This document shows, one piece after another, positions 1 to 64,000 of a stretch of 64,000 nucleotides of DNA. How positions within the stretch are numbered: position 1 is the stretch's first letter; each line of letters opens with the position of its first letter. The DNA is from Eledone cirrhosa (taxonomy: Eukaryota): contig OZ024748.1 of the NCBI GenBank assembly GCA_964016885.1, positions 28,644,001 through 28,708,000 on the forward strand, read 5' to 3'. A program made the position numbers and the translations under genes. The notes beneath the pieces were generated by a model that worked only from the letters and a program-made list of their open reading frames with translations, was not told where the DNA came from and made no database searches.

Positions 1-1102
1 ATATATATATATATATATATATATACATAAATGTGTTTGTATGTGGTGTGCGTAGCATGAGTGAGAGTGTGAGGGAAAGGAAGAGAAATAGAGAGGGGGT
101 GAGAGAGTGGTTTTGAGAGAGAGAAAAAGAGGGAGAATGAGGGAGAGATAGTGAGAGAGTGAGAGGAATGATGGGAGTGAGAAAGGAGGATGTTGCCTTC
201 AGCGATATAACATCTTTCCTTAGCAGATGTGTAAGAAAACCCGTGTCCACACCTACACACACATACACACATATACACATATACACACACTTACAAACAT
301 ACATACATACAAAATGTACTCGAAATTAAGAGAAAGAGAAACATGCATACACTCATACATATATATTGGCACACATAAACACAGAAACTTACGTATATAT
401 CTATATAGAGAGAGATGTGTGTATGTGTACATGCATACATACCTACGTACATACAATTGTACATACATATATAAAAGTAAATGGAAACACTATGGTAAAT
501 GTAAGGTTACAATATCAACAGTTTAAACGAATGTAAAAGACTTAGTCTCTTCGTACACAGGAACATATTGGGATTGTCTTCACATGTAAATAGAGAAAAA
601 ACCAAGTTTATATGAAACTTTATTTCAAAAGTATTCCAAAAGACATACCATGTAAGTATATATAGATAGTTACATTAAATGGGTTTAGATAATTGGAGAA
701 ATGATCGTCCACGAAGCTCGGAAGCCACATACGGTCCCTCAAGGACGCAGGCGTGGATTACTCCATCCAATGAAAAGTTATAACCAAGCCTAGGCTATAC
801 GGAAATAGGAATTCATCTTGCGTACTGTGCATTGAAGAAAGAATCAATATTTTGAGAAGATAACGTAATAACGATTGTCTAAATACGATATCTAAATTCT
901 ACTCACGCTGTCCCCACGTGGCGAAACACCTATTACGTAATTTTAAAGCATCCGACTAGGTATCGGATATAACACCCCCAGTCTTGGTATCCTGAATGAT
1001 CTATTGTATTCTGATCTTTCTCAATTGCTTCCCCTTTGAGAATATCTTCTGCGCATGTTTATTAGTGACATCGTCTTCCTTTTCCGTGTTATCTCATTTA
1101 AA

Positions 1103-1143
1103 CCGAGCTGATGATCCGTTGAGGTAAAACAAATTGTTCTCGG
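1103..1143 (+). ncRNA. Degenerate type-I hammerhead ribozyme in PLE-type 3' remnant (family shared with 62654)
   Basis: ccgag-CTGATGA-tccgttgaggt-AAAA(G12 lost)-caaattgtt-ctcgg; stem I ccgag/ctcgg; region ~1050-1240 resembles ~62600-62790. Confidence 0.55.
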
Positions 1144-1274
1144 AAATGGTGTACTAACTGTTGTGGAACTACTTCTACCAAACTCGTCTCATGGACTGAG
1201 TGCTCTACTACTGCGGATATAACCCACAAGTGTGTTCTGCCACTATACCCCCCCCCCTCCCCATATATATATAT

Positions 1275-1400
1275 TAGTTTGATTAAAATAACAGGAGGCC
1301 GGACTGGTGAAATTCCTCTACAGTTTGATTGTTGCAAAACACTATATATATTTCAATGGTCTGGTTACGTAACATCCTGGCGATATCATCAGGTTCGTAT
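1275..1400 (-). mobile_element. PLE-type 3' remnant with hammerhead motif (~1340-1395), family of 38598-39020
   Basis: shares aaaataacaggagg..ggactggtg with 38750; minus strand CTGATGA tatcg...catt GAAA tatatata. Confidence 0.6.
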
Positions 1401-1777
1401 TGCATAATTAGTTAACCAATAAAGGATTTACAGCAAACACAAAGAGCGAAAATATAAACAGAAAATATTTGATTCGAAGATGGCCTACGAAGTAGGTGTT
1501 ATTGTTGCTACAGACCACCAGCGACACCATTATCTCCATCAACATCACCAACAACAATAAATAAACACCACAATCACAACCACTCCCACAAACAGCAGAA
1601 CTGTTGATGTCAGCAAAAATTCGTTCCGTCGTTTAAGATTTACATCACTTCTTATCAAGTTGTCCGTCTTTTACACTGTTTCGACATACCTAACTTATAC
1701 ACACACACGCACACATACATATATATATATATACGTATACACACACGCGCGCGCATATATATATATATGTGCGTGTG

Positions 1778-1858
<81 letters not shown>

Positions 1859-1996
1859 GTATACACACACGCGCGCACATATATATATATGTGCGTGTGT
1901 ATATATATATATACATATAACGAAGGAAATGTGGTAAGGAACCAGGTGGACCATAACGCACCAAAGTACTCAATACTTGAGGTAGTAGAGTGGGTA

Positions 1997-2110
1997 ATAG
2001 GAACCAGTAAGACCCCGACAGCTGAGCTCAAGCCGTTTCGACGGCTAATTCTGGACCAGAATTAGCCGTCGAAACGGCTTGAGCTCAGCTGTCGGGGTCT
2101 TACTGGTTCC

Positions 2111-2113
<3 letters not shown>
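1997..2113. repeat. Perfect 117-bp palindrome (58-bp arms) containing the 3' half of a hammerhead
   Basis: ataggaaccagtaag...aattctgg-a-ccagaatt...cttactggttcctat; right arm has GAAA-cggct-tgagctc-agctg-TC-gggg. Confidence 0.9.
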
Positions 2114-2144
<31 letters not shown>

Positions 2145-2274
2145 CATTTCAACACACTTATATGTATGTTTATACATATACACAGCATACATATAAATTA
2201 TATGATATATACACGCGTACATATATACACGTGTCGATAGACTCAGAGGAGCACCTGCATGTACGTTTCGCAGA

Positions 2275-2398
<124 letters not shown>

Positions 2399-5081
2399 CA
2401 TATTTCAGTACCTATATCGCATGCTTTTACAACATGACGTTGACAACTATCATGTACGCAATGAAATCCATCCATACTTTGCATGAGTCATATATCACGT
2501 TAGATATTATCGCATGTCTTATCGTCACGTGGTTTGGCTAATAAGTAAAATATGATTTGCTCGTAACCAATCATTTGTGAAGGAATAAAGTTGATTATAT
2601 CGGGATGGGTAAAATGCGAAGTGGAATTTGAACTCAGTACGCTCAGAATCAAAACACGTGTCGCAAAGTATTTTCCCGGCGCTGTAACGTTTCTACCAAA
2701 ACCACCGCGCTATCATTTATATCGGTTACAAAAACAACAATATCAAGGACAACATTAGCGACAGCAAAAACAATAAAAATGACAAGAATAGCAACAGCAA
2801 TAGCAATGACAACAATTACAACAACAGTAACAATGACAACAATAAAAATAGCAACAGTAACAGTGACAACATCGACAATAACAAAGACAATAATAACTAC
2901 AATAATAACAATAATAACTACAATAATAACAAACACAACAATAATAACGACAACAGTAACAAAGTTAACAACTACAACAACAATGTCAATGAGAGTGATA
3001 ACAAAAACATCAAATTATTCCTCTCTGTCGCTCCGTTTATTCATTTTTTTCTTTTTTTTTTCTGTAAATGTTTCTTTTAAAAACTTCCCTTCTTTCTCTT
3101 TCACGTATTTTTATTTATAATTCTGACATCTTGAAAGATGCTTAATACAGCATTTGATTAAAAAAGTAACTTAATATTGCAAACGGTGTATTATAGAAAT
3201 CATATTGAAAGATGATCTTTATCCCCCTTTTTAGCCTCCCCACCATCACTTTCTCCTCCTCCATTGCCATCACCAATAATAGTTATCGTCTGCTTTCCGC
3301 TCCTACCCGTAAACACGGCACCACACTAAAGTCTTGTAAAATGTTCTGCCTTATCTCGTTCCTTATCTTTACTCAAAGATCTTACTGACAAAACAGATTC
3401 GTTAAGAAACTGTGACGGCTGAAAGTACTTTACTTTCATAGACAAGAGAAAAACGATTCAGCATAAAGAACCTTCCAGATGGTGGGAAAACAACAACAAT
3501 GACTACAACATGGCGGCAATGTTTATAATCACAGACCAAATAAAATAAAAGATTAAAAAGACAAGGTGAAGTTGTGGCCTATATATGTAGGTTCTTCTGG
3601 TTTCATAATTTTATAAATGTTTACCAATAGAGAGAGTCGGTTTCTAACATAGACACAAGGCTCTTTCATTGGTATTTAGACAATATCAACTAGGTAGATA
3701 TATCTACATGTTTGCATGCGTGCGTGTGCGTATGTTTGTATGTGTGGGTGCAGGTATGGTTGTTATTGTATGTGTGGATGTGTGTGTTTTGAGTTATATG
3801 TGTATATGCAGTTATCTGTACATGTGTATATGCAGTTATTACATGCAGAATTTTTGCAATGTTTTATATATTTTTACAGTTGCATTAATGGATTGAGCCT
3901 GAGACCTCCTAACTAGTCTTATTCTTATATCAGATATATTACATATTATTTTTATCTAACGTTGATAACAAAGACAAATTATTTTACATATCTCATTCAT
4001 TGATTTACGATCGTTTTGATATATTGACTGATTTATAGCAGTTAGAGTACTGTATACTATCAGACATAATGCATGGGTTCAATCATACCGTCTTCTTCGG
4101 AAACAATGAAGTAATTATTTCATGCAATCATAAAATCCTGAAAACTTTTATATACTATAAACCCACCTTATACCTGAAATCACTATGATCGTAACTAGTT
4201 TTTTCAACCAAGTGAGACATAAATGGAAATAAAATATTCTTATCCAAATAAACTATCAATAAAATAAATGAATGTTGGTAATTAATTAAATCAGCATTAA
4301 TCTTATCCTTCAAAAACGGCTATATTTCCCCATATCAATCATACTATAACTCATAAACCAATCAAAATAACTTATAATGTAACAAATTGACTTAATGAAA
4401 AACATCTATCTAAGCTCTAACAAATATTCAAAAACAATATTGAAATTTGAAATACAACTTAATTACCATCCATTAATAGCACCTCACCAGAAATAATATA
4501 AGTCTTGAAAATTTTCTATCACTCAATATTTTCCCATATTAAAATTACACTTCACCTGTAATTTCTATACGACTTACAAATTAACCCAAATAACCTATAA
4601 CATTAGCGCAAACTTCTTCCTCTATCCAAACTTTATTAGCTATCCTAAATCAGCATTAGAATTGAAAAATAATTGTTTCTTACCATATATGTATTATATG
4701 TACATATATAACCTCAATTAAAAAACAAGGCTTGCCTTCTAAATTGGGTTTTTATTAAATATTTCAAAAGCTAGCAATACAATAACTTATGAATTAATCT
4801 AAAAAAACTTGTATAATAATCCCTCTATCCGAATTAGAAGACCTATGTAAAAACAGATTAGTTTATAATCAACCAAATGTTTAACATCAATTAAAACACA
4901 TTAACTATACTAATCTAACCCATCTTGTCCGTCTAAATAGGTATCTTGTCTTTTACACCCAGCCTAAAACTCAATACTATAAATCAAATATTTACCACAC
5001 AATTACTCTAGAACTTACCTACTTCCTTTTTTTCATTTCTCAGTGGATTTATTACCCCTAATACTATGCAATCACAACCAC

Positions 5082-5151
5082 CATCATCATCATCATCATC
5101 ATCATCATCACCACCACCACCACCACCACTACCACCACCACCACCACCACC

Positions 5152-5211
<60 letters not shown>

Positions 5212-5265
5212 TTCTTCTTCTTCTTCTTCTTCTTCTTCTTCTTCTTCTTCTTCTTCTTCTTCTTC
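5082..5265. repeat. Compound trinucleotide microsatellite (CAT)n(CAC)n(CAT)n(CTT)n
   Basis: directly visible. Confidence 0.95.
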
Positions 5266-5371
5266 TTTCAGAAGATCCCGTTAAAGGAGAAAGCACCGAT
5301 TCTTTGCATAAACTTTAATCTATTCTTATAATAAATATTTGCTCTACGGATTTATATATATATATATATAT

Positions 5372-5859
5372 ATATATTGTTATACTTTGGGAGGGTCATG
5401 TTGCCAATAAGAAACACACGCACCAGTTGCTTTCACTTCAATTTATTATAATAAATTTATAAATTTAGGAATTTATAAATTTCCGGTTGGTTGGTTCCAC
5501 AACCAGATGGTTGTTTATATATTGTCAAAGTTCTTTCGTCACACATTCTGTGACCTCTTCAGTGACTGGGGATTCTTTTCTTTGTTTTTGTGCCTCTCCT
5601 TTGTTCTGTCCTACGCCATCTTGTTTCTGTGTGTGAAACAAGAACTTTGACAATATATAAACAGCCATCTGGTTGTGGAACCAACCAACCAACCGGAAAT
5701 TTATAAATTCCTAAATTTATAAATTTATTATAATAAATTGAAGTGAAAGCAACTGGTGCGTGTATTTCTTATTGGCAACATGACCCTCCCAAAGTATAAC
5801 AATATCGGTTTCAACACACGTTTTCAGATAAAGAATCTTGCTAAACAAATTCAGAAACG

Positions 5860-5865
<6 letters not shown>
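5372..5865. mobile_element. Inverted-pair cassette in (TA)n, probable PLE 3'-end remnant
   Basis: ~5372-5536 is the reverse complement of ~5640-5805; right arm has an extra ~60-nt tail; same family at 11275 and 39045. Confidence 0.7.
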
Positions 5866-5898
<33 letters not shown>

Positions 5899-5920
5899 GT
5901 ATAAAAATCAATACAATATA

Positions 5921-5998
5921 ATTACCTCATTACCAGAGGTTTCCCGAATGAGGCGAATACGAAATAAACGACTTCATTCGTTCGTCAGACGAGGCAAT
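5921..5998 (-). ncRNA. Type-I hammerhead ribozyme
   Basis: 10-bp stem I attgcctcgt/atgaggtaat; CTGACGA; stem II cgaatga/tcattcg; GAAA; stem III acc-tct-ggt; GUA cleavage triplet. Confidence 0.85.
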
Positions 5999-6789
5999 GT
6001 AAAACATGGGCAAATACCTAGAAAAACACATCAAGAAAATCAAAAAAAGATATAGATAAATGAAATAGAAATTGAAATATATAAAAATCTATCAAGAAAT
6101 ATAGTTAGGTGTGTGTATATGTATGTATATACGCTCACAGATGTGCATATATGTATATGCGCACATGTATGTGTATAGTGAGAAAGTGTGCGTAATTCTA
6201 AAATTTAGGGCAAATGTATCTATATGTCTGTATTATACAGACAGAAATGGTTACATCGTAAATATATGAATATGAAGGCGCGCGCATAAAACGCCTGCAC
6301 ACTCGTACACTTAGATGCGGAAAGAAAGGAGGTAAGGGAGTGTAATAATTAAAAGAAAAGTATCAGTCTCGATATATTTATAAAAATATAATAACGATAA
6401 ATTAGAAAGAAAAGATATTAGAAAGAAAAGATATTAGAAAGAAAAAATTAAAGAAAACAAAAAAAGGGGGGTACATACATACACAGACACGCGTGTCTCA
6501 CAAAAGAAATGTAAAAATAATTATGCTTATATACACACGCGCACTTACACTTCCATACGTTCGATACGTACATACACACACACACACACACATACTTATA
6601 CTCACGCATATAAACCTGTTTGCATGCCCACGTATGAAACTGAGTAAGTAAAAAAAGGGAAGGGGGGGGGGAGAAGAAAAAAGGAACAAAACATAAAACC
6701 GAGATGTCAAAAACACGGATATAAAGACACATACACATACGCATAACATATACATACACACACAAACACCTGTACACACACACATATAT

Positions 6790-6842
<53 letters not shown>

Positions 6843-7229
6843 TACATACACGCACGCGCGCGCACATACGTAGTCACTCATGTACATATATAAAAAGTAT
6901 ACACACATTAAGGCGTTCAGCCATATTGAAATGTGGATAAATAAGTACAAATATAAAATTGTAAGATAGGCTGCGCAAAAATAAAATAAAAATAAAAATG
7001 AAAAATATATCTGGATTGAAAAACACAAAAGACAAGTGTAATCAGTTAGTGGAAGAAAAAGGGAAGTAAAAGAAGGGGAAGTAAAAAATAGAAAATAGGA
7101 AGTGGAATGGAGAATAAAGGGGGGGGGGGTGCAGTAAAAATAAATAAAAGTGAAAATAAATGAAATTATTGACAAGGATAAAAATGAAAGTAAGTCAGAA
7201 AGGGTAATTAAAAAGAGATTAATAAGAGT

Positions 7230-8576
7230 TTATGGAGGATAAGTATCTGAAAGTGTGTTAAGTTTATATGAGCTGGAAAGCAGGTGTGATTTCATGTGTG
7301 GGCAACTGGTGAAAATTTCCGTCTTTGTGTTCAGGCAGGTCTTTGGTGATTTAAGATTTTGCAATATCCAAAATTTTTCATTTATGCTGAGCGTGCATTT
7401 TCTTGTTCCTCTAGCATATTTTTTAGATTGGTTCAAAATTGACCAATCTAGTTTATATTGGATGCCTTGGTCTTTCAAATCCCAAATTCTGCTAGCCAGA
7501 GCTGTTGTAAATCTTTTTTCTGGATGTCGAAAGGATGCGACATGTGAGTAATAACGCGTTTTGAATCTGTCTTGCGTCATACCCACATATCGTTCACTGG
7601 TGGCTGGATGGTTGTTGCTGATGGTTGTCACTTTAGCCGCATATACAATGGCTTTGGTGTTGCATTTACCTTGTAATGGGCATTCACTTTTGATTCTACA
7701 GGAGCAAGTTTGATTTTCTCTAGGTGATATTTTGTTGAGGATATAGGACTTAATAGGAGGACCGCAGGAATAGCTAATTTTAACACAGTTTCTGTTAAAG
7801 ATCTTATAGTATCTATGTGTTCTAGGGAAATGTTTATCTAGGAGTTCTAGGAATATTTTGCCTACATTAGTTTTAACTGCTAGAGAGTAGGGGGGTGTGA
7901 ACCAGATTATTTTTCTTTTCCTATTTTTATGTTTAATAGAGTTAGTATAGTTAGGTATGTATTTAATCGGTTCGCTAAAGCCGCTATTTTGGAGGGCTTT
8001 ATTATAGTAGGGGGATGCCTTATTAAAAATAGCTTCTGAGGAAGAGAGGGTGGAGATCCTACGGCTAATATTAGGGATAAGGTTTTTAAAAACTATAGGT
8101 GGATGGCAAGATCCTTTATTTATATATTTTAAGTTTTCATTAGGTTTATGGTATGGTTTATAAGAAGCAGTAGGCAAATCTAGGTTTATATCTAGGAAAT
8201 CTACGTTGGAAAGGTTAGTGTCAATAGTAATTTTAAGATTAAAACTAGCGAAGGTTTTTATTAAGTCTTTCCTTAATCTATCTAAGTTATGGCCTATGGT
8301 GGTATAGGAAAGTATTAGACCATCATCGCGATAAAGCCCAAAAATATGGTTAGGAAATTTTTCTTTAAGTGTATGTAAGAGGAATAGGCCGACCAGATCA
8401 CAAACCTCGGCACTGTCATAAGAGCCCATTGAGACATCGAATGGGTTCTCTCGGTTAGATATTTTTACCCAAGTGTCATTATCATTAAAAAGTAGAGTGT
8501 TCCTAGCATGCAAGATGACATCCTCTTCGACATCGGAGATATTAGTGAACCCTCTAGCGAAATTTAAAGCTTTCAC
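7230..8576 (-). CDS. PLE reverse transcriptase (C-terminal part) plus GIY-YIG endonuclease
   Basis: VSMGS, YRDDGL, FLDI, YHKP, SCHPP, CSC-x5-CPL-GKC linker, IVY...YVG, C-terminal LNTKTE..CPH. Confidence 0.9.
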   Translation of the reverse strand: MKALNFARGFTNISDVEEDVILHARNTLLFNDNDTWVKISNRENPFDVSMGSYDSAEVCDLVGLFLLHTLKEKFPNHIFGLYRDDGLILSYTTIGHNLDRLRKDLIKTFASFNLKITIDTNLSNVDFLDINLDLPTASYKPYHKPNENLKYINKGSCHPPIVFKNLIPNISRRISTLSSSEAIFNKASPYYNKALQNSGFSEPIKYIPNYTNSIKHKNRKRKIIWFTPPYSLAVKTNVGKIFLELLDKHFPRTHRYYKIFNRNCVKISYSCGPPIKSYILNKISPRENQTCSCRIKSECPLQGKCNTKAIVYAAKVTTISNNHPATSERYVGMTQDRFKTRYYSHVASFRHPEKRFTTALASRIWDLKDQGIQYKLDWSILNQSKKYARGTRKCTLSINEKFWILQNLKSPKTCLNTKTEIFTSCPHMKSHLLSSSYKLNTLSDTYPP

Positions 8577-8939
8577 TAAAAGGGTCTGAGTAATAGATGG
8601 GTAGAAATCTACGACGTCAAATTGGGTGAATCTAGAACTGATTTTGTTTTTAATATTATTAAACCAATGTACTACGGAAGAGCTATTTATCCATTGGAGT
8701 AATTTAGACTTACTTCTAATGTGTGTATTTAATTTATTTAAATTTTTTTTGCTGGGTTGATTAATCTACAACTTAGCAGGTTGATTAATCTACAGTCTTA
8801 GCAGGGTTGATTAATCTACAACTAGGGCGATTAATAAAGTCGGGTTTATGATCTTTAAGGGTGATATACGCAGAACGTTTAGCAAGTTTTTCTGTCCTAT
8901 TATCTATTTTTTAAGAAACAGCTAATTCTTTAGCTGAGG

Positions 8940-9009
<70 letters not shown>

Positions 9010-9299
9010 CCTCAAGGAGCCCTCTTCGGATTTTAGTTTTCGCATTTATTATTATTATTACTATTATTATTACTATATATATATATGTGTGCGTGCGTGC
9101 GTGCGTGTATGTGTGTAAGTGTGCACACGTACACACACATATATATACATACACATATGTACGTATGGGTTATATAAAACAGTTCGATTCGTTTGTAAAC
9201 AAACGGCCCCATTTGAAGCTGTGCCGTGACAGTGACCGATCGTCACCTGCTTCTTCAACACTGGTTTTGAGGAACAATCAACATGTTTCTCAGTCACAA

Positions 9300-9405
9300 G
9301 CCGAGGCTAACTTTGCCTTTCATCCTTACGGGGTCGATAAAATAAAGTACCAGTAATGCACTGATATAATTGCTGGTCTTGTGCCAACAGTTGAAACTAT
9401 TATTA
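9300..9405 (+). mobile_element. tRNA-derived SINE, 3' part
   Basis: ccgagg..actttgcctttcatccttacggggtcgataaaataaagtaccag shared with other copies. Confidence 0.8.
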
Positions 9406-9554
9406 ATTGTTTCTACTTTTGACACATAGTCACTACTTTAAAACTCATAGCGAATGGTCTTCTAAATGTTTTTAATTAAACATACGGCATATTGCCAAAT
9501 ATACTATACATACATTCATGTATACATCGCTATTTCAGAGCATCAATACTAATA

Positions 9555-9583
<29 letters not shown>

Positions 9584-9586
<3 letters not shown>

Positions 9587-10416
9587 CAATATATTTAGAA
9601 ACACACAGAAACATGCGGGGACACACATATACATGAATGCATCCGCACCCAACCGTGAGTTAAGGGTGCCAACTTCACCGATGTTGCTCAATGAATGACT
9701 GGGACAGACCAATCCGGTTGAACTAGACTGAACCAGTATCAGAGTTAAAAATACATTATGAAGAGAGAAGAAACATTTAGATATAATTAGTAATAAAATG
9801 TATCATACCTAAACTGCTCCTAGATTCCTCGACTACGTATTTTCGTGGCATAAACAAAAACAATACATCATAAAGATATAGAGTCCTTGCGAGGTCTGCC
9901 GACTTATCAAGAGGATACCTCATTTTACGGTTGGGTGCGGATGCATTCATGTATATGTGTGTGTCCGCATGTATCTGTGTGTTTCTAAATATATTGTTAA
10001 TAACTCCCTCTGGTCGAGCAATCTTTGAAGTGTGGGGACTGCTGGAAAGCTTCCATTACTCATACTTCTCGCCTCCTTCACCACCTCTTCTACGGCTTCG
10101 ATATAAATACCCCCTCCGCCTCCGTGGTATTTTCTTCGGGGTTATAAGAGGCTTGGCTCTGTTTCTCGACCGTTATATCGCGTGACTATCTCCCCCTCCG
10201 CCTTTTGGGATTCTTTCTCACGTCGTGTAGACGCGTTCTTGAGACTAGTAAAATGAGGTATCCTCTTGATAAGTCGGCAAACCTCGCAAGGACTCTATAT
10301 CTTTATGATGTATTGTTTTTGTTTATGCCACGAAACTACGTAGTCGAGGAATCTAGGAGCAGTTTAGGTATGATACATTTTATTACTAATTATATCTAAA
10401 TGTTTCTTCTCTCTTC

Positions 10417-10421
<5 letters not shown>
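9584..10421. mobile_element. Non-coding hammerhead element as an inverted, circularly permuted pair (retrozyme-like, ~593-nt monomer)
   Basis: 9584-9656 = rc of 9927-~9999; 9755-9928 = rc of 10248-10421; flanked by (TA)n. Confidence 0.75.
10261..10350 (+). ncRNA. Type-I hammerhead with U3-A8 core (second copy 9826-9915, minus strand)
   Basis: tcctc-TTGATAA-gtcggca...tgccac-GAAA-ctacgtag-TC-gagga; palindromic stem III. Confidence 0.75.
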
Positions 10422-10480
<59 letters not shown>

Positions 10481-10654
10481 TTTATTATGGCTAAGTAGTG
10501 AGTCCTCTTGTTACTCTGGAGTTTCACCTGTGCACTTGCAGGATTATCAGCGCGCAGGTGAAGCATCAGAGTAACACGACTCCCTACTTTGCCATAATAT
10601 ATAAATTCTACTTCGGTATTGAGTACTTTTTTCTCTCGTCCGTCAATTATATAC

Positions 10655-10713
<59 letters not shown>

Positions 10714-11194
10714 TTTGCCTCCTTCACGGAACCATGGTTCAACTAAGCACGCATTAACATATTTTGAACTGCTTAACTTCAATGACTGTGTTTGTAAATA
10801 ACATTATTTTTTCTTCCACATTGATTTTTTACGTTCCACATTATGCATGTTTTTTTTTCCTTTTTCTTTTTTCTTTTCACTTCTTAAACCTTGTTTGTAT
10901 ATAACATTATTCTTTCTGCACCTTCTGTTTAACATGTGCGACACCACACTAATACATTTCACTATCATTTGATAATGCATATAAATGCAGAAACCGGTAA
11001 TAGACAATAATTAAATATATAAATAGATAAATAAATGCCATTGTTAAATAATAAATAAATCAACTAATTACTTAACACTTCACACAAAGTAAAACATTTC
11101 GTTTTAATCATTTTCTAACCCAGAAAAAAGAGAGAGAGACAAAAAAATGAAAAAAACAATTTTTGTTCCTCATAATCGTCTCTTTCTCCCTGTG

Positions 11195-11274
<80 letters not shown>

Positions 11275-11284
<10 letters not shown>

Positions 11285-11778
11285 ACTTTGGGAGGGTCAT
11301 GTTGCCAATAAGAAACACACGCACCAGTTGCTTTCACTTCAATTTATTATATATTTATAAATTTATAAATTTACAAATTTACAAACTTATAAATTTCTGG
11401 TTGGTTGGTTGGTTGGTTCCACAACCAGATAGTTGTTTATATATAGTCATAGTCCTTTCGTCACACACTCTGTGACCTCTTCAGTGACTGGAGATTCCTT
11501 TCTTTGTTTCTGTGCCTTTCCTTTCTTCTATCCTACGCCATTTTGTTTCTGTGTGTGTGTTGTGTGCTCAGTTTGCGCATGCGCCACATCCGGGTGTCTG
11601 TGTGTGTTTGTGTTCATTTATTTATTTGTTTATTTATTTATTTATTTATTGTTGGTTGGTTGTTTGTTCTATGTGTGTGTGTGTTTCTTATTGGCAACAT
11701 GACCCTCCCAAAGTACAACAATATCGGTTTCAACACACGATTTCAGATAAAAAATCTTGCTAAACAAATTCAGAAACG

Positions 11779-11785
<7 letters not shown>
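11275..11785. mobile_element. Inverted-pair cassette, same family as 5372-5865
   Basis: ttgttgtactttgggagggtcatg... mirrored at ~11675-11722, same extra tail. Confidence 0.7.
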
Positions 11786-11825
<40 letters not shown>

Positions 11826-11828
<3 letters not shown>

Positions 11829-13034
11829 AAAGAGATGAAATCGAAAATGCAACTGGAGTCTTATTTTTTTTTTAAATATATATATTTATTTGCTTCCTTT
11901 ACCGGTTTCGCAGTTCTTCTGCTTTTCAAAAGGTGAGTTGAGATGGAGGGTCTGTGGTTTTTCTCACATCTGGTTGGTCTCTGAATGTTACTTGTTTTAT
12001 ATGGAAAAAGTGGCTCGAAATGCCAGGTTTTTCGAGAAGTAATTTGATTGGTTTGTCAATAATTATAATAAATTTCGCGCCAGTTCGCGTTACAATAGTT
12101 CTTCAAATAAGAGGGGGGGGTTGTCACAGGTTGTTTTTTCATATATGAGTGTTTGAATTTCTTTTTACTTGAAAAAAGGGGCTCACGAAGGCTTTTTTTT
12201 TTGGTTGGTTATAAATGAAATTATGGCTGTCAAGTTTTCATTAAATTTTCGTGCCCTTATTTGGAAATCCATTCTGTAGCCTTTTTAGAGAATTTTATGA
12301 TAAGTGAAAGATAATGGTCAAGAGAAAGGGATGGGAGAATTGTTCTGGTTCAGTGAATATGGTTAGTTCGCTGGGGTGTCAGAATTCAGATTTTCTATTG
12401 AATAAAGAAAGTAAAGATATGTATGTTTATTTGTGTGCTTGTGTGTGTGTGTTGTGTGTGTGTTTGAATTTCTTTACTTTAAAAAAAGGTGACTCACGAA
12501 GGCTTTTTTTTAATAAACGTGATTTGATTGGTTATAAATGAAATTTGGCTGTCACGTGAACAAGTTGTCATTACATTTTGCGCCCTTATTTAGAAATCTA
12601 TTCTGTAGCCTTTATAGAGAATGTTATGACAATGGAAAGATAGTGGTCAAGAGAAATGGGATTGGGAGAATTGTTCTGGTTCAGTGAATATGGTTAGTTC
12701 GCTGGGGTGTCAGAGTTCAGATTTTCTATTGAAGTAAAGATATGTATGTTTATTTGTGTGTGTGTGTATTAGAAGATGATTCTATTAGTAGAAATGGGGG
12801 AGGGAGTTGTGTGTGTGTGTATATGGGTGTTATGTGTGTGTGTGCGAGTATGTTAAGATGGAGAGAATATATATTTTGTGTGTGTGTATATATGTGTGTA
12901 GGAAAGTGGTTCTATTAGTAGAAATAGGGGAGGGGAGTTGTGGGTGTGGGGGTTGTTATGTGTGTGTATGGGTGTTATGTGTGTGGGAGTATGGTTAGCA
13001 TGTTAAGATGAAGAGAATATATATATATATATAT

Positions 13035-13105
<71 letters not shown>

Positions 13106-14026
13106 GAAAATGATTCCTTTAGTAGGAATATTTTTGAGTGAACATATTTTCCTTACTTATTCGTATTTGTTCTGTTGTATTGTCAGTGCAAACGTATGTT
13201 AAGGTTTATTTAGTTCGGGTTTTTATTTTCTAAAGTAAAAGTGTGTGTATGTCATATTAAATATTAAACCATATTTAATGTTGGTCTATATTTTTGAATA
13301 AACATATTTTCCTTATTTATTCGTATTTGTTCTGTTGTATTGTTAGCGCAAAGGTAAAATGGGAAGACTTGGAATTTGGGTGTCTTATTACTTGCGCAAA
13401 TGTCTAGATGTGCGCTTAGTGGTATCTGTCTCGTGGTTGGATCTCGTAATTGTTGGCGATGGACTGTCATTCTGTTTCACTTATCATAAAAATCTCTAAA
13501 AAGGCTACAGAATGGATTTCCAAATAAGGGCACGAAAATTTAATGAAAACTTGTTCACGTGACAGCCATAATTTCATTTATAACCAACCAAAAAAAAGCC
13601 TTCGTGAGCCCCTTTTTTCAAGTAAAAAGAAATTCAAACACTCATATATGAAAAAAACAACCTGTGACCCCCCCCCCCTCTTATTTGAAGAACTATTGTA
13701 ACGCGAACTGGCGCGAAATTTATTATAATTATTGACAAACCAATCAAATTACTTCTCGAAAAACCTGGCATTTCGAGCCACTTTTTCCATATAAAACAAG
13801 TAACATTCAGAGACCAACCAGATGTGAGAAAAACCACAGACCCTCCATCTCAACTCACCTTTTGAAAAGCAGAAGAACTGCTAAACCGGTAAAGGAACCA
13901 AATAAATATATATATTTTTTTTTTAAATAAGACTCCAGTTGCATTTTCGATTTCATCTCTTTTTCTTTATACTTTCACTCGTGTAGGACACCTCGGTTAT
14001 TTTTCATTTTGTAAAAAAAACCTCAA

Positions 14027-14032
<6 letters not shown>
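11826..14032 (-). mobile_element. PLE 3' fragment (GIY-YIG end plus 3' UTR) with inverted tailed copy 13476-14032
   Basis: 13264-13470 encodes MTVHRQQLRD..IPLSAHLDICA..FQVFPFY, similar to the end of the 46576 ORF; inverted arms. Confidence 0.85.
11896..11933 (-). ncRNA. Minimal type-I hammerhead with U3-A8 core
   Basis: cctt-TTGAAAA-gcag-aagaa-ctgc-GAAA-ccgg-TA-aagg; copies at 13858(+), 14270(-), ~39947(+), ~60431(-). Confidence 0.75.
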
Positions 14033-14116
<84 letters not shown>

Positions 14117-14139
14117 GTGTGTGCGTGTATATATATATA

Positions 14140-14358
14140 TATTAGAAAGTGAAGTTTTTTTACAAAATGAAAATAACAAGGTGTCCTACACGAGTGAAAG
14201 TATAATGAAAAAAGATGAAATCGAAAATGCAACTGGAGTCTTTTTTTTTTAAATATATTTATTTGGTTCCTTTACCGGTTTCGCAGTTCTTCTGCTTTTC
14301 AAAAGTATAATTGAGATGGGGCGTTTGTGGTTTCCACAAACCCTCCATCTCAATTCTA
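14140..14358 (-). mobile_element. PLE 3'-end remnant (family of 11826), ending in a short fold-back
   Basis: homology to 13830-14032; aattgagatgg..tttgtgg/ccacaaa..ccatctcaatt hairpin. Confidence 0.7.
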
Positions 14359-14361
14359 CTC

Positions 14362-15033
14362 AAAATAGTCTCTTACAATTAAATAGCTCAAGGAATGAGA
14401 TTTTTCCGAGCCGGACACAATAATTGAAAATAAAAGAGAGATAAACACAGATATATACATATATGTGTTCAAATCGTAAGGGACCAGGTTCGCTGGGGTG
14501 AAAAAAAAATCTGTTTCGTGAATTAACTGAAGGGAATTACCAGTTACCAGTATACGGTTCGGAAAAATCTCTTTCCTTGAGCTATTTAATTGTAAGAGAC
14601 TATTTTTAGTTTCTAACTCAATATATACCTTTGATATATTCGGCTCCTTCAATTTGTTGAGCTAAACTTGCCTGCTATTTTTAGTAGTATACGTTTATGA
14701 GACATGCCATGTGCGTTATTTTATATACGCTCACTATTCAGCCTTCTGAGATACTTAGTAGTGAAGAGTTTACTAATTTTACACCCACTGATGAGCAAAG
14801 AATTAGTAATTCTCTTCACTTAAATTGCGAAACAGTTTCACCAAAAGCTGTCTGGGTGTCTGGTAGTTACCCCATATCGGTTTGTATTTATTTTCTTGAT
14901 TTATTCTTTTAAATTGAGTCTGACAAACCCGTTAGTTAGTTTTTTTTTTCACCCTAGCGAACCTAGTCCCCTACGATTTGACCACATATATGTATATATC
15001 TGTGTTTATCTCTCTTTTATATTCAATTATAAT
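14362..15033. mobile_element. Non-coding hammerhead element with inverted permuted copy (retrozyme-like, ~482-nt monomer)
   Basis: 14420-14508 = rc of 14941-15030; 14362-14413 = rc of 14555-~14606. Confidence 0.75.
14781..14859 (+). ncRNA. Canonical type-I hammerhead ribozyme
   Basis: acaccca-CTGATGA-gcaa...ttgc-GAAA-cagttt..aagctg-TC-tgggtgt; 7-bp stem I, GUC site. Confidence 0.9.
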
Positions 15034-15393
15034 ATATATATATAGGTTATAGAGGTTGATGGTCAATTATACTGTCCATACTTAATGAGACCTATTGATA
15101 CTCACACTCTCCCATCCCCACTGGCTTTCGGCTGACTGCCACAAACGGGGTAGCTAGCAGTAAACTATATATAACAGGCCTGAATGGGTCATTGTTTGGT
15201 TGAGAGAGGGAACTGACAAGGCGAATTTCGTTGAAATCTGCAGTAGCTAATGGTCAACTTCCTTCGGACCTGCGCCTGCGCAGACCGGTGGGGGTGAATT
15301 GGTACTCACAAGGGAACGGATGAAGAACCCAAGAGCACACACTTCGTCCGTTCCCATGTCGATTCAATTTGGATTGCCCCGGAAACATAACAA

Positions 15394-15467
15394 GCTGTCT
15401 GACGATGTCGCGACACTGGCGCACGGAACAGTGTGGCCAGTGTCGCCATTGAAATATATATCACAGC
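15394..15467 (+). ncRNA. Type-I hammerhead (second copy 22038-22111, minus strand)
   Basis: gctgt-CTGACGA-(long stem II gcgacactggc/gccagtgtcgc)-GAAA-tatata-TC-acagc. Confidence 0.8.
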
Positions 15468-15476
15468 ATTATTATT

Positions 15477-15640
15477 TGGCAGTATCGGTAGAGGGTCGGA
15501 CGCCATGCTTTCCAGCATAGTTACGTCCCTTTACGATCTGAGTTCAAATCTCGCCGAGGTTGACTTTGCCTTTCATGCTTACGGGGTCGATAAAATAAAG
15601 TACCAGTAATGCACTGGGTAATTGCTGGCAGAAACAATTA
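15477..15640 (+). mobile_element. tRNA-derived SINE
   Basis: A-box-like tggcagtatcgg, B box gagttcaaatc, family body, (ATT)n end. Confidence 0.85.
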
Positions 15641-15766
15641 TTATTATTAAAGGACTTGAACATCTGAAACTACTTCGCATTTTATTGAGCTAAATATACT
15701 CCGTCACTCCTATGTGGGAAAAGTACGTTGAGTGGTTGAATTGAATTGCATCAATATTTACCCTAA

Positions 15767-15856
<90 letters not shown>

Positions 15857-15889
15857 GAAAGGTATAGAAAACATTGTTGCAAAAAGCGA

Positions 15890-15946
<57 letters not shown>

Positions 15947-16689
15947 TTTATGTATATGTGTTTACACACGCTCATATATTGACAAAATATATATTATAAA
16001 TAGGAATATATTCACACGCACACATACACATACACATTCAGAGTGAGAGAGAGAGAGAGAGGGGGGGGGGGATATTAGTGGTTACAATAGTTGTTACCAG
16101 TGTGAAATATGTTACCATAGATAGATGCATAGCAACAGGGTGTCTTTCGTATATTAATGGTTATAGTAATATTGTAGTTAGTTGTGTAAAGTGTTAAGAA
16201 GCAATGCTTATATATATATAATCATATATGTCTGGCTGAGTGTGTATACATGTGTGTCTCCTTGTGTATGCTTATGTGTGCTTATGAGTGTGCTTATGGA
16301 TATATGTCTGTTTCTGTCTGTGTGTGTGTGTGTTTGTGTGTCAGCGTGAGTATACGTGTGTGTGTATATGTGAGAGTGTGTGTGTATATGTGAGAGTGTG
16401 TATGTACGTGCGTGTTTCTGTGTATTTGTGAGAGAGTATGTTTATGTATGAGTGTGTGTGTATGTGTGCGTATGTATGCGTGTATTCCTACAGAGAGGTA
16501 CATAGCAACACGGTTTCCTTCATATATTAGTTGTTATAATAGTAGGGTAAAATATGTTATATTAGAGTTGCTGCTACTTTTAATGTTATGTCGATACTGT
16601 TGTTATGTTAACATTATGTCACTGGTGTTGTGTTGTTATGTTAACATTATGTAACTGATGTTGTGTTGTCAATGTTGTTATGTTAATAT

Positions 16690-17390
16690 TATGTCACTGA
16701 TGTGTTGGCAAGAATATCCGTTGATCCTCATCAATACGGCCATCTCCAACGCCCAGAACATCCCAGTGACAACACGGAGAAAACAAAGGAACAAAATAAA
16801 AAGGAAAAAACAGTTATCCCTTTTGTCGTCACTCACAATCCAAGGAACTTCAACATTGTAAAAGCCGCTAAACAATATCTCCCGATTCTCCAACAGTCCC
16901 CTAAAATGAATACACTCATACAAGACTCGAAAATAATATACAGTAGACGCCAAGTACCCAATCTAAAAAAAACTGGTAACCAAGGCGAAATTTACGCCTG
17001 ACAATAAAACAATGCAAGTTAACAAATGCAGGGACCCTCTATGCGGAACTTGTGAATACATTGAAGAGGGTGTGAAAATCTTTAAAAACAATGAGATTTT
17101 CAAAGTTAAATCAAACATGTATTGCAAAACAAAAAACTCAATTTACTGTGCAATCTGTCCACAATGTAAAGAATACTACATCGAGTCTACATGACAGAGT
17201 TCGTGTACATAAACAACAAATTAGAGACCCCTCTGTCAGAAACACCACATGTAGTGAACACTTCGCATCACGAGGAAAGGGAAAATTCACAATCTTCCCC
17301 TTCTTTAAGATATGGTCAGACAACGAACATTTCCGGAAATATAAAGAAGAATTCTTCATTAGAAAGTACAAACCGCTACTGAACACACAC
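16690..17390 (+). pseudogene. Frameshifted PLE (Neptune-like) thumb/Zn-linker/GIY-YIG fragment
   Basis: IPFVVTHNP, KCRDPLCGTC, SIYCAICPQCKEYYI, RVHKQQ..SEHF. Confidence 0.85.
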
Positions 17391-17459
17391 AAAAAAAATG
17401 ATATTCCATCTTTTTTTTTTTTTTAAGTTGTATATTGAAAAAAGAAAAATATTCAAATA

Positions 17460-17870
17460 GAAGTGGATGAAACCCACACTTTCAAACATTCGATCGTTGA
17501 AGAGAACAACATTCGGAGGTACACTACCATTTCACTAATTCCATCCTCACGTTGCACTGGTAGACCACGTTTCGTTCTCGGCATCTATTGTTGACGGGGG
17601 CACGATGATCTATCCGGACAGTTGCACCTAGTGTGCTCACCACTTGTTGTTTCTTCGGTTAGAGAGGAGGTTTTTATTGTTAGACGAAGCAATGTTTTGT
17701 GCAAAGTTGGGTGTAGTGCTGTAGGAAAGTTTAACAGTATTTCTGTTGATGATATTGTGGTAGCGGTGTTGTGGTGGGAAGTGTTTGTCGAGAAGTCTGA
17801 AGAAGATCTTCCTAATTGCTGTTGTAACCTCGGCATGTTCTCCCGGAAGCCGCTTCTTTTGAGGGCCTGG

Positions 17871-17880
<10 letters not shown>
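17460..17880 (-). pseudogene. Degenerate PLE fragment (CxC-linker type)
   Basis: YQALKRSGF; CNCPDRSSCP then frameshifted NNRCRERNVVYQCNV, like the 7230 element linker. Confidence 0.6.
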
Positions 17881-17936
<56 letters not shown>

Positions 17937-18542
17937 ATTATATAAATCAACAAAGAACCCTTTAATACATTAAAAATCTGTAATCGCTGACAATGTTTCG
18001 GCCCAGTAATTAGGACTCTTCAGAGCAAGGAAAAGAAAAAAATATCAACGGCTAGAACAAGCCAAAATTCAGAAGAATAGAGAAATAGAAAAATAGAAAT
18101 TTAAATGTTACATTATAAGATATAATATGCAGGTAATATAAAAACAGGATAAGGAGGCAAGGTCTAGGATGTTAATAATAATATAATCCGAGAAATAATA
18201 TATAAAAAATATAATATAATACAGAAATAAAATTTAATATATATATATATACACACACACTCACACACATATATATACACACACATATACACATTTACAC
18301 ATACACATATTAACACAAAAATATATATATATATGCACTATAATAGAATAATCACCCTGACGGTGTGATTAAACAATACTAAAATCAAAGAAATATTGAC
18401 ATTAAAAAACATAAATACTACCAACGTACCATGCAAAGTCAACATAACATGTATAAAAACATAACGTATACCACAGGGTAAAAAATAATACCATAAAATA
18501 AAATAAAGTATGGTAAAAAAATATATATATAATAGACAATAG

Positions 18543-18732
18543 ATAATTGTTTCTACTTTAGGCACAAGGCCAGCAATTACCCAGTGCATTACTGGTACTT
18601 TATTTTATCGACCTCGTAAGGGTGAAAGGCTAAGTCAACCTCGGCGGGATTTGAACTCAGATCGTAAAGGTACGTAACTATGCTAGAAAGCATGGCGTCC
18701 GACTCTCTACCGATACTGCCAATCTACCGCCC
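18543..18732 (-). mobile_element. tRNA-derived SINE nested in PLE 3' UTR
   Basis: full family sequence with B box on minus strand. Confidence 0.85.
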
Positions 18733-20427
18733 TAATAGACAATAGATAATGAAATATAACAGGTAAATATTTACCGATAAATACCGATAAAATAAAATAA
18801 AAATAAATGAGCGTATAGCAAATATACGATAAGATGTATAGAGATATAGGCAATTCAAATACATACAGCAATATAATATTACATATTAATATTTCAACAC
18901 CAAACATATAATTGCAAGGGAGAAAGATTTAAATCATATTTACTCAATATATTCATCGACACAAGTGACAAAGGATAGGAAAGACAGACAGAAGCAACAA
19001 ATTATAGCAAAACAAAACAAAAAGAAAAACAAAAACGCGTAGGCACAACAAACTGTTAGGTGAAAATTAATGATACAACTATTCAAAGTCAAATAACTGA
19101 ATCGAAACCCTTATTAATTTCAATTAATTTATTAAAAGTTAAATAAACATTATGGTACACTCCATTTGGAACAAAGTTTAAGTCACTAATGCCGATAGAA
19201 ATTAAGATATTCCAATAAATGAGCGAATACATTCATCGAATATATATTTAATTTCCGTTATGACGACTAATGTTATCCAAAGTAAAGATTCCAATAAAAA
19301 CTATGGTGGACAAAAAGGAACAGAAAGAAGTAAAACTATGGAGGACAAAAAGGAACATAAAGATATAATATATATATTCAATAAAGAAAAAAATTAAGTG
19401 TAGAAAAAATGAAGTTCATTAACCGTAGATGTAGAAGACTAAAATTAAACTATTAGTTAGTCAAGGAGACAATAAGATACACTCCAACTAGGGATGAATA
19501 TAAAGATAGAAATATATAAGTCAACAAAGGATGAGTATAAAGATAGAGATATAATAATGGACAAGGGACTAAATAGGCTAAATAAGCTAAAAAAACAACT
19601 AGAAAACTAAAAATCAATAAACCGAAGAAAACTAATAATAATAATAATAAACTAAAATGATAAGGAATCCAAACAGCTATTGAATACTAATACGACACAA
19701 ACAATTGTGTTATACATATAACTAAACATCCACACACATATACATATTCACAAAAAATATATATCTACAAATATAACCACAGATACAAAACCCTATACAC
19801 ACAGAACCACTCACGTGCTAAACTTTCACATACCTACCAGCCCAAGAGAGTGTGTGTATCAATTCGCCAATGATGATGAAGTATCTACGTCCAGCTATAG
19901 AAGACCCCATCCTGTATAGACACCATAACTCACAGAAAAGAGTAAGTGGTATATTAAGAAACATAAAGAATATAAAAATTTTTTAAAAAATATAAAATAT
20001 AAAAAATATCTAGACAAGACGTCTAAACCAGAATAGTAAAGTGAGATTCCGAAAAATCAACTACCTGAGCTTTTAGGTTTATAATAGAAGAAGGAATTAG
20101 AGATAGCATGCGGACAGGATGAAAAGATTTCCGATTTTCTATTTAGTAATACATTTTTAGAGAAAATTATACAATGGGTTTCTAGAATGCAAAGATTACA
20201 GAATTTAGCGTGGGTGGAATAATGGTTAGAATAGGATACAATACGCCAATGCAGACTGTACGGTATACCGGTCCCTTTCAAATCCCAAATTTGATGCGCC
20301 AAAGAAGTTGAGTTTTTAAATTTAATATATTTAAAGTTAGAGACATGCAAATTAAACCTCGTTTTTTTGCAAATTAAACCTCGTTTTTTTTTTGCAAATT
20401 AAACCTCGTTTTTTTTTTGTCTTTTCC

Positions 20428-20472
20428 TTGCTCTGAAGAGTCCTAATTACTGGGACGAAACATTGTCAGCGA
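20428..20472 (+). ncRNA. Minimal type-I hammerhead (copies 17984-18028 minus; 60972-61009 plus)
   Basis: ttgct-CTGAAGA-gtccta/tgggac-GAAA-c-att-g-TC-agcga. Confidence 0.85.
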
Positions 20473-20695
20473 TTAAAGATTTTTAATGTATTAAAGGCTT
20501 CTTTGTTGATTTATATAATTTTTTCGGCTCTGTTTGATAACATTGAGCTATCTCTTGTACTGTCATTTCTCTAATGCGACGAGTGTGTTTGACTCTAATG
20601 CACTCAAGTGTTTTTATCTTATGTATGTATGTATGTATGTATGTATGTATGTATGTATGTATGTATGTATGTATGTATGTATGTATGCATGTATG

Positions 20696-20728
<33 letters not shown>

Positions 20729-20825
20729 GTATGCATATATGTGTGGATATGTGTATGTATGTGTGTATATATGTATATGTATCTGTGTATGTGTATATAT
20801 ATATAATATACCAGGCCCTCAAAAG

Positions 20826-21090
20826 TCAGATCAAAAGTGGCACAGAAGAGAATGAGGTTAGCTGGACATGCTCACCGACATCCAGAGTTGACATTGCACT
20901 CAGTGCTCCTGTGGGAGCCCCAACATGGACACACTGGAAGAGGAAGACCAAGGTTATCGTATGTTGATGCCCTAAGGACAGACACTGGTCTGTTGGAGAC
21001 GCAGGACATGGCAGCGATAATGAGGGACAGAGACCGCTGGAGAGAACTCGTCCATGGATCTCGGGAATTTTACCCGCCCTAGAATAGAAT
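20826..21090 (+). pseudogene. RTE-group LINE 3' end
   Basis: [32 protein letters not shown]. Confidence 0.75.
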
Positions 21091-21187
21091 ATATATAGGT
21101 ATATACATATATATATATATATACACATACACACGTATATATATGTGCGTATATGTATGTATACATGTATATGTATGTGTGTATATA

Positions 21188-21243
<56 letters not shown>

Positions 21244-21489
21244 CGCGCGTGTGTGTTCTTGTTTGTATGTTTACATGTAGGAAAACAAATATGTGAGCTA
21301 TCATGATCCCCACACTTCCCCTCCCAAACCAACATCAACAACATACATTTCTATCAACAAAACCTTCCAAAACTAACCTTATTTTTCTGTTTGCTGTCAT
21401 CCCATTTTTATCAAAAGACTTCTATCTTACACCTCATTAAACCCAAAGAATCAGACGCACGCCCAATTTCATCTTTTATACCGTGGTTT

Positions 21490-21700
21490 GACCGGCCACT
21501 TCCCCTTCGCACCGGTCGCCGTCAAGACCTAGGGCATACTTGGACCCCGTACTGACGAGCTTCTCCACAAGATCGGAGCGTCGGCGGCTCGTCTGAGAAG
21601 GGAGCCCCGCGATGTTGGGTGGCTGCTGTTGCAACGGGTGTCACTGGTCATCGTCCGGGGGAATGCTTTTGCCGTCTTGTCCGCGGGGCGCAGCACTCCT
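21490..21700 (+). pseudogene. CRE-clade LINE 3' fragment
   Basis: EPR..WLLLQRVSLVIVRGNAFAVL, similar to the 24-kb and 35-kb copies. Confidence 0.65.
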
Positions 21701-21783
21701 GCTCTCTTACCCTATGCCCAAAGCCCAATCACCCTGCCATCTCACCCTCCCCTCTCTTCTGCGACACCAGAGCTCTTGCCATC

Positions 21784-21914
<131 letters not shown>

Positions 21915-23359
21915 GGTAAACATTGATGCAATTCAATTCAACCACTCAACGTACTTTTTCCACATAGGAGTGACAGAGTAAATATCGAATAAGGAAAAGC
22001 GAAGTAGTTTCACATGTTCAAGTCCTTTAATAATAATGCTGTGATATATATTTCAATGACGACACTGGCCACACTGTTCTGTGTGCGAGTGTCGTGACAT
22101 CATCAGACAGCTTGTTACAGAATAAGGTTATGTTTCCGAGGCAATCCAAATTGAATCGACATGGGAACGGATGAAGTGCGTGCTTTTGGGTTTTTCATCC
22201 GTTCCCTTGTGAGTACCAATTCACCCCCACCGGTCTGTGCAGGCGCATGTCCGAAGGAAGTTGACCATTAGCTACCGCAGATTTCAACGAAATTCGCTTA
22301 GTCAGTTCACCCTCTCAGCCAAACAATGGCCCACCTAGGCCTGTACCATAGTTTACTGCTACCCATCCCGACTGTGGCAGTCAGCCGAAAGCCAGAGGGG
22401 ATGGGAGAGTGTTAGTTTTTACAGGTCATAATACTACTTCTCATCAAGCGTGGACAGTACGACTGACCATCAACTCATAAGGGAAAATAAACTTAATTCT
22501 AGGTATCATGGTTTTACATTGGAAGTTAAGAGTGAGAGTTGGAAATAAAAATTAAAATCCTAAATCACATATCAGAAATTATAAATTAAACAATTAAAAA
22601 ATTAACAATTAGAAATTAAAAAATTTTTCCAGTGAGAATTGGGATTGAGGTGAGTAAAAAAATATAGATTGAAGTGAGTAAATAATATGGAGAGAGATGT
22701 TTAAGTAAGAAGTTCTGAGAGGGGTTCTAGTGTCACAGTTACTCTATCCACATATTGAACGACAGTGCCGTACATCAGAACGGAGGGTAAACTACAATAT
22801 TCAAGGCATTAGTCAATCTGGTACACAGTCATAATTTCCATCACATGGAACAAAACCAAAGAAAAACAGACATAAAGTACACAAAAGAAAAGAACCAATA
22901 ATGAATAAATGCATTTATTCATTATTGGTTGATGTAAATACAATCAATACTGTCACCTCCATTCAACAAACAACATCGAGTGACTATAGCGACTTGATGC
23001 TCCACATTTTCAAAATATCAGAACATGCTGGACTAAGTTAAAATTCAACCGTTTAACCTCTGCATGCTCCGATGTTTTCAGACTTATATCCGGATGAAAC
23101 GATCGTAAGCTATTAAATATTTTAAACATCGGAGCAAATCACCAGGGAAGCCGACTGTCAATGTAATATGGTGGTATTTATACATTTGCTGGTGGTAGGA
23201 GAGGGTGGAGATCATTGGCTGAAGGATTTAAAGAATGGAGATTCTTTAAAAAAATTATATTTAGAGAAAAATACATAGGGATACAAAGACAAAAGTAAAT
23301 TCGGGCTAAGTACCTATAGACAAACACATACACACTGACAGGCACTCCTAATTTTCAAG

Positions 23360-23446
<87 letters not shown>

Positions 23447-24099
23447 AATGTATGTATGTGTGGGTATATATATATATAATATTTATATAAATATATATTT
23501 ATGAATGTATGTATATATATTTATTAGAATAACAGATTAAAGTTTAAGCAAAGGATCGCTATTTTCACCCTTAACTAAAAAAATGAATCTGTGGACGCAG
23601 AAGTAAATATTTCGAAAAACGTTACACCTGAAGGAAAACAGGAAGACGATACTTTGGTTCGTGAGGACGTTCCCTGGTAATGAACGGAAAAAAAACGAAG
23701 ATAATAGATCATTATGTGGATCGTGGAGAACAATTTCACCCAAAGACAAAAAACCCAAACCACGTTTATGGTATACATGGAGTCATTAGACTTTTTGATC
23801 ATTTTATTTCGTAACGATTGATCTTCAAATACTCTTAGCGCATTAAACTGATATTCACCTCTTCAGAAAATATTCTTACACATGAAGTTGTCATGTGACG
23901 TTGTAAATAAAAAAAAAAACATCATTTATTTTGCTACTGCATTAATTTCTAGGACACTGTAAGAAATGAATCCATAGTTTACAGATTTCTATTACTGATA
24001 CATAATTATTAATAGTCGAAGAAAAATATATTCTATTTCAATAATATTCATAAAAATAAAATTAAAAATGAAAACAAGGAATGTGTGTCAAACAGTGTG

Positions 24100-26370
24100 G
24101 TTAATCCGTATGGTGAGCAAATGGGGTCCCACGTGCTGGCCTCCCAACAACCCCGGCGGACAGAATGGAGAAGGCGTTTCCCCGGAGGATGGTAAGGGAG
24201 ATGCGCTGGAAGAGCCATTCCAACTCGCGAGGCTCACACCTGCTGGCCAGCTCAGCGCCTATGGTGGTGAATAAGGAGGTAGCCCTAAGGCCAAGGACAC
24301 CAGAAGTCTCCACAGCCAAGGGCACGACCGCGAACCTGTCGGAGAGCGACCGGTACTTGGAGAGTTTAGCCACCTCAGTCCGACGTGCAGCAGTACCTGG
24401 GTTAGTCGCAGACTGCACCAGGTTGCGGCTCGAGAAAGTATCGCTGCAAGTGGCATCCAAGACGAGGGGTTTTCCACCACGGAACGGGAAGATGGTCATA
24501 CCGTCTGGCCTTTTGCCGTCCCCTCGGCCAGCCCCACCGGCTCGAGCTGGGAAGGGAAGCCTGCAGCGTCTAAGCCCTGCTTTATAACCTCGTTGAGGGC
24601 AGCATGGCTTGGAAGGCGACCGGCATTGTGGCGACAAGAAAGCGGAGTCCGAAAGAGTCCACTGTGGATCCTTAGCGACATTTACGTGGCTCGCAGATCC
24701 GGTGTCCAAGCCTCAAGGAAAAGCCGATGCGCAGGCTATCGTTATCCAGCTACGTGCCAGTGGAGAAGGAGGGCAGGGCATGGAACCAGGACCCACTGTG
24801 GGGTTTGGTGGCCACGCGAAATCAGGCAAGGCGGTGCTGGTAGAGCTGGCACGTGAGCCTGTCTGAGGCCAGGCTGCACTGGATGGCATCCCATATGCTT
24901 GGGGGGGGGGGACTTAACGTCAGCAGGGGGAGAAGGAAGAGGGTCATCTACTGGGCTAAGTCCCAGCTGGTCCCACGTCTCACAGGCGGCCTCACGTTCT
25001 CTGAACACAGAGGGTTCCATTATGTTTTGGAGAACCCTGCTGACGAGGACGCGGCATGAGGATACCGATGAAAGAAACGCCGGCAAAGCCAACGAGATCG
25101 GGGACCAGAGGCCGAGGCCACCATATCTGACAGGTAAAGTGGCCTGTTGCCATCCAGTGTCGTCAAACCTGACGTTGCATATTTCCTCAGCTGCCGCTCG
25201 GATACAAGTATCGAGGTCAGCGTGGAGAGATGCGTGGGTGTAGCACGGAGCGCTGCGAAGGGTGTAGAGGAGCTTCGGCATGGTGAAGCAGTTCCTCAAC
25301 AGGAAGAGAGCTGGGTGGCCGTCGATCAAGCCTAGTCGGCTCGTGATGGTCTGGAGTTGTTGGAGCCTAGACCTGATGGTGGAGCGGATGGTCGGCGGGT
25401 GGATCGGTGACCCGAGGATGAGGACATCCTCTTTGGGGGTCACCTGTACCTGGTGGAGAATGGACCGCACGTCCGAGACGTAGGCTGCAAAGCTCTCAGC
25501 ATCATGGCTGACATTCACCACCTCAAACTTGGACGAGTTTACCTGGAGCCCGATTCCCGCCAGGGCAGGAACCACCGATTGAAGGTCATGGCAGACAGTC
25601 TCCACAGGCCCGCCCAGCGTAGCATCATCCAGGTACCAAACGTTGAGAGGGGCCGTGATACTCCGAACAATGTGGTCTATACCAATGGCAAACTGGAGGG
25701 GGCCCAAAGGGTCGCCCTGTTGGACCCCAGTGGCCGAAGGTATGACCGTATCAGCAGCAAGGAGCATGCTCGGGGCTCCATATGACAAGTAAGTTAGCGG
25801 GTAGGTAGAGGGGGCTCGGCTTAGGCAGGCATCGAGCAGATGGTCCCGGCGTATGCAGTTAAAGGTATTCCTCATGTCAAGCTTGACAATGAGGTGCCTG
25901 GAGTCTCTGGATGCCGGTTCCGGTGGGCAGCTGTTGAAGAACTGCCTGGTTGCATGTGCGACCCCCTCACAGCCACCGGACACGCCGACACCCAGTTGCA
26001 CCCGACTGAACTCCTCGCCCAGTACAGGTGTTATGGACCTGCAGACTATCTTAGCAGCCAGCCTGCGGAAGATATTGCCCTCAGTGATGGGGCGTATGCC
26101 ACCCTCTTTCTTCCTGAGAGCGGTCAGGCTAGCCGAAAAAAAGAGGCCTCGGGCGTGAGGATCCAGGGCGCCATGGTGAGTGCCACAATTGCAATCAGAA
26201 GGCGGCGCCCGGTCTCAGCAGAGAGGAAGGATAGCAACTCCAAGAGGTGGCCTGATCGGAGACCATTAGCACCTCCGCTGCTGCTAGCTGGGAAGGACTT
26301 GATGGCAGACATGATGTCTGCGTCGGAAGCCACAAGGAGCAGGTGGGGATCGGGTGGCGGGTATTATAAG
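24100..26370 (-). mobile_element. CRE-clade non-LTR retrotransposon (RT plus restriction-like endonuclease), frameshifted
   Basis: QLGVG, KLDMRNTFN, GVQQGDPLGP, WYLDD, RPDG..DATC, PLAVETSG, FQRIS..RGNA. Confidence 0.85.
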
Positions 26371-26579
26371 CTGGAGACAAATTCTATGGCACCAGTAGGG
26401 TTGTAAAAGAAATTCTATAATTGGAATATGGTTTTAGGGAGTGTGTGAATAGTATGAGGGTGTATATATATGTGTGTGTGTGGACGGGTTGTGGTGTGTG
26501 TGTGTATTTTTTTCAGCCTGTCTGTCACAGGTCCCTTTGTGGTGGGAAATTTAACGTCTCATTAATGGAGCTGCACTCC

Positions 26580-27530
26580 TGGACCGAGGGATAGCGCTTG
26601 GAAGCTGGAATGTCTCCAAGCGCTCACAGCCTTCTACCATCTGGGCACTAGTATCGGTGGACCATCCACCTCGGCGTTCTATAGAGGACTAGTGGAGGGG
26701 AAGAGCGACGACGTTCTCGAGGAGACCCTGGGTGTCGAAGACGATCAGCTGTTCGCTCTCTTCAAGAGAACTTTCAGCCCGGGGCCTATGGACAACTTCC
26801 CAAAATCCCTGGCCTGGCAGTGCTACCGTGGAGCGTTGCCGGTTCGAGATAAGCTCTACAGGCACGGAAGTGCCGTCAACCGAACATGTCCGAGATGCGC
26901 GCAGGGCGACGAAACAGTTGTGCACGCACTCGTTTAGTGTCCGAGCATTGCTGACTTGTGGAACTATGTCGAACATTTGCTGTCACGTATAGGACGGATC
27001 CGGTTATCGACTGAGTCCATTGTGCAGATAGCCCCGCCAGCCTCCTTTAAGAAGGGGGAAGGGCAGGCAGTTTTCATCTGCCTGGGGGTCATGGCGAAAG
27101 AGATTGAATGGTGGACAAGTTTGAAAGGATTGAAGATGGACACTTTCCTCTTCGGTCAATCCCTAATTAACTTTTTCAGGTTTCACTTGAAGAGGAAAAT
27201 CAGAGTGGAGAGGCAAGTGCTGTCTTCTAGTAAGTTTGTTGAACGGTGAGTGAAAGTGGTGAGTCTGGTCCGAGTGAACGGGCCTGCTCTGAGTATGTGC
27301 TTGTAGACTGAGGAGTGGGAGAACTGAGAGAGGGCGCTTGCCATGGTGGTCAGGGTGGCCGTGGTCTTTTCTGTGTTTTCGCCACGAGTGACCCTCAGAC
27401 CTTTCCCCCTTTTTGGGGAATTTTTGTTGTTTGAACTTTTTGATTTGTTTTTACACATTTCCATTACCGTTCTGTGCCGTCTGTAATGTTTTTCTTCGTG
27501 TTAGCCCTTGTGGCCAATAAAGAAACATTA
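26580..27530 (+). pseudogene. L1/Tx1-type LINE 3' end (zf-RVT region plus 3' UTR)
   Basis: LAW..RGALPV..CPRC..ETVVHALV.C..W; ends with aataaa. Confidence 0.75.
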
Positions 27531-27555
27531 TCATTATCATTATTATTATTAATAT

Positions 27556-27900
27556 TCGAATCCCGCCGAGCTTAACTTTGCCGTTCATCCTTACGGGATC
27601 GATAAAATAAAGCACCAGTAACGTACTGGGTCGATTTAATCGACCCCCCCCCCTTCAAATTACTGGCCTTGTGCCTATACTAGAAATCATTATTATTACT
27701 AGTAGTAGGGCAGTGGATTGGCTGTATGGGTAGAGCGTCGGACACCATGATTTGCAACATAGAGTTACGCCCCTTTATGATCTGAGTTCAAATCCCGCCG
27801 AGGTTAACTTTGCCTTTCGTCCTTACGGGGTCGATAAAATAAAGTACCAGTAATACACTGAAATAATTGCTGGCCTTGTGCCAAAAGTAGAAACAATTAT
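27556..27900 (+). mobile_element. Two tandem tRNA-derived SINE copies (27556-27690 truncated; 27707-27900 near full)
   Basis: family body and B box gagttcaaatc. Confidence 0.85.
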
Positions 27901-28171
27901 TACTAGTAGTAGTAGTAGTGGTTGTGGTGTTTAGCTGATGATAATAGTCAGTTTTTTGTGTTGCTGGTTGATGATATTAGCAATGTTGGTTATGGTGGTT
28001 ATGGTGAGTTGTGAGAGTGAGATGAGATGTTCCTGAGTCACTGCCTGCTCTTTGTCAGTTTCTTATCGGATCCATCATACAAATGAGACTCTATACACGT
28101 GTGTCTCTCTACACACGTGTAGATGTGTGTGGATGTGTATGTGTGTATGTGTGGGTGTGTCTATGTCTATA

Positions 28172-28231
<60 letters not shown>

Positions 28232-29229
28232 ATGCATGTATGTCTGTATGTATATACACTGTGTAACTGTATGGACATATGTGTTTGTATATTTGTGTTT
28301 GCATGTAATTGTGTATATGTGTGGGTGTGTTATTGTGTATATATGTGTACATATACGTGTGCACACACGTGTATATGCATGCTTCTATAAGTGGACGCAT
28401 ATTTGTCTGCACGTGTACATACGTGTATACTACATACGGGCCTATGTTTGTACATGCCTGTGCATACATGCATGTCCGTTTGCCAAAGTGTTCATGTATA
28501 AATTTAATCACCGGCATCGAAATATATATTTATATGCGTGTGTATATATGTGTATATATGTGTGTATATATGTGTGTATATTGATCCATTAGAAATGCCT
28601 GCATATTATCTTATATTATATATATATATATATTCTTTTATTTTATTATCAATTCTTCTACTTCAACCTATAAAGAAGGAGCTGGCTTCCAGCGAAGGCA
28701 CACATTTTCTTCATTGAATTTAGACCACAACAACAACAAACAATTTAACGATAAATTTTAGAAAGATCTTGCATATTTTCACAGATTCCTTTTCATGCCT
28801 GTCGCCACTAAGACCTCCATTATCCTTCTTCCTTGCTCTGCTGTTTTCCTCCGCCAAATTGAAAGGAGAACATCACCCTGGGGAAGGAGAATTGCGAGGT
28901 GGAATAAAATGGTTGATGGTTATGATGATAGTAGTGATGGTTATGATGGTGTGTGATGGTTATGATGATAATCAACAACAAACAATACAAGTTTAGAATA
29001 TTCTTTATTTGCTTATGTATTTATAAATTCCTAGCAAAGTAGAGCATCGTTGTTTTGAGTTTGAATTCTGCCCACATTGGTTTTGTTCTTTCATTGAACA
29101 GTTATCAGTGATTAGTTATCAATGATATATTGTAAATTGTAGAACGTATGAGCACATTTGCAGTTATGTTATGACATCAACCAGCTACGGAGGGGGTTTA
29201 AAGATTTAAAGTTGTATAAAAGATGGTTC

Positions 29230-30222
29230 TGATCCTGATGATCTTATCCTGGTCATTTTCTGTCCTGCTCCTTATTTTGATCCTCTTCTAGTGGTCTTAA
29301 TCCTATCACCTGATCTTGGGCTCAGCCTATTGCTTTATGCTAGTAGATCTTGATCCTTGATCCTCTCTTGAGACTTGATCCTATTTTCATCTTTGATCCT
29401 GCTTTGATCCTTGATTCTGACTTGATCCTTGATCTTTGATCCTGTCTTGATCTTTGATCTTTAACCCTGTCTTGATCCTAAAGCCAATCCTATCTTGATT
29501 CTACCAATCCTGTCCTGATCCTAAACATATCCCATCTCATCCTTAATCCCATCCCGTCTTCATCCTACTGACACTAGATCCTCCTTGATCCTATTGATAC
29601 TAGATCCTCCTATCTTGCTTGATCCTATTCTGTATTAATCTTTGGTCCTCATCCTTGATCCAGTGCTGTATTGATCCCATCCCGATGCTTGATCCTATCC
29701 TTTCGTGTCTGACCCTTGATTCTTAATCGTATTCCGCTGTTTGATCCTTATCCTTTATCCCGTCTTATTTTCGTTTTATCCCGATGTTAATTGTGTTTTG
29801 CTACTTGATCTTATGTTATCCTCTCTTGAATCTATTCTATCTTGAACATTGATCCTCAACATTAATCATATTCTGTCTTGATCTTAACTATTTGATCCTA
29901 TCCCATCTTGCTCTTTTGGTCCTAATTCTTGATTCAATCCTGATCCTTGGTCCAATCGCCTCTGGATCATATCCTATCTTGGTATTTGATCCCGAGCCTT
30001 GATCCTATCCTGTCTTGATTCCCGATTCTATCCCATCTTGATCCTCGATTATATCCAGTCTTGATCTTCGATTCTATCCCGTCATGATCCCTTATCCTCT
30101 TTTGATCCTTGATCCTGATCATTGTTGTTATTCTGTATTGATCCGTGATCCTATCCCATCTTGATCCTTGTTCCTATCCAGTCTTGATCTGTTATCCTTG
30201 GTGATTCTATCCTGATCCTGGA
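29230..30222. repeat. Degenerate (TTGATCC)-based tandem low-complexity array
   Basis: dozens of ttgatcc/gatcct motifs, pyrimidine-rich plus strand. Confidence 0.85.
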
Positions 30223-30224
30223 TT

Positions 30225-30600
30225 GGTCGATAGTTCCCTGTCAAGAAGTGTTCGTATGTTCCACGTGGCAACATTCAGTGGTATTCTATTCTTTTCGAAA
30301 TTATAATTATTTTTCTTCTTTTTTCTTCTGCGGGTATGAACAGCCGTCAGCTGCAGGTTGCTGACCAGTTTGATGGTGGCACAGACAATGTTTGGGTCAC
30401 CTTTTCTAGACCTCTCCCAAGATTTGTGTGAGCAGTGTTCTCCTTGGAAAGGGCTGCTCAGTCACAAAAGACTCCGCCCAACTCAGTTCCTATTCCGAAA
30501 ACGGGCAATGATGATAGATAAGCTTTTAAGCCGCCTGCGTACAGATTAGCATCTGCATACTTCTAAATCTGTACATGTTGCTGCTTCCCCATCGCCACAG
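30225..30600 (-). pseudogene. RTE-type LINE 5' fragment (start of APE domain plus upstream leader)
   Basis: minus strand ~30225-30290 reads RIPLNVATWNIRTLLDR (APE WNxRTL motif). Confidence 0.6.
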
Positions 30601-31020
30601 GACTTTGAAGAGATATCTGCACAAGGAGATCATAGCAGCATATGCTTGTGCGACACATATGCTGCTCTCTAAGTATCAACAACCAGAATCCGATGACAAG
30701 TAGATGCAGGTAACTGTATCAACCGCAGCTGTTTCAGAGTGTTCTTCTCTCAAGAAAAAAAAAGGTTTTCCCAGATAAATAACTAGGTAAAAAAGTAGTT
30801 TAAAAGTTAAAAGTTAAAAAGTTTAAAGTTCAAATATTAAAAGTTTGAAAGTTTAAAAGTAAAAAAAAAAAATACATATATACATACATACATATGATAC
30901 ACAAAAAACAGCAACAACGAGGACAATAACAACATTAACAATAACAATGAAATTAAAAGCATCAACAACAACAATAGCAACACTAAGAGTAATATCAACA
31001 AATTCAAACACAAATATAAA

Positions 31021-31472
31021 TAATTGTTTCTACTTTTGGCACAAGGCCAGCAATTACCCAGTGCATTACTGGTACTTTATTTTATCGACCCCGTAAGGAT
31101 GAAAGGCAAAGTTAACCTCGGCGGGATTTGAACTCATAAAGGGAGGTAACTCTATGCTTCAAAGCATGGCGTCCGACCCTCTACCGAAACTGCCAATCCA
31201 CCGCCTTACATATATATATAATATAAATAATATAAATAATATAATAATATAAATAATGACAACCTAGCACTAACCCTAACACTAACACTAATCATAACTG
31301 TTTCTATTTTAGGCACAAGGCCGCAATTATCCAGTACATTACTGGTACTTTATTTTATCGACCCCGTAAGGATGAAAGGCAAAGTTACCCTCGGCGGGAT
31401 TTGAACTCAGAATGGCAAGGGCCGTAACTCTATGCGTCAAAGCATGGTGTCCGATAGTGCCAATCCACCACC
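31021..31472 (-). mobile_element. Two tRNA-derived SINE copies (31021-31207, 31297-31472)
   Basis: family sequence on minus strand. Confidence 0.85.
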
Positions 31473-31801
31473 ATAATTAACTCTAACTAACCATAACTAA
31501 CTCTAATCATAACATTGGTGATTATGATTGTGGCGATGATAGTGATGGTATAATGGTGTTGGTAGTAGTGTTGAAAGTGGTGATGTTTATGGCGTTGGTG
31601 GCGGTGGTATGGTGTTGGTTGTGTTATCAGAAGGTGTTCAGTGTAGTGTTTATAAAAGTGATAGGGATCCCTCACAATAAACAAATATTTCGGTGTCGGC
31701 CTGTTGTCAATTCTCGAATTGCATATCTTTTATTCTTTAGATCCGTGGCACAGACACATATATAATCATACACACAGACATAAACGTATACATACATACA
31801 C

Positions 31802-31908
<107 letters not shown>

Positions 31909-31910
31909 TA

Positions 31911-31950
<40 letters not shown>

Positions 31951-32559
31951 GATAATTTAATATATCTACTAACATAAGCGTACAGATGTACGCTAATGCC
32001 AGCAAATACACAGGTTATGTCATAGTACCTAGGTGGTTCAATGCAGGAGAATGCAGAACAATAATATATAAGACGTAAAATAAGAAAATTTCTTTAAAAA
32101 AATTTTTTTTTTTTAAATTAACTTACTTAAATTTTCACTCCAACTAATTAGTTTCTGCAATGGGATAAAGACAGTTACGTAATGAACTGTTGAGAATTTC
32201 ATTGCGTCATCAGGGAGGTCATTCTCAGCCGAGTCTCCAGGCGATGCGCGGACACTGGGGACTCATATAAAAATAATAATAATTCGGCAACTGGAACAGC
32301 TATCGAGGACTGGATTCCAGCCACTGAAAATTCTCACTGCCACTGATCATATGGCCGATTCTAAAGAATCAATCACGTGACACAGAGGCTAGTTAGTAGG
32401 AATGGGATGGTAAGATGACAGACGCCTACTAACACCCCCCCCCCCCCAAAAAAAAAAATTTTTAGAAGTGGTTTTGGCAGGTTTGCTCGACAAATCAGTG
32501 ATTTGGAGATAAATATAGATAATTTAATATATCTACTAACATAAGCGCACAGATGTACG
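31951..32559 (-). mobile_element. Non-coding hammerhead element with 42-bp terminal direct repeat (period 567 nt), retrozyme-like
   Basis: gataatttaatatatctactaacataagcg(t/c)acagatgtacg at 31951 and 32518. Confidence 0.7.
32138..32217 (-). ncRNA. Type-I hammerhead ribozyme
   Basis: ctcc-CTGATGA-(gcaatg/cattgc)-GAAA-ctaattag-TT-ggag; palindromic stem III. Confidence 0.8.
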
Positions 32560-32639
32560 TTGATTTATGTAAATATCTTTGAAGCTTTACACATATATGC
32601 ATGTATGTGTGTATATATGCTCTCCAGCTATCTATTTAA

Positions 32640-34145
32640 AGCTGTATATAGCTATGGTGCGGCCACACTTAGAATTTGCATCACCAGTCTGGAGCCCCTA
32701 TCTTGCTCAGAACATTGACCTCCTGGAAATTGTTCAGAGACATGCAACCAAGTGAATACTTTCCATCAGGCATCTACCATACTCTGAACGCCTTGATTCC
32801 CTGGGCATTGAAGCTCCGACGTCTGGCAACTTCGTCCGGTTGATGACCATCCTAACCGTACTTCGTCCTCACCGAGACCTATCTCAATCCCTCCCACTTG
32901 GAAGCTGAGGTGAAAGTGAAGAATTTCAAAGCTATCCATGCAGATCGCGCTGGCAGAAGAAAGTGTGGGGCTGCCATTTTTGTACATGATTCTTTTTCGA
33001 CAGAGGCTAAGAACTTATTTTCCAATGAATACTGTAAAGCAGTCACTGTGTACAGTAAAACCAACAACTTAATAGTAGCTGGACTCTATAGGCCACCCCA
33101 AACGCCTCTACCATGCTTCAAGGAATGCCTCAACAGCATAATGTGTTTCATCCAACAGTGACACCGTGGCAACATCTTAATGGTGAGAGACTTCAACCTC
33201 CCCAGTGTTGACTGGTCCACAAACAGCTTGATACCAGGTTTTTCCCTCTCAACCCTTGACAAGCAGGTAGTAAAATCGCCTCTTGACTTCATGGATGAGT
33301 TTTTCCTGTTCCATTCACACACCCACTAACATCAAAAAATCATGGCAGTCATTTGTAGACACTGTAACAAATGTATGTGCAAAACATACCCCATTAAGAT
33401 CTGTAAAGAAATCTAAGTGCAGAATCCCTAGAAATAGAACACTTATCAGAAAAATTAATACAAAAAAATCAACAAACTGAAATACTGCCAGCAGCAACAC
33501 ACCCATTTGAATGCCATTACATCACTAGAATCGAAAAAACACAACCCCCAAAACAGCATGATGTCTATCATCAACAATCAAAAAAGCTGAAGAGGTCTGG
33601 ACCATTAAGAAAATCAAAGTGTTCTTTTCATTTACGAAAAAACACACAGTCACTGGCTCCACTGTTGGCCCTCTAGTTGATGAAAATGGCACTCTCCAAG
33701 ATAATGCTAAAACCATGGGTGAGATACTGCAGAAAAAACACTGCTCTGTTTTCAGCAATCCCGATATGGCTGATCTGGGCTGTATCAGTGATGTTAACCC
33801 CCAACGCACTATATTGGACATAATGTTTGGCGCCCCTGCTGTCTTAGCGGCAATAAAAGATACTAAACACAATTCAGCGGTAGGCCCCGATTGGTTCCCT
33901 GCTTGGGTCCTGAAGGTGGGTCGACACCAACTTGCATCTCCTCTTGCTAATCTGTGGAGGAACTCACCGGATACTAGATATATACCAGAAAACTTCCTAT
34001 CCCAGTCTGTTGTCCCAGTTTTCAAACAGGGAAACAAATCCCTTGCTGTGAATTACCGTCCAATCTTACTCCCCTCTCATATCATCAAGGTATTTGAGAG
34101 GGTGGTGAGATCACGAATAACTCACTTTCTTGAAAGCAACAATCG
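32640..34145 (+). pseudogene. CR1/L2-group LINE fragments (RT C-terminal piece, then deleted APE and RT N-terminus)
   Basis: VRPHLEFASPVWSPYL..VQR; GAAIFV, GLYRPP, DFNLP.VDW; GPD, VVPVFKQG, NYRPI.L.S..KVFE. Confidence 0.8.
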
Positions 34146-35280
34146 GCCACCCAGCTCTTTTTCTGTTGAGGAACTGCTTCGCCATGCCGAAGCTCCTCTA
34201 TACCCTTCGTAGCGCTCCGTGCTACACTCACGCATCTCTCCTCGCTGACCTCGATACTTTACCTGTCAGGTATGGCGGCCGTGGCCTCCGGTCCCCGATC
34301 TCACTGGCTTTGCCCGCGTTTCTTTCGTCGGTAACCTCATGCCGCGTCCTCGTCAGCAGGGTTCTCCAAAACACAATAGAACCCTCAGTGTTCAGAGAAC
34401 GTGAGACCGCCTGTGAGACGTGGGACCGGCTCGGACTTAGCCCAGTAGATGACCCTCCTCCTTCTCCCCTTGCTGATGTCAAGTCCCCCCGAAGCACTTG
34501 GGATGCCATCCAGTGCAGCCTGGCTTCACACAGGCTCACGCGCCAGCTCGACCAACACCGCCTTACCTGTTTTCGTACGGCCTCCAAACCCCACAGTGGT
34601 GCCTGGCTCCATGCCCTGCCCTTCTTCTCCACTGGTACGCTGCTAGACAACAATAGCCTGCGCATCGGCGTTTCCTTGAGGCTCAGCCTCCGGATCTGTG
34701 AGCCACACCAATGTCGCTGTTGATCCACCGTGGACTCTTTCGACCTCCACCCGCTTTCCTGTCGCCACAGTGCCGGCCGTCTTCCACGCCATGCTGCCCT
34801 CAACGAGGTCATAAAGCATGGCTTGGTCGCTGCAGGCTTCCCTTCCCAGCTCGAGCCGGTGGGACTGAACCGAGGGGACGGCATGACCATCTTCCAGTTC
34901 CGCGGTGGCAAACCCCTCGTCTGGGATGCCACTTGCACCGACACTTTCTGCAGCCGCAACCTGGTGCAGTCTGCGACTAACCCAGGTTCTGCTGCACGTC
35001 GGGTTGAGGAGGCCAAACTCCTCAAATACCGGTCGCTCTCCGACAGGTGTGCGGTTATACCCTTGGCAGTGGAGATTTCTGGTACCCTCGGCCCTAGGGC
35101 TACCTCCCTACTCACCGCCATAGGCGCTGAGCTGGCCAGCCGCATGTGTGAGTCTCGCGAGCTGGAGTGGCTTTTCCAGCGCGTCTCCCTTGCCGTCCTT
35201 CGGGGAAACGCCTTCTCCATTCTGTCCGCCGGGGTTGTGGAGAGACAAGCCGATTATATTACGAATTCTGTTGAATAGTC
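34143..35280 (+). mobile_element. CRE-clade LINE 3' part, same family as 24100-26370
   Basis: high similarity to the 24-kb copy; CxC..HPLSC..RHAALN, WDATC, FQRVS..RGNA. Confidence 0.85.
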
Positions 35281-35664
35281 CTATATATTGTGTTAACAGC
35301 TCACCAATAACGTAGCTGATATCCACCCGACTTCCACTGATGAACAGCTGAATCTAGCAGTGAACAGCATACCATCAACGTACCTGAAATCCATCATTCT
35401 ACTATACAAACAGAACACCAAAAACTTGTGGGCACATTACCAGTGATATGGGATGATATGTTTCAAGAGATACACAGTCTTAATGTGAGTAACAGACCAT
35501 ACAACACCAGAATCAGTAAACAACCCACTAAATTGGAATTGGAAGTTAGTAAACGAAATAGCTGACAATTATCTGAAGGTCACATGATCCAAAAGTGTGG
35601 AAACGACATATGAATTGCTTAATATTTTGTTATATGTTTCAGCTATCATATTGCAATCCTATCA

Positions 35665-36404
<740 letters not shown>

Positions 36405-36414
36405 TAAATAACTA

Positions 36415-38100
36415 AAACCACGCAACCAAGATACAAACAGAAAGCCTGAACCAGCGTGGATGCGTAATTTAAAAAACAAAATTTTGTCCCTGAGACGAAG
36501 TATCGCACAGATCACTTTAATTATAAAATGCAACATAGAGACCAACTTCACACGACAAGAGGAGGACGTAAGAAAAAAACTAGATAAGCGATTTGGAGAT
36601 ACGAGATTTAAAACTCTAAACTCGAAACTACACCAGTTGAAACAACAACTCACAGCTGCAGCAGAACGACTAAAATATAAGTCAATAGCACATAAACGGC
36701 AAGTGCTAAATAGATTATTAGTCAGCGATCCTAAATCAGTTTATCGCAGCGTCAATGAGAAAAGCACAATCTCTGTAAATGACACCCCTAGAAAAGAACA
36801 GGTTGAGAGTTACTGGAGATCTGTATGGGAAACGAATGACGGATTTAGCAAACAAACTAAATGGCTAAAAGAACTGGAACAGGAATACTGCCAGCATGTC
36901 CAGACAAAACAATATGACATAGATGGGTCAATCCTGGGAACAGCTCCGCAGAAAATGTCGAATAGGAAATCACCAGACCCAGACCTCACAACAGGTTATT
37001 GGCTGAAGAATTTCCCCTTCTATCGGCAAGATCTCATACGGCTGTTTAGAGAAACCATCAAAGGCACACAAGAACTGCTCCAATGGTTATCAACTGCAAC
37101 TACTCTTCTCATCCAAAAAAATAACCAGACCACCCTCGCTAAAAATTACCGCCCAATAGCCTGCCAGAACTTCATGTATAAATTATACACTGGGGGCCTT
37201 AATCTGTTCTTACAGGATCATTGTGCCACTAACGATAATATAACACCTCAGCAAGCTGGTGGAAAGAAGGTGTGGGGCTTCATAGATCACCTACTAACAA
37301 ATAAAATGATACTGGAAAAAATAGCAAAGAATCGCAGGAGCATGACTGTGGTGTGGCTGGACTATCAGAAGGCTTTTGATAGTGTACCTTATGGGTGGAT
37401 TATTAAGGCTTTACAGTTAGCCAAAGTCCCACAACCACTAGTAGCTGCTGTTGAACGTCTGACAAACAACTGGTACACCAATGTTATCCTTAGGGGTGAG
37501 AAGAAGCAAATTAAGACTGATACAACACACTACCAGAAAGGAATCTTTCAGTGTGATAGCTTATTAGGGCTGCTCTTCGTCCTCTCACTAAACCCACTAT
37601 CATACCTGCTCAGAAAACAAAGTGGTCATGGAAGTGTGTCGAGAAGTATCTCCCATCTTTTCTGATTTTAAATTGTGTGGACCAAATATCAACTATATTA
37701 AAAAACCTCTTTTCACAATTTTCTGCAGTCATCAGAATGAAATTTGGTTAGTCCAAATGTGCATATTTGACAGTAAAACGTGGAAGGGTTGTGCCCTCCT
37801 CTGGAAGTCTAGAGGTGAACGGCTTGACAATACAACCTCTACAGTCAGGTGACAACTACAGATATCTTGGACAGGATGAGAATGTCAGATATGATGGATG
37901 CATAAACAAGGAGAGAACCAGAATTGAATACCTCTGGAGAGTAAAGAAAATAGGGTCACCAGAACTATCAGCGTACAACAAATACATTGTCCACAATACT
38001 TATGCTGGGTCAATCCTAACACCAACATTTGGCCTGCTGAACTGGTCATTGCAAGAACTAAGTGAGATGGATGTAAGAACTCGCAAGCTTCGACAGCAGA
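36415..38100 (+). pseudogene. R4/Dong-like non-LTR retrotransposon RT fragment
   Basis: KSPDPD, NYRPIAC, WLDYQKAFDSVP, GIFQCDSL, YRYLG; frameshifts after 37665. Confidence 0.8.
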
Positions 38101-38422
38101 AAGAATGCAAGGAGCAAATATCAAGTAAAATAACGGAGTAAAGGATTCGCGTATAATCCTATAAATAAATTGAACAGTATAGGCTGCCATCTCTAGCAGC
38201 TTGTTCTGTTCATACCACCGGTTACTGCCTCGCGCACGTATTTCCCTTATATTTACACGCGCTACAGGTGGTTTACTATAGTTCTCTCTCTCTAGTAGTG
38301 CGGACAATAACGGTCTCTCCACATGCTGATGACCCACAGAGCCGAATTGGAACCCACTAAAATGGCGAAACAATCTCCTGGTGAGTTTGTACATGTGTGA
38401 TTTAGGTATGAGGTTGGTTTCT

Positions 38423-39044
<622 letters not shown>

Positions 39045-39047
<3 letters not shown>

Positions 39048-39207
39048 ATATTGTTGTAATAATATTGCCAGAATTAATAACAGAACCAAACCTTGAGAGT
39101 GTTCTGTTATTAATTCTGGCAATATTATTACAACAATATGACCCTCCCCAAGTATAACAATATTTGTTTCGACACACGATTTCATATAAAAAAACCTCGC
39201 AAAACTA
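39045..39207. mobile_element. Short inverted-pair cassette related to the 5372/11275 family
   Basis: gtcatattgttgtaataatattgccagaattaataacagaac mirrored; atgaccctcccc tail. Confidence 0.65.
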
Positions 39208-39224
39208 TTATATATATATATATA

Positions 39225-39911
<687 letters not shown>

Positions 39912-40111
39912 ATGTGAGAAAAACCACAGATCCTCCATCTCAACTCTACTTTTGAAAAGCAGAACTGTAAAACCGGTAAAGGAACCAAATAAATATATAT
40001 ATATTTTTTTAAATATGACTCCAGTTTCATTTTCGATTTCATCTTTTTTTCTTTATACTTTCACTCGTGTAGGACACCTCGGTTATTTTTCATTTTGTAA
40101 AAAAACCTCAC

Positions 40112-40118
<7 letters not shown>
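39912..40118 (+). mobile_element. PLE 3'-end remnant (family of 11826-14032)
   Basis: homology including tail and mutated U3-A8 hammerhead. Confidence 0.75.
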
Positions 40119-40775
<657 letters not shown>

Positions 40776-40785
40776 CATATCATAA

Positions 40786-41981
40786 TCTATAATCATAATC
40801 TATAAAGCTCAGTGTGTGGTCGTGCTCCTTTCTTATAGAAATCTACGATATAGAATTTCTTCAATTGAAATTTACAATTCAGTATTCGAAATAGTTTCGA
40901 TTGCGTCTTGGCACATCTCATTTTTTCAATTTCACCCACAATTACGCAAAAAATAGATAAAACTCAATATTTTACGATTTTTCTCTGTCATTTAAACTGC
41001 TAAACTCTTTCCACTACCATTCAAAATCTATACAACTTCATACTTTCTGCTACTTTCTCTTTCCAAGCTTGATGGTGATACTGTCCGTTTTACTCTCTCA
41101 TATCATCTGCTTCCCTCTATCTACCACTCACACATTTTGCTACTTTCTCTTTTATACTTCAAATTATTACATTTCATACGAAACGACAATTATTCAAAAG
41201 CAGCAGATACATTTATTCAACAACAAGCGATAAATCTTTTTTAAAACCTCTTTTCCAAACGCATACAAACACACACTCACTTCAACAACAACAACAATCT
41301 GCTTTTATAGATAATGATAAACAATAATATCCTCTATGAGGTCACTAAACCTGCTAGAAACAGCAGCTAACTCTCCCCCATACCACACCGCTCCCTACTG
41401 TCTTAAATTTAGAAAACATATCTTCTATGAGGTCACTAAACCTGCTAGAAACAGCAGCTAACTCTCCCCCATATCACACCCATCCATACTGTCTTAAATT
41501 TAGAAAACATATCTTCTATGAGGTCACTAAACCTGCTAGAAACAGCAGCTAACTCTCCCCCATATCACACCACTCCCTACTGTCTTAAATTTAGAAAACA
41601 CATATCCTCTATGAGGTTACTAAATCTGCTAGAAACAGCAGCTAACTCTGCCCCATATCACACCCATCCCTACTGTCTTAAATTTAGAAAACACACAGAC
41701 AACCATGCAGAAAAACTCCATCCCAGCTCTGTTGTTCGGCTGGCATCGTCTACGCGCGTGTTGCGCAAGTACTGTGAAACAATAAATTTCAACACTTTTT
41801 TGCACAGAGATAATATCCATAGGCGAAACTAGAATTGTCACTGCTGGCGCAGCTCCTGCTTCCAGGTCTGCAATTCATTCACCCAGTGCCTGGCAGACAA
41901 AAAAGTGCTGCCATAAAATGGGTGGTGCAACCTAACTTTGGTAACTTAATGACCCCGAGCAACGCCGGGCTTTAATGCTAG
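40786..41981 (+). mobile_element. Non-autonomous Helitron
   Basis: A|TCTATA start; 3' cccgagcaacgccggg hairpin plus CTAG|T, same hairpin as 36377. Confidence 0.65.
41327..41695 (+). repeat. Minisatellite, 4 x ~90 bp
   Basis: unit atatcctctatgaggtcactaaacctgctagaaacagcagctaactctccc...gtcttaaatttagaaaac. Confidence 0.9.
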
Positions 41982-42142
41982 TATATATATAAACGGAAAA
42001 AATGAAACGGAATTTCATTTCCCAGTCTTAGTACGGCTGTTACTTAAATATAAGTATGTACACGTACATACATATATGTATACAGACGTACAGTAGTATG
42101 TATATATATATACATACATGCACACATATATATATCCAGCAA

Positions 42143-42271
<129 letters not shown>

Positions 42272-42273
42272 CA

Positions 42274-42311
<38 letters not shown>

Positions 42312-42410
42312 TGTATATATATATACATATAACCACTCAGCCACGCGTTTATTATAATGCTCGGTGTGTTTGTAAACAAGCATCCCGTATTAAGCCGTAG
42401 TGTCCAGCAA

Positions 42411-42615
<205 letters not shown>

Positions 42616-42620
42616 TATAC

Positions 42621-42693
<73 letters not shown>

Positions 42694-43222
42694 AAAGAAT
42701 AGAGGTGTAACACACAAGTTATTATATATTGGTAAACGGAATAGAAAATGCTGACAAATTGTTCACAGTTGAAAAATGGTTTAATTAGGAATAAAAGAGT
42801 ATTAGTGATTGTATGGGTTAGTATTCAGTTGTGGTTTTAAGTTTTTAAATTTTTACCGGTTGCGCATTTCTAAATGCTTTTCAAAAATAATTTTGAGATA
42901 GAGTGTCCGTGCTGTTTGCTCTGATCTGATTAGTTTGGGGAATTCTACCTGTTTTTATGTTAAAAAAGTGGCTCCAGCGTTATTTTTGTGTTGCAAAAAT
43001 GCTTGTGGTCAAAACAATTTTGATTGGTCGGTAGAGGTCATGTGAATGTAAAAAGTTGATTTTGCGCCAAGACTGTTTTTATGTTAAAAAAGTGGCTCCA
43101 GCAAAAATTCTTGGTCAAAACAATTTTGATTGGTCGGTAGAGGTCATGTGGATAAAAAATTGGTTTTGCGCCAAGATTGAGAAATGACTCTTTCACAACA
43201 AATATGTGTGTGTGTGTGTGTA

Positions 43223-43309
<87 letters not shown>

Positions 43310-43416
43310 ATGTGTGTGTGTATGTGTGTGTGTGTGTGTGTGTGTAGTAGTAGTAGTAAGGTGTTCGATGCTGCGACAATGGCCAGCAGCGATGTGTGTC
43401 AAATGGCTATTAAGAT

Positions 43417-43529
<113 letters not shown>

Positions 43530-44005
43530 GCAGAGTCATTCGAAGGTCAAAAGATATTTTTCAGCTTTTGTCTTATACGGAGAAGTGCGTGTGTGTGTGT
43601 GTGTGTGTATAAGTCTCTTTGTATGTTGATGTACGCGTGTGTATGTGTTTGTGTATATATATGTGTGTGTGTGTGTGTGTGTGGGTGGACCAGTATTTTT
43701 TGCCCCCTGGTAAAATGGTGTACATTATTCGATTTTTTCAGTAAAATCGGTTCTCTTAATAGAACATCAAAAATCTTAACAATAAAAGGTGCGAAATGAT
43801 ATTCACTATATATATATACACACATACATATATTCACTACATATATATATATATATACATATATACATACATATATATGCACATATATTTTTTTGTATTG
43901 CACCATAGAGCATGTGTGTTTACGTGTGTCATTGTGTTTATATGTGGGTAGAGATGTGTGCTGATGTAGGTATGTATGTTGACGTGTGTATGTTGTGGGT
44001 TCGTC

Positions 44006-45191
44006 TTAGGGAGAAGTGTTTAGATGGGGTCCGTATTTGTTAATGAAGTAAGATTCCTTGCTGATGCGCTGGGTGTGGGTGGAATTATCTTTAAATTTGT
44101 AGAGGGGAAAGATTCTGAAGTTGGGATGATTTTGGGCGGCACAGGTATCAATGTGTTCACTCAGTGGTATTTTCCTGTATTCCCGTATTTTAATTTGGGA
44201 TCTATGGACAGTCATGCGTTGGCGGAGGCTGTTTTGGGTCTGGCCTATGTATTGTTCTCGACAACCTGAACAAGTTAATACATATATTAGATTTTCCGAT
44301 GCACATGTGAAATTGTGTTTTACTATAAAACGTTGTCCATCTTTGAAATAGAATTCCGAACCCTCTATTAGGTTGATGCAAATGCCACAGTTGGGTCTAT
44401 CGCATTTTTTTACTGTGGGTTTCGTTGTTGTGGTTGGCAGTACTTTGGCATGTGTTAAGATGTTTTTCATTGACTTGGATTGTCTTTTGCTCTTTATGAT
44501 ATCGTGTGTTCGTAGAATTTGGTTCATTCTATGGTCCTTTTTCAATACAGGGATGTTCTGGAGGATGGTGTCAAAGGCCTCATTGTTGAGGGGGTTGTGT
44601 GTGGAGATGTATGGAAGAGCTTTTAGTTTTGGTTGATTTACTTTAGGGTGTCTAAGGTCCTGGGTACTGAGTTTTAGGGCACGTTGGATTCCATTGTCAA
44701 TTAGTGATGCAGGGTAGTCCCTGCCTATGAGTGTGTCCTTTAGTTCTTGTAGCCGTAAGTAGCAGATGTTTTTATTGGAGACTATAGTACAGATTCTCTT
44801 GGCTAAGTTGTAGGGAATATTCATTTTAACGTGTCTAGGGTGGCAAGAGTTGAAGGGGAGATATTGCTTGGAGTCTGTGGGCTTGTAGTATATGTCTGTT
44901 TCTATTTTTTTGTTATGGATCTTAATGAGGATGTCGAGGAAGGGGAGTTGTTGATGGCTGTATTCCATCGTGAAGTTAATATTTGTGTTGAGCCCATTTA
45001 TAAGGGTGTGAAATTCTTTAAGTTTTTCGATGTTTTCGTGCCAAAGGATGAAGCAGTCATCTAGATATCGCTTCCAGTTCCTTTCAATGTGTAAGTGGAG
45101 GGTTTTTCCAAATTTGTTTAGGACTTTAGTGTAGAGGGTGATTTCCAGGTATCCCATGACTAGGTTGGCATAAGTAGGGGCTGTTTTCGTT
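44006..45191 (-). pseudogene. Inverted 5'-truncated duplicate of the PLE RT/GIY-YIG ORF
   Basis: protein matches the C-terminal part of the 46576 ORF apart from one K/N change seen. Confidence 0.92.
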
Positions 45192-45211
45192 AAATCAACA
45201 CCAACCTATCT

Positions 45212-46438
45212 TTGCTGGTCGACAAACTTGACTCCACAAATAAGGAAACCGCCACCGGATACAAACCCTCCGAAATCGGCGACAAACTCCAAAACCTTTG
45301 CGATACTATCCAAACTATGTTCACTACTACCAACCCAGGAAAAACCAACGAAGAACCATGTGAGATTGATTCACACAAAATGAAAATTCGAACAATTCCA
45401 AAATGGAACAAATCCCTCAGAGACAGAAAGTTCTCATTCTGGAAGATGATACAAAATCACAACAAAGCAGAGATATATGAAAAATGGCTTAACTCAACCC
45501 CTCTAACTCTCCCCCGTAAACTACAAATAAAGTCCATTCCAAATGAACCCGAACCTCAAAGACACCTTAGGGAAAGAATGGCATTGGAAAAAATGAAGAC
45601 AGAAATTGAACTTCTTAAACTGAGGGCCCAGACAAATGAGGAAAAAATCAAAACCATCGATGAAGAGATCCTCCTGGAAATCAATAACAAAACTGAAGGC
45701 CCCAAGGTAGAGAAGATCTCCAAATTATGGAAAGGGGACTGCAACAGAGAAGAACTGAAATCCCTTCAACGCCGGGGAAAAAGTGCCGCTTGGTTCCTAC
45801 ACTATGAATCGACTTTTCAAACGGATTACACCTCCAATAACCCGTTCATAAAAATAGGAAAACCCATAACTGAACCGCACAACAACTTCTCAAACCCCCA
45901 AGCCTCAAACAAACGAAGAAGGAAGCACCACACCGAAGATGAACTTCCCAACCTCGCTACCATAAGAAGGAACAAAAACCCAAGAAATCATCTCCCCCAG
46001 AATGACATTTACAACTTTCCCCCTTCAAGGAGACACCATACCAAATCACTCAACTACTACGCGGATTCCTCATCGTCAAACATAGGGAAAAGATACCACC
46101 GCCATGATAGATGCAACAACTTCCCCGCTTCAAGGGGACAGCAAGGTAATTACCATTTTCTCAACTCTCACTTCCACAATACACAACAAACCCACACCAC
46201 ACGATACAACCAACAACGTAGGCCACTTATAACACCACAATACAACATGGCACATAGAAACACACACCCATACTCGCAGTACAGGAACACCCCATTCAAT
46301 CTACAACCACCAACCCGAACCACATTTTACAACAACAAGGAATATAACAAACACAGGAGACCACTTAACATCAGCAGACAACCCCTCTACCCCAACCATT
46401 TTTTAGACACAGCACACAGATACAGGCAAACAAAATAA
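45212..46438 (+). CDS. PLE ORF1 (coiled-coil plus basic low-complexity tail), probably 5'-truncated at the inversion junction
   Basis: 408-aa open frame; heptad-like ERMALEKMKTEIELLKLRAQTNEEKIKTID; R/H/N-rich C-terminus. Confidence 0.7.
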   Translation: MLVDKLDSTNKETATGYKPSEIGDKLQNLCDTIQTMFTTTNPGKTNEEPCEIDSHKMKIRTIPKWNKSLRDRKFSFWKMIQNHNKAEIYEKWLNSTPLTLPRKLQIKSIPNEPEPQRHLRERMALEKMKTEIELLKLRAQTNEEKIKTIDEEILLEINNKTEGPKVEKISKLWKGDCNREELKSLQRRGKSAAWFLHYESTFQTDYTSNNPFIKIGKPITEPHNNFSNPQASNKRRRKHHTEDELPNLATIRRNKNPRNHLPQNDIYNFPPSRRHHTKSLNYYADSSSSNIGKRYHRHDRCNNFPASRGQQGNYHFLNSHFHNTQQTHTTRYNQQRRPLITPQYNMAHRNTHPYSQYRNTPFNLQPPTRTTFYNNKEYNKHRRPLNISRQPLYPNHFLDTAHRYRQTK

Positions 46439-48723
46439 CACAAGACAGGGAGGAGAAACCGATAGTAATAAAAATTATCAATCTTATTAGTGCAGAACCA
46501 ACACCCAACCTTATCAACTTACTCTCCAAAGGTCTTAAATTCACACCGACCCCACTACGTCCTAACTACTATGAAATGAAGGAAGACATCACAGACTTCT
46601 GTAGAAAGTTACGACTTAGTGAACAACTATTCGACCAGTACAATGAGGATGAATCATTAGCCAGAAATAGAAGCAATTACACCCCTTCAAAAGGTAGAAA
46701 TAAAATCCTGGACGAATTCTGTGAACACATCACAAACTTCCCTTACCAACACTTGCACAGACAAAAACACAAGCCAAACCTCAACAAGAAAGAATGGGAA
46801 GAATTAAATAGATTAAAAACCGACAGAACCATTACAATTAAAGAGGCTGATAAAGGGAGTACAGTAGTCCTAATGGAGACAGAATTCTATATCAACTTAG
46901 CGCTCTCCACTTTGGAAAACGAAACATACTACGAAAAGGCTGAACACTACAATCAACAGAAAATTATGAGAAACCTAAAAACTCTAATCAACCAATACAA
47001 AGAAGGACTCACTAACAAGGAATTCAGCTTCATCACAGACTTCACAAGTAAATCCAGCCTTTTCTACGGTATCCCTAAAGTACATAAAAGCGAATCAATC
47101 AGTAAGGCATGCAAGGAAGCCACAGACATAGTCATCAATGTCCCCTCACCCAATGATCTCAAATTAAGACCTATAATAGCAGGCCCCGCTTGCGAAACGC
47201 ACCGTCTTAGCAACTTCATTGATACCCTTCTCAAACCCTTCCTCAAGCACATCAAAAGCTATATAAGGGACGACCTAGATATGCTCAATCACCTCCCTAA
47301 TATGCCACTTTCTGAACAAACCCTACTAGTGACGTTCGATGTAGTCAACCTATACTCCAACATCCCCCACAACCTAGGAATAGAAGCTATCCAATTCTGG
47401 CTGGATAATTTCCACAATGAACTCCCACAACGCATCAAAAAAGAATTCGTGATAGAGGAACTCAAATTTATCTTGGAGAACAATTACTTCGTTTTCAATA
47501 ACAAACCCTACACGCAGAAATCTGGGACCGCTATGGGAACGAAAACAGCCCCTACTTATGCCAACCTAGTCATGGGATACCTGGAAATCACCCTCTACAC
47601 TAAAGTCCTAAACAAATTTGGAAACACCCTCCACTTACACATTGAAAGGAACTGGAAGCGATATCTAGATGACTGCTTCATCCTTTGGCACGAAAACATC
47701 GAAAAACTTAAAGAATTTCACACCCTTATAAATGGGCTCAACACAAATATTAACTTCACGATGGAATACAGCCATCAACAACTCCCCTTCCTCGACATCC
47801 TCATTAAGATCCATAACAAAAAAATAGAAACAGACATATACTACAAGCCCACAGACTCCAAGCAATATCTCCCCTTCAACTCTTGCCACCCTAGACACGT
47901 TAAAATGAATATTCCCTACAACTTAGCCAAGAGAATCTGTACTATAGTCTCCAATAAAAACATCTGCTACTTACGGCTACAAGAACTAAAGGACACACTC
48001 ATAGGCAGGGACTACCCTGCATCACTAATTGACAATGGAATCCAACGTGCCCTAAAACTCAGTACCCAGGACCTTAGACACCCTAAAGTAAATCAACCAA
48101 AACTAAAAGCTCTTCCATACATCTCCACACACAACCCCCTCAACAATGAGGCCTTTGACACCATCCTCCAGAACATCCCTGTATTGAAAAAGGACCATAG
48201 AATGAACCAAATTCTACGAACACACGATATCATAAAGAGCAAAAGACAATCCAAGTCAATGAAAAACATCTTAACACATGCCAAAGTACTGCCAACCACA
48301 ACAACGAAACCCACAGTAAAAAAATGCGATAGACCCAACTGTGGCATTTGCATCAACCTAATAGAGGGTTCGGAATTCTATTTCAAAGATGGACAACGTT
48401 TTATAGTAAAACACAATTTCACATGTGCATCGGAAAATCTAATATATGTATTAACTTGTTCAGGTTGTCGAGAACAATACATAGGCCAGACCCAAAACAG
48501 CCTCCGCCAACGCATGACTGTCCATAGATCCCAAATTAAAATACGGGAATACAGGAAAATACCACTGAGTGAACACATTGATACCTGTGCCGCCCAAAAT
48601 CATCCCAACTTCAGAATCTTTCCCCTCTACAAATTTAAAGATAATTCCACCCACACCCAGCGCATCAGCAAGGAATCTTACTTCATTAACAAATACGGAC
48701 CCCATCTAAACACTTCTCCCTAA
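46348..48723 (+). CDS. PLE reverse transcriptase plus GIY-YIG endonuclease (first ATG 46576; frame open from 46348)
   Basis: IINL..LLSKGLKFTPTP, ADKG, YGIPKVHK, RPII, FDVVNLYSNI, GTAMG, RYLDD, FLDI, SCHP, CDRPNCGIC, LIY..CSGC..YIG. Confidence 0.95.
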
Positions 48724-49117
48724 GACGAACCCACAACATACACACGTCAACATACATACCTACATCAGCACACATCTCTACCCACATATAAACACAATGA
48801 CACACGTAAACACACATGCTCTATGGTGCAATACAAAAAAATATATGTGCATATATATGTATGTATATATGTATATATATATATATATGTAGTGAATATA
48901 TGTATGTGTGTATATATATATAGTGAATATCATTTCGCACCTTTTATTGTTAAGATTTTTGATGTTCTATTAAGAGAACCGATTTTACTGAAAAAATCGA
49001 ATAATGTACACCATTTTACCAGGGGGCAAAAAATACTGGTCCACCCACACATACACACACACACACACATATATACACAAACACATACACACGCGTACAT
49101 CAACATACAAAGAGACT

Positions 49118-49180
<63 letters not shown>

Positions 49181-49235
49181 TTCTCCGTATAAGACAAAAG
49201 CTGAAAAATATCTTTTGACCTTCGAATGACTCTGC

Positions 49236-49278
<43 letters not shown>

Positions 49279-49364
49279 ATCTTAATAGCCATTTGACACA
49301 CATCGCTGCTGGCCATTGTCGCAGCATCGAACACCTTACTACTACTACTACTACTACTACTACT

Positions 49365-49403
<39 letters not shown>

Positions 49404-49405
49404 CT

Positions 49406-49438
<33 letters not shown>

Positions 49439-49766
49439 ACACACACACATATTTGTTGTGAAAGAGTCATTTCTCAATCTTGGCGCAAAACCAATTTTTT
49501 ATCCACATGACCTCTACCGACCAATCAAAATTGTTTTGACCAAGAATTTTTGCTGGAGCCACTTTTTTAACATAAAAACAGTCTTGGCGCAAAATCAACT
49601 TTTTACATTCACATGACCTCTACCGACCAATCAAAATTGTTTTGACCACAAGCATTTTTGCAACACAAAAGTAACGCTGGAGCCACTTTTTTAACATAAA
49701 AACAGGTAGAATTCCCAAAACTAATCAGATCAGAGCAAACAGCACGGACACTCTATCTCAAAATTA

Positions 49767-49803
49767 TTTTTGAAAAGCATTTAGAAATGCGCAACCGGTA
49801 AAA
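49767..49803 (+). ncRNA. Variant minimal hammerhead (U3-A8, C13) in PLE 3' UTR; copy 42851-42887 (minus)
   Basis: ttt-TTGAAAA-gcat-ttagaa-atgc-GCAA-ccgg-TA-aaa. Confidence 0.6.
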
Positions 49804-49921
49804 ACTTAAAAACTTAAAACCACAACTGAATACTAACCCATACAATCACTAATACTCTTTTATTCCTAATTAAACCATTTTTCAACTGTGAACAATTTGT
49901 CAGCATTTTCTATTCCGTTTA

Positions 49922-50017
<96 letters not shown>

Positions 50018-50243
50018 TTTGATTCTTTCTTCCTCACTTTTCGTTGCTTCACCATCTTTGTTTGTTTACACTCTCGTGTCCCCTTTATTTACGTGTCCCA
50101 ATGACTTTTTTTAGCCGTTGCTCGCACCAACCGGAGGTATATGGTCTTTAAAGCGATGAAATACCAATGATGGTTGGAAGATCACTGATGAAGGACTAAC
50201 TTTATTCATATGTAACCCATTAGCAATCACGCAGCACGTTTAT

Positions 50244-50275
<32 letters not shown>

Positions 50276-50556
50276 CCTAAACGGACGGTAGTCCGTTTAG
50301 TAATATTGTTGTGGTCGTGTTTTCGTTGGCAATCGTCTGTTTACGACAGTACAGCGCAGCTCTACTTTATTTAACTGAGATAAAACTTATATGAGCATGA
50401 ACAGTAGATCATTACGCATCTTTTGGCTTAAAAATCTAGAAATTTGGTCCAGCGGGAAAAAGTTTATAATCAAAGTTTGCTGATAAATGTTGTGTTCAAG
50501 TGAGTGAGTAGTAAGCGTGACGCTAGGGGAGGTAATCCAGAAATGACGACGTTTGG

Positions 50557-51066
50557 AATATGTATATTTGTGTACGTCGCCATATATGTATGTATGTGTG
50601 TATATGTATATTTGTGTATGTCGCAATATATGTATGTATGTGTGTATATGTATATTTGTGTACGTCGCCATATATGTATGTATGTGTGTATATGTATATT
50701 TGTGTACGTCACCATATATGTATGTATGTGTGTGTATGTATATTTGTGTACGTCGCCATATATGTATGTATGTGTATATGTATATTTGTGTACGTCGCCA
50801 TATATGTTTGTATGTATGTGTGTATATGTATATTTGTGTACATCGCCATATATGTATGTATGTATGTATGTGTATATGTATATTTGTGTACGTCGCCATA
50901 TATGCAGTATGTATGTGTGTATATGTATATTTGTTTATGTCGCGATATATGTATGTATGTATGTGTGTATGTGTGTATATGTATATTTGTGTATGTCGCC
51001 ATATATGTGTGTATGTATGTGTATATGTATATTTGTGTACGTCGCCATATATGTATGTATGTGTGT
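50557..51066. repeat. Minisatellite ~42-50 bp x ~11 upstream of the Helitron ORFs
   Basis: unit atatgtatatttgtgtacgtcgccatatatgtatgtatgtgtgt. Confidence 0.9.
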
Positions 51067-53456
51067 ATCGGGCTCACATACATTCTCTGTGCGTGATTTG
51101 GCTCAGCTCAGCCAATCAGCGCCAGTAGAAGAGGATGTATCCCTACGCGTTCGGAGGGAGAAATAGCCCGCAAAGATTTGAGGACGCTATCACTTCCAGG
51201 CTAGACCGTGTTAAGGTAAACAACACTTGTTCTTTTGCTCCGTAAGCACAAACAATATGTAACGACAAAACATTACCTACGAGCCTGACCAAACGCCTTC
51301 AGCCAGCCGCCCGTATTTTCTCTTGTAATCTTAATTGAATTATTTCATTATTCTTGGCATGCCAGCTTAATTCACTTCTTAACCTTTATTAATAAATAAT
51401 GTAAAAACAAGCTAAAATTCGTTGTCGATATTCCTATCGTATCTTTCTACCAAACCTGGTTCCTCGTGGCAACAACACAACAATTCTCTAAATATTCTTC
51501 TCCGCTAAATTCGAATTTATACTTAAACCAAATTGGTGACAATATATCTACACCAAATGTGTGACCCTCGACGATTAAGTATGAACACGCAGCCTATTTG
51601 AATTCGCCAGTCGTTTTAACGGAAATGTGGAGTGGCTTAACATTTGGAATATTCGAATCGGGTTTCTAGACTCGCTTAGCGTAAGTCCATAAAATTCATA
51701 ATATTCCATTTGTTGAAGCACGCGACCTACACAATATTTCTGTTATAACTTTCATGGTAACACAAGTAACTCACGCATACAGACGAACACAAAAATACTA
51801 CACAAAAGAAAGAGTTTTTTCGACGTCTAACAAAAAATTTCTCTTTTGGATTGAAAATTATTATTGCGAGCATAGTTTGATAAAAACAAAAAACAAAAAG
51901 AATTTAAAAAAAAAAAAAAAGAAATTCTCTGGATATAGAATTTTGCTCGGCTTATTCAGTTTTTCCATGGCACAGAAATGGAGTATTTCCATTTCGAATC
52001 AATACCTTTCACTAAAATCGGGCAATTGGACTGATCAAATTCACATTCATGCCAGTTTTTACAAATCGGAGGTGAGCAAAGTGAGACAGGTGCACAAAAA
52101 GAGTGGGGTGAGCAAAGTGACCAGGAAGATTTTGATGGCAGAAAATGTACAGAACTTCTGACTTTGGCTAGATTGTGCAACTTTGGTCCCCCATCAAATT
52201 GCCCAGATCCCACTGCACGTCTAAAGCTAGCTAAACGAATGCACAAGGCCATACATGAACTTTCACCTGATTTGACTGTGTCCCAAATTCGGACAAAAAT
52301 GGAAATCTTTGAGCAGTGTAAAGGATTCCATAGGGACAACATCTATTGCATAGGACAGTCTGACTGCACAAATGGACTTGAACTGATTCGAAGTATGGCT
52401 CCTCACTCTCCTCGCATCCGTACAATTCTGACTCCTATGACATTTCAATCTTGGAAGGAAATTGGTCAATGTTTGATGATCTAGTAAATCCCCAAAACAT
52501 GTCCAACAATCTGCTAAGCCGTTTGAATGAAATAGTGGAAAATGAAAATGAGAGCTTGCATTCAGAATCCTCAATCATGGCCAATTTTGCATCCATTATC
52601 AAACATTTTAATAAAGAGATTCAAAAAATGAAAATCAACTCCTGTGACATTTGCAAACAACGAGAATTAGATGCTAAACTCAAAGTCTGGGAGGATTGGA
52701 GCCCTTTGACAAATCCCTATCTCCTGGAAACCATTCAACAAAACTACTCTCTACCATGTACGATTTGCTCTACATGTAGAAATAGTCTTGTCAAAAAGTC
52801 GATACCATCATTGGCTTCAATCAATGGCCTAGAAGTGGTCAAAATTCCAAATATGTTGTCAAAGTTGAACATGTATGAGCAGATTTTGATCCAAATGGCC
52901 AATTGCTTCATCAATGTCATTAAATTGTCACCCTATCGTTTCAAAGGTGCACCATCACATCTAGTGGCTGCTATTAAAGGAATAGCAACTCACATGCCAC
53001 TACCAGTAGAAAACACAATCAATCATGTAATGAAAAAACTCCCATCGAATCAAAATGATGCATTTGAAATAATTGTTGATAGTGTTCCAACTAAAAAGGG
53101 CACAATTTGGCGATCGCTAGTGAATATGCAAAATGTCTTTGATGCCTTGGAGTGGCTGAAAAACAACAATGACATTTACAATGACATTTTGATAGACAGA
53201 ACCACAAATTTAGAGGACATTGTTACATGCACTGGTGAAAATGTTTCCATCAATTTTCCACACATTCTCACACAAACTGGTGCTGAAACAGTCTATGAAC
53301 ACCATACTGTACAGCAAATCAAGCCTGCACTCCCAAATCAAAAGGACCTTGAACTGTTTCGCATGAAACGAGTTGAAGGTACTATTCTTCCGGACAATGA
53401 TCCAAACCTGGATCTGATGTGCTTCCCCCCACTTATTCCCTAAAGGAAAATTTGGA

Positions 53457-55337
53457 ATGATGCACATGAACAGACCCCATGGTAGAGTAAAGCCCTATAT
53501 GTTCATCAGAAACAGACTCAGACATGAGGACCCCCGGTTTCGTAGAGACAGTCAGTACATTCTCTCCAATTTGGACAAGGCTGACAAAAGAGCACTAGAT
53601 TCTGGCATTTATGCCGTAATGAAATCACTCAAAAGTCCAAAATTGACACTTGCTCAATTTTATAAAAGATTGGAAGACAATGATGAACAATTGGAAAGTG
53701 GTTTGTCAATGATGATGGCGAATGTTCCTGGAACAAAGCCATTTTGGGAACGCAAGTGCTCCGACTTGAATGCCATAGATGAGAAATTCGGTCCTGCCCA
53801 TTTGTTTATCACTCTTTCATGTGCTGAATACTTTTGGCCAGGCTTGAGGGAATTTTTGGAAAAACTCAATGAAGACATTGCAAATGTTGAAACAAGGCCG
53901 ATAGGGAATCTCTGTGCAAATGATGTTGTGGCTGTCAGTGAGTACTTTCACCATCGTTTTAGTGCTGTTTTTCATGATGTAATTTTAAATAAAAAAGGCC
54001 CATTTGGGGAAATTATTCATTACTTTTGGCGACTCGAGTATCAACAACGTGGTGCTCCTCACATTCACCTTAAAGCCTGGGTTCGGGACAGTGTAATTTT
54101 TGACAAAGATCCTAAAGAAAAAAACAAGCAATTTATTGAACGCTGCATTACTTGCCGGCTACCATCCCCTGTGGCCAGCCCAAACTTGGCAAATCTCGTT
54201 AGACGGTTCCTAGTCCATACTTGTGGCAAAGCATGCTGGAGAATAGTGAGGAGAGGGAAAAATGTTCGTAAAAAATGCCGTTTTGGTTTTGCACGTGCAG
54301 TGGGGCCATTTCGGTTTTTCTCAGTTTCTGAAAGTATCAAATCACGAAAAAATGGTAATGGGACAAAACAACTGTACCAATTGGAAAGAAAAGAATCAGA
54401 AAAGTACATAAATGACTACAATCCATGTTTACTTCTAGCCTGGCAAGCAAATATAGATGTGCAATACATTGGTGAGAATAGTATGATTTTGAATAGATAT
54501 GTCACCTGCTATCAGACTAAGGCTGAAAAAAATGAGACTGAGGGAGTGTGGGCGAATCTGGATCATTCCAAAACAAAATATGGGAAATACAAAAGTGCTG
54601 GACTGCAATTGCTTGGGAAAAGGGATACAGGAGGGTATGAAGCTGCTGACAAACTTTTGGGGCATCATTTTTACGGGTCATCAGATCATGTTATTTGGGT
54701 AGGTGCAGACATTCCCAGTAGGCGCGGCCGCAGATTGAAATCTCAAAATGATCTCGATGAACTGAGTGAACACTCAATGGACTTGTTCTACGAGAACATG
54801 GTGGAAACTTTTTACAAAAACCGGCCAAAATTCCTGAAAGATTCCTCCTTATATGAAGTTGCCAGCAAATATGAGAGGACACAAAAAAAACCTGTTGACA
54901 AAGATGTGGCTACAAAAATGAAATTGCTCAATGACAAGGGGTATTTTCATAGTGTAAAAGAGCGGGTAGTTAAAGCACCGAATATACAGCTCAAAAATGA
55001 CACAAAAGAACGTTATTACCACAATCTTCTAATGCTGTTCAAACCCTGGCGCGATGAGGACAAAGATTTATTGGGGGGCTGCAAAACATTTGAAGAGTCC
55101 TTTCATCTGTGTGCAAACAATTTGCCTGATATGGTGAATTTTCAAAATGTGAGGAAAAAAATCACTGATGCAGTTGAGATGGGGAAGAGGTTGGAGAAGG
55201 AGGGTGAAAAGGAGGGAGAGGTCGGAGAAGGACGGAGAGAAGAGGGGGAGAAGGAGGCAAGAGATGAGGCTGGTATTGATGTTCCCCAAATTCGAGATGT
55301 AGATGAAACTGCTCTACAGACAAAAGAAACAGCTTAA
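53457..55337 (+). CDS. Helitron Rep (HUH endonuclease) segment
   Basis: Rep motifs 1-3 present. Confidence 0.88.
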   Translation: MMHMNRPHGRVKPYMFIRNRLRHEDPRFRRDSQYILSNLDKADKRALDSGIYAVMKSLKSPKLTLAQFYKRLEDNDEQLESGLSMMMANVPGTKPFWERKCSDLNAIDEKFGPAHLFITLSCAEYFWPGLREFLEKLNEDIANVETRPIGNLCANDVVAVSEYFHHRFSAVFHDVILNKKGPFGEIIHYFWRLEYQQRGAPHIHLKAWVRDSVIFDKDPKEKNKQFIERCITCRLPSPVASPNLANLVRRFLVHTCGKACWRIVRRGKNVRKKCRFGFARAVGPFRFFSVSESIKSRKNGNGTKQLYQLERKESEKYINDYNPCLLLAWQANIDVQYIGENSMILNRYVTCYQTKAEKNETEGVWANLDHSKTKYGKYKSAGLQLLGKRDTGGYEAADKLLGHHFYGSSDHVIWVGADIPSRRGRRLKSQNDLDELSEHSMDLFYENMVETFYKNRPKFLKDSSLYEVASKYERTQKKPVDKDVATKMKLLNDKGYFHSVKERVVKAPNIQLKNDTKERYYHNLLMLFKPWRDEDKDLLGGCKTFEESFHLCANNLPDMVNFQNVRKKITDAVEMGKRLEKEGEKEGEVGEGRREEGEKEARDEAGIDVPQIRDVDETALQTKETA

Positions 55338-55529
55338 TACAGATCAAATATCCATATACAATCTAATTGTATCAGCAATTGAAAAACAGGAATTGCATTG
55401 GAATTCGGAAAAACCACTACCAAGGTGCAGATGTGATGATTGCCCACAATTTCTCAAATTTGTCTCTGGTGTAGGAGGTACAGGGAAAAGTTTTCTCATT
55501 GATATAATTTCTGACAAAGTTACTCAAAT

Positions 55530-57170
55530 TTGTTGCAAGAGAAATGGGGCCCAGTAGTCATTTGTGCACCAACTGGTATGGCTGCTTTCCAAATCAAGGG
55601 GACTACTTTGCACAGGCTCTTGAAACTCCCAGTCCAACATGGAAAGTCACCATCATATAGGGAATTAGAAAGTGATGAACTCAAAATTTTGCGATCCACT
55701 CTAGAGGGTGTCCGTCTGATAATTATCGATGAAATAAGTATGGTCAGTCATCTGATGTTGGCATTTATCCATAGGCGTCTAGATGAGATTTTTGGGGACC
55801 AGAGTCAAATGACCAGCCCTTTTGGAAAAATAAATATTCTGGTTTTTGGCGATCTACTTCAACTTCCACCAGTAAATGAAAAAACACTATTTTCCAGTAT
55901 TTCTGCATATGATGCTAAAAGGACTGGTCTGGGAATAAGTGGGCAGTCACTGTGGAAATTTTTCGACTATGATGAGCTCACTATAAACATGCGGCAAAAA
56001 AATGACAGTGAAAACTATTCTGAAATGTTGGGTCGAATAAGAATAGGATCACCTACAGACATGGACATCAAGACTTTGAGTGAACATTGCCTATTCCCAG
56101 ATCGCAGGGCAACAATGAGAGAGGCAACTGAGAAACTAATGCAACTTTGCACATTACCTAGTCAAAAACTTGTCTGTATTTTGCCTGTCAATGAATCTGT
56201 AGATGAATTCAACAAGGAAATGCTTAAGCATGCCAACATCAGTACAGTTGTAGTTTTTGCTGAGGACTCAGGAATGCGCCAGAAAGGTCGTAAAAAAAAG
56301 ACAAAGTCAAACAAATTTTCCAAACCCAAAAAGGCATCAGACACTGCTGAACTTGAGACTGAATTGCAAGTTGGAGTTGGGGCCAGAGTAATGCTGAGAC
56401 GAAACATTAATTTGGTGAAGGGGCTATGTAATGGCGTCATGGGAACAGTGCAAAGCATGGTCAATGGAAAAGATGGGAAAATGGGACAAATCATTGTGGA
56501 ATTTGATCACATGATAGGCAATGATATTTCAATAGAAAAGGTGACTGCAGACTATGAAATCTCTCCTGGTGTGTATGTGACACGAAAACAGTTCCCACTA
56601 AGCCTTGCCTATGCCATCACCATTCATAAATCACAGGGAATAAGTGTTGATGGGGTCATTGCTGATCTTGGTCCTCTGTTGTTCGCAGATGGAATGGCCT
56701 ATGTTGCACTTTCACGAGCTAGGAAACTCTGCAATGTCTATTTGATAGATTTTGACCCACGAACCCTGATCATGTGTGACAAATCTGCTTGGGAAGAGTA
56801 CAACAAATTGCGTTCTACAACAAAATTGCCTCCACTTGGACCATGTAGAAATAAACCACCATGCATGGCTTCTGAATCTTGCATGCCAAAAAAACGATCA
56901 TGGCGAATGTTGAATGTGGACAACCCTTCTGAATATGCTCCTCCTACCAAAAAACCTAAATTAGCTACAATTTCCATGCTCACTCTCATGATTAGACTAC
57001 AAAATAAGGAAAATGCCTGTTTTGCCAATTCCACACTTCAAGCTATTGCCCAATTGCCCAAACTTTGGGAAACTTTGTTGTCTACCAAATTACTCAGTCC
57101 AGTTGTTCAGGAAATAGCAAATATTGTCAATGATTCAAAAATTGAACTTGCCCAATCTTCACAACATTGA
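55530..57170 (+). CDS. PIF1-like helicase segment with C-terminal USP-like Cys box; Walker A lies in upstream frame 55303-55557
   Basis: SF1B helicase motifs; LQNKENACFANSTLQAI. Confidence 0.88.
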   Translation: MLQEKWGPVVICAPTGMAAFQIKGTTLHRLLKLPVQHGKSPSYRELESDELKILRSTLEGVRLIIIDEISMVSHLMLAFIHRRLDEIFGDQSQMTSPFGKINILVFGDLLQLPPVNEKTLFSSISAYDAKRTGLGISGQSLWKFFDYDELTINMRQKNDSENYSEMLGRIRIGSPTDMDIKTLSEHCLFPDRRATMREATEKLMQLCTLPSQKLVCILPVNESVDEFNKEMLKHANISTVVVFAEDSGMRQKGRKKKTKSNKFSKPKKASDTAELETELQVGVGARVMLRRNINLVKGLCNGVMGTVQSMVNGKDGKMGQIIVEFDHMIGNDISIEKVTADYEISPGVYVTRKQFPLSLAYAITIHKSQGISVDGVIADLGPLLFADGMAYVALSRARKLCNVYLIDFDPRTLIMCDKSAWEEYNKLRSTTKLPPLGPCRNKPPCMASESCMPKKRSWRMLNVDNPSEYAPPTKKPKLATISMLTLMIRLQNKENACFANSTLQAIAQLPKLWETLLSTKLLSPVVQEIANIVNDSKIELAQSSQH

Positions 57171-58001
57171 AAATTGGTCAAAATTTGACAAATCTGACTT
57201 CAAACCAGATATGATTCATTTGAACAATGTTGGAAATCTTAAATTGACACAAATTTTTGCCAATGTTTTTGCCTGCTGAGGTAATTACAAGGGGAGGTAA
57301 TTACGAGTCTCTCTCTATTATCTAATATATTTCAAATTGTATTTTTAACTAAATTCATTTATCATAGTCTAATATTTTTAAAATAGGTTAGTGCTCCACG
57401 ATGATGACCCATGTCCCCGCCATGTGGAGGGGATGCTTAGGAGCCATCCAGATATCATGTGACCATTTTTGGTTCGCGGTGTCCACATGATATCTGGATG
57501 GCCCTTTATACTAATTAGTCATTTATCTGCATAAAAATTATACCAGATCATTCTGATTATTGGCTTGAAATCTTTTACAAAATTAGTATGAGCAACTAAG
57601 AGGTCATCAATAGAATCAATAGAAATAGAATTACTTTTTGAAGTTTTCATGCACAGCATTTTGGGGGATTTTAAATAAAAGTTAATATCATAATTCTTAT
57701 TTTGTATACCCACATTGCAGATACAGAGAAACATGACAATCCCATATAAAGGTCGTAGACAGCAGTATCAGTTTTTATCCGTAACACCATTGAAATGCAC
57801 AAGTTTCACCAATTCCCTATTATGCACTAATCATCTCAAATGCATTCATGATTTACTAGCTTTGTCATTAAGCCAGTTACCTCAACTAGATTGCAATTAT
57901 ACTCAAAAGAACTTTAAAATGTCAATCACTTGTCAGTAATTCACTATGATCATTTAATTATTAGATAGTTGTTGCTTGCATTGCCTTAAAAAATAGTAGA
58001 C

Positions 58002-59023
58002 CAGATAGAAAAATGCGTACAGCAAAAAAAAGTAATATTGTTAGAATATAAACCTTTAAAAATACAGGACAAGAAACTAAAATAAAACTTTAAAAGAATA
58101 GGACAAGAAACTAAGATAAAACTTTAAAGAATTGGACAAGAAATAAAAAATTTTACAATAATATTAGTGGCAACATTTTTTTATTCGTTTCCTGTGCTAT
58201 GCCCCAGTATCTTCTTGATTAGTGCATAATAATTGTCCTGCTCTCATTGTGCGTTGCCCCTGAGCGGTTGGTTCTGGTTGGGGTTGGTTGGCTGAGCAGT
58301 TCTACTCCGTCAGAATGACAATTGCAAGAAGAATTGGCCGATGCAGCTGCAGGTCTCCTCCAAGAATGCACTTCTGGTCCCGCAACACCAGACGAAGATG
58401 GAGAAGACGACCGGGACAAGATGTCGACTCTGACCACCGACTACGGCACCTCCCTCAAAGACCGGTCCTCCCTCCCTCTGTCCCGTCATCCCTCCAGTCC
58501 TCCTGCTCCCCCTTCCTGTACCAGAAAGCTGTGGCACGCATTCATCTGGACTGCCGGACTTGAACTCAAGGACAAGATGCAAGGAGAAGATGGACGGGTT
58601 GGTCAAGATCAAGGATGAGCGGGACGACAAGACCGTCCGCTGCTGCTCAAGATATGTGCTCATGGGCCCATGGGTCCATTCACATTATGCATGACACATG
58701 AGGCGTGTCGCCGAATGATGAAATAGGGGTATGGTTATGGCCCAATTGGTGTTCAAACCAAGATCAAATGATCCCCCCTGTCTGACGACGACCTCTGAAT
58801 ATGGAACCCAGAGCCTATGAATGTGGAACTCGATTTTTTACCAATAAAAATTTTGCCACTAATATTATTGTAAAATTTTTTTTATTTCTTGTCCAATTCT
58901 TTAAAGTTTTATCTTAGTTTCTTGTCCTATTCTTTTAAAGTTTTATCTTAGTTTCTTGTCCTGTAATTTTAAAGGTTTATATTCCAACGATATTACTTTT
59001 TTTTTGCTGTACGCATTTTTCTA

Positions 59024-59027
<4 letters not shown>
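58002..59027. mobile_element. ~185-bp terminal inverted repeats around a GC-rich 650-bp core (MITE/foldback-like)
   Basis: 58002-58185 = rc of 58843-59027; arms contain ~33-bp subrepeats ggacaagaaactaagataaaactttaaa. Confidence 0.7.
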
Positions 59028-59060
<33 letters not shown>

Positions 59061-59098
59061 AGATATAACATCCCATATTAAGCCGTAGTTTCCAGCGA

Positions 59099-59250
<152 letters not shown>

Positions 59251-59324
59251 TTGCTGGAAACTACGGCTTAATATGGGATGTTTGTTTACAAACACACCGA
59301 GCATTATAATAAACGCGTGGCTGA

Positions 59325-59428
59325 GTGGTTAGAGAATTGGACTCGCAATCGTGAGTTTGTGAGTTCGATTCCTGGACCGGGCAATGCGTTATGTCCTTGA
59401 GTAAGGCACTTTATTTCATATTGCTCCT
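59325..59428 (+). mobile_element. tRNA-derived SINE of a second family (CORE-like central domain)
   Basis: A box tggctgagtgg, B box gttcgattcc, then gtccttgagtaaggcactt. Confidence 0.75.
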
Positions 59429-59992
59429 TCTAGCTGGAGTTGCGACCAATAGATAGTATTAGCAATTGGAAAGACCAATGGAAACATAATTTCCTCCGTC
59501 CGATTTTGCGAAGGTCGATCGTCTGTCGATATATATACAGAGAGAGAGAGAAAGAGGGAGAGGGAGAGGGTGGAGAGATAAGTTAGTTGTTAAATAAAAT
59601 ATATTATTATATAAGTATATGTATAGATAGATAGATAAATAGATAGATAGATGCAAAGAGATAGAAATAATGATAGGGTAAAAGTACGTGCGGGAAATAA
59701 TGATAGGGTGAAAGTACCGGAGGAACAGGAATATAATTTGGATTGTTTTAATCAAAGGGATCAGATTTGAGGTAATTACAGGCAATTTAAGTCGCATACA
59801 TTTTTGACAGGTTCACTGCCCTTCCACTGGCTCTCCGATGAGCTCCATACTCAAATGTCATGACCTGTCATGTATTGCTGACTCTCTAAAAGGTCATTGA
59901 CAAATTAACTTACCACTCCACAGTCATTAATCTTTGTTAATTTTTCTCAGTGCATATTTTCTTTATCGGCTGCTTCAGCTGCTCTGTGTGTA

Positions 59993-60043
<51 letters not shown>

Positions 60044-60120
60044 CTAGCCATCTACATACACACACATAAATAAACGCGCGCACACAAACACACAAATATA
60101 CACACACAATAATACACATT

Positions 60121-60200
<80 letters not shown>

Positions 60201-60374
60201 TGTTTGTAAATATATATACATAAAGGGAGTGATAGAAAGAGAGATTAAGGAGAATGGACTTGCAGTATATATACAAACTTTATTGGAATATTACGTAACA
60301 GCATTGAGTGCTTCGAATTGTGCGTTGCCTGTGACTGTAGTTACTTAACACACACACATACACATATATATATA

Positions 60375-60875
60375 TAAGTAAAAGAAATCCAAAATGCAAC
60401 TGGAGGCTTTTTAAGAATATTTATTTGTTTCCTTTACCGGTTTCACAGTTCTTATGCTTTTCAAAAATAGAATTGAGATGGAGAGTTTGTGGTTTTTCTC
60501 GCATCTGGTTGGTGTTCGAGTGTTACTTCTGTTTTATGTGGAAAAAAGTGGCTCGAATCTCTAGGTTGTTTAAAAGAATAATTTGGTTTGTTGATGACTG
60601 TCACGTGAATACGTATAATAAATTTCGCGCCAGTTCTTATTGTATTTGCCTTTTAAAAAAGTGGCTCAAAGTGTTGTTTTTTCATATATAACTGAAATTT
60701 GGTTGGTTGATGACTGTCACGTGAATAAGTACATCAACTTTCGCGGCAGTTCGCGTTTGAGGATTCTTTATTGTCATTTCCACTTTAAAAAGTGGCTCAA
60801 ATTGTTTTTTTATAAATGTAATTTCGTTGGTTATGACTGTCACGTGAATAAGTACATTAAATGTCGCGCCAGTTC

Positions 60876-60877
<2 letters not shown>
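60375..60877 (-). mobile_element. PLE 3' UTR remnant (family of 11826) with three ~120-bp internal subrepeats
   Basis: aaaagtggctc..gatgactgtcacgtgaat x3; U3-A8 hammerhead ~60431. Confidence 0.7.
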
Positions 60878-60914
<37 letters not shown>

Positions 60915-60915
<1 letters not shown>

Positions 60916-61160
60916 TATGAAAATAAGTTTTTGGCTTGTATTGGCCGATAGTGCTTCTTATAGCTTTAATTGCCCTGATGAGTCCTTAATAGGACGAAAC
61001 ATTGTTGGCTAATAAAGACTTTTGATGTATTGAAGGCTTCTTTGGTTTATTTTCATAATTCTTCGGCTCTGTTTAATTACATTGAGCTATACTTTTACTG
61101 TCATTTCTATAATACCAAGAGGGTGTTTAACTACAACACACTCTTGTATTTTAATTCTTA
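60915..61160 (+). mobile_element. PLE 3' end with hammerhead 60972-61009 (family of 20415-20620)
   Basis: gcc-CTGATGA-gtcc/ggac-GAAA-cattg-TT-ggc plus shared tail. Confidence 0.8.
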
Positions 61161-61379
61161 TATATATACATATATATATACGAAGGGGGCCCACCTACAT
61201 ATAGAATGCTATCATTTAATTTTTATAATGAATAAATAACATTTTCAATAAATAACATAAGTGGAAACAAAACAGTGCAATCACATTTTTGGGGGAAAAT
61301 ATCTTACCTTCTCCAATAAAAAATATTATGTATTTTGCGAAATCCAGAGTCTTTTACACTCACTCAATATATATATATA

Positions 61380-62150
61380 TATAAAGAATGAATAATAACA
61401 GGTAGACATCATAAAAAGGTAATTTATTCCGTGTGCTTACAAATGTTTCTACGGTGGTTATACAGCCTAGTTATGCTATGTGCAAATTTACAACTATTTG
61501 CAGAACTCAAATATCAAATGCTGTGACCACTGTATCATCAGAGCAGAATGGTTAAAATATACAATGTAAATAAATACCCTTAAGTGAGGTTATTGGAGAA
61601 GATAGAGTAGAAAAGGAAGAGAGAAAAGTAGGGGAGAGGGAGAGAGAAAGATATGCAGGGGTTGGAGAAATAGGAGAGAGTGGTTTGTAGATATCTTAAT
61701 CAAAATGTTATGGTAGGGGTTTTATTATACTGGTTACTCTTAGAGAGATGCGTTGATAGTCAAGGTTGGAATTATTTATTGCCCCAGAGGGCAGGTTCTT
61801 AGATGTGGAGAGGGAGGGAGGTAGGCCAAAGGCGAGAGAGAGAGAAGAATGGATATAGAGGGAGAGATAGAGAGGGGACAGACGAAAGCTATGGGGTGGG
61901 TGAACTTTGGGTTTGTAGTAGTAATCTGTGAATTGCACTAAGTTACCATTTATAGTGATAAGCAGTGTATTGTCTTGTAGTGTGGGGGAAGAGAAGGTGG
62001 TTAGTTAGAAAACGATGTTATAGTTACGGGTTCGAATGTTAAGTTATTTTATAGTGAGAGAATTTAGCTTTTAGTTTGTGGTTGCAGTATAATGATCGTT
62101 CGATTCTATCGTTAAGTAGTTTATTTTTGGATTTTAAGATGTAAAAGAGT
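61380..62150 (-). mobile_element. PLE 3' remnant (Hydra-type EN end) with hammerhead 61434-61545
   Basis: minus strand ~62060-62150 LFYILKSKNKLLNDRIERSLYCNH; tgct-CTGATGA-long stem II-GAAA-catttg-TA-agca. Confidence 0.75.
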
Positions 62151-62653
62151 TTAAGGTTACATAACCTACAGTACTTCAATCCACTCCGATATGCACTTGC
62201 GCTGGAAAGTATATCCCATTTTAAGGTGAACTGTTGGTTGCGTTCACGTTGGCGAGCGTAGTCACAAAACGGTGATCAGGATGTTTAATTGAGAATCGAT
62301 GACGGTACCAGCGAGACTTAAACGAGGTGGTGGTAGACCCGATGTAATACCAGTGTAGTAATTAACCATTACTGCATCTAGGATAATCCTATACCTAATA
62401 TACAGCCACTTGGCACGTAACGCCATAACATCTAAATATAAAAAGGCTAACCGTACGACCTACCACAACATCAATACAGAAGCCAAAGAAGCTGCATAAC
62501 AACAATATTCTAATTTTCTAATCAACTCGAACATATTTTATTCCGGAGATTCGCAGTTATATCCCTTACACCTTTCGCTTGGGTGAAGTGACCGTTTCTG
62601 CGCATGCGCGTTCATACGGTTGTTCTTCCTGTTCCGTATAACCATTACCAGTC

Positions 62654-62692
62654 CGAGCTGAAGATCGGCATAAGGTGAAACAATTGTTCTCG
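62654..62692 (+). ncRNA. Minimal type-I hammerhead
   Basis: cgag-CTGAAGA-tcggcataaggt-GAAA-caattg-TT-ctcg; palindromic stem III, weak stem II. Confidence 0.6.
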
Positions 62693-62784
62693 ATATGGTG
62701 AACTAACTGTTATGTTACTACTTCTACCAAACTCGTCCCATGGACTGAGTGCTCTACCACTACGGATATTACCTTCCAGTGTTC

Positions 62785-62902
<118 letters not shown>

Positions 62903-63514
62903 AACATATATGTTTTTGTGTCTGTGTCTATAGATGTACGTTTGCATGCATGAATGAATACGCTAAGCTTTAGATTTAGTAGAATGTACAACTACTGATT
63001 CCAGCTATTTGCACTATCGTATATTTTGGTTTCTAGTAATTCCCTGGGAAATTGGTTGACCAAATGCTTTGCTTAATTGTTTTATTTATTTTTTCTCATT
63101 TTATTCTTTCTCTTAGATTTCAGGTATTTTTTTAAAGCAAAGCATTGGCCCCTAAAATACTACAGTGGGCCCTGCAATGCTACTGTGGGCTCTTGCAATG
63201 CCACCGTGGGCCCCCTGGGGCCTACTTGCCATTGGACAACCTGGCAACCTGGCCAGTCCGCCACTATATAAATATGATATATATATATGTGTGTGTGAGC
63301 GCGTGTGTGCGTGCGCGTGTGTGTGTATGTATGTACGTGTATATACATATATATATATATACATATATATATACATATATACATGCATATATATTTGTGC
63401 ATAGCGATATTGATATATAATTATTATGCGTAACTATATCATGCCTCTACATACACCTCTACTATTAACATATCTATCTATATATATATATATGTGTGTG
63501 TATGTGTGTTCTCT

Positions 63515-64000
63515 TAATTTCGGGTACATTTTATCATCCTTTGAATCGCAAGAATGTTTTGCAAATTTTGAAGCTGCTAGATATCGTGGCCATTTGTAGT
63601 CTATACATTAGGGAGCTACGTTCTTTGTCCACAAATCCAAGTTCAGTTATTCTTTGGTTCAAACGGGTTGGTATATAACCTGTAGCTCCAATAATGATGG
63701 GTATGAAGCTGAAGGTGTATCTTGGATACTGGATCTGCAAATTCCTCATCAATGGTCCGTAGACATACTCCTTCTGTATTTTTCTTACAACGTTGACATC
63801 AAGTGGGCAGCTGATCTCGACAACAGAGCAGGTTTCCAATGTGTGTTCCCCAAACAACAATAGCAGGTGTTTTAATTTGGTGGCAGTTTTTATTTTGATG
63901 TTCCAGCAGTGCCATCTATCTCAAAATATTCCTCCTCATTTGTGTTTGATTTTTTTTAATGCGTCCCAGATGGTTCTAGCTATCACATCGTGTCTCATAG
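63515..64000 (-). pseudogene. R4/Dong-like LINE C-terminal restriction-like endonuclease region (runs off the window)
   Basis: RHDVIA, WNIK..TATKLK.P, VVEISCP, IPIIIGATG. Confidence 0.75.

Follow-up and report, generated by a model that had tools for sequence, protein, structure and literature searches.

The segment at 14358–15044 of the 64,000-nt stretch of Eledone cirrhosa DNA analyzed here (hereinafter the window) is a single head-to-head insertion. The family to which it belongs is dispersed and non-coding, measures about 515 nt and carries a type I hammerhead ribozyme (HHR) motif. We consider it probable that this mini-element is non-autonomous and is copied in trans by the RT/GIY-YIG protein of Hydra-clade PLEs, with bulged hairpins setting the RT starts. 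The attribution to the Hydra enzyme follows from the presence of these hairpins at the ends of the coding Hydra PLEs as well.

The unit itself occupies 14555–15031 on the forward strand (482 nt, without a tail; profile match to model positions 1–523, E 2.6e-110). A unit length of about 482 nt, as originally annotated, is thus valid for this copy, but the family unit is about 515–519 nt and the window copy has been shortened by deletions. It opens with hairpin 1 (14555–14583, reading GGTTC in place of GGCTC), 0–7 nt before which units end. Hairpin 1 begins segment A (14555–14640), an optional 85-nt tail that in other copies is repeated past the unit end, and segment A is followed by hairpin 2 (14641–14663), with tails stopping 1–7 nt ahead of it. 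Further downstream, a 5′ flank at 14761–14778, complementary to HHR loop II (14801–14819) and potentially forming a competing helix or pseudoknot with it, precedes the type I hammerhead motif at 14781–14859, for which cleavage is predicted after C14852. A (TA)n run at 15032–15044, the likely target, marks the 3′ end; all these features are on the forward strand. On the reverse strand, an inverted 5′-truncated copy corresponding to the last 93 nt of the unit (14420–14512) is followed by 56 of the 85 nt of its tail (14358–14413), which includes an intact hairpin 1 at 14413–14385. In alignments, 14512–14420 matches the unit end at 14938–15030 (93.5% identity over 93 nt) and, after a 6-nt gap (14419–14414), 14413–14358 matches the unit start at 14555–14610 (94.6% over 56 nt), confirming the first-pass observation that the inverted copy passes the unit end and resumes 6 nt later in the unit start. 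The inverted piece lies where it had been placed but extends further, to about 14540, via a fragment of HHR loop II (14513–14540, reverse strand; 82% over 33 nt, E 0.003) joined to it by either a deletion or a template jump. The tail is cut by an adjoining palindromic repeat at 14143–14360, whose family also occurs at 11826, 13831, 39912 and 60384.

Pattern searches of the 3.0-Gb assembly recovered 596 sites with the segment A/hairpin 2 junction (≤2 mismatches) and 300 with the exact HHR pattern, as against none in the controls of either; an exact 38-nt pattern found only 3 sites, but it is subfamily-specific and hence gives no copy number. The 29 top copies show a mean pairwise identity of 88%. 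In 18 of them a 6-nt spacer after the unit end leads back into the first 85 nt, which mostly give way to (TA)n, while the remaining 11 stop at the unit end. The head-to-tail continuity, proposed earlier as a check, is therefore borne out. The converse possibility, that the block at 14555 and the tail come from separate insertions, fails at the level of the family because the order of unit end, 6 nt and unit start, together with the 5′ fragments, recurs across it. The units are preceded upstream by 3′ fragments that differ in length and are either in tandem or inverted, and the copies are mostly dispersed 1.0–1.4-mers that have tails of the PLE type as well as inverted 5′ pieces.

When 323 distinct matches were mapped onto a natural read-through copy, 65 ended in the bins immediately preceding hairpin 1 and 68 in those preceding hairpin 2 (55 of the latter at one base), with the 5′ starts being spread out; unexplained peaks at other positions are provisionally read as alignment breaks. 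Likewise, at loci chosen partly by motif, of 135 sites followed past the unit end, 83 enter hairpin 1 and 35 a stretch of TA, and of 97 followed past segment A, 46 enter hairpin 2 and 45 TA, with the exact end base blurred to 0–7 nt by TA microhomology. The family therefore displays the hallmarks of PLE mobilization, namely fixed 3′ ends, an optional tail, variable 5′ truncation, and partial tandem and inverted 5′-truncated copies; a target-site duplication would be difficult to discern within TA-run targets. Its longest ATG-started frame across a doubled unit is 71 aa, and the RT and GIY-YIG ORF between pLTRs that characterizes an autonomous PLE is absent from the mini-element. Two other classes of short element were considered and set aside: a MITE or TIR element, as the inverted parts are optional and of varying length, and a tRNA-derived SINE, as no tRNA gene was found. 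Sister mini-families of about 60% identity retain both hairpins and an HHR whose stem I differs (matched by the regex in 3 of 10), a divergence which indicates that the non-coding lineage is old. A distant relative is also present in the window at 38182–38457 on the forward strand (profile E 3e-6; HHR-like core at 38326). At one locus elsewhere (L252; G000:C1:141141583-141144669) the mini-element family and a sister mini-family are interleaved, which suggests insertion into each other's TA-rich ends. A metagenome scan returned two loci, neither with a full 5′ end, and the stretches examined there had no hairpin.

The first-pass annotation had described a single junction hairpin, cggctc…gagct. 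The motif is indeed present, but the tail is bounded by two such hairpins, at 14555 and 14641, rather than one. In the window it is found at these two positions, at 14413 (reverse strand), at 20525 and at 61064, the pattern giving six matches where 30 Markov resamples averaged 0.03, with the sixth, at 34872, being unrelated. The lower stem of the hairpin is GCUC/GAGC; above it come a bulge of 2 nt on the 3′ side, mostly UU, and an upper stem that differs between families, with variants such as GGAAA/TTTCC, TGTT/AACA, TGTC/GACA, TGTAG/CTACA and CC/GG. While the lower stem is invariant, which by itself is no sign of pairing, the first upper-stem pair is Watson–Crick in all of 18 hand-picked family representatives, related within families, across four pair types. 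Hairpin 2 of the window subfamily has a single upper pair and folds no better than shuffled sequences (z −0.86). Genome-wide, 309 sites carry a double hairpin. Among the first 30 (two pairs of which overlap), 15 lead to a Hydra ATG and 15 to mini-elements, three of the latter being of the window family.

The coding elements at which the same hairpin occurs point to the candidate helper. As had been noted for PLE ends near 20525 and 61063, the hairpin follows the breakpoint at two HHR-bearing ends in the window: the 3′ end and tail of a coding Hydra family at 20433–20622 (forward strand; HHR core at 20433, hairpin at 20525–20549) and that of a second coding Hydra family at 60975–61160 (forward strand; hairpin at 61064–61088, right end approximate). 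The latter is, by eye, near-identical to the 3′ ends of two loci sampled elsewhere (L105 and L110); for the former, the sequence beyond the tail at two loci (L043 and L056) crosses hairpin 2 and reaches an ORF with the RWR and DKT motifs. Across 20 coding loci with long ORFs, the DKT motif is present in all, a CxCX5C-type linker in 19 and RWR in 18. Judged by motifs, the helpers display the features of the Hydra clade, namely an RWK-like motif, DKT, CxCX5C, a C-terminal EN, an HHR and a (TA)n target. The earlier designation of the helper as CxC-linker (Hydra-type) PLEs was therefore right as to the clade, whose ends bear RWR, DKT and CxCX5C, but the linker is CxCX5C and not the CxC of Naiad. 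The coding Hydra elements share a layout of HHR, about 90 nt, hairpin 1, 92–104 nt, hairpin 2, about 65 nt and ATG, and one or both hairpins precede the ATG in 16 of the 20 loci, the other four appearing, by eye, truncated or mutated. By comparison, a single weak match, about 890 nt upstream, was obtained at 20 loci of one non-Hydra family, assigned as Neptune/Nematis-type by its linker motif, although the 5′ ends of that family may not be complete. In the Hydra family with a 719-aa frame in the window (7230–8765), one of five loci has a variant of the hairpin, in which the bulge is TA. This family is young, with at least 150 copies at 89–100% identity among the best candidates scored, and the window holds a 5′-truncated copy of it at 5870–8765 (reverse strand; HHR at 5988). 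Also in the window, at 17945–18035 on the reverse strand, is a tail-less end of the Hydra family found at 20428, which stops a few bases before the hairpin 1 position.

Several further HHR-bearing or mobile elements share the window. A second short HHR family is seen at 5378–5805 and 11275–11780 in an inverted arrangement, with cores at 5562 and 11484 (reverse strand); as no bulged hairpin was found there, it probably depends on another helper clade. Two HHR-like ends of another family, 81% identical, lie at 1074–1233 and 62624–62782 on the forward strand. A PLE at 42723–49931 codes for RT and GIY-YIG domains in two frames (45194–48723) and has an inverted 5′ copy of 99–100% identity, marking a young family. 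The run of ORFs at 52382–57170 on the forward strand resembles a Helitron Rep/helicase in its motifs.

We propose that the Hydra protein would bind a hairpin of the mini-element RNA and nick (TA)n DNA, with priming on the AU-rich bases 0–7 nt 5′ of the hairpin. A start at hairpin 1 would yield a tail-less insert, while one at hairpin 2 would yield an insert with the 85-nt tail. We infer the two internal starts by analogy with Poseidon, for which the in vitro work described by Frangieh 2024 (PMC11167929) places the PLE tail between two internal RT start sites. The Poseidon element PAc thus resembles the mini-element in having an optional tail bounded by two starts, but, as described there (Frangieh et al. 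2024, PMC11167929), its starts involve one AC-rich stem-loop within the ORF, whereas here there are two copies of a conserved bulged hairpin, situated 3′ of each end and within the 5′ UTR. Alternatively, the hairpins might act at another step, in EN recognition on DNA or cDNA or in the resolution of an intermediate, rather than in the choice of RT starts. This would agree with the account in Craig 2021 (PMC8557442), which ascribes the tail to EN-mediated resolution, and with the tail requirement for recognition by the D. virilis Penelope EN, as cited in Frangieh 2024 (PMC11167929). However, the reported coincidence of the Poseidon tail with the interval between in vitro RT start sites (PMC11167929), and the G–U pairs in the stems, which suit RNA, make such a role improbable.

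As the first-pass annotation had allowed, the unit might be only the pLTR of a coding PLE that is yet to be found. We regard this as extremely unlikely. Of 30 loci in which segment A runs on to hairpin 2, none leads to an ORF, 28 carrying on as the unit and two breaking off. Across 30 + 30 loci, the copies were not seen to have upstream sequence in common, and the pattern combining segment A, hairpin 2 and a Hydra ATG had no match in the genome. A profile of 17 natural units gave a best E of 0.001, away from the ends, against 120 PLE loci; in a blastn comparison of two copies of the unit with 80 PLE loci, the matches listed were all TA-rich. Similarity to the ends of an autonomous family was thus not seen in these searches, the hairpin motifs alone being common to both. 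The position of the HHR differs too, lying mid-unit about 175 nt from the end in the mini-element as compared to about 90 nt before hairpin 1 in the coding families. Although the parent search covered sampled loci and patterns, and the protein searches scored the best candidates only, which leaves some room for such a parent, we consider the pLTR reading largely refuted already. At two loci (L135 and L155), Hydra RT fragments near the element lie past a TA run or the unit end and are read as separate insertions. Since no parent element matches the unit beyond the motifs, the preferred reading, copying in trans by a Hydra-clade enzyme, names the helper by clade rather than by family.

The ribozyme raises a separate question as to the template. 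The motif at 14781–14859 combines a 7-bp stem I, CUGAUGA, a 4-bp stem II, GAAA, a stem III of 6–7 bp and GUC at 14850–14852. It thus has the type I core (CUGANGA, GAAA and UH with stems I–III), which a regex finds intact in 19 of the 29 top copies, while Rfam at gathering thresholds yields no match in the 64-kb window. With its 7-bp stem III it is larger than the HHRs of the Hydra PLEs. In 35 copies stems I–III are 94–98% paired, and the outer pair of stem I has changed from AU to UA in a compensatory manner in 13. The same copies show 17 pairs between the 5′ flank and loop II, 90% paired, with three changed on both sides. As a regex was used to select these copies, and as they represent two subfamilies, the covariation counts are inflated and not independent, and for two of five measures shuffles often equaled the observed value. 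The flank/loop II helix is the predicted minimum-energy fold of the window copy (z −2.8). Hence, the ribozyme, called fully canonical at first, merits this as far as its sequence goes, but when the flanks are included the competing helix is the fold predicted, with stems I and II having a probability near 0. The pseudoknotted hammerheads described by Perreault et al. 2011 (PMC3088659) likewise pair loop II with sequence beside stem I, though the pairing here is longer at about 17 bp. By analogy with Perreault 2011, the 8-bp core of the helix might form a pseudoknot that activates the ribozyme; at its full length the helix is more likely to displace stem II, with which it could probably not coexist, and may represent an off state. 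In either case the conserved helix, by competing or pseudoknotting with the ribozyme, likely modulates its cleavage.

Linear templates alone would be shortened with each generation; we infer that either a circle or template jumping is needed. We lean slightly towards the view that rare two-ribozyme loci release unit-length RNA, which circularizes, and that run-around copying of such circles would produce the more-than-unit inserts. Circles have been proposed for PLEs, as outlined by Cervera and de la Peña 2014. Two HHR cores spaced 503–533 nt apart were found as five matches at four loci (three dimers and one trimer), using an exact pattern that passes over degenerate arrays, while the 300 single HHR sites come from a different exact pattern; the window locus, with one HHR, is not such an array. 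Neighboring units are 94–97% identical in three arrays, as against the family mean of 88%. One tandem pair (L170) is only 83% identical and hence reflects separate insertions. The same parasite and helper might instead use a linear template throughout, with template jumping generating the more-than-unit inserts and the ribozyme being held off by the flank/loop II helix or trimming ends only. The rarity of the two-ribozyme loci, the prediction of the competing helix as the minimum-energy fold for 15 of the 35 copies, the frequent switching evident from the inverted and mosaic 5′ pieces, and the reported lack of effect of Poseidon HHR mutants on insertion in vitro (Frangieh 2024, PMC11167929) all favor this linear route. 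Against it stand the conservation of the HHR core and stems with compensatory change, the retention of an HHR with a different stem I by the sister families at about 60% identity, and the arrays of 2.2 near-identical units, which fit run-around copying. On balance we find the circle-free route rather unlikely.

The mini-element could also be viewed as a classical non-LTR retrozyme, i.e., a tandem satellite expressed as circular RNA, with the scattered monomers being its dead offspring. It shares with the animal retrozymes of this class (Cervera and de la Peña 2020, PMC7229834; Li et al. 2026, 10.64898/2026.07.22.740005), as they are described in these works, its non-coding nature, type I HHR, head-to-tail junctions and a proposed PLE dependence, and it is AT-rich and includes the three dimers and one trimer. 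However, long arrays are absent by the exact pattern, and the inserts bear PLE tails and inverted pieces. The monomer of about 515 nt exceeds the 150–450 bp described in Cervera 2020, while falling within the 51–972 bp in Li 2026. In place of arrays, the family consists of dispersed 1.0–1.4-mers with clear PLE hallmarks and a cis-signal linking it to a helper clade. Moreover, Li et al. 2026 (10.64898/2026.07.22.740005) report pLTR homology for 24 of 57 Xenopus families, and none of that kind is seen in the mini-element. We therefore hold the classical interpretation to be very doubtful. The initial label of retrozyme-like is apt insofar as the unit is non-coding, with a type I HHR and head-to-tail junctions, but not for the mostly dispersed family, in which two-ribozyme arrays occur at four loci.

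The closest parallels to the mini-element as a PLE parasite are with the Hydra-clade PLEs themselves, which, as portrayed in Craig et al. 2021 (PMC8557442), have in common with it an HHR, (TA)n insertion, an optional tail and tandem or inverted 5′-truncated copies. The twin hairpin is common to the mini-element and the coding Hydra families of the same genome, from which the former differs in having no ORF and no detectable homology past the hairpins. The tail is 80–86 nt in the mini-element and 92–104 nt in the coding Hydra families here, as compared to the 30–40 bp given in the literature (PMC8557442). The non-autonomous Chlamys PLEs, such as MRC1 (PMC8557442), offer another precedent, being non-autonomous and pLTR-like head-to-tail as is the mini-element; yet, in the description available (PMC8557442), they resemble autonomous 3′ ends and belong to a clade without a canonical HHR, whereas the mini-element shares only the short hairpins. 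Non-autonomous PLEs (PMC8557442) and a PLE origin of animal retrozymes are thus already in print.

The hairpins appear to extend beyond this genome. By eye, the architecture occurs in three of six published Hydra consensi, coral and sea-cucumber elements among them: in the Hydra-1_Ajap consensus of the supplement of Craig et al. it occurs twice at the 5′ end, with the consensus starting at hairpin 1, and the tails of Hydra-2_Ajap and Hydra-2_Amil contain it as well. In Hydra-1_Crog it is only degenerate; it is absent by eye from the Hydra-1_Obim consensus and is not assessable in that of Hydra-1_Amil. We tentatively suggest, as a possibility falling a little short of likely, that the duplicated GCUC/NN-GAGC bulged hairpin is a clade-wide RNA signal placing the Hydra RT at its two internal starts, which would explain the tail, and that an old, independent lineage of ribozyme circles of about 0.5 kb parasitizes Hydra elements through mimicry of this hairpin pair alone, with the helix as an off-switch. 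The main text of Craig 2021 has no mention of a hairpin, stem-loop or bulge, and no description of the bulged hairpin pair was found in the literature searched, whose scope lay outside most subscription journals, Repbase, Dfam and the supplements of Li 2026; the family may already be cataloged.

The choice of internal starts by PLE RTs, and with it the optional tail, has been addressed by one in vitro study of one Poseidon element. A hairpin before both end points that is common to helper and parasite, in mollusc-like, coral and sea-cucumber Hydra elements, offers a direct target for mutation. The mini-element is in turn a candidate for the minimal cis-requirement for copying in trans, and would connect a retrozyme-like RNA with a named helper clade through a mechanism, in addition to co-occurrence.

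What the first reader, a model, noticed from the sequence alone, without database searches (positions are those of the whole stretch)
31951..32559. Third non-coding HHR unit: 567-nt period with 42-bp terminal redundancy
Seen: a 42-bp direct repeat (1 mismatch) bounds an ORF-less segment with a minus-strand hammerhead whose stem III is palindromic (actaattagt). One monomer plus a short overlap is expected if RT goes slightly more than once round a circle. No sequence similarity to the other two units was seen, so at least three independent families are implied within 64 kb.
Basis: partly seen in the sequence, partly recalled or inferred. Interest (0 to 1): 0.75.

Follow-up and report, generated by a model that had tools for sequence, protein, structure and literature searches.

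The report
Hammerhead-bearing Penelope-type tandem retroelement copy
This is one ordinary copy of a very abundant, non-coding 567-base repeat that carries a hammerhead-ribozyme motif and sits at a (TA)n microsatellite; its 42-base end repeat is the start of a second, cut-short unit, and the copy was likely made by the reverse transcriptase of a Penelope-like retrotransposon.

Summary
A 42-nt direct repeat (41/42 identical, 567 nt apart) bounds an ORF-less unit, and the unit carries a minus-strand hammerhead-like motif.

The 42-mer is not a target-site duplication. It is the first 42 nt of the unit, and in other copies it lies inside head-to-tail junctions.

I mapped 68 arrays at 45 genomic sites.
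- All 68 start at an alternating-AT stretch of the unit (position 1, 10 or 114), nearly always next to (TA)n.
- They run 0.1 to 19 units and end at variable positions.
- 25 of the 45 sites carry a second, inverted array placed head-to-head.

This is the published insertion anatomy of Penelope-like elements (PLEs). An intact-looking PLE in the same window (42723-49931) shows the same anatomy at (TA)n.

No Rfam model detects the hammerhead, and it has an unpaired C and A at the base of helix II. It is nevertheless not a chance match: 300 shuffles gave 0 hits. It is conserved in three subfamilies, with two compensatory pairs in helix II, and it fits the published PLE-type hammerhead.

Three things are not shown: whether the RNA template was a circle or an uncleaved multimer, whether the ribozyme cleaves, and which PLE is the partner.

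Verdict: a new member of a known kind (animal non-LTR retrozyme, a non-autonomous PLE derivative). Interest is moderate.

The parts
31951..32517 (-). One complete 567-nt unit. The RNA sense is the minus strand, and the plus strand is the inferred cDNA strand.
   Evidence: The polarity is inferred from fixed starts and variable ends in 68 arrays. It agrees with the hammerhead strand and with stronger folding of the minus-strand RNA (z -6.75 against -3.44).
32518..32559 (-). The first 42 nt of a second unit. In RNA sense this is the 5'-truncated upstream unit of a partial tandem. It is the 'terminal redundancy'.
   Evidence: 41/42 identical to 31951-31992. In other loci the same 42-mer continues into further units.
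32138..32217 (-). Type I hammerhead-like motif of the PLE kind. Predicted cleavage lies between 32142 and 32141.
   Evidence: 0 hits in 300 shuffles. It is identical to the family majority in 18 copies. It is conserved in subfamilies A, B and C with 2 compensatory pairs. No Rfam hit.
31961..32011 (-). Long hairpin (16 + 7 bp) close to the RNA 3' end. The cluster of array ends at unit positions 28-47, including this copy's end at 42, falls inside it.
   Evidence: the 135-nt stretch folds at -37.1 kcal/mol, z -4.92, with 0 of 200 shuffles as good; 9 of 68 ends against 2.4 expected; two wobble-preserving changes in subfamily B.
32513..32517 (+). ATATA stretch (unit 563-567), directly before unit position 1. 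Inferred annealing site for the (TA)n DNA primer. This is start site 1, the one used by this copy.
   Evidence: 36 of 68 arrays start at unit position 1 or 2. AT stretches of the unit are listed.
32064..32070 (+). ATATATA stretch (unit 114-120). This is the alternative start site 2, not used by this copy.
   Evidence: 31 of 68 arrays start here, merged with the flanking (TA)n.
31927..31950 (.). (TA)n microsatellite abutting the start of the unit, preceded by (CA)n. Inferred target and primer.
   Evidence: The same flank appears in nearly all arrays.
42723..49931 (+). Autonomous-looking Penelope-like element. [quoted passage not shown] Both outer 3' ends abut (TA)n. It is the candidate partner, by inference only.
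   Evidence: It has no DNA similarity to the unit and no Rfam hammerhead.

Best explanation
The segment is one copy (1.07 units) of a high-copy, non-coding, hammerhead-bearing tandem retroelement lying at a (TA)n microsatellite. The copy was likely made by the reverse transcriptase and endonuclease of a Penelope-like element (PLE), so it would be an animal 'non-LTR retrozyme', meaning a non-autonomous PLE derivative.

Shown:
- The 42-mer is the beginning of a second unit.
- The family has fixed starts at AT stretches next to (TA)n, variable ends, head-to-tail units, and frequent head-to-head inverted partners.

Inferred mechanism:
1. The minus strand is transcribed.
2. A PLE endonuclease nicks a (TA)n tract.
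3. The freed ...TATA-3' end anneals to a UAUAU stretch of the RNA. For this copy, that stretch is the one that templates unit 563-567.
4. The RT copies rightwards on the plus strand through a full unit and 42 nt into the next one.
5. It stops inside a strong hairpin, and the cDNA end is joined to the flank.
6. Where both strands of the self-complementary (TA)n prime, two arrays meet head-to-head.

The template had to be longer than one unit, so it was either an uncleaved multimeric transcript or a circle. My data do not decide between these.

The hammerhead is a conserved PLE-type motif that is predicted to cleave. It would probably do so weakly, as a dimer or with protein help. Its cleavage was evidently not needed for copying.
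For: Family and tandem nature. The 609-nt query gave 113 scored matches at 85-100% identity from 39 scored candidates out of 1835 first-look candidates. Full-length matches overlap by exactly the 42 nt.

Census, covering 68 arrays at 45 sites:
- Starts: 36 at unit position 1 or 2, 31 at position 114, 1 at position 10. All are at alternating-AT stretches. The unit has only four such stretches of 5 nt or more.
- Two further arrays with atypical starts (264, 163) were set aside, so the count is 68 of 70.
- Reading the 20-nt start flanks listed by eye, 64 of 68 hold 8 nt or more of alternating TA, 3 are (GA)n and 1 is merely AT-rich.
- Ends range from 28 to 567, and lengths from 0.1 to 19 units.
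- 25 of 45 sites have an abutting inverted array.

Published PLE hallmarks match:
- 5' truncation, partial tandems, an inverted 5'-truncated copy, (TA)n as a preferred target of Naiads, and non-autonomous families that make multi-copy head-to-tail insertions (PMC8557442, passages).
- A purified PLE protein cleaves and extends both DNA strands, prefers AT-rich DNA, starts reverse transcription at two internal RNA sites, and uses unprocessed RNA (PMC11167929, main text).

Same anatomy in an autonomous PLE 10 kb away in this window, with both outer ends at (TA)n. That PLE family is very abundant and young: 32065 first-look candidates, 131 scored at 98-100% amino-acid identity, many with an open 784-aa frame.

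Strand. The minus-strand RNA folds at -162.3 kcal/mol, z -6.75, against z -3.44 for the plus strand.

Hammerhead.
- Chance is excluded.
- The motif equals the family majority.
- It is conserved in subfamily B (about 86% identical) and family C (about 73-80% identical; 26 of 36 distinct copies intact).
- On 5 sequences of the 3 groups, 13 of 13 pairs are always paired, 2 helix II pairs changed on both sides (C-G/A-U and U-A/G-C), and 1 wobble occurs in helix I.
Against: - No sequence similarity between the unit and the window's PLE. That PLE has no detectable hammerhead and no comparable 3' hairpin. The partner is therefore inferred only from shared target and anatomy. Other PLE families of this genome were barely sampled: 30 loci yielded only a diverged family-C copy.
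- The hammerhead gets no Rfam hit even at E<=10. It has C and A where G10.1-C11.1 normally pair, so activity may be low or nil.
- 64 of 68 arrays read through the predicted cleavage site (113 crossings). Only 1 array ends at position 191 and 1 at 192.
- The unit (567 nt) is longer than the about 170-400 nt given for animal retrozymes (PMC7229834, abstract).
- The covariation rests on one split (A/B against C), so on few events.
- The sample is the best-scoring candidates of each search, not a random draw.
- The clusters of ends were chosen after seeing the data.
Confidence: 0.8

Rival explanations
1. Circle-specific version (the first reader's, and the published retrozyme model). The hammerhead cuts multimeric transcripts into 567-nt monomers. 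A host RNA ligase circularises them. The RT then runs round the circle: 1.07 turns here, and up to 19 turns elsewhere.
For: - Arrays of more than one unit are the rule: 44 of 68 are 1 unit or longer, and one has 19 units.
- RT starts are internal to any linear monomer and lie at AT stretches, as a circle would require.
- The RNA is strongly self-paired, as described for retrozyme circles (PMC7229834, passages).
- A conserved hammerhead is present.
Against: - Nothing here distinguishes a circle from an uncleaved multimer transcribed from the many tandem loci.
- Units within one array are no more alike than units from different arrays: 97.0-98.0% in 4 arrays against a mean of 96.7%. This test is uninformative in a burst-like family.
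- The end cluster at 28-47 is tied to position, not to turns.
- In the one PLE studied in vitro, hammerhead cleavage was not needed and unprocessed RNA was the substrate (PMC11167929).
- PLE-type hammerheads cleave poorly in vitro (PMC4209133).
Confidence: 0.35
2. The 42-mer is a long target-site duplication made when a single 525-nt element inserted.
For: Only this locus's appearance: one direct repeat at each end.
Against: The 42-mer is the invariant start of the unit at dozens of unrelated loci. It lies inside head-to-tail junctions, and other arrays end at 28 to 567 instead.
Confidence: 0.01
3. A DNA-level origin: a Helitron-type rolling-circle transposon or a satellite spread by recombination, with the hammerhead-like motif incidental.
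For: - Helitron ORFs lie in the same window (52382-57170).
- That Helitrons insert at A|T and can form tandems is recalled, not tested.
- One 19-unit array is more homogeneous (98.4%) than the family (96.7%). This could reflect unequal crossing-over.
Against: - The fixed end and variable end have the polarity of 5'-truncated reverse transcripts of the hammerhead strand.
- There are three alternative starts, all at TA microhomology.
- Head-to-head partners occur at 25 of 45 sites, as in the PLE next door.
- The unit ends I read do not look like the Helitron termini I recall (5'-TC and CTRR-3'); this is a recalled motif.
- Copies are dispersed over many contigs.
Confidence: 0.05
4. The hammerhead-like motif is a conserved RNA structure (for example a protein-binding or RT-recognition element inherited from a PLE terminal repeat) that no longer cleaves.
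For: - Non-canonical C and A at the base of helix II, and no Rfam hit.
- 64 of 68 arrays read through the site.
- Low in-vitro activity of PLE hammerheads, and protein-assisted cleavage in the anole element.
Against: - All invariant core letters are kept in three subfamilies that differ by up to about 27% (CUGAUGA, GAA, A15.1-U16.1, H17 not G).
- Helix II co-varies, whereas loop 2 is free to change.
Confidence: 0.3

Closest known systems
Animal non-LTR retrozymes (Cervera & de la Pena 2020, PMC7229834; abstract and passages read)
   Same: Non-coding, low-GC (37.6%) tandem repeats with a type I hammerhead on one strand. Arrays run from about 1 unit to large multimers. The RNA is strongly self-paired. 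They co-exist with autonomous PLEs.
   Different: The unit is 567 nt, against about 170-400 nt. The hammerhead is of the atypical PLE kind, not the canonical kind with loop-loop contacts. No RNA or circle evidence was obtainable here. Insertions show (TA)n targeting and head-to-head partners, which the passages I read do not describe for retrozymes.
Penelope-like element insertions (Craig et al. 2021, PMC8557442, passages; Goubert et al. 2022, PMC8969392, passages)
   Same: 5' truncation, partial tandems giving a pseudo-LTR, an inverted 5'-truncated copy, a microsatellite (TA)n target, and non-autonomous relatives that make multi-copy head-to-tail insertions.
   Different: There is no ORF. No sequence is shared with the PLE I could examine. 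(TA)n targeting was reported for Naiads (N-terminal endonuclease), whereas the window's PLE has a C-terminal GIY-YIG domain.
Poseidon PLE of the green anole, studied in vitro (Frangieh et al. 2024, PMC11167929; main text read)
   Same: Both DNA strands are cleaved and extended. The target is AT-rich. Reverse transcription starts at two internal RNA sites. Hammerhead cleavage is dispensable and the template is multimeric.
   Different: There the start sites are not homologous to the cut DNA and lie 30-40 nt apart (the 'tail'). Here the starts coincide with TA microhomology and lie 113 nt apart.
PLE minimal/atypical hammerheads (Cervera & de la Pena 2014, PMC4209133; passages read)
   Same: [quoted passage not shown]
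   Different: There is an additional unpaired A on the 3' side of helix II, and a 37-nt structured insert in loop 2.
Xenopus retrozymes related to PLE terminal repeats (Li, Clavereau & Pollet 2026 preprint, 10.64898/2026.07.22.740005; abstract and sections 14 and 16 read)
   Same: [quoted passage not shown]
   Different: Their link is sequence homology to pLTRs in vertebrates. Here the link is insertion anatomy and target, and no homology was found.

Membership tests
Hammerhead ribozyme, type I | Invariant core letters: C3 U4 G5 A6 N7 G8 A9, G12 A13 A14, A15.1-U16.1, and H17 not G. | tested here: met
   Read; scan. Kept in subfamilies A, B and C.
Hammerhead ribozyme, type I | Three helices around the core, supported by covariation. 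| tested here: met
   13 of 13 pairs are formed in 5 sequences. There are 2 compensatory pairs in helix II and 1 wobble in helix I. Few independent events.
Hammerhead ribozyme, type I | G10.1-C11.1 closing helix II directly on the core. | tested here: not met
   C and A occupy these places, and the G-C pair comes one step further out. An unpaired nucleotide on the 5' side is described for PLE hammerheads, but the 3' A is not.
Hammerhead ribozyme, type I | Match to the Rfam hammerhead models. | tested here: not met
   No hit at gathering score or at E<=10. For comparison, another motif at 20427-20473 scores 26.9 bits, E 0.0024.
Hammerhead ribozyme, type I | Site-specific self-cleavage. | not testable with these tools
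   No RNA run was listed. Needs in-vitro transcription.
Animal non-LTR retrozyme | Type I hammerhead within non-coding, low-GC tandem repeats lacking LTR, PBS and PPT. | tested here: met
Animal non-LTR retrozyme | Monomer of about 170-400 nt. | tested here: not met
   567 nt.
Animal non-LTR retrozyme | Expressed as linear and circular monomeric RNA. | not testable with these tools
   No RNA holder was listed. The runs laid are DNA-like contigs.
PLE-type insertion (non-autonomous PLE derivative) | Fixed 3' end, variable 5' truncation, and head-to-tail partial tandems. | tested here: met
   68 arrays.
PLE-type insertion (non-autonomous PLE derivative) | Adjacent inverted 5'-truncated copy. | tested here: met
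   25 of 45 sites. This window's copy has none.
PLE-type insertion (non-autonomous PLE derivative) | Two alternative internal RT start sites (the 'tail' signature). | tested here: inconclusive
   There are two main starts (position 1 with 36 arrays, position 114 with 31 arrays), but they lie 113 nt apart rather than 30-40 nt, and they sit at TA microhomology.
PLE-type insertion (non-autonomous PLE derivative) | AT-rich or (TA)n target. | tested here: met
   About 14-15 of the 20 single arrays also have TA repeats at the variable end (read by eye).
PLE-type insertion (non-autonomous PLE derivative) | Sequence shared with the terminal region of an autonomous PLE. | tested here: not met
   No similarity to the window's PLE. 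30 GIY-YIG loci gave none beyond a family-C copy lying nearby. Other PLE families were not surveyed.
Target-site duplication | The repeat is locus-specific flank sequence, absent from the element elsewhere. | tested here: not met
   The 42-mer is the start of the unit in all copies.

The most novel reading that the evidence does not exclude
This family is a natural record of how animal retrozymes integrate. At dozens of sites, a PLE enzyme primed on both strands of a self-complementary (TA)n tract. It annealed the TA end to one of three UAUAU stretches inside the RNA, telomerase-like, with GA/GATA stutter at the start in some copies. It then copied an uncleaved multimer or a circle. Hammerhead cleavage is not part of the copying step, and the hammerhead (a variant with an extra C.A step under helix II) serves another stage. 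If this holds, retrozyme mobilisation by PLEs can be read directly from genomic footprints, and (TA)n tracts are the landing pads that explain why several hammerhead families crowd into this window.
Probability: 0.45. Interest if true: 0.6.

Novelty: new member of a known kind. Interest (0 to 1): 0.42.

Why it matters
The link between animal retrozymes and Penelope-like elements rests so far on co-occurrence and, in frogs, on homology to PLE terminal repeats. The authors of the 2026 preprint state that the mobilisation mechanism is still to be characterised.

This family adds a different kind of evidence. Its insertions carry the whole PLE signature, namely 5' truncation, partial tandems, head-to-head partners and a (TA)n target, and an active-looking PLE in the same window shows the same signature. 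The family also shows starts tied to TA microhomology. That differs from the non-homologous starts seen in vitro for the anole element.

The family offers a well-defined substrate for experiments: a 567-nt RNA, a (TA)n target and a 784-aa PLE ORF. For genome annotation, the practical point is that such 'monomer plus short overlap' loci are partial tandems and not TSD-flanked elements.

Tried and rejected
- **Rfam.** No hammerhead was found for this unit at gathering score or at E<=10. None was found in the window's PLE.
- **RNA evidence.** No RNA holder was listed.
- **Reads.** The four runs that hold the stretch are contigs of DNA-like data. When laid they gave no bridging piece, no empty-site allele and no usable ends. 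Their summed depth is no copy number.
- **Circle against multimer.** I compared unit identity within and between arrays. Only 4 short arrays had two full units, and their identity (97.0-98.0%) is about that between arrays (96.7%). The test is uninformative.
- **Run-off at the cleavage site.** Only 1 array ends at position 191 and 1 at 192. A loose excess at 178-214 (11 of 68 against 4.4 expected) used a window chosen after seeing the data.
- **Partner by similarity.** Unit against window gave nothing. The 3' end of the PLE has no matching hairpin. 30 GIY-YIG loci led only to a diverged family-C copy.
- **Family C as a possible longer autonomous element.** The longer copies turned out to be inverted or tandem arrays of a homologous unit.
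- **Local MFE fold of the hammerhead region.** It is not the hammerhead fold and is not unusually stable (z 0.19). This is usual for hammerheads and is not counted either way.
- **RNAalifold on A and B**. It keeps only pairs that hold in both sequences, so it is not independent evidence.
- **Earlier notes of this scan.** None exist for this genome.
- **Pfam.** It gave nothing for ORFs 6498-8765 (minus strand) and 45194-46438, even at E<=1.

Full report
**1. The observation**

Positions 31951-31992 and 32518-32559 are 41/42 identical and 567 nt apart. The unit has no coding capacity: on a trimer the longest stop-to-stop frame is 95 codons and the longest ATG-started frame is 30 aa. Its GC content is 37.6%.

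The minus strand carries a hammerhead-like motif at 32217->32138. Its parts, in order, are:
- helix I, 4 bp
- CUGAUGA
- an unpaired C
- helix II, 6 bp (GCAAUG/CAUUGC), with a 37-nt structured insert
- an unpaired A
- GAA
- helix III, the palindrome ACUAAUUAGU
- U17

The predicted cut lies between 32142 and 32141.

A scan that demands this whole architecture found two sites in the window, and none in 300 Markov shuffles of 64 kb on both strands. Rfam, however, reports no hammerhead here, either at gathering score or at E<=10 on 751 nt. It does give a sub-threshold Hammerhead_1 hit to a different motif at 20427-20473 (26.9 bits, E 0.0024).

**2. The family**

In the window's own genome (about 3.0 Gb) the 609-nt stretch has 1835 first-look candidates. 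The 39 that were scored gave 113 matches at 85-100% identity. Full-length matches often overlap the next one by exactly the 42 nt. The 42-mer is therefore the beginning of the unit and lies inside head-to-tail junctions.

I mapped the unit on 30 loci and on 19 stretches fetched after a second search.

Rows set aside before counting:
- L009 (a duplicate of L008) and L023 (overlaps L006)
- the repeated copies inside L072 and L076 (local duplications)
- L070 and L077 (cut by a stretch end or by N)
- two inverted partners with atypical starts (L026 at 264; the partner of the 19-mer at 163)

That leaves 68 arrays at 45 sites. These are the best-scoring candidates of each search, not a random sample.

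**3. Anatomy**

I read each array in the orientation of the plus strand of the window.

- **Starts.** 36 arrays start at unit position 1 or 2, 31 at position 114 and 1 at position 10. These are three of the only four alternating-AT stretches of 5 nt or more in the unit: 563-567 (just before position 1), 10-15, 114-120 and 315-319.
- **Start flanks.** In the 20-nt flanks listed, 64 of 68 hold 8 nt or more of alternating TA. Three are (GA)n and one is merely AT-rich. I read this count by eye.
- **Lengths and ends.** Arrays run 0.1 to 19 units (median 1.2; 44 of 68 are at least one unit) and end anywhere from 28 to 567.
- **Inverted partners.** At 25 of 45 sites a second array abuts in inverted orientation. 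The variable ends meet in the middle, and both outer ends are canonical starts next to (TA)n.
- **Single arrays.** Of the 20 single arrays, about 14-15 also have TA repeats beyond the variable end (by eye). The window's copy does not.

Fixed start, variable end and TA microhomology mark the plus strand as the cDNA strand, and therefore the minus strand as the RNA. This agrees independently with the hammerhead's strand. It also agrees with folding: the minus-strand RNA gives -162.3 kcal/mol, z -6.75, with 0 of 100 shuffles as good. The plus strand gives z -3.44.

**4. What this anatomy is**

It is the described insertion structure of Penelope-like elements. The published features are:
- strong 5' truncation, partial tandems forming a pseudo-LTR, and an inverted 5'-truncated copy alongside
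- a microsatellite bias, with (TA)n named for Naiads
- non-autonomous relatives that give multi-copy head-to-tail insertions

These come from PMC8557442 (passages) and PMC8969392 (passages).

The one PLE protein studied in vitro (PMC11167929, main text):
- cleaves and extends both DNA strands
- prefers AT-rich DNA
- starts reverse transcription at two internal sites of the RNA
- does not need hammerhead cleavage
- is thought to use multimeric RNA from tandem loci

The window itself holds a matching autonomous-looking PLE. [quoted passage not shown] An inverted 5'-truncated copy sits upstream (ORF 44006-45205, minus strand), 100% identical over the C-terminal 299 aa. Both outer 3' ends (42723-42739 minus, 49915-49931 plus) run into (TA)n. 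That PLE family has 32065 first-look candidates, and the 131 scored were 98-100% identical, many with the open 784-aa frame. A reverse transcriptase with the right target and the right product shape is therefore present and looks recently active.

**5. The 42 nt**

In PLE terms this copy is a full unit preceded, in RNA sense, by a very short 5'-truncated unit. That is a minimal pseudo-LTR.

Ends at unit positions 28-47 recur: 9 of 68 against 2.4 expected (binomial 6e-4). This window was chosen after seeing the data, and ends below 25 nt could not be detected. Four of the nine arrays started at position 114 and are 0.85 or 1.87 units long. The stop is therefore tied to the place and not to 'just over one turn'.

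The place lies inside a 16+7-bp hairpin near the RNA 3' end (31961-32011). The 135-nt stretch folds at -37.1 kcal/mol, z -4.92. Subfamily B keeps the apical stem through two changes to G.U.

I infer that the RT tends to stall or switch there. An RNA 5' end at that place is an alternative I cannot exclude.

**6. Is the hammerhead real?**

- The window's motif equals the family majority in 18 copies.
- A second subfamily (B) is about 86% identical overall. Its own copies are 98-100% alike, with 1070 first-look candidates.
- A third family (C) is about 73-80% identical, with 2504 first-look candidates.
- Both keep every core letter, the unpaired C and A, helix III, and the 3' strand of helix I.
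- 26 of 36 distinct family-C copies have the intact motif.
- On five genomic sequences of the three groups, all 13 proposed pairs are formed in every sequence. Two helix II pairs changed on both sides (C-G to A-U, U-A to G-C), and one helix I pair became a wobble. Sliding the partners by 1-3 columns drops pairing to 32-54%.
- Loop 2 differs freely between families.

This is one evolutionary split, so the number of independent events is small, but it points to selection on the fold.

[quoted passage not shown] The extra A on the 3' side and the lack of a G10.1-C11.1 pair directly on the core are departures, and activity is untested.

**7. Circle or multimer?**

64 of 68 arrays read through the predicted cleavage site at least once, for 113 crossings in total. 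One array ends at position 191 and one at 192. The template was therefore uncleaved or re-ligated at that site.

I could not separate these two cases. Units within an array are no more alike than units of different arrays, and no RNA data were available. I put the circle-specific version at about 0.35.

**8. Comparison and novelty**

The unit works like, and in most respects is, an animal non-LTR retrozyme. That class is now argued to be non-autonomous PLE derivatives (PMC7229834; preprint 10.64898/2026.07.22.740005, abstract and sections 14 and 16).

It departs in three ways:
- size: 567 nt against about 170-400 nt
- the hammerhead is of the PLE kind, not the canonical kind
- no homology was found to the PLE I could examine

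I did not find, in the passages I read or in the listings of three searches, a description of retrozymes with (TA)n-primed starts and head-to-head partners. I did not read supplements, and most subscription papers are not held, so this is not a claim of absence from print.

I file it as a new member of a known kind, of moderate interest. It is a clean genomic footprint for PLE-type integration of a retrozyme, and a ready substrate for testing that.

Noticed in passing
window 42723-49931: A complete-looking Penelope-like element. [quoted passage not shown] Both outer ends run into (TA)n (a 545-bp AT tract at 42145-42689). Its family is very abundant and 98-100% identical in the genome. No hammerhead was found in it.
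   Followed up: partly
window 52382-57170 (+): Three consecutive ORFs with DUF6570, Helitron_like_N/Rep and PIF1-type helicase domains. This is a Helitron-like element.
   Followed up: no
window 20427-20473 (+); similar motifs at about 18023 (-) and 60975 (+); also 14788 (+): Other hammerhead-like motifs with a canonical GUCC...GGAC helix II. The first scores 26.9 bits (E 0.0024) against Rfam Hammerhead_1, below the gathering score of 34. None resembles the 567-nt unit.
   Followed up: partly
window about 5988 (-), and 5562 (-) / 11484 (-): Two more hammerhead-like families. The one at 5988 passes the strict architecture scan. Like the unit, it has a non-Watson-Crick step (A and G) between the core and a long helix II, and it ends next to (TA)n. 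Upstream ORFs 6498-8765 (-) have no Pfam match, even at E<=1.
   Followed up: partly
G000:C3:20669128-20679737 (L068/L069): A 19-unit head-to-tail array of the same family. It starts at unit position 1 next to (TA)n and ends at position 45 against an inverted partner. Its units are 98.4% alike on average, against 96.7% between loci.
   Followed up: partly
start flanks of arrays in L004, L008, L018, L072 (GATA repeats) and L006, L013, L017, L019, L020, L029, L075 (GA repeats): Between the (TA)n and unit position 1 (which begins GATA) some copies carry short GATA or GA repeats. By eye there are about 11 among the 36 position-1 starts and none among the 31 position-114 starts. This looks like reiterative copying (stutter) at initiation.
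   Followed up: no
window 31020-31475: Two tandem copies (spacing 273-278 nt, 84-95% alike) of a SINE-like repeat with a tRNA-like stretch lie just left of the microsatellites (families D4-D9). The flank right of the unit (about 32600-32820) also has very high summed contig depth, so it is another repeat.
   Followed up: no
L176:551-1145 and L176:1990-2110: Other palindromic, head-to-head elements embedded in (TA)n tracts. One of them has the CUGAAGAG...GACGAAA hammerhead-like motif also seen at window 5562 and 11484. (TA)n tracts appear to collect several such families.
   Followed up: no
arrays ending at unit 253-291 and at 489: There are further clusters of array ends. 11 of 68 lie just upstream (in RNA sense) of the hammerhead, and 3 lie at position 489 at the edge of the C/G homopolymer run. 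They may be RT pause sites. The ranges were chosen after seeing the data.
   Followed up: no

Follow-up and report, generated by a model that had tools for sequence, protein, structure and literature searches.

The window, a 64,000-nt stretch of the Eledone cirrhosa genome, contains a Penelope-like element with two overlapping reading frames, ORF1 and, in the -1 frame, an ORF2 encoding reverse transcriptase and endonuclease (RT-EN). The comparisons described below suggest, with a probability that we place at roughly 0.77, that the two are connected by programmed -1 ribosomal frameshifting at a T TTT TTA heptamer, which would produce abundant ORF1 protein and a rare ORF1-RT-EN fusion of about 1,200 residues. 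Such a fusion had been proposed in a preliminary description of this DNA, and it is supported here by conservation among copies and among lineages, the shift itself being predicted from sequence. Most ribosomes would complete ORF1 (436 residues, comprising a helical core and a basic disordered tail), and in a minority tRNA-Phe and tRNA-Leu would re-pair one base back at U UUU UUA and then read RT-EN. The fusion would comprise about 1,198 residues (426 + 772) with F-L-R or F-F-R at the junction, and ORF1 would be made in Gag/Pol-like excess over the enzyme.

Organization of the element

The main copy, consisting of ORF1, ORF2 and a 3' region, runs on the forward strand from 45192 onward to 49935. 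Head-to-head with it, and joined at 45191/45192, lies a partial 3' copy of this element, inverted on the reverse strand (42683–45191), which spans the 3' half of the RT, the GIY-YIG domain and the 3' region. This partial copy, which ends at 42683, is 99.75% identical to positions 47538–49144 and onward and has a GIY-YIG match inside it. ORF1 (45194–46438, forward strand, as are all features given below) lacks 22 codons at its 5' end in the window copy, and in full-length copies it begins with its own ATG and encodes 436 residues. ORF2 (46369–48723) has 784 codons from stop to stop, with 772 residues past the shift site. It contains a reverse transcriptase domain (47161–47724; Pfam RVT_1, E = 1.9e-07), a zinc-finger-like CX4CX2C linker of the Neptune/Nematis type (48325–48351), as that motif is defined in PMC8557442, and, at the C-terminus, an endonuclease of the GIY-YIG type with its CCHH residues, recognized by Pfam (GIY-YIG, E = 1.8e-06) and by alignment (48439–48705). 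The terminal part of the 3' region (48724–49935) is pseudo-LTR sequence followed by (TA)n; in full-length copies pseudo-LTR sequence also precedes ORF1. At this one locus (TA)n adjoins both ends of the insertion, as is characteristic of the Neptune clade.

Several traits place the element among endonuclease-bearing (EN+) Penelope-like elements, namely an RT of the Penelope type that carries GxKF and DKG motifs N-terminally, the C-terminal GIY-YIG domain with CCHH residues, pseudo-LTRs, tandem or inverted partial copies, and 5' truncation. The CX2-5CxxC linker between RT and EN by which Neptune and Nematis are recognized is present, and the pattern recurs in 120 of 120 ORF2 homologues among the matches listed. 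The one ORF that canonical EN+ elements have is replaced by two ORFs in 8/8 lineages. Within positions 40000–52000 Rfam matched no hammerhead at E up to 1, and no core pattern was found in the window element, minimal hammerheads being able to escape detection. The locus lies at 28.7 Mb on a 60.6-Mb contig and copies are dispersed, so the element does not conform to the EN-less, telomeric Athena type. The window copy carries two private changes, W216R and E217G, the former at a tryptophan that is nearly invariant elsewhere, and because of these changes and its 5' truncation it is probably not active itself.

The overlap and the heptamer

ORF1 reads CAT TTT TTA GAC across the predicted shift site, and the T TTT TTA heptamer (46399–46405) is indeed in the X XXY YYZ phase of ORF1 that the preliminary description had assigned to it. 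The opening of the -1 frame, previously given as 46348, has to be moved, since a TAA at 46366–46368 closes that frame; it is open only from 46369, and the overlap therefore amounts to 70 nt. As in canonical -1 frameshifting, an X XXY YYZ heptamer thus lies in zero-frame phase inside the -1 overlap, and it is the only in-phase one there. Nowhere else in the 3.5 kb of coding sequence does the sense strand have five or more T in a row, the chance expectation being 0.12 T6A per element (200 dinucleotide shuffles). Directly after the T run is an AG (46405–46406), a candidate 3' splice acceptor, and with these two bases the first Arg codon in the -1 frame begins. The ORF1 stop (46436–46438) follows 10 codons past F-L and shares bases with a -1-frame ATA codon. 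The conserved N-terminal motif of ORF2, IINL...KGLKFTPTP (46474–46554, with IINL at 46474 and KGLKFTPTP at 46528–46554), precedes any in-frame ATG, as had been claimed, the first being codon 59 from the heptamer (46576–46578); an out-of-frame ATG is found at 46571. The zero-frame ORF1 peptide across the site is QPLYPNHFLDTAHR, and the predicted shifted peptides are QPLYPNHFLR and QPLYPNHFFR.

Conservation among copies and lineages

The split frame is not an indel private to the window copy. Among 401 flank-matched copies of the family, T6A is kept in 380 and T7A is found in 5, and long fused ORF1-ORF2 frames are rare (1/150, 3/123, 1/104 and 2/115 protein matches). The preliminary description had held that a continuous ORF in other copies would count against the frameshift; the few fused copies, known from families A, C and E, owe their continuity to a length change in an adjacent C or A run in the six of seven whose junction is readable.

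DNA was available for eight lineages, designated A (the window), B, C, D, E, G, L111 and L133; of the seven beyond A, five come from the same genome and two from elsewhere. The T run and the frame offset, whose conservation in relatives had been named as a check, are found in all eight, with six T in ORF1 phase and ORF2 in the -1 frame, as T6A in seven and as T6G in L133, a single broken copy in which the heptamer is non-standard for eukaryotes. Identity is only 19–42% in ORF1 (six aligned lineages) and 42–58% in ORF2 (five), so that the site is kept while its flanks diverge, as expected for -1 frameshifting. The codons at the site are always NNT TTT TT(A/G), although the elements prefer TTC and CTN. 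Across lineages ORF1 stops 10–31 codons beyond the site, and the -1 frame is closed 1–20 codons upstream of it and open from the site on; in D and L133 it is open merely one codon ahead. Between the heptamer and IINLS there are no stops in 197 -1-frame codons, compared with 7% stops upstream (P about 6e-7). An in-frame ATG precedes the conserved motif in one lineage of eight (family C, 12 codons past the site), and the ORF1 stop overlaps a -1-frame ATA or GTA in 8/8. An AG directly follows the T run in six lineages; the two variants that have lost it, T TTT TTA A in G and T TTT TTG in L133, retain the shift site, and in both the first downstream AG, which in G lies six bases on, is in a splice-compatible phase, as are about one third of the AGs in the overlaps.

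A D-T-R-W motif follows F-L in close relatives. It was rejected as a stem or start signal, being absent from A, D, E, G, L111 and most distant tails. A motif scan of prokaryote genomes returned three matches, one real (L133) and two due to chance, and a motif match among viral sequences was likewise attributed to chance. Neither metagenome nor viral contigs yielded a confirmed locus when scanned for ORF1, and viral contigs yielded no locus for ORF2; at least one locus was found in the ORF2 scan of metagenome contigs.

ORF1 homologues and the ORF1 protein

Homologues of ORF1 form 684 clusters at 50% identity, and the best 150 are all at most 541 residues long. F-L occurs within the last 45 residues in 75 of 100 testable homologues, compared with 4.2 expected (shuffle mean; maximum 11 in 1,000 shuffles), and in 0/90 within the preceding 45 residues. 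None of the residues that lack a T-ending codon (K, E, Q, M and W) is found ahead of F[LF] (0/79 against 21% expected, P 9e-9). The P values are overstated, since the profile for the protein search already included the F-L columns and the families share ancestry. F-F replaces F-L in four of the 79 tails and P0183 has an FFP start, variants that have lost the AG yet retain a shift site. F[LF] is missing from 21 of the 100 tails, among them fragments and tails that read F-R. F425 is nearly invariant (77 sequences). The codon after F[LF] starts with G in 58/79 proteins against 19% expected, and in 16/79 tails the next residue is incompatible with an AG in that position or adjacent to it. Of 360 candidates for longer, fused relatives of ORF1, none proved to be one, although this evidence is weak.

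The conserved core of ORF1 (45353–45826, residues 76–233) is predicted to form long helices with pLDDT mostly above 90, and between families it has a pS of 0.65–0.69 versus a pN of 0.15–0.28. The C-terminal half (45863–46438) is predicted to be disordered, basic and rich in N, R, H and P, with a net charge of +23. Pfam gave no family common to more than one of 77 ORF1 members, the Atlas search gave no match, and Foldseek gave none against the PDB at E 0.001; a viral structure match was discarded as meaningless (rmsd 68). A wide structure search produced no specific fold match, its top hits being generic helical bundles (syntaxin Habc, for example) with a best Z of 8.8. ORF1 is probably an RNA-binding structural protein.

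Structure downstream of the heptamer

Folding of the 50 nt after the site in family A gave 0 kcal/mol and no pairing, in agreement with the earlier remark that no clear stimulatory hairpin is visible. No stimulatory structure was found in seven of the eight lineages, with unremarkable z-scores or energies for the tested windows, and none was shared among B–G; L133 alone has a stem, of -13.8 kcal/mol without a shuffle control. Stem folding thus did not reveal the stem-loop or pseudoknot located 5–9 nt downstream in canonical -1 frameshifting. Because no 3' structure was found, the shift rate is probably low or else raised by a factor other than a stem, for which slow UUA decoding, G-rich bases past the site, or a protein are candidates. 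In the absence of any structure U UUU UUA still shows about 0.1% slippage per codon (PMC3561942), and it is sensitive to the supply of Leu-tRNA (PMC6547452).

Alternative explanations

The alternative that deserves most attention, although we consider it unlikely, is splicing, in which TTTTTTAG would act as a 3' splice acceptor, an upstream donor would be joined to ORF2 in a minor, spliced form of the RNA, and the retained-intron RNA would serve as ORF1 message and transposed template. It is favored by the AG adjoining T6 in most lineages, by a first AG that is correctly phased in 8/8, by the preference for a G-starting codon past F-L, and by the intron retention known for Penelope-like elements (PMC8557442). 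An ORF1-ORF2 fusion would nevertheless require a phase-2 GT donor, and none scoring at least 7 of 9 is present within ORF1 of A–F; the single phase-2 donor hit, in C, precedes the start of ORF1 by about 430 nt, and the sole phase-2 GT common to three families is a GTTC of poor quality where a W-F dipeptide is encoded. A donor in the 5'UTR would require an ATG, and the first in-frame ATG lies past the conserved motif in 7/8 lineages. Nor would an acceptor hold the T run at exactly six, keep C out of it or demand ORF1 phase through the site, and it conflicts with the tails whose next residue yields no AG there. One RNA-type run (X4, judged to be a spliced-RNA library by alignment to a host ribosomal-protein gene) holds the unspliced form in a contig that spans the site ungapped (46321–47200, depth 16), and none of 12 joints listed falls at 46406, although contigs cannot prove absence. 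The suggestion in the preliminary description that splicing might join the frames is accordingly left with its candidate AG acceptor, but without donor support and with one unspliced contig against it.

Distinctly less probable are two further explanations, which we rate as about equally improbable. ORF2 might be translated separately from an AUG or near-cognate codon overlapping or preceding the ORF1 stop, through termination-reinitiation or internal initiation, F-L then being a protein motif. The ATA or GTA at the ORF1 stop of the eight lineages, the early ATG of family C and the starts called just ahead of IINLS in many of the 120 listed ORF2 homologues are consistent with this; gene callers, however, also render starts at GTG and TTG as M, the other lineages have no ATG ahead of the motif, and Ile/Val codons of ORF2 appear to generate the ORF1 stop incidentally. 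Separate translation also leaves unexplained both the invariant codons at the site, given the codon preference of the elements, and the stop-free -1 frame from the heptamer on. Alternatively, fusion could occur at the nucleic-acid level, through polymerase or RT slippage that adds a base at T6 or through rare in-frame genomic copies supplying RT-EN in trans. The T7A copies, the fused copies of three families and the indels made by HIV RT at U6A in vitro (PMC5737442) point in this direction. Against it, T7 copies are no commoner than one-base-short copies (3 versus 5 among the first 100 listed), fused copies stem mostly from other homopolymers, no indel is listed at the T run in four sequencing runs (5% threshold), and the fixed codon phase of the run would be unnecessary. 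An assembly error or a mutation in the window copy might be suspected as the cause of the split, since homopolymers are error-prone and this copy is truncated and mutated, but the arrangement of the 380 copies, the eight lineages and the 75 homologous proteins refutes it and leaves it a negligible probability.

Significance and comparison with known systems

Expression of EN-bearing Penelope-like elements has been little studied. If frameshifting is confirmed, a large EN+ group with a Gag/Pol-like layout and a conserved ORF1 family (the 684 clusters, with no Pfam family and no specific fold match) would have been missed by annotation; gene callers would assign the enzyme a false start, so that current annotations would lose the first gene and the true enzyme N-terminus, and in vitro reconstitution would require the fusion, and probably ORF1 too, rather than an ATG-started RT-EN. 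One slippery sequence is available here in numerous natural versions without a visible stimulator. These make structure-free -1 frameshifting testable with a 100-nt reporter, and would, if that reading is true, constitute a natural, highly replicated eukaryotic case. More tentatively, and at somewhat below even odds, the elements may represent a widespread, unnamed EN-bearing branch of hundreds of families that is retrovirus-like in expressing a helical Gag-like ORF1 and RT-EN by a U UUU UUA shift without downstream structure, driven by a short conserved G-rich signal past the site, which reads F-L-G-Q/R-G in the zero frame, by the supply of Leu-UUA tRNA or by ORF1.

Penelope-like elements that have two ORFs, the first encoding a coiled coil, and a frameshift have been figured before, a layout that we take to be that of Athena. 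The resemblance lies in a helical ORF1 ahead of the RT ORF and a frameshift joining both; Athena, however, is telomeric and without endonuclease, whereas the window element is interstitial and has a GIY-YIG domain, and the two-ORF elements have a pseudoknot, which stem folding did not reveal here. That description, including the pseudoknot, appears in the Fig. 1 legend of PMC8557442 and its preprint; the legend names no clades for the frameshift, an earlier mention for Neptune is possible, and the accessible part of the supplement does not contain the word slippery, its two ORF1 notes concerning Chlamys elements. An ORF1 frameshift has thus already been noted for some Penelope-like elements, while EN-bearing ones are described as single-ORF, as the preliminary description had it, in PMC8557442, PMC11167929 and PMC6431247. 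Searches of openly accessible article text brought up no account of frameshifting in EN+ elements. Compared with Neptune/Nematis-type EN+ elements, the present ones have a separate ORF1 of 400–450 residues upstream in a different frame, and no hammerhead was detected, although minimal ones can be missed. The killifish Neptune has a short, non-overlapping ORF1 with no known similarity, for which the part of PMC12602865 available makes no frameshift claim.

A further parallel is with HIV-1 gag-pol, whose slippery site is the same U UUU UUA, as had been noted at the outset and as PMC3561942 and PMC6547452 agree; in both the heptamer is usually followed by G, and F-L-R and F-F-R junctions are predicted. 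HIV-1 needs a stable stem-loop past the site (same sources), whereas family A has no pairing potential there. The RT class and ORF1 are unrelated to those of HIV-1, and the two systems would share an excess of the structural ORF over the enzyme ORF.

The ORF1–ORF2 junction of family A

The Penelope-like element (PLE) of the window, family A, comprises an ORF1 at 45194–46438 and an ORF2 encoding a reverse transcriptase and GIY-YIG endonuclease (RT-EN), which lies in the −1 frame and overlaps ORF1 by 70 nt. The heptamer T TTT TTA at 46399–46405 stands in the ORF1 phase (codons CAT TTT TTA GAC), as the preliminary description had it, and the first in-frame ATG, at 46576, does come only after the conserved ORF2 motif IINL...KGLKFTPTP. 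The −1 frame was also said to be open from 46348, which is wrong because TAA occupies 46366–46368. Apart from the T run of the heptamer, the coding region has no sense-strand stretch of at least five T, and shuffles give a chance occurrence of T6A of 0.12 per element. The window copy is 5'-truncated and joined to an inverted 3' copy, with (TA)n adjoining the insertion at both ends. Further 5' sequence is present in 11 of the 30 best copies and places the ORF1 ATG 22 codons upstream, for a protein of 436 aa.

Conservation of the site

Five more families from the same genome (B, C, D, E and G) were recovered with diverged ORF1 protein queries, and two lineages (L111 and L133) come from other records, L133 being a contig of eukaryotic type from a bacterial bin. 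The T run and frame offset recur in these relatives: six T in the ORF1 phase with ORF2 in −1 are found in all eight lineages, the heptamer reading T TTT TTA in seven and T TTT TTG in one. ORF1 identity is 19–42% among the six lineages aligned (A, B, C, E, G and L111) and ORF2 identity is 42–58% among five; family D is nearer to A, at 66–72% in the ORF1 core. In the eight lineages the −1 frame is closed 1–20 codons upstream of the site, and from the heptamer to IINLS, the start of the conserved motif, it contains no stop in 197 summed codons, versus 7% stops upstream. The first in-frame ATG falls at codon 59, 155, 12, 59, 165, >96, 42 and 138, so that an ATG precedes the motif only in family C. 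Families A and D are identical over the 20 nt that start with the heptamer, and over the preceding 60 nt they match at 4–7 of 10 positions per block. On sequence comparison ORF1 is under protein-level constraint (pS 0.65–0.69 versus pN 0.15–0.28). We regard the feature as real and its conservation as deep.

An indel private to the window copy is ruled out by the T6A of other copies, which do not share one continuous ORF. The site is kept in 30 of the 30 best-scoring copies, a sample picked by similarity and hence biased; with exact flanks and the run length left free, T6A was found in 380 of 401 copies and T7A in 5, the other 16 including, among the first 100 listed, five that are one base short and one substitution. 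Long fused frames are scarce in the protein matches (1/150, 3/123, 1/104 and 2/115 in overlapping lists). Seven fused copies were fetched deliberately, and in the six with a readable junction (all but L122) T6 or its position is unaltered, the junctions showing an added upstream C in A, longer downstream C runs in C and an extra A in E. In family C (L057–L070, L104, L129–L131) the C run ~40 nt past the heptamer ranges from 7 to 25 bases over 17 copies, and this variation produces in-frame fused copies; the run is a hotspot of either RT slippage or sequencing error within the dual-coding overlap.

ORF1 and ORF2 proteins

A profile made from three ORF1 proteins (E up to 0.001) retrieved 684 clusters, the best 150 of which are all at most 541 aa. 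From 151 proteins examined, 51 ending within 60 residues of the core were left out and 100 kept. F-L occurs within the last 45 residues of 75 of the 100 (shuffle mean 4.2, maximum 11), F-L or F-F in 79, and F-L in the preceding 45 residues in none of 90, figures that come from a profile containing F-L columns, from the best 150 of 684 clusters, and from non-independent relatives known as proteins without DNA. Directly before F[LF], the residues K, E, Q, M and W are found in 0 of 79 tails versus a 21% background, as expected if a T is obligatory ahead of TTT TTA. The broader tail pattern is [H/S/R/P]-F-L-[G/E/D]-[Q/R]-G. Four tails (P0017, P0036, P0061 and P0125) have D/Y/N-F-R at this place, possibly reflecting a different shift site or frame.

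ORF1 is predicted, with high confidence over residues 76–233, to form long helices and to end in a basic, disordered tail; a Pfam search found no family, and structural matches were generic helical bundles only. The pattern CX2-5CxxC is present in all 120 ORF2 homologues listed, the few named ones being from bivalve symbiont bins and presumably host contamination. PLE RT-EN genes were also seen in bacteria-labelled symbiont-bin records (L133; P0178, P0212, P0215, P0218, P0232, P0239), most likely mis-binned animal host contigs.

Splicing and frameshifting

A serious rival explanation is that the AG after the T run is a 3' splice acceptor and that ORF2 is reached by splicing. An AG lies directly past the run in six of the eight lineages, and of 79 proteins 58 have a G-starting codon after F[LF]. 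In the other two lineages, G and L133, the nearest AG downstream is also in a splice-compatible phase, one shared by 14 of 43 overlap AGs (about a third). However, no consensus phase-2 donor was found in ORF1, a message spliced in the 5'UTR would have no usable ATG, the length and phase of the six T are invariant, and in 16 of 79 tails the next residue is incompatible with AG. Sequencing run X4 is a spliced-RNA library, since a host ribosomal-protein gene appears in it with its two exons joined across a GT..AG intron (depth 3,072), whereas run X1 covers that intron evenly. An X4 contig spans the PLE site gap-free at depth 16, and among the joints listed none ends at the AG. The contig shows that unspliced RNA exists, and a spliced form may exist beside it. 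The RNA may be of either strand and may derive from PLE copies inside host transcripts. A short repeat, transcribed and of very high copy number, was also noted within the intron of the gene for host ribosomal protein S3a (L136:5570–6040).

The junction is best explained by programmed −1 frameshifting, an inference to which we give a probability of roughly three in four. By this mechanism tRNA-Phe and tRNA-Leu would slip in tandem on U UUU UUA, and the product would have ~426 + 772 residues. No clear stimulatory hairpin had been seen downstream, and RNA folding agrees, with no pairing at all in the 50 nt past the family A site. Families B–G gave no structure beyond shuffles where shuffled (G was folded without them), and L133 has a single stem after the site. 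The HIV heptamer without structure shifts at ~0.1% per codon (PMC3561942) and its shift is governed by Leu-tRNA supply (PMC6547452). A low shift rate may be enough for a retrotransposon, and a stimulator could in principle be linear or a protein.

Other elements in the window

A second Penelope-like RT-EN frame of 511 aa lies at 7233–8765 on the reverse strand, with a CxCX5C linker, no CCHH pair and no Pfam match; its linker and missing CCHH fit the Hydra clade as described in PMC8557442. Further Hydra-like scraps lie near 17640–17969 and 20060–20398, and a short 3' endonuclease-domain fragment at 17076–17423 on the forward strand resembles PLE family E by eye. A Helitron-like element of three frames (DUF6570, Helitron_like_N and PIF1 helicase) occupies 52382–57167 on the forward strand. 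Its first two frames overlap by ~20 nt within a conserved motif, in what looks like a frameshift mutation of this copy. Non-LTR retrotransposon RT fragments are found at 24104–26214, 34121–35275 and 36412–38138 (RVT_1 matches at 24745–26214 and 36412–37662), the first two being related and GC-rich. No host exon is evident in the window.

Comparison with known elements

By described features, namely the linker and CCHH residues, the pseudo-LTR layout and the (TA)n target, family A resembles Neptune/Nematis as presented in PMC8557442. The frameshift review PMC5009743 mentions neither Penelope nor Athena in the 300,000 of its 449,034 characters that were covered. The legend to Fig. 1 of PMC8557442 describes ORF1 as separable by a frameshift with a pseudoknot, the clade being unnamed in the legend text. 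In PMC8557442, PMC11167929 and PMC6431247, canonical endonuclease-bearing elements are described as having a single ORF and two ORFs are kept for those lacking the endonuclease, whereas family A and its relatives have ORF1 with ORF2 in −1. New relative to these accounts is the presence of an ORF1 and a probable frameshift in hundreds of families of Penelope-like elements that bear an endonuclease, without a visible RNA stimulator.
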